This document shows, piece after piece, positions 1 through 64,000 of a stretch of 64,000 nt of DNA; within the stretch, counting starts at the first letter, position 1, and each line of letters begins with the position of its first letter. The notes under the pieces are model-generated. The model was not told the origin of the DNA and did no database searches. It saw only the letters and a list, made by a program, of their open reading frames with translations. Source of the stretch: Gemmatimonadales bacterium (GTDB taxonomy: Bacteria > Gemmatimonadota > Gemmatimonadetes > Gemmatimonadales > GWC2-71-9); contig JBFJCP010000001.1 of NCBI GenBank assembly GCA_041615815.1, forward strand, positions 192,001-256,000. The letters run 5' to 3'. Position numbers and translations under genes: made by a program.

Positions 1-534
1 CAACGCAACATGCTCGTGATCCTCGGCTCCCTGGCGACTCCTCCGGACGGCTTCAATCCCGCGGACTTCCTCCAGCATCGTGACCCGCGGGTGCGGCGGG
101 AGGCCATTCGCGTCCTGCTGCGCCGCCCTGCCGGCCGAGAGCGGGCCGTCTGTCACGCGCTCGCCGACGAGGACCCGCGCACGGTGCGGCTGGGGCTCAA
201 CGCAGCGTTAGAGCGGTGTCCGGAAACGGCGGTTCCCCTGGTCGTCTCCCGGACCGGGTCGGAGACGCCCCAGGATCTGCGGGTGCTGGCCGTGCGCGCG
301 CTCGGACAGAGTGGGCAGCGAGTGGCCCTCGACACGCTGCTCCAGATCGTCCAGCCGCGCCGTGGGCTGTTCCGCTCGCGCCGCACCAAGTCGCCCGAGT
401 ACCTCGCAGCGCTGACGGCGCTGCATCGGTTCGCCGACCACCCCAGCGCCCAGCGCGCACTCGCCCAGGCCGCCAAATCTTCCGATCCGGAGATCGTGCG
501 TGTCGCCAGCGGGGAACCCGCTCCCCACGGCTAA
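1..534 (+). CDS. HEAT-repeat protein, C-terminal part (truncated by window edge)
   Basis: Repeated 'D..VRREAIRVL', 'DEDPRTVRLGL' and 'DPEIVRVA' HEAT/PBS-lyase-like motifs; frame is open to position 1. Confidence 0.75.
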   Translation, partial: QRNMLVILGSLATPPDGFNPADFLQHRDPRVRREAIRVLLRRPAGRERAVCHALADEDPRTVRLGLNAALERCPETAVPLVVSRTGSETPQDLRVLAVRALGQSGQRVALDTLLQIVQPRRGLFRSRRTKSPEYLAALTALHRFADHPSAQRALAQAAKSSDPEIVRVASGEPAPHG

Positions 535-1701
535 GTGTCGGCCGCCGTCGAGTTCCTGACTGCCGTGGGCCAAACGCTGTCCGCGCTCACGCTGTATCCC
601 GAGGGGCACAAATCTCGGGAACACGCGGTCGACAACGTGTACGAGAAGCTCGTCGATCTCCACGAGCAGCAGCACACGGCGGTCTTTCTGTTCCTGGGTG
701 AGGAAGTCGTGTTTGCCGGTCAGCCGATTCACGAACTCAAGGACTGGGAATGGAGCCGGCGGTTGGCTGGCATTGGTGTCCAGCGACTCGAGATCGATGC
801 GCAAGCAACTCGCGACGAGCTCGAGGAGCTGTTAGACGAGATCCTCGCTCGATTGAATCTCCGGGCGCTGGACAGCACGGAAGCCCGTCAGATGCGGCTC
901 GGCGCAATCCGCTATGGCCGTGTGGGCATCGGTGACGAGGATAAAATGGACGAGGAGCTCACCACCGCCACGCTGGCGTTCACGCTCGGCGAGGAGGCGG
1001 ATACGATTCGGTGGCTGCATAACGAGATCACGTCGGGCCAGGGCCTGCCGTTGGTGGAAGCCGAATCCGTGGTCCGCAGCCTGGCGGTCGCCATGCACGG
1101 CGATCAGCACGTGATGGTGCCGTTGCTCCGGTTGCGACAATACGACGAGTACACCACCACTCATGCACTCAATGTGTGCGTCCTCGCCATGGCGCTCGCC
1201 GAGTGGATCGGCCTCGGTGCCCGCGATGTGCGGGCCTTCGGGATCGCGGGGCTGCTGCACGATCTCGGGAAAGTCAAGATTCCGCGCGAAGTGCTGAACA
1301 AAGCGGGCAAACTCACTGCCAGCGAACGGCAGCTCATGAACAGCCACCCCGTCCACGGCGCACGGATCATCGCGCACTCCCAGGCCGAGTTGGACGTGGC
1401 CGCCGTGGTGGCGTACGAGCACCACGTCATGATCAACGGAGGCGGGTACCCCACCTTCCAGTTCGCCCGCGATTGCCACTTCGCCAGCAAGCTCGTCCAT
1501 GTGTGCGACGTGTATGACGCCCTGCGAACTCGCCGTCCGTACCGGGGAGCGTGGCCATCCGATAAGGTCCTCGCGTATTTGGAAGAGCGATCCGGTCTCG
1601 AGTTCGACGGTCAGCTCGCCCACGGCTTCACCCAGATGGTGCGAGCGTGGGAACCGCGGATCGCCGCCGTCGCGGAGACCGAGCTCGTTCCCGTCGAGTG
1701 A
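535..1701 (+). CDS. HD-GYP domain phosphodiesterase (putative c-di-GMP PDE)
   Basis: YT..H, HDLGK, HP..G, HH....GGGYP and D.YDAL...RPYR motifs intact; GTG start directly after upstream TAA. Confidence 0.88.
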   Translation: MSAAVEFLTAVGQTLSALTLYPEGHKSREHAVDNVYEKLVDLHEQQHTAVFLFLGEEVVFAGQPIHELKDWEWSRRLAGIGVQRLEIDAQATRDELEELLDEILARLNLRALDSTEARQMRLGAIRYGRVGIGDEDKMDEELTTATLAFTLGEEADTIRWLHNEITSGQGLPLVEAESVVRSLAVAMHGDQHVMVPLLRLRQYDEYTTTHALNVCVLAMALAEWIGLGARDVRAFGIAGLLHDLGKVKIPREVLNKAGKLTASERQLMNSHPVHGARIIAHSQAELDVAAVVAYEHHVMINGGGYPTFQFARDCHFASKLVHVCDVYDALRTRRPYRGAWPSDKVLAYLEERSGLEFDGQLAHGFTQMVRAWEPRIAAVAETELVPVE

Positions 1702-1710
1702 GCCCTGGTG

Positions 1711-2508
1711 TTAAATCGCGAGAGAAAGTTGGGCCGTCACGGTACCACGGAGGGCCAGTAAAGGCTCGTCCTGAGACGCCACCAATAGCCGCCCCCGAAA
1801 CCCTCTCGTGCTGAGAGCGCGGTGGACAATCTCACGCGCCAGGTCCGGGCGATTGCATTGATCGCTGAGGTGGGCCAGAACCACGGTCGTGAGCCGGCGA
1901 TGACACAGCTGGGCCAGAAAGCGCGCCGTGGCCCGGTTCGAGAGGTGTCCGGTTGCGCTGGCGATCCGGTGCTGCACCGAGGGCGGATACGGCCCAGCCC
2001 GGAGTAACTGCTCGTCGTGGTTCGCCTCGACGATCAGACACGTGCACGAAGCGAGCAACCGACGCACCGCCTCCGTGGGTCGGCCGAGATCGTACGCCAC
2101 TCCCACTTTGACGCCCGCTCGTGGGTCTTCCACGGCCACACACAGGGGCTCAGCCGCATCGTGGTCCGTGCGGCAGGCGGTGACCGCAAAGGTCCCGACG
2201 ACCATCGAGCGTTCGGGCTCGATCACCCTGGCATCGACGCCCTCGGTATCGAGCGCGCGCAGCGTCCCTCGCGACGCGTAGAGCGGGCACGCCCGCCGTC
2301 GGGCAATCCCCATCGCGCCCCGCGCATGATCTCCGTGCTCGTGCGTCAGCACGATGGCCCGAAGGGAGCGAAGGTCGACGCCTGCCTGTTTCGCCCGGGA
2401 AACCAGGGTACGGAATCCAAATCCCGCATCGACCAGGACCGCGCCGTTGGTCCCGCAGAACGCGATCGCATTGCCGCGACTACCCGAGCCCAATACGGTG
2501 ACCCTCAC
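1711..2508 (-). CDS. MBL-fold metallo-hydrolase (YycJ/WalJ-like)
   Basis: LGSGSRGN, VDAG, THEHGDH, EANHD, GHLSN and HLS motifs. Confidence 0.88.
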   Translation of the reverse strand: MRVTVLGSGSRGNAIAFCGTNGAVLVDAGFGFRTLVSRAKQAGVDLRSLRAIVLTHEHGDHARGAMGIARRRACPLYASRGTLRALDTEGVDARVIEPERSMVVGTFAVTACRTDHDAAEPLCVAVEDPRAGVKVGVAYDLGRPTEAVRRLLASCTCLIVEANHDEQLLRAGPYPPSVQHRIASATGHLSNRATARFLAQLCHRRLTTVVLAHLSDQCNRPDLAREIVHRALSTRGFRGRLLVASQDEPLLALRGTVTAQLSLAI

Positions 2509-3674
2509 GACGCCACCGCGTGGTCGTAGATGGCCCCCAGCGCCGCCCGTACCGCGTCGGTCACCTCGATCTGCCGCCGAGGCATCATGCGCGCGGCGAC
2601 CGTGAGAAACCCGTCACGGTCCATCCGGCCGCCGTCCACTCCCCAGACAAAGGGCGGCACGTACTTCGGAGGTGGCGTTGCGCCGAACACGTTGGCGCCG
2701 ACCCCGATCACCGTTCCCGTATTCAACAACGTCCCAATGGCCGTCTTGGCGTGATCTCCCACGAGCGCACCGAGAAACTGCCGTCCCGTTTCGATCCGTT
2801 CGCCAGCCACCTCCAACCGCACAGGTCCGTATGTGTTTTTCAGGTTGGACGTCACGGTGCCCGCCCCGAGGTTGACCCAGCGCCCGAGCACCGTGTGCCC
2901 CACGAAACCATCGTGGGACTTGTTTGCGAATCCGAAGAGCACGGAATGGGCTATTTCACCACGAACCTTGCAGCGTGGCCCAATGCTGCAGTGCGATACC
3001 GGCCCGCCGAGGATTTCCGTGCCCGCTCCGATGTAGACCGGACCTTCGAGTCGCGTTCCCCCGCGAACATAGGCGTGCTCCTCGACGACCACGGCGCCTC
3101 CTCGAACGTCGAACGTCACCCCCGGCTCGACCACAGCGCCGAGCATGATCACTTCCGCCGGGTCACCAATGACCATGCTTCCATCCGGCAGGGGGTCACT
3201 AGGCTCGTGCGTGAAATCCACCATGTCCGCAACGAGGAAGTGTTCGAGCGCCGTGACGAGGTCGAACGCGCCCATCAGGAGGAATCCCTCGAGCTCGATC
3301 TCTTCCCAATTCTCGTGCTCACCCTCCCACGGCGTGCCGGCGGGCACCCACCAACCCACGGTGACCTGCTCGTTGACCAACCGCGCCGGGGTGTCGGACA
3401 GCGACGGCTTGACGCCCGAAGGTGCAAAATCAGCGCGTCCCACGATGGCCGGACCGTCCACGCTGCTACGACCCCGGATGGGGGGCACGCCCTGTTCGAC
3501 GAAACCGTACAGATGCGACGGACCGAAGATCGCTTGCGTCTCTCCTTCGGCGATCGCCTCCCAGCGTTCGCGGATGAGCCAGGCACCGGCTCGCAGCTCG
3601 GCCACGGGACGGCTGTCGGCAAAGGGATACCACATGGCGGAAAGCCCCGGCTCCACCAGGTAGACGTCCGTCAT
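2505..3674 (-). CDS. GlmU-like putative sugar nucleotidyltransferase with left-handed beta-helix
   Basis: RPVAELRAGA N-terminal motif, NKSHDGFVG, WVNLGAGTVTSNLKNTYG, hexapeptide repeats; ATG overlaps upstream TGA (ATGA). Confidence 0.8.
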   Translation of the reverse strand: MTDVYLVEPGLSAMWYPFADSRPVAELRAGAWLIRERWEAIAEGETQAIFGPSHLYGFVEQGVPPIRGRSSVDGPAIVGRADFAPSGVKPSLSDTPARLVNEQVTVGWWVPAGTPWEGEHENWEEIELEGFLLMGAFDLVTALEHFLVADMVDFTHEPSDPLPDGSMVIGDPAEVIMLGAVVEPGVTFDVRGGAVVVEEHAYVRGGTRLEGPVYIGAGTEILGGPVSHCSIGPRCKVRGEIAHSVLFGFANKSHDGFVGHTVLGRWVNLGAGTVTSNLKNTYGPVRLEVAGERIETGRQFLGALVGDHAKTAIGTLLNTGTVIGVGANVFGATPPPKYVPPFVWGVDGGRMDRDGFLTVAARMMPRRQIEVTDAVRAALGAIYDHAVAS

Positions 3675-4708
3675 GGGAGGAGATCGCGAAACGTGGGCGG
3701 CAAGGCGGCGAGCATCGACTTGAGATCGGCGGCGCGCTCGCGCGTCGTGACGAGCGTGACGCCGTTGGCGTGCACGACGACGAGATCCCGCACTCCATCC
3801 ACGAGCACCGCCTGTTCCTCTCCCCATACGACGCAGTCGTGACATCCCCGCTGGATCGCTCGACCCACCACCACGTTGCCATCCGCATCCATGGGCCGCA
3901 CCCGCGGCAGCGCGCCCCAGGTCCCCACGTCGTCCCATGGAAACTCGCCTGGTACCACGGCGACGCGCTCACTTCGCTCGAAATGCGACACGTCAACCGC
4001 CACCGGCGTCACGGCGTCGAAGAACGCTCGGAATTCTTCCTGAGCGAGCAGGTCGAGATGCGGAGCGATCTCAGGGGCCACATGTCGCGTCTCCGCCAGA
4101 AAGCGATTCGCCGTCCAGGCAAAAAGCCCGCTGTTCCACAACGCGCCCTTCGCCATGAGCGCCCGTGCACGGGAGCGATCGGGTTTTTCAACGAAGCGCG
4201 CGACCCGTCGCGCGTTCCCATCCATCTCCGTGCCCGGCTGGATGTACCCGTATCCCGGATCGGGACGCGACGGAACGATGCCAACCGTCACCAACACGTC
4301 GTGCCGCTGGGCGATGTCCAACGCGCGCGACGCCGTGGCACGGAACGCCTCGTCGTTACCGACGTACCAGTCTGCATGGAGCGAGAGTATCACGGCGTCG
4401 GGATCTCGGGCTTGGGCGGTGGCCGTGGCCCAGGTGAGGGCCGGGGCGGTCGACGCCGCACGGGGTTCGCCAAGCACATTCGCCCCAGGGATCTCCGGCA
4501 CGAGCGCCCGGACGGCGTCCACCAGCGACGCGCCGGTGATGATGAGGATCTGCTCCGTGGGGATGAGGCCGCGCAAGCGCCCAACGGCCTGGACCAGCAG
4601 GGGTCGATCGCCCGCCAGCGCCAGCAGCTGCTTGGGCCGCTGCGGTGTGGACAACGGCCAGAACCGGGTACCGGAGCCACCAGCGAGGACCGCCGCCCAA
4701 TGACTCAC
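3671..4708 (-). CDS. manC: Mannose-1-phosphate guanylyltransferase
   Basis: LAGGSGTRFWPLS..PKQLL, GYGYI, FVEKP, WNSG and WDDVGTW motifs. Confidence 0.9.
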   Translation of the reverse strand: MSHWAAVLAGGSGTRFWPLSTPQRPKQLLALAGDRPLLVQAVGRLRGLIPTEQILIITGASLVDAVRALVPEIPGANVLGEPRAASTAPALTWATATAQARDPDAVILSLHADWYVGNDEAFRATASRALDIAQRHDVLVTVGIVPSRPDPGYGYIQPGTEMDGNARRVARFVEKPDRSRARALMAKGALWNSGLFAWTANRFLAETRHVAPEIAPHLDLLAQEEFRAFFDAVTPVAVDVSHFERSERVAVVPGEFPWDDVGTWGALPRVRPMDADGNVVVGRAIQRGCHDCVVWGEEQAVLVDGVRDLVVVHANGVTLVTTRERAADLKSMLAALPPTFRDLLP

Positions 4709-4794
4709 GACGCGTGGGGACGGACGGAACTGGCGTCAGCCCACGTCGCGCACGTCATCAGGTCGACGAGGAGAAGCGGCGAGTCGAGAGCCCG

Positions 4795-5151
4795 TCAGAG
4801 TAACCGGGCGATGGCGGCGCGGTGTCGACGCAGCTCGTAGAGAAGCGTTCCAATGTTCGTGTCAGGCCGAAAGAACATGGCCAAAAGCGCTTCCTGGTTG
4901 AGCTCCGTTATCAGCACGAGACCACCACCAGCATATTCGACGATGCCGGTGCCGAAACCGCCTCGAGCGGACGCGTCGCCGAGTTGGCGACAGGCTTCGG
5001 CCACCGCAGGGACGAGCGCCGCGAGGCCATCGACATCCAACCCATTCCTCGCGTGCGCGTCGATCGTCAGCCCGTCCTGACCGGCCACGACGACCGCGTC
5101 TACCCCTGGGCGATTGGCAAGCGCCTGAACCACATCACGTATCGTTGGCAT
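4795..5151 (-). CDS. Roadblock/LC7 (MglB-like) protein
   Basis: PGVDAVVVAGQDGLTI and NIG.L.YELRR pattern, 118 aa; start placed at ATG 5151. Confidence 0.82.
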   Translation of the reverse strand: MPTIRDVVQALANRPGVDAVVVAGQDGLTIDAHARNGLDVDGLAALVPAVAEACRQLGDASARGGFGTGIVEYAGGGLVLITELNQEALLAMFFRPDTNIGTLLYELRRHRAAIARLL

Positions 5152-5158
5152 CGGCGCC

Positions 5159-5230
5159 AAGCTAGGAATGACCGGGAGTGAAGTCAAGCCAAAGATGCCG
5201 CTTGACCGGCCACTGGGGGCCGGCTAATCT
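5159..5230. promoter_or_regulatory. Back-to-back sigma70-type promoters
   Basis: Minus strand TTGACT-17-TAGCTT (5187-5159); plus strand TTGACC-17-TAATCT (5202-5230). Confidence 0.65.
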
Positions 5231-5242
5231 TCTGCCACTCGC

Positions 5243-5821
5243 ATGAGGTCTATGTCCTTTTCTCCCATTCGGTTGGCCGCTGGTCTCCTGAGCACGGCCC
5301 TCGCGCTTGCTGCGTGCGGCGACTCGCTCGGGCTTCCGCCGGCCCTCTTCGACAATGTCGTGGACACCACGACGCTCTTCGCCCTCCGCGGCACGGACAT
5401 CTCCGCCCCCTCGGGGTTCGATTTGGTTAACCGTTTGCCGCGCCGCACCGAGTTGGGGGAATCGTTCGATTTGGCGTTCGACATCGACCCGGCTGGCCGG
5501 CCACTGATCTACCCGGCGACGGCCCTTGGCTTGACCACCGTTGCCGGCATCCAGCGGAGCAACGACACGTTCGATCGGATCCAGCGGGCGCCCACCGATG
5601 GCTACGAGTCGGACAGCGCCTTGGTCGTTCAGGAAGGGACGGTGTTCCTGGCCCGTTCTCGCACGGCATCGGATTTCTGCAGCTTCCTCGGTAGCCTGCC
5701 GCGGTTTGGGAAGTTCCACATTCTCACCATCGACGACGCCACCCGCAGCATGACGTTCGAGCACGTGGTGAATGCGAATTGCGGCTTCCGGAGCCTCGTC
5801 CCGGGTCCCGTAGAGAACTGA
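5243..5821 (+). CDS. Hypothetical lipoprotein
   Basis: Signal peptide with LAAC lipobox; beta-rich mature part containing two Cys. Confidence 0.7.
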   Translation: MRSMSFSPIRLAAGLLSTALALAACGDSLGLPPALFDNVVDTTTLFALRGTDISAPSGFDLVNRLPRRTELGESFDLAFDIDPAGRPLIYPATALGLTTVAGIQRSNDTFDRIQRAPTDGYESDSALVVQEGTVFLARSRTASDFCSFLGSLPRFGKFHILTIDDATRSMTFEHVVNANCGFRSLVPGPVEN

Positions 5822-5825
5822 GTCG

Positions 5826-7109
5826 GTGATCGATATTCGAGAGGTGCGCGAGTCGCCCGGTATGGTTCGGACGGCGCTCGGGCGTCGTGGGCCGGAGAAC
5901 GCCGTTGTCGTCGACGCGCTCCTCGCACTCGACCAACGACGAAGAGACATCCTCCAAGAGGCCGAGGCACTCAAGGCGCAGCGCAACCGGGCCTCCGAAG
6001 AAGTCGCCCGCCGAAAGCGCGACGGCGAGGACACCGCAGCGCTCATCGTGGAACTCAAGGGCGTCAGTGACGCCATCAAGGGACACGATCAGGAGCTTCG
6101 AGCGGTGGAGTCGGAGCTGCGAGACCGGCTCCTCCGAGTCCCCAATCTCCCTCTCGACGACGTACCCGCGGGCGATGTCACCGCGAACACGGTGGTGAGC
6201 ACCTGGGGATCGAAACCCGACTTCGCCTTTGAGCCACGGGCGCACTGGGACCTCGCCGGCGATCTGGGCATACTCGATCTCCCCCGGGGTGCGAAGCTCT
6301 CCGGGAGTGGGTTCCCCCTCTTCCGCGGCCTCGGTGCGCGGCTGGTGCGCGCGTTGGTGAGCTTCATGATCGATCTGCACACCTCCGAGCACGGTTACGT
6401 GGAAGTCGCGCCGCCGTATCTCGTCACGCCCGAAGCCGCGGAGGGCACGGGTCAGCTCCCCGGGTTTGCCGACGACATGTACGAGACCCGGGACGGCCTC
6501 TTCCTCATCCCCACGGCGGAAGTGCCGCTGACCAATCTGCATCGGGACGAGATCCTGGTCGCTGCCGAGCTTCCCCTCGCGTACGTCGCCTACACGCCAT
6601 GCTTTCGTCGTGAAGCGGGTGCGGCCGGCAAGGATACGCGAGGGCTCATCCGGGTCCATCAGTTCGACAAGGTGGAGCTGGTGCGCTTTTGCCAGCCGGA
6701 GGATTCGGTGAGCGAGTTGCATTTGCTGTTGCAGCACGCCGAGACGGTCCTCCAGCGACTCGGGATCCCCTATCGCGTGGTGGTGCTGGCAACCGGTGAT
6801 CTTGGCTTCGCCAGCGCGAAGACGTTCGATATCGAGGTCTGGGCAGCTGGCGTGGGGACCTGGCTGGAAGCATCGAGTGCCAGCACGTTCACCGATTTTC
6901 AGGCCCGGCGCGCCAACATTCGGTTTCGGCCCCCGGGAGGGGCCAAACCAGAATACGTTCATACGCTGAATGCTTCGGGCGTGGCGCTTCCGCGCACGCT
7001 CGTGGCGCTCCTCGAAAACAATCAGGAGGCGGATGGATCGATCCGTGTGCCCAGCGCGTTAGCGCCCTATCTGGGAACGGAGCGCCTGACGCCAAGCGGC
7101 GGTGCGTAG
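5826..7109 (+). CDS. serS: Serine--tRNA ligase
   Basis: N-terminal coiled coil; LIPTAEVPL, FRREAG, RVHQFDKVE and HTLNASG motifs. Confidence 0.97.
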   Translation: MIDIREVRESPGMVRTALGRRGPENAVVVDALLALDQRRRDILQEAEALKAQRNRASEEVARRKRDGEDTAALIVELKGVSDAIKGHDQELRAVESELRDRLLRVPNLPLDDVPAGDVTANTVVSTWGSKPDFAFEPRAHWDLAGDLGILDLPRGAKLSGSGFPLFRGLGARLVRALVSFMIDLHTSEHGYVEVAPPYLVTPEAAEGTGQLPGFADDMYETRDGLFLIPTAEVPLTNLHRDEILVAAELPLAYVAYTPCFRREAGAAGKDTRGLIRVHQFDKVELVRFCQPEDSVSELHLLLQHAETVLQRLGIPYRVVVLATGDLGFASAKTFDIEVWAAGVGTWLEASSASTFTDFQARRANIRFRPPGGAKPEYVHTLNASGVALPRTLVALLENNQEADGSIRVPSALAPYLGTERLTPSGGA

Positions 7110-8286
7110 GTTTGGACGGAAGCTCAAGCTAGCGGGTCCACGACTCGTCCTTGCGTTGGTGGTGATCTTCGCCGGCGTTTCGTTCTGGCAGGTATGGGAC
7201 GTCGCGAGTTATCTACGGCAACAAGCCCGGGAGACCTCCCGAATCTATGGCCGCGTGACCGCGGCTCTCGCCGATCCCCGCCCGGAGGCCAACGCCGAGG
7301 CGTTGGTGGAGCTCTTGCCCCAAATCCGTGCCACCGGAATCCCGCTGGTCGTCACCGACCAATCCGGCCAGCCGATGGCCGCCGCTAACCTCCCGTTCGA
7401 GGCTTTGCTGGATGACCCGTTGGTGACGGAGTACGTCACACGCCTCGACCGAACCAATCCGCCCATCCAAATCCCGGGCCTCGGCCAGATTCATTACGGC
7501 GCACTTCCCGTGTTGCGCCGACTCACGTGGCTCGGGCTCCTGCAACTTGGCATTCTGGTCACCGCGGTGGCGATCGGGTTTTGGGCGTATGGCGCCACGG
7601 TGCGCCGTCACCGAGATCTGCTCTGGGTCGCGATGGCCCGCGAATCCGCTCACCAACTGGGCACGCCGCTCATGAGCGCATCGGCCTGGGTGGAGCGACT
7701 CGCCGAAGGAAGCACCGCACCAGACGTCATCGCGCGGCACCTCAACGCGGACCTCGAGCGGTTGCAGCGGGTGGTGCAGCGATTCGAGCGCATCGGACGG
7801 CCCGCCAGACGCGACCGCGTGGGACTCGGGGCGCTCGCTGAGCGTGTCGCGATGTACTTCCAGCCCCGACTTCCCAGGCATGCCAACCCGGTAGTGCTTT
7901 CCGTCAATGCACCGGTGGCAGGTCCGATGATCAGCGCAGATCCCGTGCTCCTCGAATGGGCCATCGAGGCGTTGGTCCGCAATGCCATCGATGCGTTGAG
8001 CGGTCGGGGCGGACAGATCGACATCACGGTCCGCGGTCATGGCGAGCACGCGACCATCGCCGTGGCGGACAACGGCCCTGGGATTCCGGCGTCGGTCCGT
8101 GCCAATCTGTTCGATCCCGGCGTGTCCACCAAACCGGGCGGCTGGGGGATCGGGCTGGCACTGGCCCGCCGAATCGTTGAGGACGTGCACAGGGGGCGGC
8201 TGGATTTGGACCTGACGGCCGAGGGAACGGCGTTCGTAGCGCGGTTGCCGGTGGCGCCCGACGAGCCGCCGGCCCACGAGGCCTGA
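7102..8286 (+). CDS. Membrane sensor histidine kinase
   Basis: Two TM helices; H-box ESAHQLGTPL; N box NAIDA; G boxes DNGPGI and GWGIGL. Confidence 0.9.
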   Translation: MRRFGRKLKLAGPRLVLALVVIFAGVSFWQVWDVASYLRQQARETSRIYGRVTAALADPRPEANAEALVELLPQIRATGIPLVVTDQSGQPMAAANLPFEALLDDPLVTEYVTRLDRTNPPIQIPGLGQIHYGALPVLRRLTWLGLLQLGILVTAVAIGFWAYGATVRRHRDLLWVAMARESAHQLGTPLMSASAWVERLAEGSTAPDVIARHLNADLERLQRVVQRFERIGRPARRDRVGLGALAERVAMYFQPRLPRHANPVVLSVNAPVAGPMISADPVLLEWAIEALVRNAIDALSGRGGQIDITVRGHGEHATIAVADNGPGIPASVRANLFDPGVSTKPGGWGIGLALARRIVEDVHRGRLDLDLTAEGTAFVARLPVAPDEPPAHEA

Positions 8287-8287
8287 G

Positions 8288-10498
8288 ATGGTGCTCCGGC
8301 TCAACGACGCGCAGCGTCACGCGGTGGAATACCGGGACGGCCCCTTGCTCGTCCTGGCCGGTGCCGGATCGGGCAAGACGTCGGTGCTCACCACACGCCT
8401 CGCCCATCTCGTGGAAAACCACGACGTACCTCCGCACCGGCTCCTGGCCGTGACCTTCACCAATCGGGCCGCTGGCGAGATGCGGCGGCGCGTAGCGGAA
8501 CTGCTTGGCGAAGACCCAGTGGGCATGTGGATCGGTACGTTCCACTCGCTGGCCGCGCGTCTGCTCCGTCGCGAGGCACCACGTCTCGGGTTCACGTCCG
8601 GGTTTACCATCTACGACGAAGCGGACCGCCTGGCGCTGATCAAGCGTCTGCTCGAGGCTCGAGGATACGCGCAACGGGCGTTCCCACCACGACAGATCCA
8701 GTCGATCATTTCGGGGGCCAAGAATCGGATGATGCCCCCTGATGAATTGGCCGGGCAGAGCGACGACCGCACGAGCCGGGTCGCCGCCGAGATCTATCAC
8801 GCGATGCAAGAGGCCTTGGCGAGGGCCAACGCGATGGATTTCGACGACCTGCTGCTGCATCCGCTCCGCCTGTTCCGCGAGCATCCCGATCGCCTGGCTC
8901 ACTACCAGCGCCGCTTCGATTCCATTCTCGTAGACGAATTCCAAGACACCAACCGCGCGCAGTACCTCTTCGTCCGTTCCCTCGCCGCCACCCATCGCGA
9001 TATCTGCGTGGTGGGCGATGACGACCAGTCCATCTATAGCTGGCGGGGAGCGGACGTCCGAAACATGCTCGATTTCGAGCACGACTTCTCAGACGCGGCA
9101 ATCGTGCGCTTGGAAGAGAACTATCGATCGACGCAGATCATCCTGGACGCCGCCAATCACGTGATTGCCGAAAACCAGCAACGTCTCGGCAAGACGTTGT
9201 TCACCTCGAGGGCAGGAGGTGAGCCGGTGGTGTTGGTCACGGCGGCTGACGAACGTGACGAAGCGGAATGGCTGGCGCGGGAGTTCCGCGAACGCGCGGC
9301 GGTGGACCAGTACGGATATCGCGACATGGCGGTATTGTATCGCACCAACGCCCAGTCTCGAGCATTCGAAGAGGCGTTCCGCCGGTCCTCGATTCCATAC
9401 CGCGTGGTGGGCTCGGTGGGGTTCTACGAACGGCGGGAAGTGAAAGATCTGCTCGCCTACCTGCGGTTGGTCCTCAATCCTGCCGACGACGAAGCGTTTC
9501 TCCGTGCCGTGCAGGTACCCAAACGAGGCATCGGCGTGGCGACGCTGCGAATCCTCCAAGGGGCCGCCCATCAGTGGAGCAACCCGCTGCTGGCCACCGC
9601 CGGGATCGCGGATCGAATCGACAAGCTACGCGCTCACCCCGTCCGTCGGCTTGGCGAGTTCGCGGAGCTGATCGAGCGGTTGCGGGGTCACTTGAGCAGT
9701 ACGACACCGGCCGCGTTGCTCGAGGATATCATCGAGGCCATCGGCTATGAGGCCCACTTGGTGGCCGAAGGCCCGGAAGGCGTGGAGCGATTGGAGAACG
9801 TCCGCGAGCTCCTCGCCGCTGCCGCGGAGTGGTCCGAAGAGGTACCGGAGGACGACGAGGAAGAGGGCACCCCGATCGAACGATTCCTGGCGGATAGCGC
9901 GTTAGTCGAATCGGGAGACCTGACCGGTGGTGATCCCGACGGCGTGACTTTGATGACCGTGCATACCGCCAAAGGACTCGAGTGGCCCCTCGTCGCCGTG
10001 TGCGGTCTGGAGGAGGGCCTGTTCCCACTGAGTCGCGCCCTCGATACGCCGGAAGGCGCGGAAGAGGAGCGTCGATTGGCCTATGTGGCGATCACCCGGG
10101 CTCGCGATCGGTTGTTTACGACTTGGGCGCGGGCCAGGCGCCGCGCAGGACAATTGCTCCCCGGGGCTCCGTCGCGATTTCTCGACGCGATTCCAGCGAG
10201 CGTCATCGAGGAGCGTCGGACCAGCGGCGTCTTTGGTGGGGAGCTTCGTCGTGCACGAACCCGCCCGCCGGGTTGGATGATCGAAGAAACCGCCCCGGAA
10301 ATGGAATCCCAAGACGCCCCGCGGTTCGTGAAGGGCGAACGTGTGCGGCATCGCACCTTTGGCGGCGGGACGATTCGCGCCCTCGACGGACACGGGCGGA
10401 ACCTGAAGGTGGTCGTCGAGTTCGACGACGACGAAGTGGGGACGAAGCAGCTGCTGGTGGCCTACGCCGGTTTGGAACGCGACTGGGACGCCGCATGA
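8288..10498 (+). CDS. pcrA: UvrD/PcrA family ATP-dependent DNA helicase
   Basis: AGAGSGKT, DEFQDTN, NYRST, TVHTAKGLEW, EERRLAYVAITRA motifs; C-terminal tudor-like domain. Confidence 0.93.
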   Translation: MVLRLNDAQRHAVEYRDGPLLVLAGAGSGKTSVLTTRLAHLVENHDVPPHRLLAVTFTNRAAGEMRRRVAELLGEDPVGMWIGTFHSLAARLLRREAPRLGFTSGFTIYDEADRLALIKRLLEARGYAQRAFPPRQIQSIISGAKNRMMPPDELAGQSDDRTSRVAAEIYHAMQEALARANAMDFDDLLLHPLRLFREHPDRLAHYQRRFDSILVDEFQDTNRAQYLFVRSLAATHRDICVVGDDDQSIYSWRGADVRNMLDFEHDFSDAAIVRLEENYRSTQIILDAANHVIAENQQRLGKTLFTSRAGGEPVVLVTAADERDEAEWLAREFRERAAVDQYGYRDMAVLYRTNAQSRAFEEAFRRSSIPYRVVGSVGFYERREVKDLLAYLRLVLNPADDEAFLRAVQVPKRGIGVATLRILQGAAHQWSNPLLATAGIADRIDKLRAHPVRRLGEFAELIERLRGHLSSTTPAALLEDIIEAIGYEAHLVAEGPEGVERLENVRELLAAAAEWSEEVPEDDEEEGTPIERFLADSALVESGDLTGGDPDGVTLMTVHTAKGLEWPLVAVCGLEEGLFPLSRALDTPEGAEEERRLAYVAITRARDRLFTTWARARRRAGQLLPGAPSRFLDAIPASVIEERRTSGVFGGELRRARTRPPGWMIEETAPEMESQDAPRFVKGERVRHRTFGGGTIRALDGHGRNLKVVVEFDDDEVGTKQLLVAYAGLERDWDAA

Positions 10499-10800
10499 CG
10501 GACCTTGGCCCCACCGAGATCGCACGAATGGCCGCGCTTGCCCGGCTCGACGTCGACCCTCGATCCTTGCCGGAGCTCGCGAAGCAGATCGAGCGCATCC
10601 TCGAATACGTGTCTCAGCTCCCTGATCTCCCGGACACGGCGCTCGGCCCCGCAACATGGATAGACGCGACGATGCTTCCACCGCTTCGCACCGACGAGCG
10701 TCAGGAAGGTCGGCCGACCGTCCGGTCCGAGCAGTTCGCGCCGGAGTTCGAAGACGGCTTCTTCCTCGTTCCACGACCGGCGGCCATGGACGACGAATGA
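10495..10800 (+). CDS. gatC: Asp/Glu-tRNA amidotransferase subunit C
   Basis: MAALARL..., ILEYVSQL and APE.EDGFFLVP motifs; lies directly before gatA. Confidence 0.88.
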   Translation: MTDLGPTEIARMAALARLDVDPRSLPELAKQIERILEYVSQLPDLPDTALGPATWIDATMLPPLRTDERQEGRPTVRSEQFAPEFEDGFFLVPRPAAMDDE

Positions 10801-12191
10801 CCCAACTCATGGCTCGGGTCCGGGAAGCCGTGACCCGCATTGCGGCCGTCGAGACCAGCGGCCTCAACGCGGTGACCGCCTTCGACGCGGAGCGCGTGCT
10901 CGCGCAGGCTGCGCAGCAAGCCACCGTGTCGGCGCCAGGTCCGCTCAGGGGGCTCATCCTCGCCGTAAAGGACAACATTGCCACCACGGACGCCCCCACG
11001 ACGTGCGCTTCCAGAGTGCTCGAAGGCTACTACTCGCCGTTCGAAGCCACAGCCGTCGCCCGCCTCCGCGATGCCGGCGCGGTCATCGCCTGCAAGACGA
11101 ACCTCGATGAATTCGCCATGGGATCGTCAACGGAGCACTCGGCATGGGGACGCACGCGACACCCCGAGGACCCTCGGCTCGTGCCGGGCGGGTCCTCGGG
11201 CGGATCCGCGGCGCTGGTGGCCGCGGGAGCCGTGGATGCGGCGCTCGGGTCCGAGACAGGCGGTTCGGTGCGGCAGCCGGCGGCCTTCTGTGGCGTCGTG
11301 GGTGTGAAGCCGACCTACGGGCGCGTGTCGCGTTACGGACTCGTCGCGTTCGGGAGCTCGCTCGATCAGATCGGGGTGCTGGCGCGGTCCGTGAACACCG
11401 CTGGGGACGTGCTGAGGGTGATATCCGGCGCCGACCCCAACGATGCCACCTGCGCGCATATACCGCCGTTCGATTCACCGCCGACGCGGCAGAACCTCAG
11501 CGGGACCGTCGTGGGCGTCCCGGACGAGTACTTCCCCCAGGACGCCTTGGCTCCGGGCATTCGCACCATCTGTCTGACCATGCTCGATCGTCTGCGCGAG
11601 CTGGGAGCGGAGATCCGCGCCATCTCGCTGCCACACACCGCCCTCGCCATCCCAACGTACTACGTCATTGCGCCCGCCGAGGCCAGCTCGAACCTCGCCA
11701 GATATGACGGCGTGCGATATGGACTCCGGGTGACGCCTGACGAGGGAGACGTACAGGCCATGTACCGGGCCACTCGCGGAGCGGGATTCGGTCCCGAAGT
11801 CCGGCGCCGCATTATCGTGGGCACCTACGTGCTCTCGGCCGGGTATTACCAAGCCTTCTACGGCCGGGCAGTGACGGCACGACGGCGCATCGCCCACGAT
11901 TTTGACGCCGTCTTCGCGAGCGGCGTGGATCTGATCTTCGCCCCCACGACGCCCACGACCGCATTCGCGGCTGGAGAAAAGCTCAACGATCCGGTGGCCA
12001 TGTACCTGTCGGATGCGTTCGTGTGTCCGACGAACCTCGCGGGGTTGCCGGCCATTTCCGTTCCTCTCGGTCGATCGTGCGGCCACCCCGTTGGCGGACA
12101 GTTCATCGCCCCGCGCTTTGCCGAAGGTCCCATGCTCGCGGCGGCCGCCGTGCTCGAACTCGCCGCCGAACCGGAGAGGGACTTCGCGTGA
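10797..12191 (+). CDS. gatA: Asp/Glu-tRNA amidotransferase subunit A
   Basis: KDN, KTNLDEFAMGSSTE, GGSSGGS, ETGGSVRQP and SSNLARYDG motifs. Confidence 0.96.
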   Translation: MTQLMARVREAVTRIAAVETSGLNAVTAFDAERVLAQAAQQATVSAPGPLRGLILAVKDNIATTDAPTTCASRVLEGYYSPFEATAVARLRDAGAVIACKTNLDEFAMGSSTEHSAWGRTRHPEDPRLVPGGSSGGSAALVAAGAVDAALGSETGGSVRQPAAFCGVVGVKPTYGRVSRYGLVAFGSSLDQIGVLARSVNTAGDVLRVISGADPNDATCAHIPPFDSPPTRQNLSGTVVGVPDEYFPQDALAPGIRTICLTMLDRLRELGAEIRAISLPHTALAIPTYYVIAPAEASSNLARYDGVRYGLRVTPDEGDVQAMYRATRGAGFGPEVRRRIIVGTYVLSAGYYQAFYGRAVTARRRIAHDFDAVFASGVDLIFAPTTPTTAFAAGEKLNDPVAMYLSDAFVCPTNLAGLPAISVPLGRSCGHPVGGQFIAPRFAEGPMLAAAAVLELAAEPERDFA

Positions 12192-13603
12192 CGTGGGAGA
12201 CGGTCATCGGGCTCGAGGTACACGTCCAACTCGAGACGGCCACGAAGATGTTTTGTGCTTGCTCCACCGTTTTTGGGGATCAACCCAACACCAACGTGTG
12301 TCCCGTCTGCCTCGGATTACCCGGCGCCCTTCCCGTTCCGAACGCCGGGGCGGTGCGGCTTGCCGTGCGAGCGGCCGTCGCGCTCGACTGCACCATCCAC
12401 GATGAAAGTGTCTTTGCCAGGAAGCACTATTTCTACCCGGATCTTCCCAAAGGCTATCAGATCTCGCAGTTCGCCCAACCCCTCGCCACCGGGGGTAGCG
12501 TGCTGATCGAATCCTCGCAGGGACCAAAGCGCATCGGCTTGACCCGACTCCATCTCGAGGAAGACGCTGGAAAGTCCCTCCACGATCGGGTGCCGAACCG
12601 CACGGCGCTGGACTTCAACCGCTGTGGGGTACCACTCATCGAGATCGTGTCCGAACCCGAACTCCGTAGCCCAGCGGACGCGCGCCTGTACTTGGGCGAG
12701 TTGAAACAGATCCTCGAGTACGTCGAAGTCTCCGATTGCAATATGGAAGAGGGAAGCCTTCGGGTTGACGCCAACCTCTCGGTCCGACGCCCAGATCAAC
12801 CGTTGGGCACCAAACAGGAAATCAAGAATCTGAACTCCTTCGCCGCGGTCGAGCGCGCCCTCGCCGACCTGCGAGATCGCCAGATCGCGCAGCTCGAGCA
12901 AGGCCGGCCGGTTGGGTCCACCACGTATTCCGCGGCCACCGGGACGTTACGAGAGCTTCGAGGCAAAGAGGAGAGCCACGACTATCGGTATTTCCCCGAT
13001 CCCGACCTTCCCATCCTCACGCTTGCGCGATGTGGGATCCACGTCGAGGCTGAGCGCGCCGCGCTCCCCGAACTACCTGCCGCCCGACACCGGCGGTTCG
13101 TGTCGGCCTACGGGCTGACCGAGTCGGACGCACAAGTGCTGATCGCGACTCGATCGCTGGCGGACTATTTCGAGGCGGTCGCCACCGAGGGCGCCGATCC
13201 GAAGACCGCCGCCAACTGGGTCATGGGATCGGTCCTCGCCGACGCCAACGAGCACGAAGGGAGGTTCCGCGTCGCACCACACCGTCTCGCGGCGCTGATC
13301 GCCCTCGTGGAGGGTGGGGGTGTCAGTCTCCAGGCCGCCAAACGCGTCTTCGGCGCTCTCGCAGACGGTGACGAGCATCCCCGCGCTGCCGCGGAACGCT
13401 TGGGTCTCGTGCAGGTCGGGGACCCTGGGGCCGTGGACGGTTGGGTGCAGGAGGTACTCGATGCCCACCCGGATGAGGTGGCACGGTATCGTGGCGGTGA
13501 GCGCAGATTGTTCGGGTTCTTCATGGGAGAGGCAATGAAGGCGTCGCGCGGTCGGGCTGATCCCATTCTCGTCCGCCGCCTCTTGCAGCAGCGGTTGCGG
13601 TGA
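12188..13603 (+). CDS. gatB: Asp/Glu-tRNA amidotransferase subunit B
   Basis: VIGLEVHVQL, YFYPDLPKGYQISQ, HLEEDAGK and DYRYFPDPDLP motifs; GTG start overlaps gatA stop. Confidence 0.96.
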   Translation: MTWETVIGLEVHVQLETATKMFCACSTVFGDQPNTNVCPVCLGLPGALPVPNAGAVRLAVRAAVALDCTIHDESVFARKHYFYPDLPKGYQISQFAQPLATGGSVLIESSQGPKRIGLTRLHLEEDAGKSLHDRVPNRTALDFNRCGVPLIEIVSEPELRSPADARLYLGELKQILEYVEVSDCNMEEGSLRVDANLSVRRPDQPLGTKQEIKNLNSFAAVERALADLRDRQIAQLEQGRPVGSTTYSAATGTLRELRGKEESHDYRYFPDPDLPILTLARCGIHVEAERAALPELPAARHRRFVSAYGLTESDAQVLIATRSLADYFEAVATEGADPKTAANWVMGSVLADANEHEGRFRVAPHRLAALIALVEGGGVSLQAAKRVFGALADGDEHPRAAAERLGLVQVGDPGAVDGWVQEVLDAHPDEVARYRGGERRLFGFFMGEAMKASRGRADPILVRRLLQQRLR

Positions 13604-13607
13604 GGCG

Positions 13608-14543
13608 CTACGGCGTATCCTGGCCCCCCCGCCAGGGGGCCTGCGCATCGGAGGTCTCCCAAAACCCGAGTTCGTAACTGGGCAACCCAAAGCGCTCGTC
13701 GGCCAGCTCGGCGAGTTGGTCTCGATCACTCGGCAAGCGCGCCCGCATGACGTCGAGCCGCATCCGCTTGGCCAACATGAGGGAGGCCTCGCCCGAGGGA
13801 TCGAGCCGATGCGCCGCCCCGTCTCCGTCGCTCAAGATCTCCATCACCAGCTGGAATGCCACCGCCATATGCTCCTCCACGGCGGTCTCCGAGAGATCCC
13901 AGCGACTCGCCTCGGCCATTAGGCGAAACGCGCGCTGCCAGCTCTGGGTCTCCGTGATCCCCACCATGCCGCGAAACAGACGTCGGCTGGTGCGGACCGA
14001 GAAGATGGTCGGCGCCAAAATGCGATCGAGGTGTGCATCGGCACTCCCGTGATCAAAGCGGATCACCTCCATCGCCGTCCGCGCAAACTGGTCACCGAGA
14101 TGGGTCTCGAACCGACTTTCCCAGTAGGAGTGCCCCAAGGCAATCGTAGTGGAGGTCACCACCAACTGTCGGGGGACGAAGAAATTGTGGGCCACCGTAT
14201 CCGCCGCTAGATGCGCCAGATACCCGAGACCGAAGGCGCGAAGGTTGTCCGTCTCAGCGGAATCGTGAATCTGCTGGCCCACGTGCCACGAGTGACAATG
14301 CCGTCCAACTGGCGCGTACTTCTTCGCCATCGACGTATCGGCGGCGATGTTGCCATAGAGAAAATCGTAGGGAAACGCCCGGAGGAGGTCGGCCACCCGC
14401 GCAGGAAGTTGAGGCAGGTTGGCGAGGACGGTCTCGCCAAGGAAGATGTGCGTACCGGGCGTCCACGCGTTGGCGACGTCGGGAAACACCACGAGGGCGA
14501 AGAGAGCCGCCGCCGTGGCCAGCAGGATCCAGCGAAGCTGCAC
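13608..14543 (-). CDS. Zinc-dependent phospholipase C / P1-nuclease-like exported protein
   Basis: Signal peptide ending ANA, then W-x4-H; G..AAD, HLAADTVAHN and H.YWE zinc-ligand motifs; GTG start at 14543. Confidence 0.78.
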   Translation of the reverse strand: MQLRWILLATAAALFALVVFPDVANAWTPGTHIFLGETVLANLPQLPARVADLLRAFPYDFLYGNIAADTSMAKKYAPVGRHCHSWHVGQQIHDSAETDNLRAFGLGYLAHLAADTVAHNFFVPRQLVVTSTTIALGHSYWESRFETHLGDQFARTAMEVIRFDHGSADAHLDRILAPTIFSVRTSRRLFRGMVGITETQSWQRAFRLMAEASRWDLSETAVEEHMAVAFQLVMEILSDGDGAAHRLDPSGEASLMLAKRMRLDVMRARLPSDRDQLAELADERFGLPSYELGFWETSDAQAPWRGGQDTP

Positions 14544-14547
14544 CCGG

Positions 14548-14997
14548 TTAGCGTCCCCGTCCGAGGAAGGCTCGTCGCATCTTTCGGAAGACGCGCGCGC
14601 CGCGCCGAGTCGTGCGAAGCGCCGAGGCGACATCGAGCATCGTGTCTTCCACCTCCTCCTGCACCACCTCCAACAACGCGTCGAGATCTTGGAGACGCTC
14701 CTGAGCGGCGTCACTGACGCGCAGGAGACCTCCGCGGAGTTTGTCCGCGGTTTCGGCAAACTCACCGGTCTCCCGAGCCACCAACGCGGTGATCTTGGCC
14801 GTGTCCTCGAGGACCCCCCGGGCCAACTGGATGGTGGGGCGGGCTTCGTCATCCATCCAGTCCACCATATTCTCCAGTCGACCCCACATGTGTTTCTGCA
14901 GCCGAGCAAACCACATCAACCACGCCACGGCGGAGATGACGAAGAGGAGTGCGATGACTGCCAACGAAATCGCCGCTACCGCGGCCCAAGCGGTCAT
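14548..14997 (-). CDS. Membrane-anchored helical protein (DUF948-like)
   Basis: N-terminal TM helix followed by amphipathic coiled coil; SD GGAG before ATG. Confidence 0.6.
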   Translation of the reverse strand: MTAWAAVAAISLAVIALLFVISAVAWLMWFARLQKHMWGRLENMVDWMDDEARPTIQLARGVLEDTAKITALVARETGEFAETADKLRGGLLRVSDAAQERLQDLDALLEVVQEEVEDTMLDVASALRTTRRGARVFRKMRRAFLGRGR

Positions 14998-15115
14998 GGT
15001 CTTCTCCTGAAAGGCTTCAGCACAACAAGGAGTTAGAAGATCCCCTGGCCTCCCGCACAGTGTCAAGCGATGCGCTTGCGCAGCGGGGCAGGGGAAGCGT
15101 ATGGTTCGCCCCACG

Positions 15116-16411
15116 ATGCCCCAGTGCTTCCGCGTGACAGGGGGCGTTCCGCTGCATGGAACGGTACGGCCGGCGGGCAACAAGAATGCAGCGCTGCCCA
15201 TCCTGGCCGCGACGCTCCTCGCGGACACCCCATCCGAAATCCACAACGTCCCGCGAATCGGGGACGTGGACGGACTCCTCGCGATCCTGGGCGAGTTGGG
15301 CGTCGAGAGTGAGTGGCGGGAGGACGACGTGCTCCGCGTGGATCCCGCCGGGCTCGCGTCCCGCCGGCTCAATCCGGCCCTCTGTGCCAAGTTGCGCGCG
15401 TCCATTCTGCTGGCCGGCCCCCTCTTGGCACGGTTCGGAAGCGTCGCGCTCCCACCCCCTGGAGGCGACGTGATCGGGCGCCGGCGGCTCGACAGCCACT
15501 TCCTCGCGTTCGAGCGAATGGGCACCGAGGTCACGATCGGCGCGGACTATCATCTCGAGGGACGGAACCTCGAGGGCGCCGACATCTTTCTGGACGAACC
15601 GAGCGTGACGGCCACCGAAAACGCGCTCATGGCGGCGACGGCGGCCACCGGACGCACGGTCCTCCGCAACGCGGCCTCGGAACCCCATGTGCAAGACCTC
15701 GCCCGCGCGCTTCAGGCCATGGGTGCACACATCGAAGGCGTGGGCACGAACATGCTGACCATCGAAGGGGGACGACCCCTCCGCGGCAGCACGCTCGACG
15801 TGGGTCCCGATCACGTGGAGATCGGAAGCTTCATCGGCCTCGCTGCCATTACCAATGGCCACCTGGTGATCGACAACGCCCGGCCCGATGACCTCCGCAG
15901 CATTCTGCTGAATTTCGATCGCCTCGGCGTGCGCCCCCGTTTCGACGGGCAGCACCTCGTGGTCGATCCACACCAAGAACGCCGCATCCAACCCGACTTG
16001 GGCGGACATATCCCCAAGATCGAGGACGGACCGTGGCCCGCCTTTCCGGCGGACCTCACCTCGATTGCAGTGGTGGTCGCCACACAGTGTGATGGTATGG
16101 TGTTGGTCTTCGAAAAGATGTTCGAATCGCGCTTGTTCTTCGTGGACAAGTTGGTGGGCCTCGGAGCGCGGCTTCTCCTGTGCGATCCCCACCGCGTGGT
16201 CATCTCTGGTCCATCCCCACTGCGGGGCGGCGTGGTGGAGAGCCCCGACATTCGCGCCGGCATGGCCATGCTGCTCGCCGCGCTCGCCGCCCAGGGTGAA
16301 AGTGAGATCCACAACATCGGCCAGATCGACCGCGGGTACGAGCGGATCGATGAGCGTCTTCGCGCGCTGGGCGCCCAAATCGAACGGGTCGAGCTGGGCG
16401 ACCGCCGGTGA
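15116..16411 (+). CDS. murA: UDP-N-acetylglucosamine 1-carboxyvinyltransferase
   Basis: GNKNAALP, LRASILL, SVTATEN, PAFPAD and DIRAG motifs; start 15116 preferred (15101 also possible). Confidence 0.96.
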   Translation: MPQCFRVTGGVPLHGTVRPAGNKNAALPILAATLLADTPSEIHNVPRIGDVDGLLAILGELGVESEWREDDVLRVDPAGLASRRLNPALCAKLRASILLAGPLLARFGSVALPPPGGDVIGRRRLDSHFLAFERMGTEVTIGADYHLEGRNLEGADIFLDEPSVTATENALMAATAATGRTVLRNAASEPHVQDLARALQAMGAHIEGVGTNMLTIEGGRPLRGSTLDVGPDHVEIGSFIGLAAITNGHLVIDNARPDDLRSILLNFDRLGVRPRFDGQHLVVDPHQERRIQPDLGGHIPKIEDGPWPAFPADLTSIAVVVATQCDGMVLVFEKMFESRLFFVDKLVGLGARLLLCDPHRVVISGPSPLRGGVVESPDIRAGMAMLLAALAAQGESEIHNIGQIDRGYERIDERLRALGAQIERVELGDRR

Positions 16412-17169
16412 CCTCCCTGGCGTTGGAGCGCTCGGAGATCGCCGTCGACGACCCCGAGCTTGCGCGGTACGCACTCACCCACTGGCAGGACGAATTCGAC
16501 GTCGTGGCCGGCGTCACCGCTCGGGCGCACAGCTTTCCGATTGACCGCCAGGCTGCGCAACCGCGTCCGGGGTCGCCGGATTGGCAGCTCGCGAGGGACC
16601 GTTTCGCCCCCGGGTTCACCAGCATCGTCGTCGGGGCTCAGGTGCACGGCACCCGTCTTGGGACCCATGCCGACCCATCCCCGGGGCTTTATGTGCTGCC
16701 AGCGCTCGACGGGCACGTGGCGACCACACCGGGGCTCCTCTTGACCGTGACGCTGGCGGACTGCATCCCCGTGTATCTGCTGCATCCGGCGTCCGGCACC
16801 CTGGCCCTGCTGCACGCCGGCTGGCGCGGCACGGCCGCCGGGATCCTCGAATTGGGAGTCGAACGCCTATGCGCCCTCGGAGGAGCCTCCCCCAAAGAGG
16901 TCGTAGCTCATTGCGGTGTTGGCATTTGCGGGGCATGTTACGAGGTGGGGTCTGAGGTTGTTCGTGCCGTCACCGGACACACGGACGGGGAGGCCGGACG
17001 GCTCGACCTTCGGCAAGAGCTCGCGCAGCGGGCCGTCCGCGGCGGACTTGCGCGGGTGACGGTGAGCGCCTGGTGCACAGCGCACGACCACGATCGCTTC
17101 CACTCCCACCGTCGGTCCGGCGGGGGGCCGGGGCGGATGATCGCATATCTAGGCCGGCCGGTGACTTGA
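16408..17169 (+). CDS. YfiH/PgeF polyphenol-oxidase-family protein
   Basis: QVHG, ADCIP, HAGWRG, CYEVG and SHRR motifs. Confidence 0.88.
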   Translation: MTSLALERSEIAVDDPELARYALTHWQDEFDVVAGVTARAHSFPIDRQAAQPRPGSPDWQLARDRFAPGFTSIVVGAQVHGTRLGTHADPSPGLYVLPALDGHVATTPGLLLTVTLADCIPVYLLHPASGTLALLHAGWRGTAAGILELGVERLCALGGASPKEVVAHCGVGICGACYEVGSEVVRAVTGHTDGEAGRLDLRQELAQRAVRGGLARVTVSAWCTAHDHDRFHSHRRSGGGPGRMIAYLGRPVT

Positions 17170-17194
17170 ACCTCTTCCGGCTTGGCGGTAGCTT
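17166..17194 (+). promoter_or_regulatory. Sigma70-type promoter of the rimP operon
   Basis: TTGAAC-17-TAGCTT. Confidence 0.6.
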
Positions 17195-17214
17195 TGAGAT
17201 CTTAAGCGTGCGGG

Positions 17215-17242
17215 TGCGGGTCGTCGGGCCCGCGTTTTTTTT
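17215..17242 (+). promoter_or_regulatory. rimP leader attenuator (terminator-like hairpin in the 5' UTR)
   Basis: GCGGGTC-GTCG-GGCCCGC stem followed by T8, just before the rimP ATG; matches the known rimP-leader layout. Confidence 0.7.
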
Positions 17243-17248
17243 GGACGA

Positions 17249-17758
17249 ATGGACAGCTCCCTGACGGACCTGACCGCCGAAATCCGACGGCGCGTGACCT
17301 CGCTTGGGTACGAGCTGGTCGATCTCCGCAAACGCGGTACCCGGACACGGGTGGTGCTGCAGATCCGGGTCGACCGGCCGGACGCGGCGCCGGGTCAGGG
17401 CATCACGGTGGAGGAATGCGCCGCCGTCAACCGCGGCCTCCAGGAATGGCTGGACGGAAGCGGCGTGTTGGGCTCCCGCTACGTGCTCGAGGTCTCTTCG
17501 CCCGGCATCGAGCGCCCGGTGCGGTGGCGTGAGCATTGGGAGCGTTTCGTGGGACGTGAGGTCACCGTACGGGTGCCGGAACGGGGTCGCCTGCGCGCGA
17601 AGATTGTGCGGGTTCCCCCGGGCAGCGACGACGTGGTGCTGCGTCCGGCGGACAGTGACGAAGAGATCACAGTGCCCCTGGGGGAGGCCCGGGACGCAAA
17701 ACTCGTGGTGGACTGGTCCGCGTTCGACTGGTCGGCCACTCCTGAGAAGAAGGAATAG
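17249..17758 (+). CDS. rimP: Ribosome maturation factor RimP
   Basis: GITVEEC and YVLEVSSPGIERP motifs; operon position. Confidence 0.95.
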   Translation: MDSSLTDLTAEIRRRVTSLGYELVDLRKRGTRTRVVLQIRVDRPDAAPGQGITVEECAAVNRGLQEWLDGSGVLGSRYVLEVSSPGIERPVRWREHWERFVGREVTVRVPERGRLRAKIVRVPPGSDDVVLRPADSDEEITVPLGEARDAKLVVDWSAFDWSATPEKKE

Positions 17759-17767
17759 GTACGGGTC

Positions 17768-19285
17768 ATGGTGAGTTCTGCCGAGATGATCGCCGCGCTT
17801 CGCGAGCTGGCGAACATGAAGCAGCTCGATCGCGAGGAGCTGATCGACCTGCTGCGCGATGGCATCCACGCGGCGCTGGTCAAGCGCTTCGGTGCCAACG
17901 TGCGCGCGGAAATCGAGATCGATGACTTGAAAGGAACGATCCTCACCACGGTCCTCAGAACGGTGGTCGACGAGGTTGACGACCCGAGCTCGCAGATCTC
18001 CCTAGAGGAGGCCCGGTGGGAGGACGAGGATTTCGAGCCCGGTGACGTGCTTGAAGAGGAGGTGCCGTTCGAAGCCTTCGGGCGCCTCGCGGTCCAAGCG
18101 GCCAAGCAGCGGATCATTCAGCGCGTCCGGGAGGGGGAGCGCGCGCGCATCCGGGATGAGTTTGGGCCCAAGCTCGGCGAGCTCATCACGGGCGAGGTGC
18201 AGCAGATCGAACGCGGCCGGTTGGTCATCATGATCAACAAGTTCCGCGAGGCCGAGGCGATCATCCCCTATCGGGAACAGAATCCTCGTGAGCATTTTCA
18301 TCAGGGGGATGCGATCCGCGCCGTCTTGAAACGACTCGAGGAAACCCCAAAGGGACCTCGGCTGATCCTGTCGCGAGCGGACCCATTGTTCGTCCAGGCT
18401 CTGTTCAAGCTCGAGGTCCCCGAGGTGCAGCAGGGTCTGGTCGAGATTCGGGCGGCCGCGCGTGAGGTCGGAAGCCGCACCAAGATCGCCGTGAGCAGCC
18501 GCGACGATTCCATCGATCCCGTGGGCGCCTGCGTCGGGCTGAAAGGAAGCCGCGTGCAGGCCGTCGTGAACGAGCTCGGCGGGGAGCGGATCGATATCGT
18601 GCCGTGGTCGCCCGATCCGGAACGGTTTGCCAAATTGGCGCTGGCCCCGGCCCGCGTCGCCAGGGTCTTCTCCGACGCCGACGGTCGGACGATTCAGGCG
18701 ATCGTCGACGAGGATCAGCTATCATTGGCCATCGGGCGCAACGGCCAGAATGTCCGGTTGGCCTCGGAGCTGACGGAGTGGAAAATCGATCTGTACTCGA
18801 GCCGCGAATGGCTCGAGCGAGGTGGTGAGGGACCCCTGTTCGCCCCGTTGCCCCCCGAAGACGAATTGGTGGCAGACGTGCGATTGGACGAACTCAAGGG
18901 GATCTCACCCGAGCTCGTGCAGACGCTGGAACGTGCGGGGTTGAAGACACTGCGCGATATTTTGGATCTGGAGCGCGACGACGTACTCAAGATCCACGAG
19001 ATCACGCCGGAGCAAGCAGACGAGCTGATGGCGTTTCTCTCCGAGCTGACGGAAGAGAATCCCGACGGCGAGGCGGCGGCGGCCACCAGCGGCAGCAAGG
19101 GCGCGGGGACGGGTGGTGCGCAGGCGGCACCAAAGGGCGATGATGAGTCGAGCACTGAAGGCCCGGAGCCGGCGGCCGGCAGCGCAGGCGCGAATGCGGG
19201 GACGGATGGTGAGCAGGAGAAGTCGGAGGGGGATGATCAGCCAGGCGCGGAGGGACGGGAGCCGGAGACGTCTCCAGCGGCGTGA
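17768..19285 (+). CDS. nusA: Transcription factor NusA
   Basis: S1/KH domains, DPVGACVG.KGSRV, LAIGRNGQNVRLA; acidic C-terminal tail. Confidence 0.97.
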   Translation: MVSSAEMIAALRELANMKQLDREELIDLLRDGIHAALVKRFGANVRAEIEIDDLKGTILTTVLRTVVDEVDDPSSQISLEEARWEDEDFEPGDVLEEEVPFEAFGRLAVQAAKQRIIQRVREGERARIRDEFGPKLGELITGEVQQIERGRLVIMINKFREAEAIIPYREQNPREHFHQGDAIRAVLKRLEETPKGPRLILSRADPLFVQALFKLEVPEVQQGLVEIRAAAREVGSRTKIAVSSRDDSIDPVGACVGLKGSRVQAVVNELGGERIDIVPWSPDPERFAKLALAPARVARVFSDADGRTIQAIVDEDQLSLAIGRNGQNVRLASELTEWKIDLYSSREWLERGGEGPLFAPLPPEDELVADVRLDELKGISPELVQTLERAGLKTLRDILDLERDDVLKIHEITPEQADELMAFLSELTEENPDGEAAAATSGSKGAGTGGAQAAPKGDDESSTEGPEPAAGSAGANAGTDGEQEKSEGDDQPGAEGREPETSPAA

Positions 19286-19584
19286 GCGCCCGGTTACGCC
19301 TCGGCCTGCTGGGCCTGGGCGCGCGGGGCGGACACGTGGTGGCCGGGACGAGCGGTGTGCGGGCGGCGCTGCAACGGGACGAACTCGTGTTAGTGGTCGT
19401 CGCCTCCGATGCGAGCGCACGGACGCACGACAAGGTCAGTCGCCTGGCACGGGCAAGGGAGATTCCTGTCCTCACAGGGCCCGACGCCACAGAGTTGGCC
19501 CGTCGGGTCGGGCGTGCGGGATCGCTTCAAGCAGTGGGTGTTCGCGATCGGCATTTGGCGGCAGGGATTCAAGGTGAATCGTAG
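19282..19584 (+). CDS. L7Ae/L30e family RNA-binding protein (YlxQ-like)
   Basis: LLGLGARGG..VAG and VVASDAS motifs; located between nusA and infB. Confidence 0.85.
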   Translation: MSARLRLGLLGLGARGGHVVAGTSGVRAALQRDELVLVVVASDASARTHDKVSRLARAREIPVLTGPDATELARRVGRAGSLQAVGVRDRHLAAGIQGES

Positions 19585-19596
19585 CAGGAGGAGTGA

Positions 19597-22293
19597 GTGA
19601 GTAAGACGCGGGTCCATGATCTCGCTGCGGAATTTGGCGTCGAGAGCGGCAAGCTGATCAAGCTGCTTGCCGATATGGGTATTCACGTTCGCAGTCATTT
19701 GTCCGCACTCGACACCGGACAAGTGGCCCTGGTGCGTGCGCGCTGGGAACGGGAGAAACGCCGCGATTCGGGTACTCAGACGAAGACGCGTCGGCGTCGA
19801 ACGACGAAGACCACGAAGACGGCGAAGACCGCGAAGACCACGAAGACCACGAAGACCACGAAGAAAAAGGCCACGCCGAAGCCCAAAGAGCCGATTCGGC
19901 CCAAACGGCGCCGCCGCACCGCCGCCGAAGTGGCGGCCAAAGAGGCGGAAGCGGAGGCGAAGCGCCAGGCCGATGCAGCGGCCGCACCGGTCGCCGAAGC
20001 CGAGCCGGAGGCGGCTGAGGTCCCAGCGCCCACCCTCGAAGAGCGGGCCGCCGCATTATTCAAGGAGCCGCCCACCACCGAGCCTGAGGTTGCAACACCT
20101 GAGATCGTCGAGCCGCCCGCACCTCAAGAGGCCGCGCCTCCGGTGGCGGAACCGAAGGTGACGGCTGCGCAGGCCGCACCACCGCGTCACAAGCCAGCGC
20201 CGGTCATCCCCACACGCGTGCCCCGCCAGCCCCCACCTCGGGCCTGGACGCCGCGCAAGACGGGGCCACGTCCCGTGGCCTCCGCCGCCCCAGGCGAGCT
20301 GGCCGAAGAGCGCCGCCGCGACAAGAAGCGGCGCAAGAAGGGGAAGCGTCAACAGGTCGACAAGGAAGCCGTGCAGGCCAACATCAGCCGTACGTTGGCC
20401 ACCATCAAAGGACCCGGTCCACGCAAGGGCGCACGGCGGCGTGACGATGAGCCCAGCGCACGCGAGATCGCCGAGCAGCGACGCGCCGAGGAGCGCGAAC
20501 GCGAGAAGACCCTCGTTCGCGTCAACGAGTTCATTACCGTTTCCGAGCTGGCCACGAATCTAAGCGTGCCCCCCACGGAGATCGTCACCTTCTGCTTCAA
20601 AGAGCTGGGCATGATGGTGACGGTCAACCAACGGCTCGACTTCGACCAGATCGACCTCATCGCTGGTGCGTTCGGCTTCAAGGCCGTGCAGGAAGAAGAG
20701 TACGTGCCCGAAGAAGTCGTGACGGAGGAGCAGGATCAGCCCGAGGATATGGCGCCGCGACCACCGGTCGTCACCGTCATGGGACACGTGGACCACGGAA
20801 AGACGTCGCTGCTCGACTACGTTCGCAAGACGAATGTGATCGCAGGAGAGTCTGGCGGGATCACTCAGCACATCGGCGCGTACCACGTCGAGCTGGCCAA
20901 CGGCAAAGTCATCACGTTCCTCGACACCCCTGGACACGAGGCCTTCACCGCCATGCGCGCTCGCGGCGCGCAGGTGACGGATCTCGTGGTGCTGGTAGTG
21001 GCGGCAGACGATCAGGTCATGCCGCAAACCATCGAGGCCATCAGTCACGCCAGGAACGCGGGCGTCCCCCTGGTCGTTGCCATCAATAAGATCGACCTGC
21101 CCAACGCGAACGTGGCGAAAGTCAAGCAAGACCTCCTCAAGCACGAAGTGCTGCTGGAGGAGTTTGGCGGAGAGACGATGGGCCAACCGATCTCGGCCAA
21201 GAGTGGCCAAGGCGTGGACGAGCTCCTCGAAAAGATCCTGCTGCAATCGGAAGTCCTCGACCTCACAGCCAACCCAGACCGGCCGGGCCGAGGAACCGTC
21301 ATCGAATCCACGCTCGATCCCGGGAAGGGACCCGTCGCGACGATCCTCATCGAGAACGGAACGCTCAAGGTGGGTGACGACTTCATCTGCGGAAATCTCG
21401 CAGGACGCGTCCGTGCCATGATCGATGAGCGTGGCCAACGGGTCGACGCCGCTGGGCCATCGATTCCTGTTCAGATCCTCGGCTTCGAGGGCGTGGCTCA
21501 GGCGGGAGACACCTTCATGGTCGTCGACTCCGCGCAGCACGCTCGCGATATCGCACAAAAGCGGCAGCGGCTGGATCGTGAGGCCGCCCACCGTCGCTCG
21601 TCCCGGGGTGTCTCCCTCGAGGACTTGTCGAAACAGATCGAGGTTGGAGAGGTGCAGGCGCTCAACATCATCATCAAGGCGGACCAGGGCGGGCCCGCAG
21701 AGGCCCTTGCCGACGCGTTTGCGCAGCTGTCCACGGATGAGGTCATGGTGGAGGTGATTCACCGCGGGGTGGGCGCCATCACCGAGAGCGACGTGCTCCT
21801 CGCCAAGGCGTCGAGCGCGATTGTGGTGGGCTTCCATGTCCGACCCGACGCCAACGCCCGCGCTGCGGCGGAGCGGGAATCCGTCGATATCCGCACCTAT
21901 CGCGTGATCTACGAGGCGGTGGAAGACGTCAAGGCCGCGCTCGAGGGGCTGCTATCACCGGAAAAGAAGGAGATCGTCCTCGGGGAGGCCGAAGTCCGCC
22001 AGACCTTCAAGATCTCCGGGGTCGGTACCATCGCGGGCTGTTACGTTCGCAACGGGATCATCCGGCGCGGAGCCAAGATGCGGGTCATTCGAGACGGCGT
22101 CGAAGTCTACGCCGGCGGGATCGGAAGCCTCAAACGGTTCAAGGAAGATGTACGGGAGGTCCGGGAGGGTCTCGAATGCGGCATCGGTGTCGAGAACTTC
22201 AACGACATCAAGGTGGGCGACGTGCTCGAAGCCTATCAGATCGAGGAGGTAGCCCGGTCCCTGGAAACGGCGGGAACCGGCAAAGACACCTAG
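19597..22293 (+). CDS. infB: Translation initiation factor IF-2
   Basis: [16 protein letters not shown] and NKID motifs; IF2 N-terminal RVHDLA. Confidence 0.98.
19804..19866 (+). repeat. 7 x 9-bp tandem repeat (RCGAAGACC) inside infB
   Basis: acgaagacc acgaagacg gcgaagacc gcgaagacc acgaagacc acgaagacc acgaagaaa. Confidence 0.9.
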
Positions 22294-22294
22294 C

Positions 22295-22576
22295 GTGGTC
22301 ATCGGCCTCAAGACCTGGGAGCTGCACCTGCAGGGATGCCAGTCTCTCAAGGACAAGCGCCGGATCCTCAAGAGCCTCAAAGACCGTCTCCACCGCCGCT
22401 TCAACGTGTCGGTGGCCGAAACCAATCACCACGATCGCTGGCAACGTGCCGAGCTTTCCTGCTGCGTGGTCGCTGTCGATCGCCGGCAGGCCGAGTCCGT
22501 CCTCAACTCCGCGGATGAGCTCGTGGCGAGGGACGGACTGGCCCGGATCGTCGATTCCGTGACCAACCTGCTATGA
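22295..22576 (+). CDS. DUF503 (YlxP) protein
   Basis: SLKDKRR and FNVSVAE motifs; located between infB and rbfA. Confidence 0.9.
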   Translation: MVIGLKTWELHLQGCQSLKDKRRILKSLKDRLHRRFNVSVAETNHHDRWQRAELSCCVVAVDRRQAESVLNSADELVARDGLARIVDSVTNLL

Positions 22577-22938
22577 CGCGTCCCCGACGACCCCACCGTC
22601 CCGAACGAATCGCTGCCTTGATTCAGGAAGCGCTCGCGACGGCGCTGACCAAGGAGCTCAAAGATCCCCGCGTCGGCTTCGTAACGCTCACGGGCGTCAC
22701 GGTGTCGCAAGACGGAACTCACGCGAGCGTTCGCGTGAGCGTCATGGGGGACGAGCAGACGAAAGACAGCGCGATGGAAGGCCTCAAGAGCGCCCGTGGG
22801 TTTCTGCGGTCGTATCTCGCCCAGCACCTTCCACTCCGGACGACACCCGAACTGCACTTTGTCCTCGATCGCGGGCTCGAGCACGCCGCGCGCATCAACG
22901 AGCTCCTCGGCAAGCTCAAACAGGAGGACGAGTCCTGA
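22573..22938 (+). CDS. rbfA: Ribosome-binding factor A
   Basis: KDPRVG, GFLRS and PELHF motifs. Confidence 0.95.
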   Translation: MTRPRRPHRPERIAALIQEALATALTKELKDPRVGFVTLTGVTVSQDGTHASVRVSVMGDEQTKDSAMEGLKSARGFLRSYLAQHLPLRTTPELHFVLDRGLEHAARINELLGKLKQEDES

Positions 22939-23792
22939 GCGGGGCAGGACTGCTCCTCATCGACAAGCCCGAGGGTCCCACGTCGCACGACGTGGTGGAT
23001 GCCGTGCGCCGCAGACTGGGCGTGCGGCGAGTCGGTCACAGCGGCACGCTGGACCCGTTCGCGTCCGGACTGCTCCTCATGTTGGTGGGGCGGGCGACAC
23101 GATTGTCGCAGTTCCTGGTCGGTCTCACCAAGCGGTATAGCGGGGAGATTCACCTCGGCATGGTGACCGATACCGATGACCGGACGGGCGAGCCCCTGCG
23201 GTCGAGCGACACCTGGCGCGGGCTTTCCCGAGAGGACATCGCCAGCGCCGTCTCGGGACTCACCGGTCGCTACGGGCAACGCCCACCGGCGTATTCGGCA
23301 AAGAAAGTGGACGGTCGCCGCGCGCACCGCCTGGCGCGGCAAGGCGTGCCCGTGGACCTCCCTCCTCGCGAAGTGGAGATCTTGGCGTTCGACGTCGGCG
23401 CGCTGCGCGGTCCAACGCTCGCCTTCACCGCCCACGTGAGCAGCGGGACCTATCTCCGGGCCCTGGCACGGGATCTGGGGGAGCGGCTCGGCTGCGGCGC
23501 GCACCTCCACCGCCTCCGGCGAACCGCTATCGGCCCATTCGCGGTCGAACAGGCGCTACCGTTGGACGACCTCAACGCGGATAGCCCGATCCTGCCGGCG
23601 ATGGAGGCCGTCCGTCACCTCCCGACGCTCGAGTTGAGCGCCGGCGAGCGCGAACGCGTCACGCACGGTCAACCGATCGACTTACACGCCGCCGGGCGCG
23701 GGCCTGTGGCACTTGTGCGGGACGCCGAGCTGGTGGCCGTTGCCGAGCCGCGGAACGGTGTCCTGAAGCCACGGGTCGTCCTCGCCGGATGA
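22935..23792 (+). CDS. truB: tRNA pseudouridine(55) synthase, CTG start
   Basis: GLLLIDKPEGPTSHDV lies upstream of the first canonical start; GHSGTLDP and SGTYLR motifs; AGGAGG 7 nt before CTG. Confidence 0.93.
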   Translation: MSGAGLLLIDKPEGPTSHDVVDAVRRRLGVRRVGHSGTLDPFASGLLLMLVGRATRLSQFLVGLTKRYSGEIHLGMVTDTDDRTGEPLRSSDTWRGLSREDIASAVSGLTGRYGQRPPAYSAKKVDGRRAHRLARQGVPVDLPPREVEILAFDVGALRGPTLAFTAHVSSGTYLRALARDLGERLGCGAHLHRLRRTAIGPFAVEQALPLDDLNADSPILPAMEAVRHLPTLELSAGERERVTHGQPIDLHAAGRGPVALVRDAELVAVAEPRNGVLKPRVVLAG

Positions 23793-24724
23793 GCCAATCC
23801 GCTTTGCCGCTGGATGGTCGCGGAACGGTGCTCACTGTGGGCAGCTTCGACGGGGTGCACCTCGGGCACCGCCAGGTATTGGAGGAAATTGCCATCAGGG
23901 CGGCTCGTGCGAACCGCCGGAGCGTCCTCGTGACGTTTGAGCCGCACCCGCTGGAGATCGTGAACCCCCAGGCGGCGCCGCTCCTCCTGACCCTCGCGAA
24001 TGAGCGCCGCGAGATCCTCGCCCAATGCGACCTGGATGTGGTCGTGTTTCTGGCGTTCACTCGAGCGCTCTCGCAGTACACGCCGAAGGCGTTTGTTCGC
24101 CTGCTCCTGGACCGGTTTCAGATGCGGGAACTCGTGATCGGGTACGATCATGGTTTTGGCCGCGGACGCGCCGGCGACGTGGGGGTGCTCCGGGTCCTGG
24201 GACAAGAGATGGGATTTGCGGTCGACGTGGTGGCGGAGGTCGATTCGGCGGGACGACCGGTCTCCTCGACGCTCGTGCGCCGCGCGGTAGCTGGGGGAGA
24301 TCTCGCCACGGCGACGCGGCTCCTGGGACGGCCGTACGCCCTCACGGCACCGGTCATGCCAGGGAAGGGCCGCGGACGGGACATCGGGTACCGCACCATT
24401 AACCTCGTGCTTCCCGATGCACGGAAGCTCCTGCCGCCGGACGGGGTATATGCGGTACAGGTGGAATGGCGCACGGGCCGGGCAGGGGGGATGATGCACA
24501 TCGGACCGCGCCCGACCTTCGCGGAGACGGACCGATCGCTCGAGGTTCATCTTCTCGATGCGCAGGTGGACCTTTATGACCACGAGATTAAGGTCTCGTG
24601 GATCGCCCGGCTTCGGGATGTGATGACGTTTCCTTCGCCGGAGGCGCTCAAGCAACAGTTGGACAAGGACTTCGCCGCTGCCCGCCATGCGTTGACAGCA
24701 CCGGGCAGCCTCAGTAGTCATTAG
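23789..24724 (+). CDS. ribF: Bifunctional riboflavin kinase/FAD synthetase
   Basis: GSFDGVHLGH, VSSTLVR, G.RPTF and LEVH motifs. Confidence 0.96.
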   Translation: MSQSALPLDGRGTVLTVGSFDGVHLGHRQVLEEIAIRAARANRRSVLVTFEPHPLEIVNPQAAPLLLTLANERREILAQCDLDVVVFLAFTRALSQYTPKAFVRLLLDRFQMRELVIGYDHGFGRGRAGDVGVLRVLGQEMGFAVDVVAEVDSAGRPVSSTLVRRAVAGGDLATATRLLGRPYALTAPVMPGKGRGRDIGYRTINLVLPDARKLLPPDGVYAVQVEWRTGRAGGMMHIGPRPTFAETDRSLEVHLLDAQVDLYDHEIKVSWIARLRDVMTFPSPEALKQQLDKDFAAARHALTAPGSLSSH

Positions 24725-24751
24725 GGCCTTTCGGGGACTTCAACGGAATCC

Positions 24752-26416
24752 ATGTTTTCGACAATCAAGGGCCGTTTCATCGTCATCCTCGCGCTCGTGG
24801 CATTGAGCGTCTGGTCGCTCATTCCACGCAACGTCACGATTCGGGAGCGCGGGGAGGATGGGGTGATGCGCGACGTCGTCGTCAAGCGGGTCCCGCTCAA
24901 GCAAGGCTTGGATCTGCGCGGCGGCATTCACTTGGCGCTCGAGATCGATGAGTCGGCAGGCCAAGTGGCCGACAAGGCCGATGCTCTGGAGCGGGCACTG
25001 ACCGTCATTCGCACCCGGGTCGACGAGTTCGGGGTTGCAGAACCGCTCATTCAGAAGGTCGGCGACGAGCGTATCGTCGTCGAATTGGCCGGCATCGACG
25101 ATCCGGCACGTGCCAAGCAGATCGTCCAGCGTTCGGCCTTTCTGGAATTCCGGATCACGGACATGGAGCAGCAGTTCCGCGATGCGCTTCCCGCGATCGA
25201 CCAGGCGCTGATGCGCGAGGGAGTGCGAGCGGATCGGACCACGACCGGCGCCGCAGGGCCGAGCCAGCTGGAGGCCCTCCTGGGTGCGGATACCACGGCC
25301 GCGGACACGGCGTCGGTGAATCAGGATACCACGGCCGCGGACACGGCGTTCGCGCTGGACCAACCCGGGCCGTTGAGCACGTATCTGTTCAACGGGAATC
25401 TTCCTGGCGAGTTTCTCGTACCCGAGGAAGATTTTCCCCGGGTGGACAGCCTGCTCAACCACCCGGCAGCGGTGCGCGCCTTCCCGCGAGGACTGGAGCT
25501 CGTGTGGGCGATGGAGCCGATCGCGCAGGGAGCGCGCTCATATCGCGGCCTTTATGTCGTTCAACGGCGCCCTATCATCACGGGGGAGTACCTCTCCGAC
25601 GCTCGCGCTACCATCGACCAATTGAACAATCAGGCCATCGTACAGTTCGAGCTCACGCGCTCCGGCGGCCGCATCTTCCGTCGCGAGACGGGCCGGCACG
25701 TGGGTGACTACATGGCGATCATGTTGGATGGACGGGTACACCGCTCGCCACCGGTGATTCGGTCGCAGATCGGACGGAACGGGCAGATCGAGTTGGGCAA
25801 CGCGAGTCTCCAGGAAGCGCAGGATCTGGCGTTGGTGCTCCGCGCGGGAGCGCTTCCCGCACCTATTCACATCGTGGAAGAGCGAACGGTCGGACCCAGT
25901 CTCGGGCGCGATTCGATCGCCCAGGGGAGACGGGCCGCGATCATCGCATCCGTCGCGATCGTGCTGATCGTGATCGCGTATTATCGGTTCTCTGGGCTGC
26001 TGGCAGTCCTCGCGCTCGGCTTCTACGGGCTGTTTACGCTCGGCGGACTTGCGATGTTCGGCGCCACGCTCACGCTTCCGGGTCTGGCCGGCTTCGCCCT
26101 CTCCATCGGCATGGCGGTCGACGCCAACGTGCTGATCTTCGAACGGATCCGGGAAGAGCTTGGCTACGGCAAGTCCGTGCGACTGGCCGTGGACGACGGA
26201 TTCAAGCACGCCATGCCAGCTATCGTCGACTCCAACATCACCACCGTGCTCACCGCGTTGTTCCTCTTTCAGTTTGGAACGGGACCGGTCAAAGGATTTG
26301 CTGTCACCCTGATCGTCGGCATCTTTGCCTCTTTCATCACGGCGGTCTTCATCACTCGCACGCTTTTCTTGATCTGGCTACAAGCCGGTCAGACGACGAA
26401 GGAACTCTCGATCTGA
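24752..26416 (+). CDS. secD: Protein translocase subunit SecD
   Basis: GLDLRGG, LRAGALPAP, GPSLG and VDANVLIFERIREE motifs. Confidence 0.96.
   Translation: MFSTIKGRFIVILALVALSVWSLIPRNVTIRERGEDGVMRDVVVKRVPLKQGLDLRGGIHLALEIDESAGQVADKADALERALTVIRTRVDEFGVAEPLIQKVGDERIVVELAGIDDPARAKQIVQRSAFLEFRITDMEQQFRDALPAIDQALMREGVRADRTTTGAAGPSQLEALLGADTTAADTASVNQDTTAADTAFALDQPGPLSTYLFNGNLPGEFLVPEEDFPRVDSLLNHPAAVRAFPRGLELVWAMEPIAQGARSYRGLYVVQRRPIITGEYLSDARATIDQLNNQAIVQFELTRSGGRIFRRETGRHVGDYMAIMLDGRVHRSPPVIRSQIGRNGQIELGNASLQEAQDLALVLRAGALPAPIHIVEERTVGPSLGRDSIAQGRRAAIIASVAIVLIVIAYYRFSGLLAVLALGFYGLFTLGGLAMFGATLTLPGLAGFALSIGMAVDANVLIFERIREELGYGKSVRLAVDDGFKHAMPAIVDSNITTVLTALFLFQFGTGPVKGFAVTLIVGIFASFITAVFITRTLFLIWLQAGQTTKELSI
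25288..25349 (+). repeat. 26-bp direct repeat (period 36) inside secD
   Basis: ggataccacggccgcggacacggcgt at 25288 and 25324; encodes DTTAADTA twice. Confidence 0.85.
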
Positions 26417-27387
26417 TGATTCGCATATTCGCCGAGGCCAACTACGATTTTCTCGCGGTTCGAAAGATCGCGTATGGTCTTACCGCCGCCATTGTGATCC
26501 CGGGTCTCGTGCTCTTGGCGGTCCGCGGGCTCAACGAGAGCATCGAGTTCACCGGCGGTACCCTCATCGAGATTCAGGCCAAGCAACCGGCCATCACCAT
26601 CGCGGGCATTCGGGATGCGCTGTGCGGTTCGGACCTCTGTGATGCGGAGATTCAGACGTTTGGGGCGCCCAACGAGTTCGTGATTCGTGCGCGGCTCGCG
26701 GCGGACGCTGCGACAGTTGTCGACCAGGGGACGCAAGAGGTGAGTGAAGCCGTCGCGGCCAGTCTTACGGGCACGTTTGGAGACGGAAGCTACGAAGTGG
26801 TCCGCACCGAGGCGGTGGGACCCAAAGTGGGCGGCGAGCTTCGACAGAAAGCGCTGCTGGCCATCATTCTGTCGTTTGGCGTGACCCTCATCTACATCGC
26901 GTTTCGGTTCGAGTGGAGGTTTGGCATCGCCGCCATCGCCGCGACGGCCCACGATATTCTCGCTGGTGTCGCGTTCATCACCATCTTGAATCTCGAGATC
27001 TCGCTGGTCGTCGTCGCCGCCGTGCTCACCATTCTCGGGTATTCCCTCAACGACACCATCGTCGTCTTCGACCGCGTGCGGGAGAATCTCCGCAAGTACA
27101 AGCGGGAGAATCTCTACGCCATCCTGAATCGTAGCGTCAATGAGACGCTGCCACGCACCTTGCTCACCGGGGTCACGACCCTCGTCGCGACCACCTCACT
27201 CCTTATCTTCGGCGGACGGGTGATCGCCGGGTTCGCAGCCGTGATGACATTCGGCATCATCATTGGGACCTTCTCATCCATCTACATTGCTTCACCCGTG
27301 CTGCTAGCGATCGAGCAACGCTGGCCCGGCGAAGACGTCCGGGGGGCCAAGACGATCATGCCGCGCGCCGCACCGGTATCGGGATAG
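26416..27387 (+). CDS. secF: Protein translocase subunit SecF
   Basis: IEFTGG, GYSLNDTIVVFDRVRE and GTFSSIYIA motifs. Confidence 0.96.
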   Translation: MIRIFAEANYDFLAVRKIAYGLTAAIVIPGLVLLAVRGLNESIEFTGGTLIEIQAKQPAITIAGIRDALCGSDLCDAEIQTFGAPNEFVIRARLAADAATVVDQGTQEVSEAVAASLTGTFGDGSYEVVRTEAVGPKVGGELRQKALLAIILSFGVTLIYIAFRFEWRFGIAAIAATAHDILAGVAFITILNLEISLVVVAAVLTILGYSLNDTIVVFDRVRENLRKYKRENLYAILNRSVNETLPRTLLTGVTTLVATTSLLIFGGRVIAGFAAVMTFGIIIGTFSSIYIASPVLLAIEQRWPGEDVRGAKTIMPRAAPVSG

Positions 27388-27400
27388 TCTTCTCCCGCCA

Positions 27401-28171
27401 GTGCTCGTCGACACGCACTGTCATCTGGCCGACGCCCGCTTCGATGACGATCGGACGGTGGTAGTCGAGCGCGCTCGCCAAGCGGGCGTCACCCATGTCG
27501 TGATTATCGCCGATTCGGCTCCGAATACGGGCCGCGTCGTCGAACTCGCCAAGGCGCTCGATCTCTCAGCGACGGCCGGTGTGCATCCACACGAGGCTTC
27601 GTCGTGGTCCTCGGAAACGCGAGCTCGCATCGAGGCGGTCCTCCACGATCCGGTGGTCGTCGCCGTGGGAGAAACCGGCCTCGACTACCATTACGATCAC
27701 GCGCCACGGGAGGCACAGCGTCGGGCCTTCGGCGACCAGCTCACGCTGGCCAGCCAACACGGACTCCCAGCCGTCGTACACTCCCGCTCCGCCGATGACG
27801 ACATGGCGGACATGCTGCGGGATACCGAAGCCGCGGTCGTGCTCCACTCCTTCAGCGCCGGACCCAAGGTCTTGGACGTGGCCCTCCAGCGGTCCTTCTA
27901 CGTTTCGTTCAGCGGCATGGTCACCTTTCGGTCGTGGACCGATCGGGAGGCCGTCACCGCCGTCGCCGACGATCGCGTCCTGGTCGAGACTGATGCCCCG
28001 TACCTCGCTCCCGTGCCGCACCGGGGGAAACGCAACGAACCGGCATTCGTGCGACACGTTGCCCTGTGCGTCGCGGAGTTCCGGGACACGGCCCACACGG
28101 ACCTGGCCCGCTTGACCACGGACAATGCTGTGCGTTGTTTCGGAAATCGCATCGCTCAACTCTGTCCCTGA
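27401..28171 (+). CDS. TatD family hydrolase
   Basis: DTHCH, GVHPH, GETGLD and ETDAPYL motifs. Confidence 0.93.
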   Translation: MLVDTHCHLADARFDDDRTVVVERARQAGVTHVVIIADSAPNTGRVVELAKALDLSATAGVHPHEASSWSSETRARIEAVLHDPVVVAVGETGLDYHYDHAPREAQRRAFGDQLTLASQHGLPAVVHSRSADDDMADMLRDTEAAVVLHSFSAGPKVLDVALQRSFYVSFSGMVTFRSWTDREAVTAVADDRVLVETDAPYLAPVPHRGKRNEPAFVRHVALCVAEFRDTAHTDLARLTTDNAVRCFGNRIAQLCP

Positions 28172-28174
28172 TCC

Positions 28175-29854
28175 ATGACTGTTACCAAGATTCCCTCCGA
28201 CATCGCGATCGCGCAGGCGGCAGCCTTGCGTCCAATCGCGGACGTAGCCGGCGATCTGGGTCTCGGCACGGACGATCTGATCCGCTACGGAGACGACAAG
28301 GCAAAGATCCGGCTTGATCAACTCGCCGCCCGCCCGCGCCGAGGCCGCCTGGTCCTGGTCACCGGTATCAACCCCACGCCGGCCGGGGAGGGGAAGTCGA
28401 CCGTGACGGTAGGGGTGGCCCAGGCGTTGCGCCGCATGGGACAGAACGTCCTCGTGTGCATTCGGGAACCGAGCCTGGGCCCGGTGTTTGGCATCAAAGG
28501 TGGGGCGGCCGGAGGGGGGTACGCACAGGTCGTACCCATGGAAGACATCAATCTCCACTTCACGGGAGATTTCCACGCCATCACCAGCGCGCACAATCTC
28601 CTCTCGGCCCTGCTCGACAACCACCTCCATCAGGGCAACCGCCTGGGCATTGACCACCGGCGTATCAGCTGGCCTCGGACCATCGACATGAACGACCGAG
28701 CGCTTCGGAACGCGGTCGTGGGCCTCGGGGGGGTATTGGGCGGTATCCCCAGACAAGAGCGTTTTGTCATTACGCCAGCCAGTGAGATCATGGCCGTCCT
28801 CGCCCTGGCCACCGATCTTGACGATCTGGAAGCACGCCTCGGACGCATCATTGTGGGGCTCACGCGGGATCGCACGGCGGTACGCGCCGACGAGCTCAAG
28901 GCCAACGGCGCGATGACCATGTTGCTAAAGGACGCCTTACTCCCCAATCTCGTTCAGACCCTGGAAGGGGGACCAGCCATCGTGCACTGCGGCCCGTTCG
29001 GCAATATCGCGCACGGATGCAATTCCCTCATCGCCACCGAAACGGCGCTCAAGCTCGCCGATATCGTCCTCACCGAGGCGGGCTTCGGCGCCGACCTGGG
29101 GGCCGAAAAGTTCTTCGACATCAAGTGCCGCGTCGGGGAGCTGCGACCCGAGGCGGCCGTCGTGGTCGCAACCATCCGTGCCCTCAAACTGCATGGCGGT
29201 GCGGCCAAGGATCGGCTGAGCGAGCCAGATGCCGCCGCCGTCGAGCGCGGATTCGCCAACCTCGGCCGCCACATCGAGAATGTCGGCAAGTTCGGCATAC
29301 CCGCCATTGTGGCGCTCAACCGATTCATCACGGACGCGGACGACGAGATCCAGGTCGTGCGGGAGCGCTGTGCCACCCTCGGTGCTCGGTTTGGGCTCTG
29401 CGAAGTATGGGAAAAGGGTGGCGAAGGTGGCCTCGAGATCGGTCAGGCCATCTTGAATGTGCTCGACGAGGGCAACGCCGATTTTCGACCACTGTACGAC
29501 CACACCGCGAGCATTCCGGACAAGATCGGGCGAATCGCCCAGGACATCTATGGTGCCGACGGTGTGGATTTCGACCCCGCGGCCACCCGAGCGATCCACC
29601 AGCTCGAGGCCGCCGGGCTCGGCGCCACACCGGTGTGCATGGCCAAGACGCAATACTCGTTCAGCGACGACCCCACTCGGATGGGCGCGCCAAGCGGCTT
29701 TCGCATTTCCGTACGGGATCTCTATCCGTCCGCGGGCGCGGGTTTCGTCGTCGCCCTCACTGGGGATGTCATGACGATGCCCGGCCTGGGGAAGACCCCA
29801 GCGGCGGAAAAAATGCGGGTCAACGCCAACGGTACGATCGAGGGACTGTTCTAG
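28175..29854 (+). CDS. fhs: Formate--tetrahydrofolate ligase
   Basis: PTPAGEGKST, GIKGGAAGGGY, EAGFGADLGAEKF and MTMPGL motifs. Confidence 0.97.
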   Translation: MTVTKIPSDIAIAQAAALRPIADVAGDLGLGTDDLIRYGDDKAKIRLDQLAARPRRGRLVLVTGINPTPAGEGKSTVTVGVAQALRRMGQNVLVCIREPSLGPVFGIKGGAAGGGYAQVVPMEDINLHFTGDFHAITSAHNLLSALLDNHLHQGNRLGIDHRRISWPRTIDMNDRALRNAVVGLGGVLGGIPRQERFVITPASEIMAVLALATDLDDLEARLGRIIVGLTRDRTAVRADELKANGAMTMLLKDALLPNLVQTLEGGPAIVHCGPFGNIAHGCNSLIATETALKLADIVLTEAGFGADLGAEKFFDIKCRVGELRPEAAVVVATIRALKLHGGAAKDRLSEPDAAAVERGFANLGRHIENVGKFGIPAIVALNRFITDADDEIQVVRERCATLGARFGLCEVWEKGGEGGLEIGQAILNVLDEGNADFRPLYDHTASIPDKIGRIAQDIYGADGVDFDPAATRAIHQLEAAGLGATPVCMAKTQYSFSDDPTRMGAPSGFRISVRDLYPSAGAGFVVALTGDVMTMPGLGKTPAAEKMRVNANGTIEGLF

Positions 29855-29952
29855 CCGCATGCCGTGAGCAGTGAGAAGTAGTGCGTAAGCGTTGAGGCGT
29901 GGGGGTGAGCGGGATCATCCACGGCCGATCATTCGCGACAAGGGGAGCGTCC

Positions 29953-30330
29953 ATGGACACGGTGGCCACGAAGAACGCACCACAAGCAATTGGCCCTTAC
30001 AGTCAAGCCGTCATTGCCGGTGATCTCGTGTTCACCGCGGGGCAGATTGCTCTGGACCCGGAGACGATGGAGGTGGCAGGCGCGGACGTCGCGCAGCAAA
30101 CCGACCGGGTCATGCGCAATCTGGCGGGCGTCCTGGACGCGGCCGGAAGTAACCTCTCGCGCGTGGTGAAGACCACGGTCTATCTTGCCAGTATGGACGA
30201 CTTCGTGGCGATGAACGAGGTATACGGAAAACACTTCGGTTCACATCGGCCCGCGCGGTCGACCGTCGAGGTCTCGGCCTTGCCCAAGAAGGTGCTCGTC
30301 GAGATCGACGCCATCGCCGTGCGCGGATGA
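29953..30330 (+). CDS. RidA family reactive intermediate deaminase
   Basis: AIGPYSQA, VVKTTVYL, PARSTV and VEIDAIA motifs; SD GGGGAG. Confidence 0.93.
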   Translation: MDTVATKNAPQAIGPYSQAVIAGDLVFTAGQIALDPETMEVAGADVAQQTDRVMRNLAGVLDAAGSNLSRVVKTTVYLASMDDFVAMNEVYGKHFGSHRPARSTVEVSALPKKVLVEIDAIAVRG

Positions 30331-30337
30331 CCTGCGC

Positions 30338-30434
30338 GGGAGCGGATTGGGTCTGGTGGCCTGCACGGTCTTCAAAACCGCTGGGAGGCGCCTGAGGCGA
30401 CTTCGGTGGGTTCGATTCCCACACGCTCCCGCCA
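30338..30434 (+). tRNA. selC: tRNA-Sec (anticodon TCA)
   Basis: 97 nt; 6-bp D stem with 4-nt loop; CT-TCA-AA anticodon loop; long variable arm; TTCGATT T loop; G73 and encoded CCA. Confidence 0.92.
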
Positions 30435-30442
30435 TGACGACC

Positions 30443-30566
30443 GTGGGGAGTGAGGAGTGAGCAGTGCGGAACCAGGAGGCCGTGAGCTTTGTGCTGGGCC
30501 AGCGCCTCGCACCAGACCCCTCACGGGGGTGGGGAGGGTGAGCATCGCTCACTCCTTACCCTTCAC
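30443..30566. repeat. 25-bp imperfect inverted repeat built from GTGAGNA-like heptamers
   Basis: GTGGGGAGTGAGGAGTGAGCAGTGC (30443-30467) pairs with GCATCGCTCACTCCTTACCCTTCAC (30542-30566) at 23 of 25 positions, counting G-U. Confidence 0.75.
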
Positions 30567-30592
30567 TGGGGCGCGGGTGACAGGGTAGGACC

Positions 30593-31498
30593 ATGGCGGC
30601 CGTCTCCGCCCTCATCATTCTCAACCCGCAAGCCGGCGGCGGCCGCGCGAGAAACAGCGCTGCCCGTCTCCTCCGCCGTGCCCGCTCCCTGGGCTGGGAC
30701 GTGGCGCTTCGTCTGACGGAACACCCGGGACATGAAGTGTCGCTCGCGGAGGAAGGGCGGCGGGAGTCCTGGCCCCTGATCATCGCGGCCGGCGGGGACG
30801 GGACGGTGCACGGCGTCGCCAACGGACTGCTCGCGGACGGCAAGACCGACGTCGTCCTCGGACACGTGCCCATTGGCAACGGGAACGATTTCGCTCGGGC
30901 CATTGGCCTCGATTCGCGCTCGCCCGAAAAAAACCTCGCCGCCCTCGCCGCCGGGCGCGTGAAAACGCTCGACGTGGGCCAAGCACTCGGCGAGATCTTC
31001 GTCAATGGTCTGGGGGTGGGTTTCAGCGCCGCCGTGGTGAGCCGCCTTCTCGAGTTCAAGCACCTTCGCGGGTTCCCGCTGTACCTGGCCGCCACGTACC
31101 GGACGTTTGCGTCCTTCCAGGCGCCGATGCTGGACGTCAAGTCGGAGAGCCACGCCGAGCACGGACGTCTGATGATGGTGGAGGTCACCAACGGCCCCAC
31201 TGCCGGTGGCGGATTCCGGTTGACACCGGGCGCCACACCCGACGACGGGGTCTTTGACGTGTGTGTGATTCGCAAGGTCGGCCTCCTCCGGTTCCTGCGC
31301 TCGCTCCCCTCGGTCGTGCGGGGCACGCACGGGCGACTGGACGAGGTGACGCTGTTTCGCACACGCCATATCCGACTCGCCGGGTGCGCGGGCGAGCAGC
31401 TGACATATCACCTCGACGGCGAACTGCGAGAAGGGATCGGGGAACCCGTGGACGTGCGTCTGCTTCCTCAGCAACTCAAGGTGTTATGCGCGGGCTGA
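30593..31498 (+). CDS. Diacylglycerol/lipid kinase family protein (YegS/DagK-like)
   Basis: NPQAGGG, AAGGDGT, P.GNGNDFAR and LDGE motifs. Confidence 0.9.
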   Translation: MAAVSALIILNPQAGGGRARNSAARLLRRARSLGWDVALRLTEHPGHEVSLAEEGRRESWPLIIAAGGDGTVHGVANGLLADGKTDVVLGHVPIGNGNDFARAIGLDSRSPEKNLAALAAGRVKTLDVGQALGEIFVNGLGVGFSAAVVSRLLEFKHLRGFPLYLAATYRTFASFQAPMLDVKSESHAEHGRLMMVEVTNGPTAGGGFRLTPGATPDDGVFDVCVIRKVGLLRFLRSLPSVVRGTHGRLDEVTLFRTRHIRLAGCAGEQLTYHLDGELREGIGEPVDVRLLPQQLKVLCAG

Positions 31499-31977
31499 TC
31501 GTGCTCGCTGCCCTCGTGTGCATGCCACTCGTCGCAGCACATGCGCAGGTGCCGCAACCCCCACCGCAACGCCAGCCCTCTCCGAGGGACACGATCAAAG
31601 TTCCCCAATTCCGTATCGATCCTCCGGTGTCCCCGCTTGGCGCCATGTGGCGCTCCCTGCTGCTTCCGGGCTGGGGGCAGTCGATTCTGGGCCGCCGCGT
31701 GACGGGAGCGGCGTTCATATTCTGGGAGGGGCTGACCATCGCAATGACGGCGAAGTCGATTGCCCAATTGGACTACCAGGAGGATGTCGAGGCCGAGACG
31801 GTCGCGGAAAAGCGCCAAGAGGTGCAGGACTGGGCCATTCTGTGGGGCTTCAACCACCTTCTGGCCGCCGCGGACGCGTTCGTCGCCGCGCAACTCTGGG
31901 ATTTTCCAACCGAGCTCGAGGCCCGGAGGCTCCCGAGCGGGGACACGGCGGTCGGGCTCAGAGTATATTGGGATTGA
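31486..31977 (+). CDS. Exported/membrane hypothetical protein (DUF5683-like)
   Basis: Signal peptide; 'A..RSLLLPGWGQ' motif; hydrophobic helices; 'DAFVAAQL'. Confidence 0.6.
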   Translation: MRGLIVLAALVCMPLVAAHAQVPQPPPQRQPSPRDTIKVPQFRIDPPVSPLGAMWRSLLLPGWGQSILGRRVTGAAFIFWEGLTIAMTAKSIAQLDYQEDVEAETVAEKRQEVQDWAILWGFNHLLAAADAFVAAQLWDFPTELEARRLPSGDTAVGLRVYWD

Positions 31978-32698
31978 ATTGCTGGAGGACCGGCCCCGCC
32001 TCCGTGATCTCGAGATACCGAAAACCCTCCATCCACGCTCCTGGGTTGGCATACCAGCGGCGCTCACCCATCGATTCGAGCACTGGGCGATGCGTGTGCC
32101 CGAAGACCACGAGGTCCAGCTCCGGGCGCGTTGCCAGCAGGTTGGTCGCATAGGCGGACTGTTGCGCTGCTGAACTCGCCAAGACGTGTGCCCGGCGAGT
32201 GTCTCCTGCCACCTGCCCGGAGAAGCGTTTCACCATTCGCAGCCCAAGATCGGGATGGATCCAGCGAAAAACCCGTGGCGTCAGCGGAAACCGGGTGAGC
32301 GCCTGGAGGACACGCGAGCTGAGGTTGCGCTCCATTCCGTCCCCGTGGGCGACCAACGCGCGCCACCCCGCCAGTGACAGCTCCACCCCGTGGCGATGGA
32401 ACGAGGCCCCGAGTTCTCGTTCCCAAAACGACCCTCCCCACCGATCGTGGTTGCCACCGATCACGGTCACGCGCGTGCCGGCGTCCCGTACCGCCGCGAG
32501 CGCGGCCAGGGTCCTGAACGCCGAGCGGGGAATGACCGTACGGTACTCGAACCAAAAATCGAAGAGGTCACCGTTGATCACCAGGTGAAACGCCCGATTT
32601 GGCAGGCTGCGGAGAAACGCGTGAAACGCCTCCGTCACCACCGGCGGCGCTTGGCCCAAGTGGGCGTCGGATACGACGATCGCAGCGGGCCGTGTCAC
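31958..32698 (-). CDS. lpxH: UDP-2,3-diacylglucosamine hydrolase-like metallophosphoesterase
   Basis: SDAHLG, GDLFDFW, GNHD, HGD and GHTH motifs; GTG start at 32698. Confidence 0.85.
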   Translation of the reverse strand: MTRPAAIVVSDAHLGQAPPVVTEAFHAFLRSLPNRAFHLVINGDLFDFWFEYRTVIPRSAFRTLAALAAVRDAGTRVTVIGGNHDRWGGSFWERELGASFHRHGVELSLAGWRALVAHGDGMERNLSSRVLQALTRFPLTPRVFRWIHPDLGLRMVKRFSGQVAGDTRRAHVLASSAAQQSAYATNLLATRPELDLVVFGHTHRPVLESMGERRWYANPGAWMEGFRYLEITEAGPVLQQFNPNIL

Positions 32699-32704
32699 GG
32701 CGGC

Positions 32705-32777
32705 AGTATAGGAGTGCACCGACGACTCTCGCAACCTCCTGTCGTTATTGACTTTTGAGTCGGGAGCACCTTAATTT
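32705..32777. promoter_or_regulatory. Divergent sigma70-type promoters (lpxH / BMC operon)
   Basis: Minus strand TTGCGA-18-TATACT (32734-32705); plus strand TTGACT-18-TAATTT (32748-32777). Confidence 0.6.
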
Positions 32778-32820
32778 GCTCCCGCTCCCACCCACCCGTG
32801 CTCCCATTGGAGGAGGCTCG

Positions 32821-33105
32821 ATGTCCGATAATGCGTTGGGGCTCATTGAAACGCGCGGCCTCGTAGGGTCGATCGAGGCGGCTGACGCCATGGTCAAAGC
32901 CGCCCCCGTCCGGCTGGTCGGGAAGGAGAAGGTCGGCGGCGGTTATGTGACCGTCATGGTTCGTGGCGACGTCGGGGCCGTCAAAGCCGCCACCGACGCC
33001 GGCGCGGCCGCCGCGGACCGAGTGGGGGAACTGGTCTCCGTCCACGTCATCCCGCGGCCGCATCAAGAGATCGAGCTGATCCTACCGCAGCGCGACGAGG
33101 GTTAA
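32821..33105 (+). CDS. BMC-H shell protein (EutM/PduA-like)
   Basis: [29 protein letters not shown] and HVIPRPH motifs; SD GGAGGAGG. Confidence 0.96.
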
Positions 33106-33108
33106 CTC

Positions 33109-33594
33109 GTGGCCTGGTCGGGCCGGGCCCTCGGGCTGATCGAGACGCGGGGATTAGTCGGCGCGCTCGAAGCCGCGGATGCGGGAGTGAAGGCCGCTGA
33201 CGTCGAGCTGGTGGGAGTAGAGTATGCCGACGCGGGGCTGATCACGGTGCATTTCCAGGGTGACGTAGCCGCGGCGAAAGCGGCGGTGGATGCCGGTGCT
33301 GCCGCCGCCGAGCGGGTGGGTCAGCTCGTCTCGGTCCACGTAATCCCGCAGCCGGATCCCGGCATCGACGTCATTGCCGATGAGGTGCACGGCGCCAACA
33401 CCGCCGATATAGGCACGGGGAGTGGGGGAAGCTCCAGTGTGGTCCCGGACCCCGCCCGGCTGCGCTCCATGAAAGTCGTGGAGCTCCGGCGCGCCGCGCG
33501 GCGCGTGAAACACTTCCCGATCCAAGGCCGCGCCCTCGCCAGGGCAAGCCGGGAAGAGATTCTCCAGGGCTTCGAGAGCCTGGGGATGTTGTGA
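33109..33594 (+). CDS. BMC-H shell protein with C-terminal helical extension
   Basis: BMC domain, Gly/Ser linker, then 'LRSMKVVELRRAAR...ASREEILQ' (Rho-N/HeH-like). Confidence 0.9.
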   Translation: MAWSGRALGLIETRGLVGALEAADAGVKAADVELVGVEYADAGLITVHFQGDVAAAKAAVDAGAAAAERVGQLVSVHVIPQPDPGIDVIADEVHGANTADIGTGSGGSSSVVPDPARLRSMKVVELRRAARRVKHFPIQGRALARASREEILQGFESLGML

Positions 33595-33694
33595 GGGAGA
33601 TGCGTCATCCCCCTGCCGTCACCGCCGCTCCTGCCCCTATCCATGCGGCAGCGGCGGCGGCTGAGTCCCTCGCCGGTCCACTCCCCGCCTAGCC

Positions 33695-35209
33695 ATGGAC
33701 CGCGATCTCCAATCCATCCAAGAAGCACGCGATCTCGTGGCTCGTGGGCACATGGCGGCGGAGGCGTTCAAACGGGCCTCGCAAGATCAAGTCGATCGGA
33801 TCGTCGCCGCGATGGGGGTTGCCACGGAACGCGAAGCCGAACGTCTCGCGCGACTGGCGGTGGATGAAACTCGGATGGGGCGGTATGAAGACAAGATTGT
33901 CAAGAATCGCTTCAGCGCCGTCGATGTTCGAAACTACATCCTGCCGCTCAAGACGTGTGGCATCATTCGCGAAGTCTCCGATGTTCGCGTGCGTGAGCTA
34001 GCCGTTCCCATGGGCGTCGTGGCGGCGCTCATTCCCACCACCAATCCCACGTCGACTGCCATCTACAAGGCGTTGATCGCCGTCAAGGCGCGAAACGCCA
34101 TCGTGATGTCGCCGCACCCGCGCGCCACCGATTGTGTCGTGGAGACCGCGCGGATCATGCAGGAAGCAGCCAGTGCCGCGGGGGCTCCCGAGAATCTCGT
34201 ACAGTCGATGGCCACGCCGACCGTCGAAGGAACCAACGAGCTCATGCGGCATCGCCGAACGGCCGTCATCCTCGCCACCGGCGGCTACGCGATGGTGCGG
34301 GCAGCCTACAGCTCGGGAAAACCCGCCTACGGGGTCGGGCCCGGCAACGTGCCGGCCATCGTCGAGCGCACGGCGGACGTCCCCAAAGCCGTGGCCGATA
34401 TCGTGGCCGGCAAGAACTTCGACTACGGCTTGCTGTGTTCGGCGGAGAATTCGTTGATATGCGATCGCCCCGTCGAGAGCCAAGTCCGGGCGGAGTTGCG
34501 ACGCCAACGCGCCGTGTTCGTGGCGGGTGCGGATCGCGAGCGACTCCAACGCGTCATGCAAGACCGCAAAACTGGGGGCATCAACACTGCTATCGTTGGG
34601 CTGCCAGCCACCGAGATTGCGCAGCGCGCGGGCCTCGGCGTGCCGGGCGACACGCGCATCTTGGTGGTCGAGTGTACCACGGTCGGACCAGAGGAGCTGT
34701 TTTCGCGCGAAAAGCTCTCGCCGGTGTTGGCGTTCTATGTTGAGGATGGGTGGGAGCGCTGCTGCGAGCGCAGCATCGAGCTGCTGAATTTTGGCGGGGT
34801 AGGGCACTCGCTCGTCATCCATAGCCGCGACGAGCACGTCATCCAGCGGTTCTTCGAAGAGAAACCGGCGTTTCGTATTCTCGTCAATACGGTGGCGGCG
34901 GTGGGCGCGGTCGGCTACACAACTGGGCTCGCGCCGGCGATGACCCTAGGCCCTGGAACCTGGGGCGGATCGTCCACCAGCGACAACATCACGCCGCTGC
35001 ATCTGGTCAACGTGAAACGGTTGGCGTACGAGACGAGACCGTACACGGCCGTGGATGCGGTGCCCTTGGCGGATCGGCCGATCGGCAAATCGACCGCGCA
35101 TCGCCAAACCGCCGACCCACATGGCCGTTCGGCCACCGATCCGTCTTCCGAGATCTCCGCAGCCGTTGAGGCATTTCTCGCCGAACGACGCGCCGGGAGA
35201 CGCGTATGA
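33695..35209 (+). CDS. BMC-type acylating aldehyde dehydrogenase (EutE-like)
   Basis: DRDLQSIQEAR start, PTTNPTST, GVGPGN, catalytic LCSAE, EKLSP; C-terminal amphipathic encapsulation-peptide-like helix. Confidence 0.92.
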   Translation: MDRDLQSIQEARDLVARGHMAAEAFKRASQDQVDRIVAAMGVATEREAERLARLAVDETRMGRYEDKIVKNRFSAVDVRNYILPLKTCGIIREVSDVRVRELAVPMGVVAALIPTTNPTSTAIYKALIAVKARNAIVMSPHPRATDCVVETARIMQEAASAAGAPENLVQSMATPTVEGTNELMRHRRTAVILATGGYAMVRAAYSSGKPAYGVGPGNVPAIVERTADVPKAVADIVAGKNFDYGLLCSAENSLICDRPVESQVRAELRRQRAVFVAGADRERLQRVMQDRKTGGINTAIVGLPATEIAQRAGLGVPGDTRILVVECTTVGPEELFSREKLSPVLAFYVEDGWERCCERSIELLNFGGVGHSLVIHSRDEHVIQRFFEEKPAFRILVNTVAAVGAVGYTTGLAPAMTLGPGTWGGSSTSDNITPLHLVNVKRLAYETRPYTAVDAVPLADRPIGKSTAHRQTADPHGRSATDPSSEISAAVEAFLAERRAGRRV

Positions 35210-36282
35210 CTCCCGAGGAGATGCGCACCCTCGCCCGGCGAATCGCCGAGAAGCTCCAATCGGCCACAGGATCCGAGACTCCCAGCTCCCCCGCCGCTTG
35301 GGTACCGTCTCCGATGCGTCCGGCACCCCCGGGGCCCCCCACCCCCGGCCAGCTTCCGCCGTGGGCGGCTGCCGCCCAATCGCTCAGCGATGTCGCGCCG
35401 ATTCCGGGACGCAGGACGAACTCGGGCCGGCACCGGCCAGCGTACGACGCCATCACCGCCGCCTGGCGGGGCGCTGCCGCCGGACGGGCACCGGCACCCC
35501 TTCCCGGGGGGCGGGCGACCGCGGCTGAGCGTGCGGCGGCCGGACGGACGGTCCCTATCGGGATCTCCAATCGACACATCCACATCACCCAGCAGGATTT
35601 CGAAACCCTGTTCGGCGCCGGGAAACGTCCGCAGCCCGATCGCCCCATCACGCAGCCCGGGCAGTTCGCGGCGAGGGAACGCGCCCGCGTCGTTGGTCCC
35701 ACGGGCGCCGTCGAGGGTATCCGCATCGTTGGACCCACACGTCAGGCAACGCAGGTCGAGCTCTCGATGAGCGACTGCCGGGGTATCGGGCTGGACGCCC
35801 CCATCCGGCCGTCCGGCCATATCGCCGGGAGTGCCGCCGTGCGCCTCGAGGGACCCGCCGGATCGGTCGATCTCGCCGAGGGTGCCATTGTCGCTGCGCG
35901 GCACGTGCACGTGGCGCCAACCGACGCCGCGCGGCTCGGACTTGCCGACGGTGACCGGATTACCCTCGCCGTGGGCAGGGGAGATCGGCATACGACACTC
36001 CATGATGTGCTCGTGCGCTCGGGGGAGACCCACGCGACCGAGTTGCATCTGGACACGGATGAAGCGAGCGCGTTAGGGGTCCAAACGGGTGACCGTGCCG
36101 TGATCGTGGGCAAGGCAAGTCCCAAACGGAGCAGCGGACGCGGACCGCGTCCGCTGCTCACCGAACGAGACGTCGCGAGACTGGCCGCTTCGGGCGAGAA
36201 ACTGGGACCGGCCAGTACCTACTTGGTGACCCCAGCCGCTCGTGACCGCGCCAAGGCGCTTGGCATCTGGATGGATCGATAG
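35206..36282 (+). CDS. pduL: PduL-type phosphotransacylase with N- and C-terminal extensions
   Basis: ISNRHIH, QPGQFA, TQVELS, ARHVH and ELHLDTDEA motifs. Confidence 0.92.
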   Translation: MTPEEMRTLARRIAEKLQSATGSETPSSPAAWVPSPMRPAPPGPPTPGQLPPWAAAAQSLSDVAPIPGRRTNSGRHRPAYDAITAAWRGAAAGRAPAPLPGGRATAAERAAAGRTVPIGISNRHIHITQQDFETLFGAGKRPQPDRPITQPGQFAARERARVVGPTGAVEGIRIVGPTRQATQVELSMSDCRGIGLDAPIRPSGHIAGSAAVRLEGPAGSVDLAEGAIVAARHVHVAPTDAARLGLADGDRITLAVGRGDRHTTLHDVLVRSGETHATELHLDTDEASALGVQTGDRAVIVGKASPKRSSGRGPRPLLTERDVARLAASGEKLGPASTYLVTPAARDRAKALGIWMDR

Positions 36283-36283
36283 C

Positions 36284-36751
36284 GTGGCGCGAGTCGAGGA
36301 TCCCGCGGCGCCTTCCACCCCTTTGGCCGGTTCTACCATCACAACGTTCGAACTCCGCGTCCGCTACGCTGAAACAGACCAAATGGGCATTGCCCATCAT
36401 GCGAACTACCTCATCTGGTGCGAGGCCGCCCGGACCGACCACATGCGCCACCGGGGCGTGAGCTATCGGGCGCTCGAGGAACGCGGCATCCGACTACCCG
36501 TCGTGGATGCGCAACTCCGCTATCGAGCCGCTGCACGCTACGACGATCTGGTTCGGGTGCGGTGCTGGGTGCGCGAAGCATCCAGCCGCCGCGTGACCTT
36601 CGGCTACGCCATCGAATGCGCCGCCGACGATCGGTTGCTTGCCACCGCCAGCACCGCCTTGATCGCGGTAGATTCGAAGCATGTTGTCACCCGCCTGCCC
36701 GGCGAAGTTCGCGATCGGCTCGTTCCCGTTCCCGATCCGGTTCGCGTGTAG
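36284..36751 (+). CDS. Acyl-CoA thioesterase (YbgC/4HBT family)
   Basis: VRYAETDQMG..HHANYL...E.AR and YDD motifs. Confidence 0.9.
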   Translation: MARVEDPAAPSTPLAGSTITTFELRVRYAETDQMGIAHHANYLIWCEAARTDHMRHRGVSYRALEERGIRLPVVDAQLRYRAAARYDDLVRVRCWVREASSRRVTFGYAIECAADDRLLATASTALIAVDSKHVVTRLPGEVRDRLVPVPDPVRV

Positions 36752-38762
36752 CCTCCTCCTGCTCGCGAGCGCCGCGCCCACGGCTACCGCCCAAGACGCG
36801 GCGGTGGTGGACGCGGTGGCAGCGATCCTCGCGACCGAGGACGCCCGCCGGTACGATCGCGTCGTACTCGAACAGGGCGCACGACACGAAGCCCCTGTCA
36901 TTCGGCGCCGCGCGGTCCTCGCCATGGCCCGTATCGGTGACCGCCTTGCCGTCCCGACCCTCTTGACCCTCCTCGCGGATCCGGACAGCACGATCCGTCA
37001 AGACGCCGCGTTTGCACTGGGCCAGCTCGCTGATCCGGCCGCGGTTGCGCGCTTGCGGGAACTAGTGCTGGCCACTCCCACCCCCGATCATACACAGCTG
37101 CACGCGGAAGCCGTGTCCGCGCTCGTGCGGATTGGGGGTTCCGACGCGGCCAACATTCTGAGTGAGCTCATGACACGCTCTGGCACGGCAGGGTCGGCGA
37201 GCCCGCTCGCTCCGTCGCTCACTCGCGCGCGGCGCGAGGCGTGGCGCCTCCACTCCCACGCCCCCATCGCGATTCTCACCCAAATGGCGCAATCGGCCCT
37301 CCCCACCGTGCGGCACGCCGCCGTGTATTCGCTGGCCAGGCTGCGTCATCCGCAATCGTTACCAGTGCTGGTTCGAGCCACCGACGATCCCGATCCGGCC
37401 ATCCGCGCGCTCGCGGCTCGCGCCCTCGTCAAGCGCACAGCCGACTCCGCGGGTCAGGATCCCCGTGACCTCGCCGAGCGCGTCCGCAGGCTGGTGGACG
37501 ATCCGGACCCCACCGTCAGGATCCAAGCACTCCGCGCGCTGGCGACGTACGAGAGTCCGCAATTCGGCCGCACCGCGCAGGACGCCACCGCTGACGCCAA
37601 CCTGCACGTCCGCCTGCAGGCGCTGGCGACCGTCGGCGTCTTGGGCGGGCCGGACGCCGCTCGCGTGGCACGCGAGTACACGCAAGCCGGTCCGTTCGCG
37701 CTCCGGTATCGAGCCCTGCTCAGCCTGGCGCAACTCGATGGTCGGGAGGGGCGCGAGCGTGCCCTCACGTGGGTGCGGGACCCGGCCTGGTTTCGCCGAG
37801 CGGCGGCGGCCGAAGCGTTGGGATTGGCTGGTGGAGATACCGCGTTACTGTGGCTCGAGCGACTCGTCGAGGACCCGGACGGCCGCGTGGCGGCCCAGGC
37901 GTTCGCAGTCCTGCGGCAGGCAGACGCCACCCGGGCCTCGTCGCTCGCGCGTGCAATGCTAGTCCACCCCGATCCCGTCGTCCGCACGTTCGCAGCCGAG
38001 CACCTCGCCTCCGACCCCAACCGGTCCGATGTCGATCGCCTGGTGGACGCGTATGGCCGGGCGCGCGACGATACAATCCCTGACGCGAGGATGGCCGCCG
38101 TCGCGGCACTGGGGTCCATCGCAGCCGAGGGACTCGCGGCACGCGTGGCCGTCCAGGAAGCGCTGTTTGGCCGATTCCCACGCAGCGACGATTACCTGGT
38201 GCGACGCGTTGCGGCGGAAGCCATACCCGATGCGGAAAGCCGCTGGGGACCCGTTGCCCCGATGGCGACGGGGCGGGAGATCGGCGACTATCGGGAGATC
38301 GCCCGCCGGCTCGTGCTGCCGGCTGCGCGGGGAGAACCGCTCCCAACGGTGACGGTCGAAACGGAGCGAGGCCGCCTCGTCATCGAGCTCTTTGCCCACG
38401 AGGCACCGATGACCGTCAATGCCATCCTGCGGCTCGTTGACCGTCGATTCTACGACGGGCTCACGGTGCATCGCCTCGTTCCGGGTTTCGTGCTGCAAAC
38501 GGGCGATCCCAGAGGCGACGGGTGGGGCGGACCGGGCTTCACGCTCCGAGACGAGGTGAGTCGCCGGCCGTACGAGCGCGCAACGGTCGGGATGGCGCTG
38601 TTCGGTCCCGACACCGGCGGCAGCCAGTTCTTCGTGACCCTCGTGGAACAGCCGCATTTGGAGCGGACCTACCCCGTGGTCGGTCGCGTCGTCGACGGCG
38701 TAGACGTGCTGGAACGCATCCTCCCAGGAGATCGCATTCGGACCGTGCGGAGGGGACGATGA
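36681..38762 (+). CDS. Exported HEAT-repeat protein fused to cyclophilin-type PPIase
   Basis: Many HEAT repeats; HRLVPGFVLQTGDP and DTGGSQFF motifs; start uncertain (overlaps upstream gene). Confidence 0.85.
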   Translation: MLSPACPAKFAIGSFPFPIRFACSLLLLASAAPTATAQDAAVVDAVAAILATEDARRYDRVVLEQGARHEAPVIRRRAVLAMARIGDRLAVPTLLTLLADPDSTIRQDAAFALGQLADPAAVARLRELVLATPTPDHTQLHAEAVSALVRIGGSDAANILSELMTRSGTAGSASPLAPSLTRARREAWRLHSHAPIAILTQMAQSALPTVRHAAVYSLARLRHPQSLPVLVRATDDPDPAIRALAARALVKRTADSAGQDPRDLAERVRRLVDDPDPTVRIQALRALATYESPQFGRTAQDATADANLHVRLQALATVGVLGGPDAARVAREYTQAGPFALRYRALLSLAQLDGREGRERALTWVRDPAWFRRAAAAEALGLAGGDTALLWLERLVEDPDGRVAAQAFAVLRQADATRASSLARAMLVHPDPVVRTFAAEHLASDPNRSDVDRLVDAYGRARDDTIPDARMAAVAALGSIAAEGLAARVAVQEALFGRFPRSDDYLVRRVAAEAIPDAESRWGPVAPMATGREIGDYREIARRLVLPAARGEPLPTVTVETERGRLVIELFAHEAPMTVNAILRLVDRRFYDGLTVHRLVPGFVLQTGDPRGDGWGGPGFTLRDEVSRRPYERATVGMALFGPDTGGSQFFVTLVEQPHLERTYPVVGRVVDGVDVLERILPGDRIRTVRRGR

Positions 38763-41590
38763 GACGCCGGTGGATTGCGCTGCCCGGGTGCTGCCTGTGG
38801 CTCACCTTCGCCGCGCCCCCGGCCCGGGCGCAAATCGACTATTTCGGACAGAACAAGGTGCACTACCGCAACTTCCAGTGGCGGGTCCTGCGGGGTGCAC
38901 ATGTGGATTTGTATTACTACGCCGAGGAGTCCGAGCTCGCGCGCGCGGCGTTGGAAGCCGCCGAACGCACCGTTCGAGAGCTCGAATGGAAGTTCGGACA
39001 CACGCCGACCGCTCGGATCCCGCTCATCGTGTACGCGTCTCATGCCCATTTCGAGCAGACCAACCTCGTGCCATTCGTCCCGCCCGAGGGGCTGCTGGGC
39101 GTCACTGAGTTCTTACGGCGGCGGGTCACGCTCCCATTCAACGGGAACTACGCCCAGTTCCGGCACACGCTGCAGCACGAACTCGTTCACGCCTTTCAGC
39201 TGAGTCTCCTTGCCGAGACGTATCGGCGGCACCCCAGGGGGCGGCGACCCCGTATTCCCCTCTGGTGGAGCGAGGGGCTCGCCGAGCTGTGGTCTGGTGG
39301 TGAGGACACCCGAGACGACATGCTGCTCAGAGAGCTCACGATCGCGGGGCGCCTCCCAACGCTCGAGCAGTTGACCTACACCGTGAGCGGGGTGGTGTAT
39401 CCCTTGGGAGGCGCCATTCACCGGTGGCTGGCCGAGCGCTTCGGTGAATGGCGGGTGGCGGTCTTCTATCGGGACCTGTGGAAATACCGGACGTTTGCCG
39501 AGGCATTGGAGGACGTCTATGGGGTGCCGCTCGACGAGATCGAGAACGCGCTTCGCTACGACTTCCGACGCCGGTATTTCCCAACGGTCACCGAGCGACG
39601 TCCATTGGACGTGAGCGCCGAACGTCTCGTCGAGCGCGGGAGTCGTCCCGTCGCCTATGGACTCGCCGGCGACTCAACAACGCGCATTCTGTTCCTATCG
39701 GGTCGTACTGGCGCGGTCACCATCTACTCGACGCCGCGGGACCCATCTGATCGGCCCAACGTGGTGCTCCGCGGTGAGCGCTCGGCCGAGTTCGAGTCGC
39801 TCCATCCCCTTGCCTCTCGGTTGGACGTCCGCGGGGGTGTAGCCGTCTTCTCCAGCAAATACCACGAGCGGGACGCGTTGTTTTTTTGGGATCTCGCGCA
39901 GGAACGCGTCGTCGGACGCTACCAGTTCCCCGAGCTGGTGTCGATACGCTCCCCCTCGTGGGCGCCGGACGGTGAAAGCGTCGTCATGAGCGGACTTTCC
40001 CGCGCCGGGTACGCGGACCTCTACCGGGTCCAGCTGCCCCATGGTCACCTCGAGCGCTTGACCGCGGACCGATACGACGATCGCGATCCCAGTATCAGCC
40101 CAGACGGCACGACGGTAGTGTTCGCGTCCGATCGGACGCTTTTTGGATCCGGCGGCGCGTTGAATCTCTGCCTCCTGGACCTCGCGTCCCGGACGGTGCG
40201 GCCCCTCACGTTCGGACCGTGGCGCGACGAAAGCCCGCGGTGGGGAGACAACGGTCGTATCTACTTCACGTCCGATCGTGCGGGCGTGTTCGATATCTAC
40301 TCCGTCGACTCGGTCGGAATGGGACGTCGAGAAACGGTGACATTGACCGGAGCATTCGACCCCCAGTGGCTGTCCGACACACAGGAGCTGCTGTTCTCTG
40401 GCTGGGCGGGCTCGTCGTTCCACGTGTACCGGTCCCGCGCCGATGCTGTGCCCTCTGCCCCGACATTCGAACTGCCCGATTCGGCCCGCTTAGGCTGGGC
40501 ATGGCCGGAGCTGACGCAGCCCCTGGCGTTTGAGCTGGAGCCGGTGCCATACGAGCGCCGCCTCAGTTTGGACGTCGTCGCGGGGGATGCACTCGTGGCG
40601 CCGGGTCTCGGCACGGCCCAAGGAGCGCTCTTTCTGTTTTCGGATCTCCTGGGCGATCACCTCGCGCTGGTGAGTGCCACGACGTTTCAGGGAGAAGGGT
40701 TTGGAGGGTTGATCGACAACCTCAACGGGCAAGTGTTCTACCTCAACCAGAAGCGCCGACTCAATTGGGGTGCAGGTGCTTTCCGTCTGCGGGGCCTGTT
40801 TCTCGAAGGCGATCTCAGCACGGTGTACGAGGAGACCGCCTGGGGCGGGTTTGGCGTCGTCCGCTGGCCGTTTTCGCGCTACGAGCGGATCGAGGGACAG
40901 CTCCGCTTTGAGCGCTCCGATCGGTTCGATCGCCTGTCGAATGATGTGGGGGAGGAGCGCCGGGTGGGCTGGCTCGCGTCCAATTTCCTGAGTTATGTGT
41001 CCGACAATTCCCTGTGGGTTCCCACGGGACCGATCGACGGTCATCGCATCAATCTGACAGCGGGTGTCACCAACGACCTTACGAACGGTCGTTTCGATGC
41101 CTGGACCCTTTCCATCGATCATCGGCGATATCTGCGGCTCGGCGTCCGGTCTGCCTTTGCACTCCGCACGTTCGGCTATGTGACGGGGGGAGCGCATCCG
41201 CGCCGTATCTCGATCGGGGGAACGTGGGGCCTCCGCGGGTACCCGCGCATCGGACGCATCACGGGAACGCGCGCATTCTTGATCAACAATGAGGTACGAT
41301 TTCCTCTCACCGACTTTCTCGCGATCCGGTTTCCGATCGGTGAGCTCCGGCTTCCCGGGATGGAAGGGGCACTGTTCGCCGATCTCGGTGGCGCGTGGAC
41401 TGACGCCTCCACCGATCGCGGGGCGCTCGGCAGCGCCGGGCTCGGCGTGCGCATGCCCATTGGTTTTCCGCTCGTGTTGCGACTCGATGTCGGCTGGCGT
41501 TTTGCACTGGGCGAAACGCGCGGGTATGGGCTAGCTTCGAACGCGATCGGGGGTAGATTCGTAGACTTCTTTTTTGGATTTAACTACTGA
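38759..41590 (+). CDS. Zinc-peptidase / PD40 beta-propeller / Omp85-like barrel outer-membrane protein
   Basis: Signal peptide; FGQNKV; HELVH plus EGLAE; P.WAPDG / P.ISPDG repeats; LRGY motif; C-terminal FFGFNY. Confidence 0.82.
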   Translation: MRRRWIALPGCCLWLTFAAPPARAQIDYFGQNKVHYRNFQWRVLRGAHVDLYYYAEESELARAALEAAERTVRELEWKFGHTPTARIPLIVYASHAHFEQTNLVPFVPPEGLLGVTEFLRRRVTLPFNGNYAQFRHTLQHELVHAFQLSLLAETYRRHPRGRRPRIPLWWSEGLAELWSGGEDTRDDMLLRELTIAGRLPTLEQLTYTVSGVVYPLGGAIHRWLAERFGEWRVAVFYRDLWKYRTFAEALEDVYGVPLDEIENALRYDFRRRYFPTVTERRPLDVSAERLVERGSRPVAYGLAGDSTTRILFLSGRTGAVTIYSTPRDPSDRPNVVLRGERSAEFESLHPLASRLDVRGGVAVFSSKYHERDALFFWDLAQERVVGRYQFPELVSIRSPSWAPDGESVVMSGLSRAGYADLYRVQLPHGHLERLTADRYDDRDPSISPDGTTVVFASDRTLFGSGGALNLCLLDLASRTVRPLTFGPWRDESPRWGDNGRIYFTSDRAGVFDIYSVDSVGMGRRETVTLTGAFDPQWLSDTQELLFSGWAGSSFHVYRSRADAVPSAPTFELPDSARLGWAWPELTQPLAFELEPVPYERRLSLDVVAGDALVAPGLGTAQGALFLFSDLLGDHLALVSATTFQGEGFGGLIDNLNGQVFYLNQKRRLNWGAGAFRLRGLFLEGDLSTVYEETAWGGFGVVRWPFSRYERIEGQLRFERSDRFDRLSNDVGEERRVGWLASNFLSYVSDNSLWVPTGPIDGHRINLTAGVTNDLTNGRFDAWTLSIDHRRYLRLGVRSAFALRTFGYVTGGAHPRRISIGGTWGLRGYPRIGRITGTRAFLINNEVRFPLTDFLAIRFPIGELRLPGMEGALFADLGGAWTDASTDRGALGSAGLGVRMPIGFPLVLRLDVGWRFALGETRGYGLASNAIGGRFVDFFFGFNY

Positions 41591-42303
41591 TGAGACAACG
41601 GTTTGCGCTTGACCGCATCGTCCGAGCCCCGTATGTTCTCGTGCTCGGAGCCCTCCTCGTGGCTGGGCTCGGCTGTCGGGCCGGGGTGTCGCCCATCGCC
41701 CCAGTGGACATGCCGGTGCTGGCGCGAGAGGTCGCCGTCGCCTGGGTCGACTCGCTGGTCCCGGCGGCGCCGATGCGATTCGACGTACGGTGGACCGTGG
41801 AAACCCAAAAAGGACATGTGCGGGGCCGGGCGTCCGCACGGGTCGTGCCCCCCGACTCGCTCCGGTTCGATTACCGGGCACCCTTCGGGCGGTCCGGGGC
41901 AGCCGTCCTGATCGGGGACTCACTCGTGTGGGCGAAGCCCGAGGACCGCAACCCCGTGCCGCCGGCCCCGCTGTTTTGGGCGGCGCTGGGAATCGCGCTC
42001 CACCCGCCGGCCGGCGGGGCCATCACCGGTCGAGCCCTGACGACCGAGCGGGCGTGGCGCTACGCACATGGACCGGACACGTTGACCTACGTCGTGGCGC
42101 TTTCGGGGAGCCGTCGCCTTCGTGCTTTGTTCCGCCGAGAGGGGGAAGTGGTTGGCACCGTGGAAACGGCATTCGAAGACGGGGCGCCCATTCCCAAGGA
42201 CGCCAAGGTGGTGTTTCCCAGCTCTGGTGCGCTCTTTCTCATGACGATCCAAACCGTCGAGTCGCTCACGTCGGTGGATTCCACTATCTGGGCGGAACCG
42301 TAA
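41590..42303 (+). CDS. Hypothetical lipoprotein (possibly LolA/LolB-like beta fold)
   Basis: GLGC lipobox; 'PDSLRFD...PFG' motif; beta-rich. Confidence 0.6.
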   Translation: MRQRFALDRIVRAPYVLVLGALLVAGLGCRAGVSPIAPVDMPVLAREVAVAWVDSLVPAAPMRFDVRWTVETQKGHVRGRASARVVPPDSLRFDYRAPFGRSGAAVLIGDSLVWAKPEDRNPVPPAPLFWAALGIALHPPAGGAITGRALTTERAWRYAHGPDTLTYVVALSGSRRLRALFRREGEVVGTVETAFEDGAPIPKDAKVVFPSSGALFLMTIQTVESLTSVDSTIWAEP

Positions 42304-42304
42304 G

Positions 42305-42799
42305 GTGCGTTTGGCGATCGTGGTGCTGACCCTCGTGACGAGCACGGGATGCCTGTACGGCTTTGCCGGCGGTGGACTTCCCAGCCACGTGCGGACCGTC
42401 GCCATCCTGCCGTTCGACAATCAGACCGCCGAACCCACGCTGACACAGGAGGTGTTCGACGCGATTCGGGAGGCCATGGAGGGTCGGTTGGGACTGCGTT
42501 CGGCTGCGGAGACGGACGCCGACGCGATCGTGCGGGGAACCATCGTGCGGTATCAACCGGATATTCCGCTTTCGTTCCGAGCGGGGCAAACCGCAGGCGC
42601 GGTGTCGGTCACGCGACGGCGGATCCAGCTCACGATCAACGTCGAGATCTTCGACCAGCGGGAAGGACGTGCCCTCTGGGAGCGTTCGGGGCTCACGATC
42701 GATGGCGAGTACGATCCTCCGAACGAGAGCGAGGGCAGGGAAGTGGCCTTGGAGAAGCTGGTGTCCGACATCGTCGACGGAGCACAATCGCAATGGTGA
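42305..42799 (+). CDS. LptE-family lipoprotein
   Basis: TGC-LYGF lipobox, TVAILPFDNQT and ADAIVRGTI motifs; C-terminal helix ending in W. Confidence 0.75.
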   Translation: MRLAIVVLTLVTSTGCLYGFAGGGLPSHVRTVAILPFDNQTAEPTLTQEVFDAIREAMEGRLGLRSAAETDADAIVRGTIVRYQPDIPLSFRAGQTAGAVSVTRRRIQLTINVEIFDQREGRALWERSGLTIDGEYDPPNESEGREVALEKLVSDIVDGAQSQW

Positions 42800-43164
42800 C
42801 CGCGCGTTGGGCTACTCGCGACGGCAAGTCTCGCATCGGTTGCTTGCTGACGATCCTCATGCTGATACTGATCGTCTACACCGGCGTCAACGTGGGACAG
42901 GTCTACTATCGCTATTGGATGGTCTTGGACGAGATGAAGACCCAGGCCCGGATGGCTCCAGGTCTCACCGACGATGTGATTCGGCGGCGCGTGCTTCAAC
43001 GCATCGAAGAACTCGAGCTGCCCTCGGAAGCGCGCACGATCCGCATCCGTCGAACGGCGCGACCCAGGGAAATCTTCATTGGCACCTCGTGGCAAGACAC
43101 CCTGATCTTTCCTCTATATAAGCACCCCATCCGGCTCGCCCCGGAAGCCCGGCAACCTCTGTGA
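42793..43164 (+). CDS. Single-TM hypothetical protein (pilin-like N-terminus)
   Basis: G.SRIGCLL followed by a TM helix; small soluble domain. Confidence 0.55.
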   Translation: MVTARWATRDGKSRIGCLLTILMLILIVYTGVNVGQVYYRYWMVLDEMKTQARMAPGLTDDVIRRRVLQRIEELELPSEARTIRIRRTARPREIFIGTSWQDTLIFPLYKHPIRLAPEARQPL

Positions 43165-43177
43165 GCACCCGACACCC

Positions 43178-44572
43178 GTGAGACGCACGGTCACGGCACT
43201 CGTGTGCCTCATGTTGGCCGTACCAGCCGCGCTGTGGAGCGCGGAGGCGGCCGATTCGGGTCATTCCCTCGTGGTGCGGCTGTTTTTCGTGTTTGCCGTC
43301 ATGCTCATTGCCGGCAAGCTCTCTGGCGAACTCTTCGAACGCATTGGCCAACCCGCGGTGCTGGGAGAGTTGATCGCCGGAGTCATCCTCGGCGGAAGCC
43401 TCCTCGGCATCATTCCCACCTCACCGGACGACCCGCTCACCGAGATCGTCAAGCTGCTGGCCGAAGTCGGCGTGGTCATCCTGCTCTTCGAGATCGGTTT
43501 GGAAACCGACCTCAAGGCGATGTTCAGGGTGGGCCCGGGCGCCTCCACCGTGGCGCTCGTGGGCATTGTGCTGCCCATGCTTGGGGGAGCGCTGTTCTGG
43601 ATATCCCCCCTGGCGAAGGCTGAGTTCAGTACGGCGGGCGCCTCCACCACCGCGATCTTCCTGGGGGCCGCACTCACGGCCACGTCGGTGGGCATCACGG
43701 CGAGGGTGCTGCAGGACCTGAACGTCATGCGCTCGGTCGAATCCCGTCTGATCATCGGGGCGGCGGTGATCGATGACGTGCTGGGACTGGTGCTGCTCGG
43801 GCTCGTATCCTCGCTCGCCGCCGGGCAGGCTGTGACCGTGCTGAGCGTGGCCGGCAACCTTGGCGTGGCCATCGGGTTTCTGGTCGTGGCTGTCGGCATC
43901 GGGCTCGTGGTCGCGCCGCGGCTCTTCGACGTGTTGGACCGCATGCGTGTTCGCGGGGTGATGTTGGTGTCGGGTTTCGCGTTCGTGCTGGTCCTGTCCG
44001 CCCTGGCGGACGTCGTGGGTTCGGCGATGATCATCGGCGCCTTTGCCGCCGGCGTCATTCTCTCGGGAACCAATCAGTTCGACGTGATTGCCGAGCGGAT
44101 CAAGCCCGTGGCCGATATCTTTACGCCCGTCTTTTTTCTCAGTATCGGCGCCGAGCTGAATGTGGCGCTGCTCAACCCGCTCAATCCCGAGAACCTCCCG
44201 GTGCTCGCTGTGGGGTTTTCGCTCCTGATCATCGCGATCATCGGGAAGCTGGCGGCCGGGTGGGCCGTGCCGTGGCGGAAGTTCAACAAGGTGGCGGTCG
44301 GCGTTGGCATGATGCCTCGGGGCGAGGTGGGCCTCATCTTCGCGAATATCGGGCTCGTGACGGGCGTGCTCACGCCCGAGCTCTTCGGCGCCATCATCAT
44401 CATGGTGATTGGGACCACGTTCATGGCTCCGCCGCTGCTCAAATGGAGCTTCGGAAGATGGGGGGTGACGCAGCCCGATGAGGCGGCACCACAGAAACTC
44501 GACCCCCCCCCGACCCCCACCACGCCGACGCACCCGACCGCCGACTCGAGCGATGACCAAGCCGCGTCCTGA
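43178..44572 (+). CDS. Cation:proton antiporter (CPA2 family)
   Basis: LGELIAG, GLETD, ATSVGIT, AAVIDD and MMPRGEV motifs; many TM helices. Confidence 0.92.
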   Translation: MRRTVTALVCLMLAVPAALWSAEAADSGHSLVVRLFFVFAVMLIAGKLSGELFERIGQPAVLGELIAGVILGGSLLGIIPTSPDDPLTEIVKLLAEVGVVILLFEIGLETDLKAMFRVGPGASTVALVGIVLPMLGGALFWISPLAKAEFSTAGASTTAIFLGAALTATSVGITARVLQDLNVMRSVESRLIIGAAVIDDVLGLVLLGLVSSLAAGQAVTVLSVAGNLGVAIGFLVVAVGIGLVVAPRLFDVLDRMRVRGVMLVSGFAFVLVLSALADVVGSAMIIGAFAAGVILSGTNQFDVIAERIKPVADIFTPVFFLSIGAELNVALLNPLNPENLPVLAVGFSLLIIAIIGKLAAGWAVPWRKFNKVAVGVGMMPRGEVGLIFANIGLVTGVLTPELFGAIIIMVIGTTFMAPPLLKWSFGRWGVTQPDEAAPQKLDPPPTPTTPTHPTADSSDDQAAS

Positions 44573-45266
44573 CGGCCGCCACGCCGGCGAGCTGCGCCCA
44601 GTGGTGCTGGAGCGACGGGCCAACCCGTATGCGGAAGGGTCGTGTCTCGTCCGCATGGGTGGAACCCTGGTGTTGTGTACGGCGAGTGTGGTACAAGGCG
44701 TGCCGCCGTGGCGCCGGGACGCGGGGCTCGGTTGGCTCACCGCCGAGTACGCCATGCTTCCGCGGGCCACGACCGAGCGCACGTCGCGGGAGCGTGGGCG
44801 TATTGGAGGACGGACAGCTGAGATTCAACGACTCATCGGCCGGAGCCTGCGGGCCGCCCTGGAAACTTTTGCGTTCGGGTTGTTCACGATTCATATCGAT
44901 TGCGACGTGCTCCAGGCAGACGGTGGAACCCGCACCGCGGCCATCACGGGTGGTGCGGTGGCGCTGGCCGATGCGTGCGCCTGGCTCGAGCGCCACCATG
45001 GCACCAATCCGTTCGGTCGCCTCGTCGCCGGTGTCTCCGTGGGAATCGTGGAGGGTGAGCCACGACTCGACCTTGCCTATGCCGAGGACAGCGCGGCCGA
45101 GGTGGACGGTAACGTGGTGATGGCGCATCCGGACCGCTACGTGGAGGTCCAGAGCACCGCGGAAGCGGGGGTGTTTGGGCAGGATGCGCTGGACCGCATG
45201 TTGCAGCTCGCCGGCTCCGGGCTGCTGCAACTCTTCGCCGAGCAGCAACGCGCGCTCGAGGGATGA
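44553..45266 (+). CDS. rph: Ribonuclease PH
   Basis: RPDGR, EYAMLP, EIQRLIGRSLR and QADGGTRTA motifs. Confidence 0.96.
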   Translation: MTKPRPDGRHAGELRPVVLERRANPYAEGSCLVRMGGTLVLCTASVVQGVPPWRRDAGLGWLTAEYAMLPRATTERTSRERGRIGGRTAEIQRLIGRSLRAALETFAFGLFTIHIDCDVLQADGGTRTAAITGGAVALADACAWLERHHGTNPFGRLVAGVSVGIVEGEPRLDLAYAEDSAAEVDGNVVMAHPDRYVEVQSTAEAGVFGQDALDRMLQLAGSGLLQLFAEQQRALEG

Positions 45267-45895
45267 GTCACCAGCTCCTCGTTGCCACACGAAATCCCGG
45301 GAAAGAACGTGAGATCCGGGCCATTCTCGCCGATGTGGGTCACCAGATCGTCTTCCCCAATGACCTGCAGCTCATCGAACGACGGGAGGAGGCCAATCTC
45401 GAGCTCGCCGAGACGTTCCAAGGCAACGCGCGACGCAAGGCCGAATATTTTGCGCGACGAACGGGGCTGCCGACGGCCGCTGACGATTCCGGACTCGAGG
45501 TCTACGCGCTGGGCGGACTTCCCGGCGTCCGCTCCCGCCGGTTCGCCATGCACGACGGGCCACCTGAGGAGCAGGACGCCGCCAACAACGCCGAGCTCAT
45601 GCGGCGCCTCTCCGGCCTCCCCCGGGAAAAACGGCGCGCCCGCTACCGCTGCGTCGTGGCGTTTCTCCCCCGACCCGATGCACCGCCCATGACGTTCGAG
45701 GGAAGCTGCACCGGTCACATTCTCGAGCAGCCCAAAGGGGACGGCGGCTTTGGCTACGACCCGCTGTTTTGGTCTGACGACCTGGAACTCTCCTTCGGTG
45801 AAGCGCCGCCGGACGAGAAGGACGCGGTGAGCCACCGGGGCAAGGCATTCCGCGCGCTGGCCGCATGGTTGAGGGAGAAGAGCCAGGGGCGGTAG
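45263..45895 (+). CDS. rdgB: Non-canonical purine NTP pyrophosphatase
   Basis: ATRNPGK, DDSGL, GFGYDP and SHRGKA motifs; follows rph. Confidence 0.95.
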   Translation: MSHQLLVATRNPGKEREIRAILADVGHQIVFPNDLQLIERREEANLELAETFQGNARRKAEYFARRTGLPTAADDSGLEVYALGGLPGVRSRRFAMHDGPPEEQDAANNAELMRRLSGLPREKRRARYRCVVAFLPRPDAPPMTFEGSCTGHILEQPKGDGGFGYDPLFWSDDLELSFGEAPPDEKDAVSHRGKAFRALAAWLREKSQGR

Positions 45896-46080
45896 GCGGG
45901 AACGAGAGACACCACGGAACGCGAGGTGAGCCCGGTTGGTCACCCCGTAGTCGAAATCCGCGCGACGCCTCTACCTTTACCTATGTATGCGAGATTCCAC
46001 GCGGGACTCAGCCCTCCAGGCCAACGCGGACCTGCGGTATCAGTGCCCATCCCGCTCATCCCCCCTCACGGAGGTCCCCG

Positions 46081-46473
46081 ATGCATCGAGCGCTCGTCTG
46101 CACCAGCCTCGTCGTCTCCGTCACCTGCGCCTCGAGCACCCAAACCGGCGAGCCGCGCCCGAGCCGAAGCGTGATCACGGCCGATCAAGTTGCGGCGGAA
46201 GATCTTCAGGGAGCCACTGCTTGGGAGGTGGTTGAGCGGTTTCACAGCGATTGGCTCTTGGGCTCCCCCCCCACGTCCCCCAACGATCCCCCTAGGCTGT
46301 ACCCCGTCATTTATGTCGACGACATCCGCATGGGCGACCTCGAGACGCTGCGGACCGTGCCGGGGGGCGACATTCGGGACATTCGCCTCATTGCGCCCAG
46401 GGACGCCATCTTCCGCTACGGAGTGGGCCACGATGGCGGCATAATCGCCATACGCACCAAGCTGAAACACTAA
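46081..46473 (+). CDS. Stand-alone TonB-receptor plug-like lipoprotein (copy 1)
   Basis: SD GGAGGT; lipobox-like SVTC; PVIYVDD, DIRDIR and YG...GGIIAIRTK plug signature; no barrel. Confidence 0.72.
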   Translation: MHRALVCTSLVVSVTCASSTQTGEPRPSRSVITADQVAAEDLQGATAWEVVERFHSDWLLGSPPTSPNDPPRLYPVIYVDDIRMGDLETLRTVPGGDIRDIRLIAPRDAIFRYGVGHDGGIIAIRTKLKH

Positions 46474-46533
46474 TCTCCGTGGGGACTTGTGGTTACGGTA
46501 CCTCGCATATACATTCCGGCGGTTGGAAGCCGG

Positions 46534-46551
46534 TTCGAACGTACGTTCGAA
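46534..46551. promoter_or_regulatory. Perfect 18-bp palindrome, candidate operator (SOS-box-like)
   Basis: TTCGAACGTACGTTCGAA in the intergenic region upstream of susC1. Confidence 0.55.
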
Positions 46552-46870
46552 TAACCCGGTCGCCCGGGAACCGGCGACCTGACAACGAGTAGCATTGCCA
46601 GAGCCCTGCTTTGGGCACCGCGGGCGGTCCTTACCCTCCCAGTAGAGGCGTCGCGGTAACTGGTTCATTAAAGAGACAGCGAGGTCGCGACACCGGGATG
46701 ACCGGTGACGTTGGTTTGTGCTTATGACCCCATTCGTTTGGTGCGCGCTGTGGATACGCACCGCAATCAGCTCCCTCCCTTTCTCCCATTTCGGGGGTTC
46801 CGCCTATGATCCGTCCCATTGCTTTCGTTCGATTCTCTCTTTCGTCAACCCAACAGTGAGGATGCGACAC

Positions 46871-49800
46871 ATGAGTTTGCGACGTGCTATCCTCGCCGCG
46901 GGGACCGTGTTCGCGCTGATCCTGAGCCTACCGTTGGTAGCTCAGGCGCAGCAGGGAACGATCCGCGGCACCGTGACGGCCCGGGCCACCGGCGAAGCAC
47001 TGCCGGGCGCCAGAGTGCAGTTGGTAGGCACCACCCGGTTCGTCGCCACCGCCTCCGACGGGAGCTACGAGCTCAGCGGAGTGCGGGTAGGCCAAGTGCA
47101 GGTGCGCGTGGCCATCATCGGGTACCTCTCACAGACGGCGAGCCTCGAGGTCAGTGCCAACCAGACCGCGACGGTGGATTTCCAGCTGTCCGAGTCGGTG
47201 CTCACGCTCGACGCCGTGGTGGTCACGGCGCTCGGCGAGCAGTCCGCCCGCGAGGTGTCCAACGCGATGTCATCCGTGAACGTGGCAGATCTCATGGACG
47301 CCGCGCCGCAGGTGAACATCACGGAAGTCCTCCAGGGCAAGGCCCCCGGCGTGACCCTGCTTCAGTCCTCCGGTACCACGGGGTCTGGGCACTCGATCAA
47401 GATCCGGGGCAACTCGTCCATCAACCTGAGCAATACGCCTCTCATCTACATCGACGGCGCTCGGGTGGACAATGACAACAACGCCAACCCCCAGGGCTTT
47501 GGCGTCGGTGGTCAGGACGCCAGCCGCCTCAACGACATCAACCCTTCCGACATCGAGCGGATCGAGATCGTCAAAGGTCCCTCCGCTTCGACGCTCTACG
47601 GGACCGAAGCTGCCGCTGGCGTGATCCAGATCTTCACCAAGAAGGGCCGCCGCGGCGCCGCGCCGGAGTTCAATTTCCGCACGGACCTGGGCAACAACTG
47701 GAAGAACGAGTACACCTTTGCACCCAACGTCTGGAATCCGCTCTCCTTCGGGTTCGGGTTTGACACGCTCTACGTGATGAACCTGCTGGAAGAGGCGGAC
47801 GCCCGCGGTAACTATGGGAGTCCCTTCCGCAACGGCTTCATGCAGACGTACGCCGGCTCCATCCGCGGTGGTACGGATGACGTGACCTACTACGTCTCGG
47901 CCGAGTTCCAGGACGAAGAGGGGATTCTGCCGAACAACCAGATGACCCGCTACTACGGGCGCGGCAATTTCAACATCAGCCCCGCCCCAACGTGGGACCT
48001 CCAGGCCAGCGTCGGTTACACCAGCAACTTCCTGTCGCTGCCCGACAACGACAACAACGGCTTTGGCTACATCGGCGTGGCCCAGGTGGGCTTCCCGTGG
48101 AACGCCTCGATCATGGCGTCCGACCCGATCGCGGGTGGAAGTCCGATCCTGACATGTCCCTTCGCCGTCGAGCTGGCGCGTCTTGGCGCCGGCACCCTGG
48201 CGGACAATAGCCCCGGCGGCGCGGCCAATGCATGTCCTGAGGCGGCCGGGTTCGGTGGCCGGACCTTTGCCGATGTGGCCTCGCTGCAAAACCGGCAGGC
48301 CGTTGAGCGCATGACCGGGAGCACGACGGCCCGGTGGCGTCCCACCGAGTTCTGGAGCAACCGCTTCACGCTCGGTTATGACCTCATCGATCAGCGCTCG
48401 AGCACGCTCGTTCCGGTGAACCCGGATCGGCCCTTTGGCTCGCTCTCCGAGGGAGACCGAGATCTGTCCACGTTGACCGAGCGTAATCTGACGGTCGACT
48501 ACTCGGGCTCGCTCAACTTTTCGTTTGGCGACGTGGGGACGGTCACGTCCTTCGGGTTCCAGTTCTTCCGTGAAGTGCAGGAGCTCGTACGGTGTAACGG
48601 GGGTGAATTCCCGGCCGGCGCCACGACGTGTTCCAATGCTGTGACGACGGACGGCTTCGAGACGTATGCGGAGAACAAGACCCTCGGTCTTTACATCCAG
48701 GAGCAGTTCAGCTGGATGGACCGGATCTTTGTCACACCGGCTGTCCGGTTCGACGAGAACAGTGCCTTCGGGCGGAACTTCGACATTCAGGTATACCCCA
48801 AGGTGGGCGTGTCGGCCATCGCCATCGATGAGCCCATCGGCCCCCTCGATCAGCTGAAGTTGCGTGGCGCGTGGGGACGCTCAGGCAAGGCCCCCACCAA
48901 CACGGCGTCCTTCGAGACGTTCAATGCGCGCGGCTTCGCTATCGGCCTGCAGGACGCCCTGGGCGTCGTGCCGCAGCAGCCGGGTAACCCGGATCTCCAA
49001 CCCGAGCTGGGCGAGGAATGGGAAGCCGGTTTCGATGTTGGTTTGCTCAACAACCGGGTGGGCCTCGAAGCCACGTACTACCAGCAGAAGACGCTGGACG
49101 TGCTGGTGACCAGGCCGCAGGCACCCTCCTTGGGCTTCCCCAACGCGGTGTGGGACAACTTGGGTCGGATGGACAACCGAGGCTTCGAGTTCGCCCTGAA
49201 CGTGAATGCGTTCAATCAGCCCAATCTGCGGTGGGATTGGACCATCAACTTCGCCACCAACGACAACGAGATCAAAGAGCTGGAGCAGTTCGTCCCGCTG
49301 TCGTTTGGCGCGAGCCAGCGGCACCAGGAGGGCTTCCCCTTCGCCGCGTACTTCACCGAGATCATCACGTTGGATGCCAATGGTGATCCAATGGTGGTCC
49401 CGTATGACGACGCCCTGGATATCCTGGATGGCGTCAATGACGATCACCAGCTTGTCGGACAGCCCACCCCCGAGTGGGAGGGTTCGGTCTCGACGTCGAT
49501 CAACTTCCTGCGGCACTTCACGCTGTACGCCTTCCTTGACTTCAAGGGCGGGCATCAGCTGTTCAACTCCACCGAAGAGTTCCGCTGCGGCTTCTTGGGC
49601 GGCGGCGAGAATGGTGGCGTGTGCCCCGAGATGTTCGAGAAAGACGCCAACGGTGACTTCACGGCGGACGCCAAGATCAAGCAGTTTGCTTCGGCGATCC
49701 AGTCTGAGTTCCCGTGGGTTGAGGACGCCGACTTCATGAAGCTCCGCACGCTCTCGCTCAAGTTCCAATTCCCGGAAGAGTGGGCGCAGATGCTGCGGAT

Positions 49801-49969
49801 GAAGCGGGTGAGTGTGTCGTTCGCCGGATACAACCTGAAGACCTGGACGGGGTACTCGGGCGCCGATCCCGAGATCAACAACTTCGGCCAGAACGAGGTG
49901 ATCCGCGCGGACTTCCTGACGCTACCGCCACAGCGGCGGTTCGTCGGAACGTTCTCGATCACGTTTTAA
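46871..49969 (+). CDS. SusC/RagA family TonB-dependent transporter (1)
   Basis: Signal peptide, N-terminal extension, LDAVVVTA TonB box, plug motifs (NPSDIERIEIVKGPSASTLYG), C-terminal Phe. Confidence 0.93.
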   Translation: MSLRRAILAAGTVFALILSLPLVAQAQQGTIRGTVTARATGEALPGARVQLVGTTRFVATASDGSYELSGVRVGQVQVRVAIIGYLSQTASLEVSANQTATVDFQLSESVLTLDAVVVTALGEQSAREVSNAMSSVNVADLMDAAPQVNITEVLQGKAPGVTLLQSSGTTGSGHSIKIRGNSSINLSNTPLIYIDGARVDNDNNANPQGFGVGGQDASRLNDINPSDIERIEIVKGPSASTLYGTEAAAGVIQIFTKKGRRGAAPEFNFRTDLGNNWKNEYTFAPNVWNPLSFGFGFDTLYVMNLLEEADARGNYGSPFRNGFMQTYAGSIRGGTDDVTYYVSAEFQDEEGILPNNQMTRYYGRGNFNISPAPTWDLQASVGYTSNFLSLPDNDNNGFGYIGVAQVGFPWNASIMASDPIAGGSPILTCPFAVELARLGAGTLADNSPGGAANACPEAAGFGGRTFADVASLQNRQAVERMTGSTTARWRPTEFWSNRFTLGYDLIDQRSSTLVPVNPDRPFGSLSEGDRDLSTLTERNLTVDYSGSLNFSFGDVGTVTSFGFQFFREVQELVRCNGGEFPAGATTCSNAVTTDGFETYAENKTLGLYIQEQFSWMDRIFVTPAVRFDENSAFGRNFDIQVYPKVGVSAIAIDEPIGPLDQLKLRGAWGRSGKAPTNTASFETFNARGFAIGLQDALGVVPQQPGNPDLQPELGEEWEAGFDVGLLNNRVGLEATYYQQKTLDVLVTRPQAPSLGFPNAVWDNLGRMDNRGFEFALNVNAFNQPNLRWDWTINFATNDNEIKELEQFVPLSFGASQRHQEGFPFAAYFTEIITLDANGDPMVVPYDDALDILDGVNDDHQLVGQPTPEWEGSVSTSINFLRHFTLYAFLDFKGGHQLFNSTEEFRCGFLGGGENGGVCPEMFEKDANGDFTADAKIKQFASAIQSEFPWVEDADFMKLRTLSLKFQFPEEWAQMLRMKRVSVSFAGYNLKTWTGYSGADPEINNFGQNEVIRADFLTLPPQRRFVGTFSITF

Positions 49970-50037
49970 CTGACGAGGCCAACCTTCCGGGGTCGCAGGC
50001 GCGGCCCCGGGGGCTGCCATAGATCTGGAGATTACGT

Positions 50038-51447
50038 ATGCGATTTGATCTGAAGCCGATTAAGAAGGTCCTGATGGTGGGCCTCGTCGGCGCCATCGTC
50101 GGATCTGTCGGCGCCTGTGGGTTTTCCGACCCGCTGCGTGTCCAAGATCCGGGAACGCTCACGGATGATGAGCTGACGGGCGTGGGCGCGGTTCCCGCCA
50201 CGGTGAACGGCATGATCGGACAGTTCCAGGAAGCCCTGGACGATTACGTCCGATACTCCTGTCTGTTTACCGATGAGTGCATCCTTGCCGGCACGTTCCC
50301 GACGCGGGTCGAGGTCGAGAACCGCCGGATCACCACCGCCAACGTGTCGTTGGACGATGAGGTGTACGAGCCGATCCACACGGCCCGCTTCCAGGCGGAC
50401 AACACGGTAGAGCAGTTCCAGACGATCGACCAGAGCGATCCTGAGTTCGCGGGCGTCGTCGGTAAGATCCAAGAGGGAATCGTTGCTGGATTCCTATACG
50501 GGGGCTACACCCGGGTCCTCTTGGCGGAGCTGTATTGCGAAAGCGCCATCAATGCCGGTTCCTACGTCTTTTCGGACGAACGGATGCGCGACGCGCTGAC
50601 GATCCTGGAACAGGCAGAGACGGAGGCCAACAATGTTGGTCTCTCGAGCTACGCCAACGCCGCCATCGTGGGACAGGCCCGCGCACATCTGTGGCTTGGC
50701 GAAGATGGCAACGCCGCGGCCGATGCAGCGCGCGTGCCGGCCGGGTTCGTATTCAACGCGAATTACTCCGAGAACGACGACGCCAGCTTCAACGAAATGC
50801 ACTCCTCGAGTTGGGGCCGCGGCGGCTGGGTCATCCGGTGGACCGTGGGTGACGGTACCCGAGGCGACCGGAACAACGAGCGCTTTGGTCAGCAGCTCGT
50901 GACCCAGGGTGTAAACGTGACCGACTCGTTCGACGAGTGGGTCAATATCGGCCTGATCGATCCGGATCCGGGCCCGAACTTTGTGGCCTTCAACAGCGCA
51001 ATTCCGGTGAAGCTGCAGCTGAAGTACCGCGCCGGGACCGCGCCCATTCGGATCGCCTCCACGACGGAAGCCGATTTCATCGAGGCCGAGGCCGCCATCC
51101 GCGGCAGCGATTTCGCGACCGCCAACACGATCGTGAACGGCTATCGGGCCACGTGGACCGACGAGACCACCGGCAATCCACTCCCGGCTATCGATTATGC
51201 AGCGCTGCCGGACCTGCAGAGCCGCCTCATTCAGCTCGCGCAGGACAGGAACCGCGACATGTGGCTCGAGGGTGAGCGACAGGGCACGTTCCGGCGGTTT
51301 TTCCGTCGCGACGGCATCGACCTGTACACGCCGGTCACGGCAGCCGCCACCTTCAACCAGATCTGCTTCCCGGTGCACCAGCAGGAGCTGGATACCAACA
51401 GCAATCCTGCCAACTGCCCCGATCCCTCCGTGCCCTGCACGCCGTAA
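50038..51447 (+). CDS. SusD/RagB family lipoprotein (1)
   Basis: VGAC lipobox, follows SusC, FIEAEA and LEGER motifs, C-terminal FP...E..N. Confidence 0.85.
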   Translation: MRFDLKPIKKVLMVGLVGAIVGSVGACGFSDPLRVQDPGTLTDDELTGVGAVPATVNGMIGQFQEALDDYVRYSCLFTDECILAGTFPTRVEVENRRITTANVSLDDEVYEPIHTARFQADNTVEQFQTIDQSDPEFAGVVGKIQEGIVAGFLYGGYTRVLLAELYCESAINAGSYVFSDERMRDALTILEQAETEANNVGLSSYANAAIVGQARAHLWLGEDGNAAADAARVPAGFVFNANYSENDDASFNEMHSSSWGRGGWVIRWTVGDGTRGDRNNERFGQQLVTQGVNVTDSFDEWVNIGLIDPDPGPNFVAFNSAIPVKLQLKYRAGTAPIRIASTTEADFIEAEAAIRGSDFATANTIVNGYRATWTDETTGNPLPAIDYAALPDLQSRLIQLAQDRNRDMWLEGERQGTFRRFFRRDGIDLYTPVTAAATFNQICFPVHQQELDTNSNPANCPDPSVPCTP

Positions 51448-51479
51448 CGCAGGTTCACAAAGAGGCAGAGCGCGTAGTC

Positions 51480-51514
51480 ACCGGGCGCCCCTTCGGGGGC
51501 GCCCGGTTTCTTCT
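51480..51514 (+). terminator. Intrinsic terminator after susD1
   Basis: CCGGGCGCCCC-TTCG-GGGGCGCCCGG followed by TTTCTTCT. Confidence 0.85.
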
Positions 51515-51661
51515 CGCCGCTCGCTTGCGTCGCCCTCAGCCAACTCCCAGTTTTCTGACCGGCACCAAGGCTCGCTTTTACGGCACGCCCCATCCCGCCC
51601 TTCCCACCCATTACGCGGATCCGGCGCCGAGTGGGAGGCGGATGACACCGCGGAGGACTCC

Positions 51662-52075
51662 ATGTACTACCGCCGTCTGAATGTCGCCTCACTGGCCCTC
51701 GCCGTCATCGTTCTCGGGTGCGGTAGCGGGGGGGGAGCCGACACCGCAACGGACGGACCGACCCCCCAACGATCCGGTCGCAATCGGTTGACCCAGGCCG
51801 AGATGTTGGAGACCACGGCCACGACCGTCTACGAAGCGGTGCAGCAGCTGCGGCCGACCTGGTTCACCCCACGAGGTACCGATCCGAGTAGCGGTGACCC
51901 GCTCATCCCGGTGGTCTACGTGGATGGCGTGCGAGCGGGAGACCTCGAGTTCCTGCGGCAACTGCGCATCGAGGAGGTCGAGCGCCTCCGCTACATCAAT
52001 GCGCGGGACGCCACCACGCGCTGGGGAACGGGGGTGCCCGGGGGCGTCATCGAGGTCTCGCGCGCTCGAGGCTAG
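51662..52075 (+). CDS. Stand-alone TonB-receptor plug-like lipoprotein (copy 2)
   Basis: SD GGAGGA; VLGC lipobox; LRPTW, PVVYVDG and ATTRWG...GGVIEV motifs. Confidence 0.78.
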   Translation: MYYRRLNVASLALAVIVLGCGSGGGADTATDGPTPQRSGRNRLTQAEMLETTATTVYEAVQQLRPTWFTPRGTDPSSGDPLIPVVYVDGVRAGDLEFLRQLRIEEVERLRYINARDATTRWGTGVPGGVIEVSRARG

Positions 52076-52155
52076 CGCGCGCGAAGTCGGCCGATCGCGC
52101 TGGCGGCCGCCGCCGTGACTGGGTACCATTCGACGCGGTTGACACTCCCGCACCC

Positions 52156-52229
52156 CGGGGCGTGGCGCAGCTCGGTAGCGCGCCTGGTTTGGGACCAGGA
52201 GGTCGCCGGTTCAAATCCGGCCGCCCCGA
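52156..52229 (+). tRNA. tRNA-Pro (TGG)
   Basis: Cloverleaf CGGGGCG/CGCCCCG, CCTGG-TTTGGGA-CCAGG, TTCAAAT T loop; CCA not encoded. Confidence 0.96.
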
Positions 52230-52261
52230 CTGCGAGTCCTCCGCCGAGGGAAGAGGAAGGT

Positions 52262-52735
52262 ATGCAAAGGCCAATCAGCTGGGCGCTCGCCCTCGTCCTG
52301 GCCTCCTGTTCGGGAGGCACGCCGTCACCCGACGGTCCGAGTCCCCAAGTCTCCTCTCGCAACGCCTTGGCTGGATCGGATCTCCGAGCCACGGGCGCCT
52401 CGAGCGTCTACGACGCGCTGAAGCAGCTGCGCCCCACCTGGCTCACTCCGCAGCGCTCGTTGTCACGCGAAGGCGCACTCGCGGGAGGAGCCTCGTCGTC
52501 AGGCCGCAACGAGGCGGACCCCCGCCAGGCAACCTCGGGGTCCGCAGGGGCTAGCTCGGGGGTCGCGTTGGCCGTGGTCCTGGATGGCATCCGCGTGGGC
52601 GGTGTCACGTACCTCCAGGGATTATCGGTGGAAGGCGTTCAGGTGATTCGTCTCATCGAGGGCACGGAGGCCGCACGACGTTGGGGCCCGCAAGCCGGTG
52701 CCGGAGTGATCGAGGTCGTCCGTGGCGGCTCCTGA
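52262..52735 (+). CDS. Stand-alone TonB-receptor plug-like lipoprotein (copy 3)
   Basis: LASC lipobox; VYDALKQLRPTWL, VVLDG and AARRWG...AGVIEV motifs. Confidence 0.72.
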   Translation: MQRPISWALALVLASCSGGTPSPDGPSPQVSSRNALAGSDLRATGASSVYDALKQLRPTWLTPQRSLSREGALAGGASSSGRNEADPRQATSGSAGASSGVALAVVLDGIRVGGVTYLQGLSVEGVQVIRLIEGTEAARRWGPQAGAGVIEVVRGGS

Positions 52736-52783
52736 GTCACGCTGAACGCGGCAGCCAGCGGGAACAGGCCTCGTGAGCCGTCG

Positions 52784-53743
52784 ATGAGGGGGGTGTGGCT
52801 GGAAGACGGCACGTTCCGACTCGATCACGACCTTCCGCTTCCCACCACCGCACCACACGAAGTCCTGATTCGCGTTTCTCTCGCCGGCATATGTGGGACG
52901 GACCTCGAGCTCGCCAGGGGCTACGCATCGTTTCGAGGCATCCCTGGTCACGAGTTCGTGGGCCGGGTCGCCTCGGCGCCCGAACACGAGGAGTGGATGG
53001 GCCGGCGGGTGGTCGGGGAGATCAATGTGACCTGCGGCCGCTGCGGTACCTGTCGTGCCGGCCGGCGTACCCACTGTGACCATCGCACCGTGCTCGGAAT
53101 CTCAGGTCGCCAGGGAGCCTTCGCCGAGTATGTCACGCTTCCCGTCGAGAATCTCCATCACGTGCCGGACACCATGCCGGATGACGTTGCGGTGTTCACC
53201 GAGCCCCTCGCGGCCGCCCTCCAAATCCAGGAACAGATCACCATTGACTCCACGGACCGTGTCGTCGTGATCGGGGATGGCAGACTCGGGACGCTCGTGG
53301 CACAAACGCTCGCCCTCACGGGCTGCAGACTCCTCGTCATCGGCCGGCATCCCGCAAAGCTCGAAGTACTGCGGCAATTGGGCATCGCCACCGGGCTCGC
53401 GGCCGATCTTCCGGAGCGGACGGCGGACGTTGCCGTCGAGTGTACCGGCAATCCCACTGGCTTCGGCGTGGCCCGGCGGGCGCTCCGACCGTGCGGGACC
53501 CTCGTGCTCAAAAGCACGTACCACGGGCCGGCCCATGTCGATCTGTCACGCATCGTGGTCGACGAGATGACGGTGATCGGCTCTCGGTGCGGCCCCTTCA
53601 CACCGGCGCTGGCACTCCTGGCCCGGGGGGACATCGACGTCGCATCGCTCGTCGATGCCCGCTATCCCATGGCCGCCGCGGTTCAGGCCTTCGAGCACGC
53701 GGCGCGCCCGGGGACACGGAAGGTGCTCTTGGAGGCGGACTGA
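52784..53743 (+). CDS. Zinc-dependent alcohol dehydrogenase (MDR family)
   Basis: GICGTD, GHEFVG, CGRCGTC..C, EPLAA and GDGRLG motifs. Confidence 0.92.
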   Translation: MRGVWLEDGTFRLDHDLPLPTTAPHEVLIRVSLAGICGTDLELARGYASFRGIPGHEFVGRVASAPEHEEWMGRRVVGEINVTCGRCGTCRAGRRTHCDHRTVLGISGRQGAFAEYVTLPVENLHHVPDTMPDDVAVFTEPLAAALQIQEQITIDSTDRVVVIGDGRLGTLVAQTLALTGCRLLVIGRHPAKLEVLRQLGIATGLAADLPERTADVAVECTGNPTGFGVARRALRPCGTLVLKSTYHGPAHVDLSRIVVDEMTVIGSRCGPFTPALALLARGDIDVASLVDARYPMAAAVQAFEHAARPGTRKVLLEAD

Positions 53744-53854
53744 GACCCAACACGGACCTCAGGTATCGCATTCGCCGGAGCACGTAACACATTTTCAATT
53801 AATGGGTTGTATGAGCTCATACGAGGCACTACTCGAGATGAATCAATCCGTCGC

Positions 53855-54520
53855 CTAGGGCCGGAAGACCATTCCCTCCCGCTGGGCCCGTCCGGCGTCC
53901 AACGCGACGGGGAAGAGCGTCAACTGGTTGTAGACCGCTCCCTGGAGGTTGGTGGACCGTATGATCGCCTCGCGCATGTCGGCGCTGCGGAGATCAGCGC
54001 CACGGAGATCCGTCCGAGTGAGGTTGGCTTGCCGCAGGTTGGCGCCGTTCAGGATGACCCGGCGCATCCGGGCCTCGGTCAGATCGGCTCCTTGCAGGTT
54101 GGCAGCCGACAGGTTGGCGCGCTCGAGCTGTGCCTCCTGGAGCTGCGCACCGCGTAGGACGGCGAACTGTGCTTTGACGTTCCGAAGGAGCACGGAGGTA
54201 AGGACGGCGCCAGCGAGGTTGGTCTGAAACAGCTGCGCGTTGCGCAAATCCGAACCGGTGAAATCGATCTCGTGCAGGTCGTATTCCCTGAGGTCGGCGC
54301 TGCGCAGCTCACCGCACTCGCCGATGAAGTTGGGATTCAGTCCCTTCTTCCCCTGTGGGTTCACGCACTGGCCGTCCTTGAAACGAAACCCCAGATCCTT
54401 GCGCTCCTGCGCCGCTCCCGGCACGGCAGCGAGCATGAGAGCGATCAGCGCCAGCCCTGGTCGGAGTTTCCTGAGCACCGATTCGGTAGCGTGTGGACCA
54501 ACGGGGTGCTTGCCAATCAT
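53855..54520 (-). CDS. Exported pentapeptide-repeat protein
   Basis: A(D/N)Lxx repeats; signal-peptide-like N-terminus; SD GGAGG before ATG 54520. Confidence 0.85.
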   Translation of the reverse strand: MIGKHPVGPHATESVLRKLRPGLALIALMLAAVPGAAQERKDLGFRFKDGQCVNPQGKKGLNPNFIGECGELRSADLREYDLHEIDFTGSDLRNAQLFQTNLAGAVLTSVLLRNVKAQFAVLRGAQLQEAQLERANLSAANLQGADLTEARMRRVILNGANLRQANLTRTDLRGADLRSADMREAIIRSTNLQGAVYNQLTLFPVALDAGRAQREGMVFRP

Positions 54521-54624
54521 GTACCCTCCAACCATCGCGTGCACCCTACCCACCTGAGTGGGGGGCCAGTATCCTTCACCTATCGTGGACTCGTGTGATT
54601 AGAGAAACGTAAGGGAGGCTGTGT

Positions 54625-55824
54625 ATGCAAGCTAGTTGTTCGAAAACACTGGCGGCGATGGCTGCGCTCGTCCTCATCGGCGTCGGGTGCGGCGACGACC
54701 CGACGGGACCCATCTCCTCTCCCTTTGTATCCATTACAGCCGGCGTCGTCCATACCTGCGGCGTGGGCCAGAACGGTGAGGCGTATTGTTGGGGATGGAA
54801 TCGAGACGGGCAGCTGGGGGACGGGACAAAGGACGATCGGGCCGCCCCCGTGCGCGTGCAGTCGGGGGGCGTCGCGTTCGAGGCGCTCAGCGGAGGCGGG
54901 GCCCACACCTGTGGCCTTGGTACCGACGGATTCATCTACTGCTGGGGATTCAACCTCAACGGGCAATTGGGCGACGGCACCATGGACTCGCGAACGGCGG
55001 TGGCTCGCATCGACGGCGGAATCGCGTTCGACGAAATCTCCGTTGGGGCGTCCTACAGCTGCGGGCTGAGCAGCGCGCAGGGCGCGTTCTGCTGGGGCTG
55101 GAACGAGCGTGGCCAGTTGGGCGATGGATCCACGGTCGATCGCCCAACCCCGGTCACAACGGCCGACGGCATTCCCCTGGTGTCCATCAGCGCCTCGAGT
55201 TTCCACAGCTGCGGCGTCACCGCGGCTGGCGACGCCTACTGCTGGGGGCAAAACGAATCGGGCCAATTGGGCGATGGCACCACGACCGACAGTCCCACAC
55301 CGGTCCAAGTGGCCGGAGGGCAGTTGTTCCAGAGCGTGTCCACGGGCTTCCGGCACACCTGCGGGATCAGCGTCGACGGTGAAGCGTTCTGTTGGGGGTA
55401 CGGTGAGCTGGGACAATTGGGCAACGGCACCAGCGCCAGCTGGTCGCAGCCGGTGGCGGTCACGGGTTCGATGACCTTCACGCAGCTGTCGGCGGGAACC
55501 GGCAACTTCACCTGCGGCATTACGCCCGGGGGAGACGCATTCTGTTGGGGGTTCAACAACAATGGTCAGCTCGGAGAGCTCTCGTCGGACGATTGCACCG
55601 ACCCGGAACAAGGAAACATTCAAGCCTGCGCGTTGGACCCACTGGCCGTGTCCGGAGGCCTCACCTTTCGGCAGATCACGGCGGGCACGCAGCACAGCTG
55701 CGGGCTCTCGACCGACAACGTCGCCTACTGCTGGGGCCTGGGGAACCTGGGGCAGCTTGGAACGGGTGAGAAGGGGGATTTGCTGATCGTGGTCGAGCCA
55801 GCCCGAGTGGCGGGCCAGCCGTAG
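54625..55824 (+). CDS. RCC1-repeat (beta-propeller) lipoprotein
   Basis: GVGC lipobox; seven HTCG...AYCWG.N..GQLG repeats. Confidence 0.92.
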   Translation: MQASCSKTLAAMAALVLIGVGCGDDPTGPISSPFVSITAGVVHTCGVGQNGEAYCWGWNRDGQLGDGTKDDRAAPVRVQSGGVAFEALSGGGAHTCGLGTDGFIYCWGFNLNGQLGDGTMDSRTAVARIDGGIAFDEISVGASYSCGLSSAQGAFCWGWNERGQLGDGSTVDRPTPVTTADGIPLVSISASSFHSCGVTAAGDAYCWGQNESGQLGDGTTTDSPTPVQVAGGQLFQSVSTGFRHTCGISVDGEAFCWGYGELGQLGNGTSASWSQPVAVTGSMTFTQLSAGTGNFTCGITPGGDAFCWGFNNNGQLGELSSDDCTDPEQGNIQACALDPLAVSGGLTFRQITAGTQHSCGLSTDNVAYCWGLGNLGQLGTGEKGDLLIVVEPARVAGQP

Positions 55825-55854
55825 CTCAACGGGGATCGGCCGCGCGCCTGTTCG

Positions 55855-56298
55855 TTATTGGGGCCTTGGACCTGGTCCCGGTCCCCCATTACCACCGTCG
55901 CCGCCCACCAGTTGCTCGACGGAGAAGATCACGAGCCCGAGCGCCCCAACGCCGGCCCCGGCGAGGACGGCCGTGCGCCAGGCGGATACCCGGCGCTCCT
56001 GGAGCGCCTCCACTCGCTGCCGCGGAATGGCGAGACGGGCCCCGTAGCCCCGGTGCTTGGCACCGGCGACGGACCAGAGGTAGTCCGCGGTGACGATCAG
56101 CGAATCTGCCGAGTTCGCCAGGTAGGTGCCCTCGATGCGGTTGAGATTCTGGAGAAGGGCCCCCACCACTTGAAACTCGATTGGCTCGTTCAAGTCCATT
56201 TGCACCGTCTTACCCGGAGTGGGGGCAACCCCGTCCAGCGGCACGAGCTGTACGCAGCCAGCGAGCAGGCAAAGCGAAAGACAAAAGACCGGCTTCAA
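55855..56298 (-). CDS. Hypothetical lipoprotein with C-terminal TM helix
   Basis: TTG start after GAGGTG; LAGC lipobox; C-terminal hydrophobic helix and Gly/Pro tail. Confidence 0.6.
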   Translation of the reverse strand: MKPVFCLSLCLLAGCVQLVPLDGVAPTPGKTVQMDLNEPIEFQVVGALLQNLNRIEGTYLANSADSLIVTADYLWSVAGAKHRGYGARLAIPRQRVEALQERRVSAWRTAVLAGAGVGALGLVIFSVEQLVGGDGGNGGPGPGPRPQ

Positions 56299-56417
56299 AT
56301 TCCACCTCAGTACGCTTGAGACACCGAAATCTCGCTCAGGCCCGGGGTGCCCCGCAAGGAACCTGCGGGCAGACAGTTCGGTTATCCTGTTATACCCGTG
56401 AATATGGATCAGTGCCC

Positions 56418-57503
56418 ATGCTCCGTCTGCGCTCGTTGGCTTTCCCTGTCCTGCTCGCCGGCACCCTGACGACACTCGGGTGCTCGGACCCACAGGGGGT
56501 GTCCGGAGGGTTCGACCTCTCCACCTGCGATCTCTTTTCCAACAAGCTCTTCGACGGCGGCCCCGGTCGCGACGGAATCCCGGCGCTCACGCACCCCGAG
56601 GTGGGGCCGCCCGACGCCGAGCCACTGCTCGAGCCGGACGACCGAGTCTTGGGTGTCGTCCGCAATGGTGCCGCCCGTGCGTACCCGTTCATCGTGATGT
56701 GGTGGCACGAGATCGTGAACGATACGCTGGGTGGCGAGCCGGTATTGGTCACGTATTGCCCGCTTACCGGGTCCGGCCTCGCCTTCGATCCACGCGTGAA
56801 CGGCGAGGTGACCGAGTTCGGTGTCTCTGGGGCCATCTTCGAGAACAACCTCATGATGTTCGACCGGAGGACCGAGAGCCTCTGGCCACAACTCATGACC
56901 TCCGCCCGTTGTGGTCCCCTGCTCGGTACCGAGCTGGCGGTGGGCCCGATCGTCGAGACGACGTGGGAACGATGGCAAGAGCTCTACCCCCAAACCACCG
57001 TCGTCACCACCAACACCCGATTCGTCAACTTGTCCTACGGGGAGTACCCCTATGGGAGCTACGACCTCACGACCAATCAGAGCTTCCTGTTCCCGGGGTC
57101 ACCGTTCAACATCACGAGGCTGCCCAAAGAAGTCATCTTGGGCATCGTAGACGGCGAGGCGAAGGTGGCCTATCCGTTCCTGGCCCTGCACGACCGCGGC
57201 GAAGTCGTAGCGATCAACGACACGATCGGGGGCCGCCCGATCGTGGTCTTCTGGCACGCGGCATCCGAGACCGCCATCGCGCTCGACCGACGGGTTGGGG
57301 GCGAGACATTGGAATTCCAGGTGAGCGGGCAAGACCCAACCCTGTATGAGGACTCCGGTACCGGGTCACTCTGGAACCAGGCAGGGACCGCGATCGCCGG
57401 GGACCTCGCCGGTGCACAGCTCGCCCCCGTCGAGGGCGCCTATGCAGTCTTCTGGTTCGCCTGGTCCGTGTTCCATCGTTTCCACCGTCTCGGGGTCGAG
57501 TAA
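56418..57503 (+). CDS. DUF3179 domain lipoprotein
   Basis: TLGC lipobox; GGPGRDGIPAL, WHEIVND, TYCPLTGS, FGVSG, DRRTESLW and FWFAW motifs. Confidence 0.88.
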   Translation: MLRLRSLAFPVLLAGTLTTLGCSDPQGVSGGFDLSTCDLFSNKLFDGGPGRDGIPALTHPEVGPPDAEPLLEPDDRVLGVVRNGAARAYPFIVMWWHEIVNDTLGGEPVLVTYCPLTGSGLAFDPRVNGEVTEFGVSGAIFENNLMMFDRRTESLWPQLMTSARCGPLLGTELAVGPIVETTWERWQELYPQTTVVTTNTRFVNLSYGEYPYGSYDLTTNQSFLFPGSPFNITRLPKEVILGIVDGEAKVAYPFLALHDRGEVVAINDTIGGRPIVVFWHAASETAIALDRRVGGETLEFQVSGQDPTLYEDSGTGSLWNQAGTAIAGDLAGAQLAPVEGAYAVFWFAWSVFHRFHRLGVE

Positions 57504-57549
57504 CGGACCTCTGAAGGCGGTGCCGTCTGGAACGCTTCGGGCCAGCTAC

Positions 57550-57565
57550 TGGCACACAAGTTGCT
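57550..57565 (+). promoter_or_regulatory. Sigma54 (-24/-12) promoter upstream of susC2
   Basis: TGGCAC-ACAAG-TTGCT matches TGGCAC-N5-TTGCW, about 145 nt upstream of the ATG. Confidence 0.65.
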
Positions 57566-57709
57566 AGCCGCACGAACTCGCCGCTGCTAACCCCTTGACG
57601 TAGCGCACACCAGGGGAAAATTTCCCATAATCGTGAAGATCGGCTCCCTCCAATCGCAGCCGATCTCCACATCTGTCGTTCCATCCACATCCCCAAGCCA
57701 GGAGGGCCT

Positions 57710-60700
57710 ATGTCCCCTGCACGTAGTTGGCTTGCTCGGTTCCTTACCGCGGGCCTCGTTGCGGTGTTCTGCACCGCGACGGCGGCCGCGCAACAGGGAA
57801 TCGGCACTGTCCGGGGCGTCGTGACTGATGATGTCAGTCGACGCCCCATTTCTGCGGCACAGGTTTATGTGCCGGGCTTGGAGGCCCTGGGAACGATTAC
57901 GGACTCCGAGGGCCAGTTCGAGCTCAACCTGCCTCAGGGTGCCCACCGGCTCACGGTGCGCCGCGTGGGGTACGCGACCAGCGGCTTGAACATCACCGTC
58001 ACCGCCGGCCAGGTCACCGAGACCAACTTCCAGCTGAAGCAAGTCGTGATTCTGCTGGATGAGGTCGTCGTGACCGGTGCCGGAGCCGCGACCGAGAAGA
58101 AGCGACTCGGCAACACCGTCGCCTCCATCAAGACCAGCGAGCTCGAGAACGCTCCCACGGCAAACTTCTCGGAGCTGCTCGCTGGACGTGAGCCCAACGT
58201 CTCCGTGATTCCCTCCGGGGGCTATGCAGGCGAAGGCGCACGCATTCGCATTCGAGGATCCGCCAGCCTCTCGCAGTCCAACGAGCCGATCATCTACGTG
58301 GATGGTATTCGCGTGGATAACGGCGGCGGGATTCAAGGAACCAACGTCGGTTCCGGCGGTGGCGGTGGCACGTCCCGTCTGGACGATATCAACCCCGACG
58401 CCATCGAGCGCGTGGAGATCCTGAAGGGCGCCGCTGCTGCGACACTCTACGGCACGGAAGCCTCCAACGGCGTGATCCAGATCTTCACCAAGAAGGGTGC
58501 GCAGGGTGCGCCGAAGTTCGACTTCTCGCTCGAAGTCGGGGCCACGAGTCCCAATTCGGATCGCATCAAGAAGAACACGGGATTCGTCCGGGCCGGAGAC
58601 GAGGCTCGGCTCTCCCAGTTCTGGGCAAATTCTCCGATCTGCCGGAATCTGTCCGGTGGATCCTGCGCTAGCATGTCGGCCTATGACATCTTCGAGGTCG
58701 ACTACTACGACGCACTCTTCGAGACCGGCTTCAACCAGGCCTACTCCGGCTCGGTGAGCGGTGGGTCCTCCATCTTCACGTACTTCGTGTCCGGCCGCTT
58801 CTCCAGCGACCAGGGCCAGATCACGACCAAGCCGTTCGACGGCCTTGCCGACGACTTCAACCGCTTGGTTCAGGCGTCGGCCAACATGGAGATCATCCCC
58901 CACGAGAAGGTCCGTCTCCGCATCAACAGCCAGGTGGCCGATGTTGGGCACAAGACCCCGGAGAACGGCAACAACATTTGGGGACTGATCCCCTCGGCGA
59001 TGGATGCGAAACCCGAGCGCGCGACGTGCGATACCTCCTTCGGCAATGGAACGCCGAATGGTGACGGCACGTGCGATCCTGTCGGCAACCCCGAGGGCGC
59101 CACGTTTGCGACCACACGGGAGATTGCGCAGACGTTCATCGAACAGGACGTGCGCCACTACACGTTGAGCCTCCAGACCCAGTACACGCCGGTGGCCGAG
59201 CTCAGCCTCGACGCCACGGTTGGTCTCGACTACACCTCCACGGAGAACGTCATCCAGTGGCCGTTTGCGTGGAACGTCGACGGTCTGGCTGGCGCGGACC
59301 CCTTGGGTAACCGCGGCATCGACAACCGCAATCGTCGTGAGATCACCGTCGAGACGAAAGCCCAGTGGGACGCTCGTTTCGGTGAGAACTTCAGTTCCAC
59401 CTTCGTCGCCGGCGGGCAGGGCTTCATCGCCCGGACAACGCAAAAGGGTGGCTTTGGCGCTGACTTCCCCGGCCCCGGTCTCGGAGTTGCCGGTGCGGCG
59501 GCCAGTCAGTCCGTCAGCGAGTCGTTCCTGGAAGTGGTCAACGCTGGTGCTTTTGCCCAGGAGCAGTTCGGCTTGTATGACGTCGTGTTCTTGACGGGCG
59601 GTTTGCGCTATGACCGCAACAGCGCGTTCGGGGAGCAGACCGAGGGAACGCTGTATCCCAAGGCCAGCATTTCGATCGTGCCCAGCGATCTGCCCTACTG
59701 GAACATCGCGCCGCTGTCCACGTTCCGGGTGCGGGCCGCCTGGGGTAAGTCCGGTCTCCAGCCGGGCGCCTTTGACAAGTTCACCACCTTCGCGGCCACG
59801 GCGTCGGCACTCGGACCAGGCCTCACGCCCGACAATCTCGGCAACGATGCGCTCGAGCCCGAGAAGGCGACCGAGATCGAGCTCGGCGCCGAGTTTGGTC
59901 TGTTCGACAACCGCCTGGGCCTGGACTTCACCTGGTGGGATCGCTCGACCAAGGACGCGCTCTTCTCACGTCAGTTTGCGCCGTCCGGCGGCTTCACCAA
60001 CCAGCAGATCGTGAACATCGGACAGGTGGACGCCAACGGGTTGGAGTTCAACCTCACGGGACTCGTCGTGAACAAGCCCGATTTTAGCGTCCGCTTCTTC
60101 GGTAACGCTGCGTACCTCACAGAAACGGTCACCGATCTCGGCGGATCGCCGCCACTCAAGGTCGGTGCGTCGTATATCCGTTACCGCGCTTGGTTGGTCG
60201 AGGGTTGGTCCCCCGGAGCGTTCTTCGGCAACCGGCTCCTCCCCACCCAGCCCGGTTTCTTTGCGATAGACACCAACGGCGACGGCCAACCCGACAGCGA
60301 AGCCGAAGTGCTGGCGTTCTTCGCCAATCCCGTCTCGAGCGGTTTCAGCTCGTCGGCCATCCGGCCGCTCGTGGAGAACTGCGACGCCAGCCAGTCGACC
60401 CCAGGCCCCCAGAGCGGCCCCTTCGGGTGCTACCTGGGTAAGCCGACACCCGACTGGCAAGGCTCGTTCGGGCTCAACATCGGGATCCTCGGCAACCTTG
60501 AGATCTCGTCGCTGTGGGAGTACAAGGCCGGTAACTTCTTCGTGCACAACCTGACCGATTCGTTCCGCTCGACGCACTCATTGATCGGACGGAACTTCGA
60601 GCAGGCAACCGCGGCGGAGCGCACCTTGGTCGACCCGTCGTCCACCGCACAGGATCGTTTGGCGGCGTGGCGCGTGTTCTCCGAGGAGCTCAAGCACCTG

Positions 60701-61006
60701 GCGCCGCTCAGCGGCCTCAACGCGGTCAGGCCGGCGGACTTCGTACGCTGGCGCGAGCTGAGCCTCACGTATCGGCTCCCCGTCGACTTCGTGCGGTCCA
60801 AGCTGGGACTGCGGTACGTAACGCTCAACGTCGCGGCCCGAAACCTCGCGCTGTGGACGAAGTACGACGGTATCGATCCGGAACTCAACTTGATCAGCCG
60901 CGGCAACGACTCGAACACGGCACAGGGCGACTTTGCCCAGAGCCTGGACGCGTGGGGCATTCCGGTCCCAACGCGGTTTACCTTCAATGTCCGGTTCGGC
61001 TTCTAA
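57710..61006 (+). CDS. SusC/RagA family TonB-dependent transporter (2)
   Basis: Signal peptide, LDEVVVTG TonB box, INPDAIERVEILKGAAAATLYG plug motif, C-terminal Phe; SD AGGAGG. Confidence 0.93.
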   Translation: MSPARSWLARFLTAGLVAVFCTATAAAQQGIGTVRGVVTDDVSRRPISAAQVYVPGLEALGTITDSEGQFELNLPQGAHRLTVRRVGYATSGLNITVTAGQVTETNFQLKQVVILLDEVVVTGAGAATEKKRLGNTVASIKTSELENAPTANFSELLAGREPNVSVIPSGGYAGEGARIRIRGSASLSQSNEPIIYVDGIRVDNGGGIQGTNVGSGGGGGTSRLDDINPDAIERVEILKGAAAATLYGTEASNGVIQIFTKKGAQGAPKFDFSLEVGATSPNSDRIKKNTGFVRAGDEARLSQFWANSPICRNLSGGSCASMSAYDIFEVDYYDALFETGFNQAYSGSVSGGSSIFTYFVSGRFSSDQGQITTKPFDGLADDFNRLVQASANMEIIPHEKVRLRINSQVADVGHKTPENGNNIWGLIPSAMDAKPERATCDTSFGNGTPNGDGTCDPVGNPEGATFATTREIAQTFIEQDVRHYTLSLQTQYTPVAELSLDATVGLDYTSTENVIQWPFAWNVDGLAGADPLGNRGIDNRNRREITVETKAQWDARFGENFSSTFVAGGQGFIARTTQKGGFGADFPGPGLGVAGAAASQSVSESFLEVVNAGAFAQEQFGLYDVVFLTGGLRYDRNSAFGEQTEGTLYPKASISIVPSDLPYWNIAPLSTFRVRAAWGKSGLQPGAFDKFTTFAATASALGPGLTPDNLGNDALEPEKATEIELGAEFGLFDNRLGLDFTWWDRSTKDALFSRQFAPSGGFTNQQIVNIGQVDANGLEFNLTGLVVNKPDFSVRFFGNAAYLTETVTDLGGSPPLKVGASYIRYRAWLVEGWSPGAFFGNRLLPTQPGFFAIDTNGDGQPDSEAEVLAFFANPVSSGFSSSAIRPLVENCDASQSTPGPQSGPFGCYLGKPTPDWQGSFGLNIGILGNLEISSLWEYKAGNFFVHNLTDSFRSTHSLIGRNFEQATAAERTLVDPSSTAQDRLAAWRVFSEELKHLAPLSGLNAVRPADFVRWRELSLTYRLPVDFVRSKLGLRYVTLNVAARNLALWTKYDGIDPELNLISRGNDSNTAQGDFAQSLDAWGIPVPTRFTFNVRFGF

Positions 61007-61034
61007 AACCGGCTACCGCGAAAGCACAGGAGCT

Positions 61035-62399
61035 ATGAACATGCTTAGATCCAAGCTATTGCGCGGCGCCGGCTGGCGAGCACGGGTGACTCCCGTGCTT
61101 GCCGTCGTAGCCGCGTTGGCGTTGGCAGGGTGCGACAATCTGATCGACGTCCAAAACCCCAACAACGTCAACGAAGAAAACGTCAATGACCCCGTTTCCG
61201 CGTTGGCCATTGCGAGCGGCATCCTGTCTGAGGTCCAGGACGCCTGGGAAGAGTCGCTCACGCCCTATTCCACTGCCACAGATGAATTGAAGTGGGTGGG
61301 GTCGCGGGATTCCTGGACGCAACTGGAGCGCGGTGACCTCGGTGACCCCATCAACGAGTTCACCGACGCGGCGTTTCCGGACGTCGGTGAAGCCAGGTGG
61401 CTTGCCGACGAGGGGATCAAGATTCTCGAGGGATTCGATCCGGCGGATTACGACCCGATCAACCTCGCCCAGGCGTACCTCTACGGCGGCGTGCTGTACA
61501 TGTCGATCGCGGACCGCTGGGACGACTTCGTGATTTCGTCCAGCAAGCAGGAGGCGGGACCGCCGGTTGGCGAGGCCAACATGGCGTCGCTGTATGACAC
61601 CGCGGTCGCGTACTTCACCAGCGGGCTCGCGATTGCTGTGAGCGAGGGCAATACGGAGCTCCAGACCCGTTTCCTGGCGCTTCGCGCTGTTGCGCGGCAC
61701 CGTCAGGCCGTCTGGAACGTGGTGCAACCCTCGTTCACGGGTCCCGCACCGGTGTACGTGAGCCTGCCAGCGGCAGCAATTCAGGATGCCAATGATGCGC
61801 TCGCGTTGATCGGGCCGGCGGACTGGCAATTCGGCTTCGTCTACTCCGCCCAGACCCGGACCAACACCATGGCGTTCTGGGTCAACGAGCGCCTGGAGCA
61901 CCGGGTGGACGATCGCTACGGGGTGCCCGATGGCTCGGACAAGACCGTCAATGCGACGGCCCTGCTCGATCCGATCGACGGGACCCCCGACCCGGAGCTC
62001 GACCAGATCATCTTCGACGAGCTCACCTGCTGCGGCGACGAGAGCCCGTTGCGGATCACGTCAGTGCATGAGCTTTACCTGATTCTGGCGGAAGACGCCA
62101 TCGCCACTAGCGCTGACGTGAACGATCCGGCGGCCGTGGGATTCATCAACAGCCTGCGTGCATTGAACGGATTGACACCCTTCAACGCGTTGACCCATGC
62201 GCCGCTCACGGCTGCAGATCACGTGCAGCACCACCGACAGGCTAGCCTGTTCGTGCACGGCGTTCGACTCTCGGACATGTATCGGTTTGGGATCACCGAC
62301 ACGCGGTGGGTAGCGGGATCGCAGGCACTCACATCGCCCGGCGTATTCCTGCCGATCACGACGATCGAGTGCAACGCGAATCCAAACATATCCTGCTAA
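61035..62399 (+). CDS. SusD/RagB family lipoprotein (2)
   Basis: LAGC lipobox, ELYLILAE, INSLR and G.RLSD.YR motifs, C-terminal LPI...E..ANPN. Confidence 0.87.
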   Translation: MNMLRSKLLRGAGWRARVTPVLAVVAALALAGCDNLIDVQNPNNVNEENVNDPVSALAIASGILSEVQDAWEESLTPYSTATDELKWVGSRDSWTQLERGDLGDPINEFTDAAFPDVGEARWLADEGIKILEGFDPADYDPINLAQAYLYGGVLYMSIADRWDDFVISSSKQEAGPPVGEANMASLYDTAVAYFTSGLAIAVSEGNTELQTRFLALRAVARHRQAVWNVVQPSFTGPAPVYVSLPAAAIQDANDALALIGPADWQFGFVYSAQTRTNTMAFWVNERLEHRVDDRYGVPDGSDKTVNATALLDPIDGTPDPELDQIIFDELTCCGDESPLRITSVHELYLILAEDAIATSADVNDPAAVGFINSLRALNGLTPFNALTHAPLTAADHVQHHRQASLFVHGVRLSDMYRFGITDTRWVAGSQALTSPGVFLPITTIECNANPNISC

Positions 62400-62425
62400 A
62401 GCCAAGCAGCGATACGGAGCAGTTG

Positions 62426-62456
62426 GAGAGGCGGCCGCTTGGCCGCCTCTCTTTTT
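62426..62456 (+). terminator. Intrinsic terminator after susD2
   Basis: GAGAGGCGGCC-GCTT-GGCCGCCTCTC followed by TTTTT. Confidence 0.85.
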
Positions 62457-62608
62457 GTCCGGTCTTCTCTGACCAGGGTAACGTCGCCAGAGAGGGGGGA
62501 AGCGCCGTGCTGAGACTCTGCGAGACGGGTGAGGCGTCACTCGCGGATTACGTTGGTTGTAAGAAGTGGAAAGGGCGCGCTACATTTACCTTGAGTCCGC
62601 AACGGTCC

Positions 62609-62682
62609 GCCCCCGTAGCTCAACCGGACAGAGCACAGGACTTCTAATCCTGGGGTTGGAGGTTCGAGTCCTCCCGGGGGCG
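62609..62682 (+). tRNA. tRNA-Arg (TCT)
   Basis: GCCCCCG/CGGGGGC acceptor stem, CAGGA-CTTCTAA-TCCTG anticodon arm, TTCGAGT T loop. Confidence 0.96.
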
Positions 62683-62713
62683 CTCGACCCCTCCAACCTC
62701 AAACAGACGCCGC

Positions 62714-63133
62714 CTACGATACGTCGGGCAGAAGCCCCGCCAAAATGCGATTGGTCCCATTGAGGACCGCTTTCACGGTCGCCTCCTCGGGATTCTCCTT
62801 GATGAGACAGAATCCGACGGAGTAGCGGACATGATCGTCTTCGCGCACCGCCAGGGCGATGACCACCGCAGTCGCATCGAACACCTTCACCGTCTCGATG
62901 TCCAAGATCTCGAACGTGGCTTGACCCGAAAGGACCCGCTTGAGACAGTCGCAGGTGGCTTGGGCCGCGCACCGCATACGACCCAATTCCGTTGCGTCTT
63001 CCTCTGCCGCACCGACGAATGTCTGCCCCTCCCAATCCATATCCACGCGCGCGCCGCATCGGGCGCCCGCAAGGTCCTCCATCGCGAGGGCGACGAACCG
63101 GACCCGCGGGACCGTTCCAGCACCCATACGCAT
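62714..63133 (-). CDS. Hypothetical protein
   Basis: Strong SD (GAGGAG); alpha/beta pattern ending in 'VKAVLNGTNR'. Confidence 0.7.
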   Translation of the reverse strand: MRMGAGTVPRVRFVALAMEDLAGARCGARVDMDWEGQTFVGAAEEDATELGRMRCAAQATCDCLKRVLSGQATFEILDIETVKVFDATAVVIALAVREDDHVRYSVGFCLIKENPEEATVKAVLNGTNRILAGLLPDVS

Positions 63134-63308
63134 TTCTCCTCTCTCCCCATGCCCGGGCTCCGCGCCTAGAACGCGGCGCCGCCACAGGTGGCGCGTACAC
63201 GCGGAATCGGTTCGGGCGCGAGGCCCCGGGAATTGCCCCGGGGACGAAAACGGCGGGGAACAACCGATTCTAGAACAATGTCCCAGCGTTGGCTAGGGTC
63301 TCGATCAC

Positions 63309-64000
63309 TCAGTCGGTATGCTTCGGGATCCACGGAAAGAACGCGTTCGTGCGGGCCACGTAGTCTCGATACCGCGGCTTCGTCTGTTCGAGATTGCGCT
63401 CCAGCAGCGCCACCCCGGAGACCTTCATCAGCAGCACCGTCATGACGACAGGACCATACACGGTCCACCACCCCCCGGATGCTACCGCAAAGACATAGAA
63501 GCTCCACCAAACCACCGCATCTCCGAAGTAGTTGGGGTGCCGGGTGTAGCGCCACAGCCCGCTGTCCAGGACCTTTCCCTTGTTCGAGGGATCGGCCTTG
63601 AAGCGGGCCATCTGCCAATCCCCCACGGCCTCGAAGGTGAGCCCGACACCGAAACCGGCGAGGGCCACCCAATCGAGCCAGATCACCTCCTCCGGCGTGG
63701 CCGCGCGCATGACGTCGAGCACGGGAGCGGCCACGAGCCAGAGAATGACGGCCTGCAAGAGAAACACGGTGATCAGACTCTTGATCGGAAACGCCGCTCC
63801 ACCCCGCTCGCGCATGGCCCGATAGCGGTAATCCTCGCCCTCGCCCCAATTGCGCCACGTGATATAGGTCGAGAGACGCACCCCCCACACTGTGACCAGC
63901 GTCGCCACGAGGAGCTGGCGCACGCCGCCGATTTCACCGATCCACAAAGCGACCCAGGCCACCAGCACGAATCCGAGTCCCCAATACCGGTCCACGAGAC
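63309..64000 (-). CDS. DUF1295 (steroid 5-alpha-reductase-like) membrane protein, 5' truncated
   Basis: GEDYRY, DWQM..FK and GLWRYTRHPNYFGD motifs. Confidence 0.9.
   Translation of the reverse strand, partial: LVDRYWGLGFVLVAWVALWIGEIGGVRQLLVATLVTVWGVRLSTYITWRNWGEGEDYRYRAMRERGGAAFPIKSLITVFLLQAVILWLVAAPVLDVMRAATPEEVIWLDWVALAGFGVGLTFEAVGDWQMARFKADPSNKGKVLDSGLWRYTRHPNYFGDAVVWWSFYVFAVASGGWWTVYGPVVMTVLLMKVSGVALLERNLEQTKPRYRDYVARTNAFFPWIPKHTD

Follow-up and report, generated by a model that had tools for sequence, protein, structure and literature searches.

Why does a SusC/SusD locus, whose transporter carries a plug of its own, also encode three small lipoproteins that look like that plug? Such a locus lies in the window, the whole stretch of DNA analysed (64,000 nucleotides of a Gemmatimonadales bacterium; GCA_041615815.1, contig JBFJCP010000001.1, positions 192,001 to 256,000). 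A sequence-only reading had suggested that the three are paralogues without TonB box or barrel, acting as in-trans plugs, decoys or ligand-binding accessories of TonB-dependent barrels. The three ORFs belong to a single, old family of Gemmatimonadota lipoproteins with a minimal plug fold, here termed mini-plugs. Our overall reading, held tentatively, is that these are optional accessories of SusC/SusD transporters that might work as a spare cork.

Organization of the Locus

All features described here lie on the forward strand, and the three ORFs are intact and located where the sequence-only reading placed them. Mini-plug 1 (46081..46473; 130 aa, Cys16) lies directly 5' of susC and represents a divergent subtype in which the RP and RG motifs are missing. 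The SusC/RagA TonB-dependent transporter (46871..49969; 1032 aa counted from the ATG at 46871) consists of an N-terminal extension, a TonB-box-like segment, its own plug and a barrel; it matches the Pfam models CarboxypepD_reg, Plug and TonB_dep_Rec, and exceeds the TIGR04056 cut-off (476 bits vs. 368). The SusD-family lid lipoprotein (50038..51447; 469 aa) was identified through its alignment, which matches SusD/RagB and a PDB SusD (E 3e-25), with PF07980 in 45 of 56 members; as a single sequence it had no match in Pfam or PDB sequences. A hairpin of 12 pairs, 11 of them G-C, with a T-rich tail (51480..51507) separates susD from mini-plug 2 and is predicted, from its match to the consensus, to be a strong terminator-like element. 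Mini-plug 2 (51662..52075; 137 aa, Cys20) is a canonical family member, and is the protein that was folded and co-folded. It is separated by a tRNA-Pro gene (TGG; 52156..52230) from mini-plug 3 (52262..52735; 157 aa, Cys16), which contains a low-complexity insertion of ~25 residues.

Each mini-plug ORF is preceded by a Shine-Dalgarno-like purine run, and GC3 is 0.75-0.80. A fourth paralogue, in a fused form, is located on contig C4 of the same genome, and the third copy is absent from the position equivalent to 52262 in a same-genus locus (L181). The locus was also considered as a tRNA-linked island and this was rejected: a tRNA occurs within 2.5 kb in 4/80 family regions vs. 1/40 controls, and does not recur at family loci.

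A Family of Minimal Plug-Fold Lipoproteins

The three proteins are true paralogues. A family profile built without them and without P0004-P0006 matches all three (E 1.3e-30, 4e-42, and 2.3e-22; best reversed control E 54), and their pairwise identity is 25-45%. The family comprises 557 clusters (50% identity) at E below 1e-30 and is uniform in length (115-160 aa in 140 of the best 150 representatives). Its members share a signal peptide, a short Gly/Ser/Arg linker (median 15 aa) and a TonB-receptor plug fold of ~100 residues, the core having a median of 101 aa vs. 133 aa in SusC plugs. Several copies occur per genome, and a core member is carried by 162 of the 301 Gemmatimonadota genomes sampled, with only 14 candidates scored per genome; this count uses a cut-off of E<=1e-15, since the raw tally (219/301) includes cross-matches to SusC plugs. 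The domain also occurs as tandem copies and in fusions with soluble or hairpin-bearing proteins; a search for longer fusions, itself weak, yielded 1 of 8000 candidates. An NCBIfam profile search gave no match for the mini-plugs, and none of the Pfam and NCBIfam models searched is dedicated to this family. The closest ESM Atlas clusters are hypothetical proteins from Gemmatimonadota, with Plug annotated on 12% of one cluster. The module was said to have no known functional description, and a literature search, with subscription journals and bioRxiv supplements outside its reach, agrees in finding none.

The likeness to plug domains, noticed by eye, is clear at the family level by profile, hhalign and Foldseek, while single sequences stay below the Pfam cut-off. 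With PF07715 (gathering cut-off 23.9 bits), the 51662 ORF gives E 0.007 (17.3 bits) and the 52262 ORF E 0.016 (16.1 bits), and the 46081 ORF has no match in the Pfam search. PF07715 is nevertheless detected at E<=0.1 in 40/73 family members, and some relatives already bear this label in precomputed annotation. The best sequence match of the family profile is the BtuB plug (E 2e-5), and hhalign of the family against SusC plugs yields a probability of 98.6% (E 1.4e-15). Modelled with AF2, the 51662 protein has a pLDDT of 90-98 across residues 41-137; only TonB-dependent transporters are among the Foldseek matches listed, the top matches of both Foldseek and VIA are plugs, and the best structural match is the FyuA plug (Z 7.8, rmsd 2.8, 92 residues). 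The structural evidence covers the 51662 protein, the 46081 and 52262 proteins being assigned through the family profile; a single-sequence fold of the 46081 protein reached a pLDDT of 45, too low to inform.

As proposed, there is no barrel: in 196/210 members at most 10 residues follow the last plug strand (median 5), and no barrel match was found. The TonB box is missing as well, a TonB-box-like motif occurring in 0/182 linkers vs. 38/60 SusCs with a pattern of our own that misses a third of SusCs. Two loops of the SusC plug, of about 14 and 20 residues, are deleted. The Arg of the RG motif is kept in 92% of the family and, by our own alignment, probably corresponds to the first barrel-lock Arg (FepA R75; excerpt of PMC12940499). 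The second lock residue (equivalent to FepA R126 in the same alignment) is K/R in 100% of SusCs and S/N/D in the family, and both lock positions are absent from the 46081 subtype. Conversely, R64 (96%), D/E116 (96%), and R120 (92%; 51662 numbering) are conserved in the family and absent from SusC plugs. Family cores contain 11.5% Arg vs. 6.5%, and SusC barrels are acidic (median net charge -26).

The assignment of all three as lipoproteins likewise stands, as a prediction from signal peptide and lipobox Cys. The lipobox pattern is present in 182/213 family members, with the Cys at least 90% conserved; the 46081 protein has an imperfect lipobox and its orthologues a canonical one. In Bacteroidetes, surface export is directed by an acidic N-terminal signal (excerpt of PMC5080379). 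An acidic motif of this kind (at least two acidic residues at +2 to +7) was found in 47/56 SusDs vs. 1/182 family members, which suggests, if the Bacteroidetes rule can be transferred to Gemmatimonadota, that mini-plugs face the periplasm.

Origin and Genomic Association with SusC

Mini-plugs could in principle derive from susC as 5' fragments that have decayed or were recently duplicated. Their proximity to susC, a frameshifted family copy in one genome (G273) and an unrelated protein of the same genome (type B), which does nest among SusC plugs, would fit such an origin, but it is already refuted and we give it practically no credence. In a tree of 31 rows, a branch with SH-aLRT 100 sets the family off from SusC and other plugs, and the family has its own signal peptide and uniform length. 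Orthologues of the 46081 protein (61-64% identical) occur in two same-genus genomes in the order rph-rdgB-plug-susC, with the third codon position most changed, and one same-genus genome has a 51662 orthologue (59% identical) after susD; divergence by codon position is 0.25-0.32, 0.17-0.19, and 0.57-0.65. A single clade, purifying selection and genus-level synteny thus argue against decayed receptors. Local duplication from the neighbouring susC was also ruled out, by the plug tree and by similarity ranks: in 34 pairs the plug of the adjacent SusC did not clearly resemble the mini-plug more than other plugs did (mean rank 0.41). None of the three points that the sequence-only reading had named as able to overturn it came true: the predicted fold resembles a plug, the genes are over-represented beside susC, and an origin as decayed fragments is refuted.

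The enrichment takes the following form. A susC gene is found no more than 5 kb away in 33/80 family loci vs. 1/40 controls, in 8/39 copies of a second locus set, and in 16/35 when counted by synteny group, which bears out the suspected co-location with susCD; in five closed genomes 8/19 copies are beside any barrel vs. 1.4 expected. SusC accounts for 33/35 barrel neighbours, and the enrichment does not extend to other TonB-dependent barrels. At the genome level, SusC is present in 162/162 genomes with a core member, and a core member in 0/56 SusC-less genomes, kin being not independent here; no core member was seen in 83/245 SusC genomes. The majority of copies are located away from susC (47/80 and 31/39), 8 of the 33 susC-linked copies are convergent, and a conserved non-susC locus recurs in 10-12 regions. 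Specificity for a SusC subtype was rejected: SusCs with a mini-plug neighbour are scattered on the tree (FastTree; unlabelled rows mostly from G273 and this genome), with 18 changes vs. 21.3 shuffled.

Predicted Compatibility with a Plug-Less SusC Barrel

When the 51662 protein was co-folded with the neighbouring SusC barrel, the native plug having been removed for the run, the score was 0.83 vs. 0.00 for the best control; the mark applied is reached by 116/157 solved complexes and 2/215 mismatches. At least 94% of contacts are shared between the runs, the partner has a pLDDT of 82, and the predicted contacts involve alternating strand residues around the whole barrel, that is, its lumen. Conservation of the predicted interface shows no excess (0.54 vs. 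0.57 elsewhere), 11/18 of the conserved polar positions fall within it, and the conserved, charged residues E47, R64, R99, E108, and R110 lie outside. As the arrangement resembles solved plug-in-barrel structures, the pass may stem from that likeness, and the control set included no cousin plug. The model indicates compatibility of the mini-plug with a plug-less barrel, not binding.

A Possible Trans-Acting Cork and Its Alternatives

Mini-plugs might be spare corks, insensitive to TonB, for SusC barrels whose own plug has left, a proposal to which we give a little less than even chances. After lipidation, the protein would remain at the outer membrane, facing the periplasm. Should a SusC barrel be without its plug, whether pulled out in transport, lost, or undocked during assembly, the tethered mini-plug could move from the periplasm into the empty lumen, its N-terminus oriented like that of the native plug, and would close or restrict the open channel for as long as the native plug is away. 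Lacking a TonB box, it could not be pulled by TonB, and one mini-plug might serve many SusC paralogues with no single cognate partner. SusC structures without plug density have been read as whole-plug ejection (excerpts of PMC7782687; bioRxiv 2026.09.16.752182), and plug-deleted SusC is functional with a shifted size preference (excerpt of bioRxiv 2025.11.13.688124). The plug fold with its deletions, the dependence on SusC and nearness to susC, the probable first lock Arg, and the Arg-rich cores set against acidic SusC barrels also speak for a spare cork. The suggestion of an in-trans plug has in this way gained a plausible route, made up of the probable periplasmic location, the plug-less SusC structures and the co-fold, and its role stays putative. 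Against a spare cork, PMC7782687 considers spontaneous plug loss likely non-physiological, and Bacteroides strains without plug and lid are viable (excerpt of bioRxiv 2025.11.13.688124), so that sealing may be unneeded. The partial loss of lock residues, the lack of pairing with the neighbouring SusC and the majority of copies away from susC also count against it, as does the tandem and fused occurrence, which is expected of a general binding module. The SusC genomes in which no core member was seen, the scatter of mini-plug-linked SusCs on the tree and the unremarkable conservation of the predicted interface weigh in the same direction. The other suggested roles fared worse: proteins of this type are unlikely to act as TonB decoys because no linker has a TonB-box-like motif, and a substrate-sensing ligand-binding accessory is weakened by the two deleted loops and the missing surface-export-like signal.

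The partial loss of lock residues, the family-specific R64, D/E116, and R120, and the charged residues left outside the predicted lumen interface would suit an accessory of the SusC system that binds elsewhere, for example to an intact SusC at its periplasmic face or N-terminal extension, to the ejected native plug, or, as a plug mimic, to a plug-recognising assembly or quality-control factor. SusC dependence and susC proximity would be the same. The single co-fold, whose only partner was the plug-less barrel, nevertheless placed the mini-plug confidently in the lumen, and no partner surface was identified for binding elsewhere, which we regard as rather unlikely. Somewhat less likely still is a free-standing module with a plug fold that binds envelope components or small ligands, and that is found near susCD through shared regulation or co-transfer instead of contact. 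Tandem copies, fusions to an N-terminal extension/TonB-box-like protein or to glycine-rich hairpins, the conserved non-susC locus, the terminator-like hairpin upstream of the 51662 ORF, the convergent copies and the several copies per genome speak for it, but it would explain poorly why core members are missing from SusC-less genomes, why the enrichment concerns SusC and not other TonB-dependent barrels, and why the probable barrel-lock Arg is so widely retained.

A split transporter, in which the mini-plug would be reserved for a naturally plug-less barrel whose gene lies elsewhere, seems very improbable. Work on FhuA has addressed the in vivo incorporation of a cork and a barrel made separately (excerpt of PMC2615193), and Bacteroidota barrels with small or absent plugs exist (excerpt of bioRxiv 2025.11.13.688124). 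In this 96% complete genome, however, no naturally plug-less barrel was found, all 15 barrels over the PF00593 cut-off having their own plug, so the idea of a mini-plug for such a barrel finds no partner here. No plug-less barrel family stood out by eye among recurring neighbours, and without a TonB box the usual energising would be impossible. One sub-cut-off PF00593 match (C6) is a 1107-aa protein whose N-terminal region is plug-like by eye.

Whole exit of the SusC plug, like the sealing and resetting of the channel, is an open question (excerpts of PMC7782687; bioRxiv 2026.09.16.752182). It is conceivable, with slightly more doubt than for the spare cork in general, that Gemmatimonadota possess a dedicated second cork, insensitive to TonB and tethered by its lipid, which moves into SusC barrels in trans from the periplasm once the native plug has been ejected. 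If so, this second cork would control how much the transporter leaks, its size cut-off or its reset. It would also be the first gate known in nature to act in trans on a TonB-dependent transporter, offering a handle on whole-plug exit in vivo; a natural stand-alone plug, found in a widespread phylum and there, among the genomes sampled, only together with SusC, would be expected to capture the empty-barrel state. Under the rival readings, mini-plugs would still be a large family with neither a model of its own among those searched nor a description in the literature retrieved.

Relation to Known Plug and SusCD Proteins

In work by Braun et al. of 2003, separately made FhuA cork and barrel reportedly restore activity. 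This engineered split FhuA is a precedent for a plug supplied apart from its barrel (excerpt of PMC2615193), but it is a laboratory construct with a cognate plug that has a TonB box and no lipid anchor. The plugs of BtuB, FyuA, FepA, and FhuA probably share the position of the first lock Arg with mini-plugs, judging by our alignment, and, unlike these, are covalent with the barrel chain and pulled by TonB. The SusC/RagA plug (PF07715, TIGR04056; PDB 8aa4, 6sli, 5fq6) has the fold and the motifs RG.S, VDG.R, A...YG, and GVI in common with mini-plugs. The latter differ as separate lipoproteins without N-terminal extension, TonB box and barrel, with two loops deleted, the second lock residue lost and newly conserved Arg/Asp. 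Bacteroidota SusCD surface lipoproteins (SusD lids and glycan-binding proteins) are also encoded beside susC; these are surface-exposed with an acidic export signal (excerpt of PMC5080379), whereas mini-plugs have no such signal and possess a plug fold. BamP, a Bacteroidota BAM subunit entering the BamA barrel, was considered as a parallel, but a plug-like nature of BamP was not borne out by the text of PMC12611786.

The same genome encodes further exported, barrel-less plugs, sometimes near susCD, namely a type B lipoprotein (C22) and type C proteins (C1, C2, and C26), on plug-tree branches separate from the mini-plugs. Type B keeps a near-canonical SusC plug, and type C has a CarboxypepD-like extension and, by eye, a TonB-box-like segment.

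The Mini-Plug Genes and Their Family

The three ORFs picked out by the sequence-only reading (46081–46473, 51662–52075 and 52262–52735, plus strand; here mini-plugs 1, 2 and 3) translate cleanly, with purine runs resembling ribosome-binding sites and coding-like GC3, and the assignment of their neighbors as SusC and SusD is upheld. The order along the window is rph, rdgB/Ham1, mini-plug 1, susC (46871–49969, 397 bp from mini-plug 1), susD (50038–51447), a terminator-like hairpin (51480–51507), mini-plug 2, tRNA-Pro and mini-plug 3. Another SusC, accompanied by a SusD-like lipoprotein, lies at 57710–62399, downstream of a DUF3179 lipoprotein gene; as far as the window extends, no mini-plug adjoins it. 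The window also holds a run of envelope genes (38522–42799: a PD40 plus Omp85-like protein, a lipoprotein and LptE), a tRNA-SeC (30338–30434) and a tRNA-Arg (62609–62683).

A family profile built without the three proteins recovers them at E values of 1e-30, 4e-42 and 2e-22, with SusC plugs scoring 3e-7 at best. It also matches (2e-24) a fourth paralogue on contig C4 of the same genome (L001:7484–8155, minus strand), which lacks a lipobox and has an N-terminal domain fused in front; this gene adjoins a DUF5916/CBM9 protein. The family comprises 8300 representatives (50% identity) at E ≤ 0.001, a set whose weak tail will include SusC plugs; 557 score below 1e-30, and 140 of the best 150 are 115–160 aa long. 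Judging from source labels and record titles, almost all derive from Gemmatimonadota, other phyla being named in 3 of 79 titles (contigs of 2.6, 3.4, and 16 kb). In a 69-row plug tree of 110 columns, with many forks open, a branch with SH-aLRT 100 separates all 31 family rows from the rest. Mini-plug 1 is kept ahead of susC at the orthologous loci of two same-genus genomes and mini-plug 2 after susD in one of them, with most change between orthologues at third codon positions. One family copy in another genome (G273 C1:1443926–1444316, minus strand), adjoining a susC, is broken across two frames.

A Minimal Plug on a Probable Lipid Anchor

The likeness to a plug seen by eye withstands structural comparison. 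The AF2 model of mini-plug 2 is confident across residues 41–137, and among the Foldseek matches listed for it all are TonB-dependent transporters. In VIA-align the top match is the FyuA plug (Z 7.8, rmsd 2.8, 92 aligned), although a Z below 8 taken by itself can reflect a common arrangement; for mini-plugs 1 and 3 the assignment rests on profile evidence. A 73-row family alignment reaches E 2e-5 against the BtuB plug, with lower-scoring hits to SusC chains, and hhalign of the family against SusC plugs gives a probability of 98.6%. On this alignment evidence the family core is a minimal plug. When 175 family cores are aligned together with 65 SusC plugs, both groups show the RG.S, VDG, A...YG and GVI motifs, but the mini-plugs lack a loop of ~14 residues after the PG motif and another of ~20 after DG.R, which we take to be the outward, substrate-side loops of plug structures. 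SusC E281 is replaced by Arg and K284 by S, N or D, and R64, D116, and R120 are specific to the family.

The lipobox pattern is satisfied by 182 of 213 family proteins of 100–200 aa, and by eye a Cys is present in most of the other 31. The linker (median 15 residues) is rich in Ser, Gly, Ala, and Arg, and the reported lack of a TonB box holds: the pattern occurs in 0/182 linkers vs. 38/60 SusCs. Positions +2 to +7 hold at least two acidic residues in 1/182 members vs. 47/56 SusDs encoded at these loci, many of those SusDs being orthologues. Such a stretch is the surface-export signal in Bacteroidetes (PMC5080379). By this borrowed rule the mini-plugs, nearly all lacking such a stretch, would face the periplasm from the outer membrane. 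The stretch directly follows the Cys in those 47 SusDs (loci L033–L171), resembling the Bacteroidetes signal, and the export pathway may extend to Gemmatimonadota.

Association With SusC

Beyond the window, too, mini-plugs are enriched near SusC, a real but optional link. Among 301 genomes, related ones not being independent, SusC occurs in 245 and a core match (E ≤ 1e-15) in 162, all of which contain SusC; with few candidates scored per genome, 83 SusC genomes have no core match, nor does any of the 56 SusC-less ones. The unpublished genome G157 contributes to these counts solely as one of the SusC genomes that lack a core match. Of 80 regions surrounding strong matches (chosen among 150 listed of 1285, long flanks favored), 33 have a SusC within 5 kb vs. 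1 of 40 control regions offset by 100 kb; counting any TonB-dependent barrel at that distance, the figures are 35/80 and 4/40. Regions with a paired control give 17/40 for SusC. The 33 linked copies comprise 16 after susCD on the same strand, 9 before susC and 8 convergent. By synteny group, SusC neighbors at least one member in 16/35 and half or more of the members in 14/35. A second locus set is lower (12/79; 8/39 with full flanks), and in five closed genomes a barrel lies within 5 kb of 8/19 core sites vs. 1.4 expected (0/20000 draws). The link shows neither specificity for a SusC subtype nor pairing with the neighboring SusC's plug.

One conserved mini-plug locus, represented by ten regions (L053, L060, L062, L072, L073, L077, L080, L098, L106, L110), has no susC; by eye it holds a ferredoxin-like and a peptidase-like gene. 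A conserved, probable lipoprotein of ~150 aa stands between susD and the mini-plug at L038:10334–10777 and eight other loci, together one orthologous locus.

A Place in the Vacated Barrel?

Passages of two reports describe SusCD particles without plug density and propose removal of the whole plug (PMC7782687; bioRxiv 2026.09.16.752182), the former also considering spontaneous plug loss probably non-physiological and the manner of reset unclear. According to part of a third, plug-deleted SusC still transports, favoring smaller substrates (bioRxiv 2025.11.13.688124). From these two observations, a mini-plug, periplasm-facing and TonB-insensitive, could take the place of the plug in a vacated SusC barrel, a reading we hold tentatively, at somewhat less than even chance. 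What is shown directly is the plug fold, the anchor motif, the absence of the TonB box and of both loops, the genomic association with SusC and, in a model, the steric fit. The fit comes from co-folding residues 36–137 of mini-plug 2 with the window SusC barrel, its own plug removed: the score is 0.83 vs. 0.00 for the best of three controls, a mark reached by 116/157 solved complexes and 2/215 mismatched pairs, with at least 94% agreement of contacts between runs and a partner pLDDT of 82. Barrel contacts alternate on strands around the entire wall, conserved ones including R367, D369, Y383, E453, E514, and R700 (barrel numbering), and mini-plug 2 contributes R71, D116, T118, T119, and R120 among others. 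This indicates fit, not binding, because plug-in-barrel structures are already solved, and interface positions are no more conserved than others (0.54 vs. 0.57). Two plug arginines are the most conserved barrel contacts in PMC12940499; the family keeps one of these lock residues and mini-plug 1 neither, which cuts both ways for occupancy of the vacated barrel. We infer the location, binding, timing and effect of the mini-plug.

A SusC accessory that binds elsewhere is rather doubtful, and a free binding module is somewhat less probable still, though favored by tandem and fused copies (P0075, P0076, P0077, P0079, P0136; L086:8690–10216). In this set the mini-plug is repeated in tandem, attached to CarboxypepD-extension proteins that bear a TonB-box-like segment, or placed around hydrophobic hairpins rich in glycine. 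That they are part of a split transporter is very unlikely, since each of the genome's 15 barrels that exceed the Pfam cut-off carries its own plug, which leaves no evident plug-less client. Decay products are scarcely credible; for mini-plug 1 decay is ruled out, because its orthologues carry the same odd motif, marking a subtype.

Other Barrel-Less Plugs

The barrel-less plug lipoproteins first noticed by eye are real. Plug domain and transporter are already known; the stand-alone lipoprotein family is undescribed in the literature searched (most subscription journals outside its scope), and the accessible part of PMC11658791 has nothing on trans plugs. The genome encodes five further plug proteins without a barrel, which fall into two other types and one of which comes directly after a susCD pair: a near-canonical SusC-plug lipoprotein (type B; C22:34742–35212, minus strand) and four plugs with a CarboxypepD-like extension (type C; C26:45371–46165, C2:117321–118514, C2:171337–172503, C1:51165–52265). 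A barrel-less plug of another type also follows a susD at L154:3133–3990.
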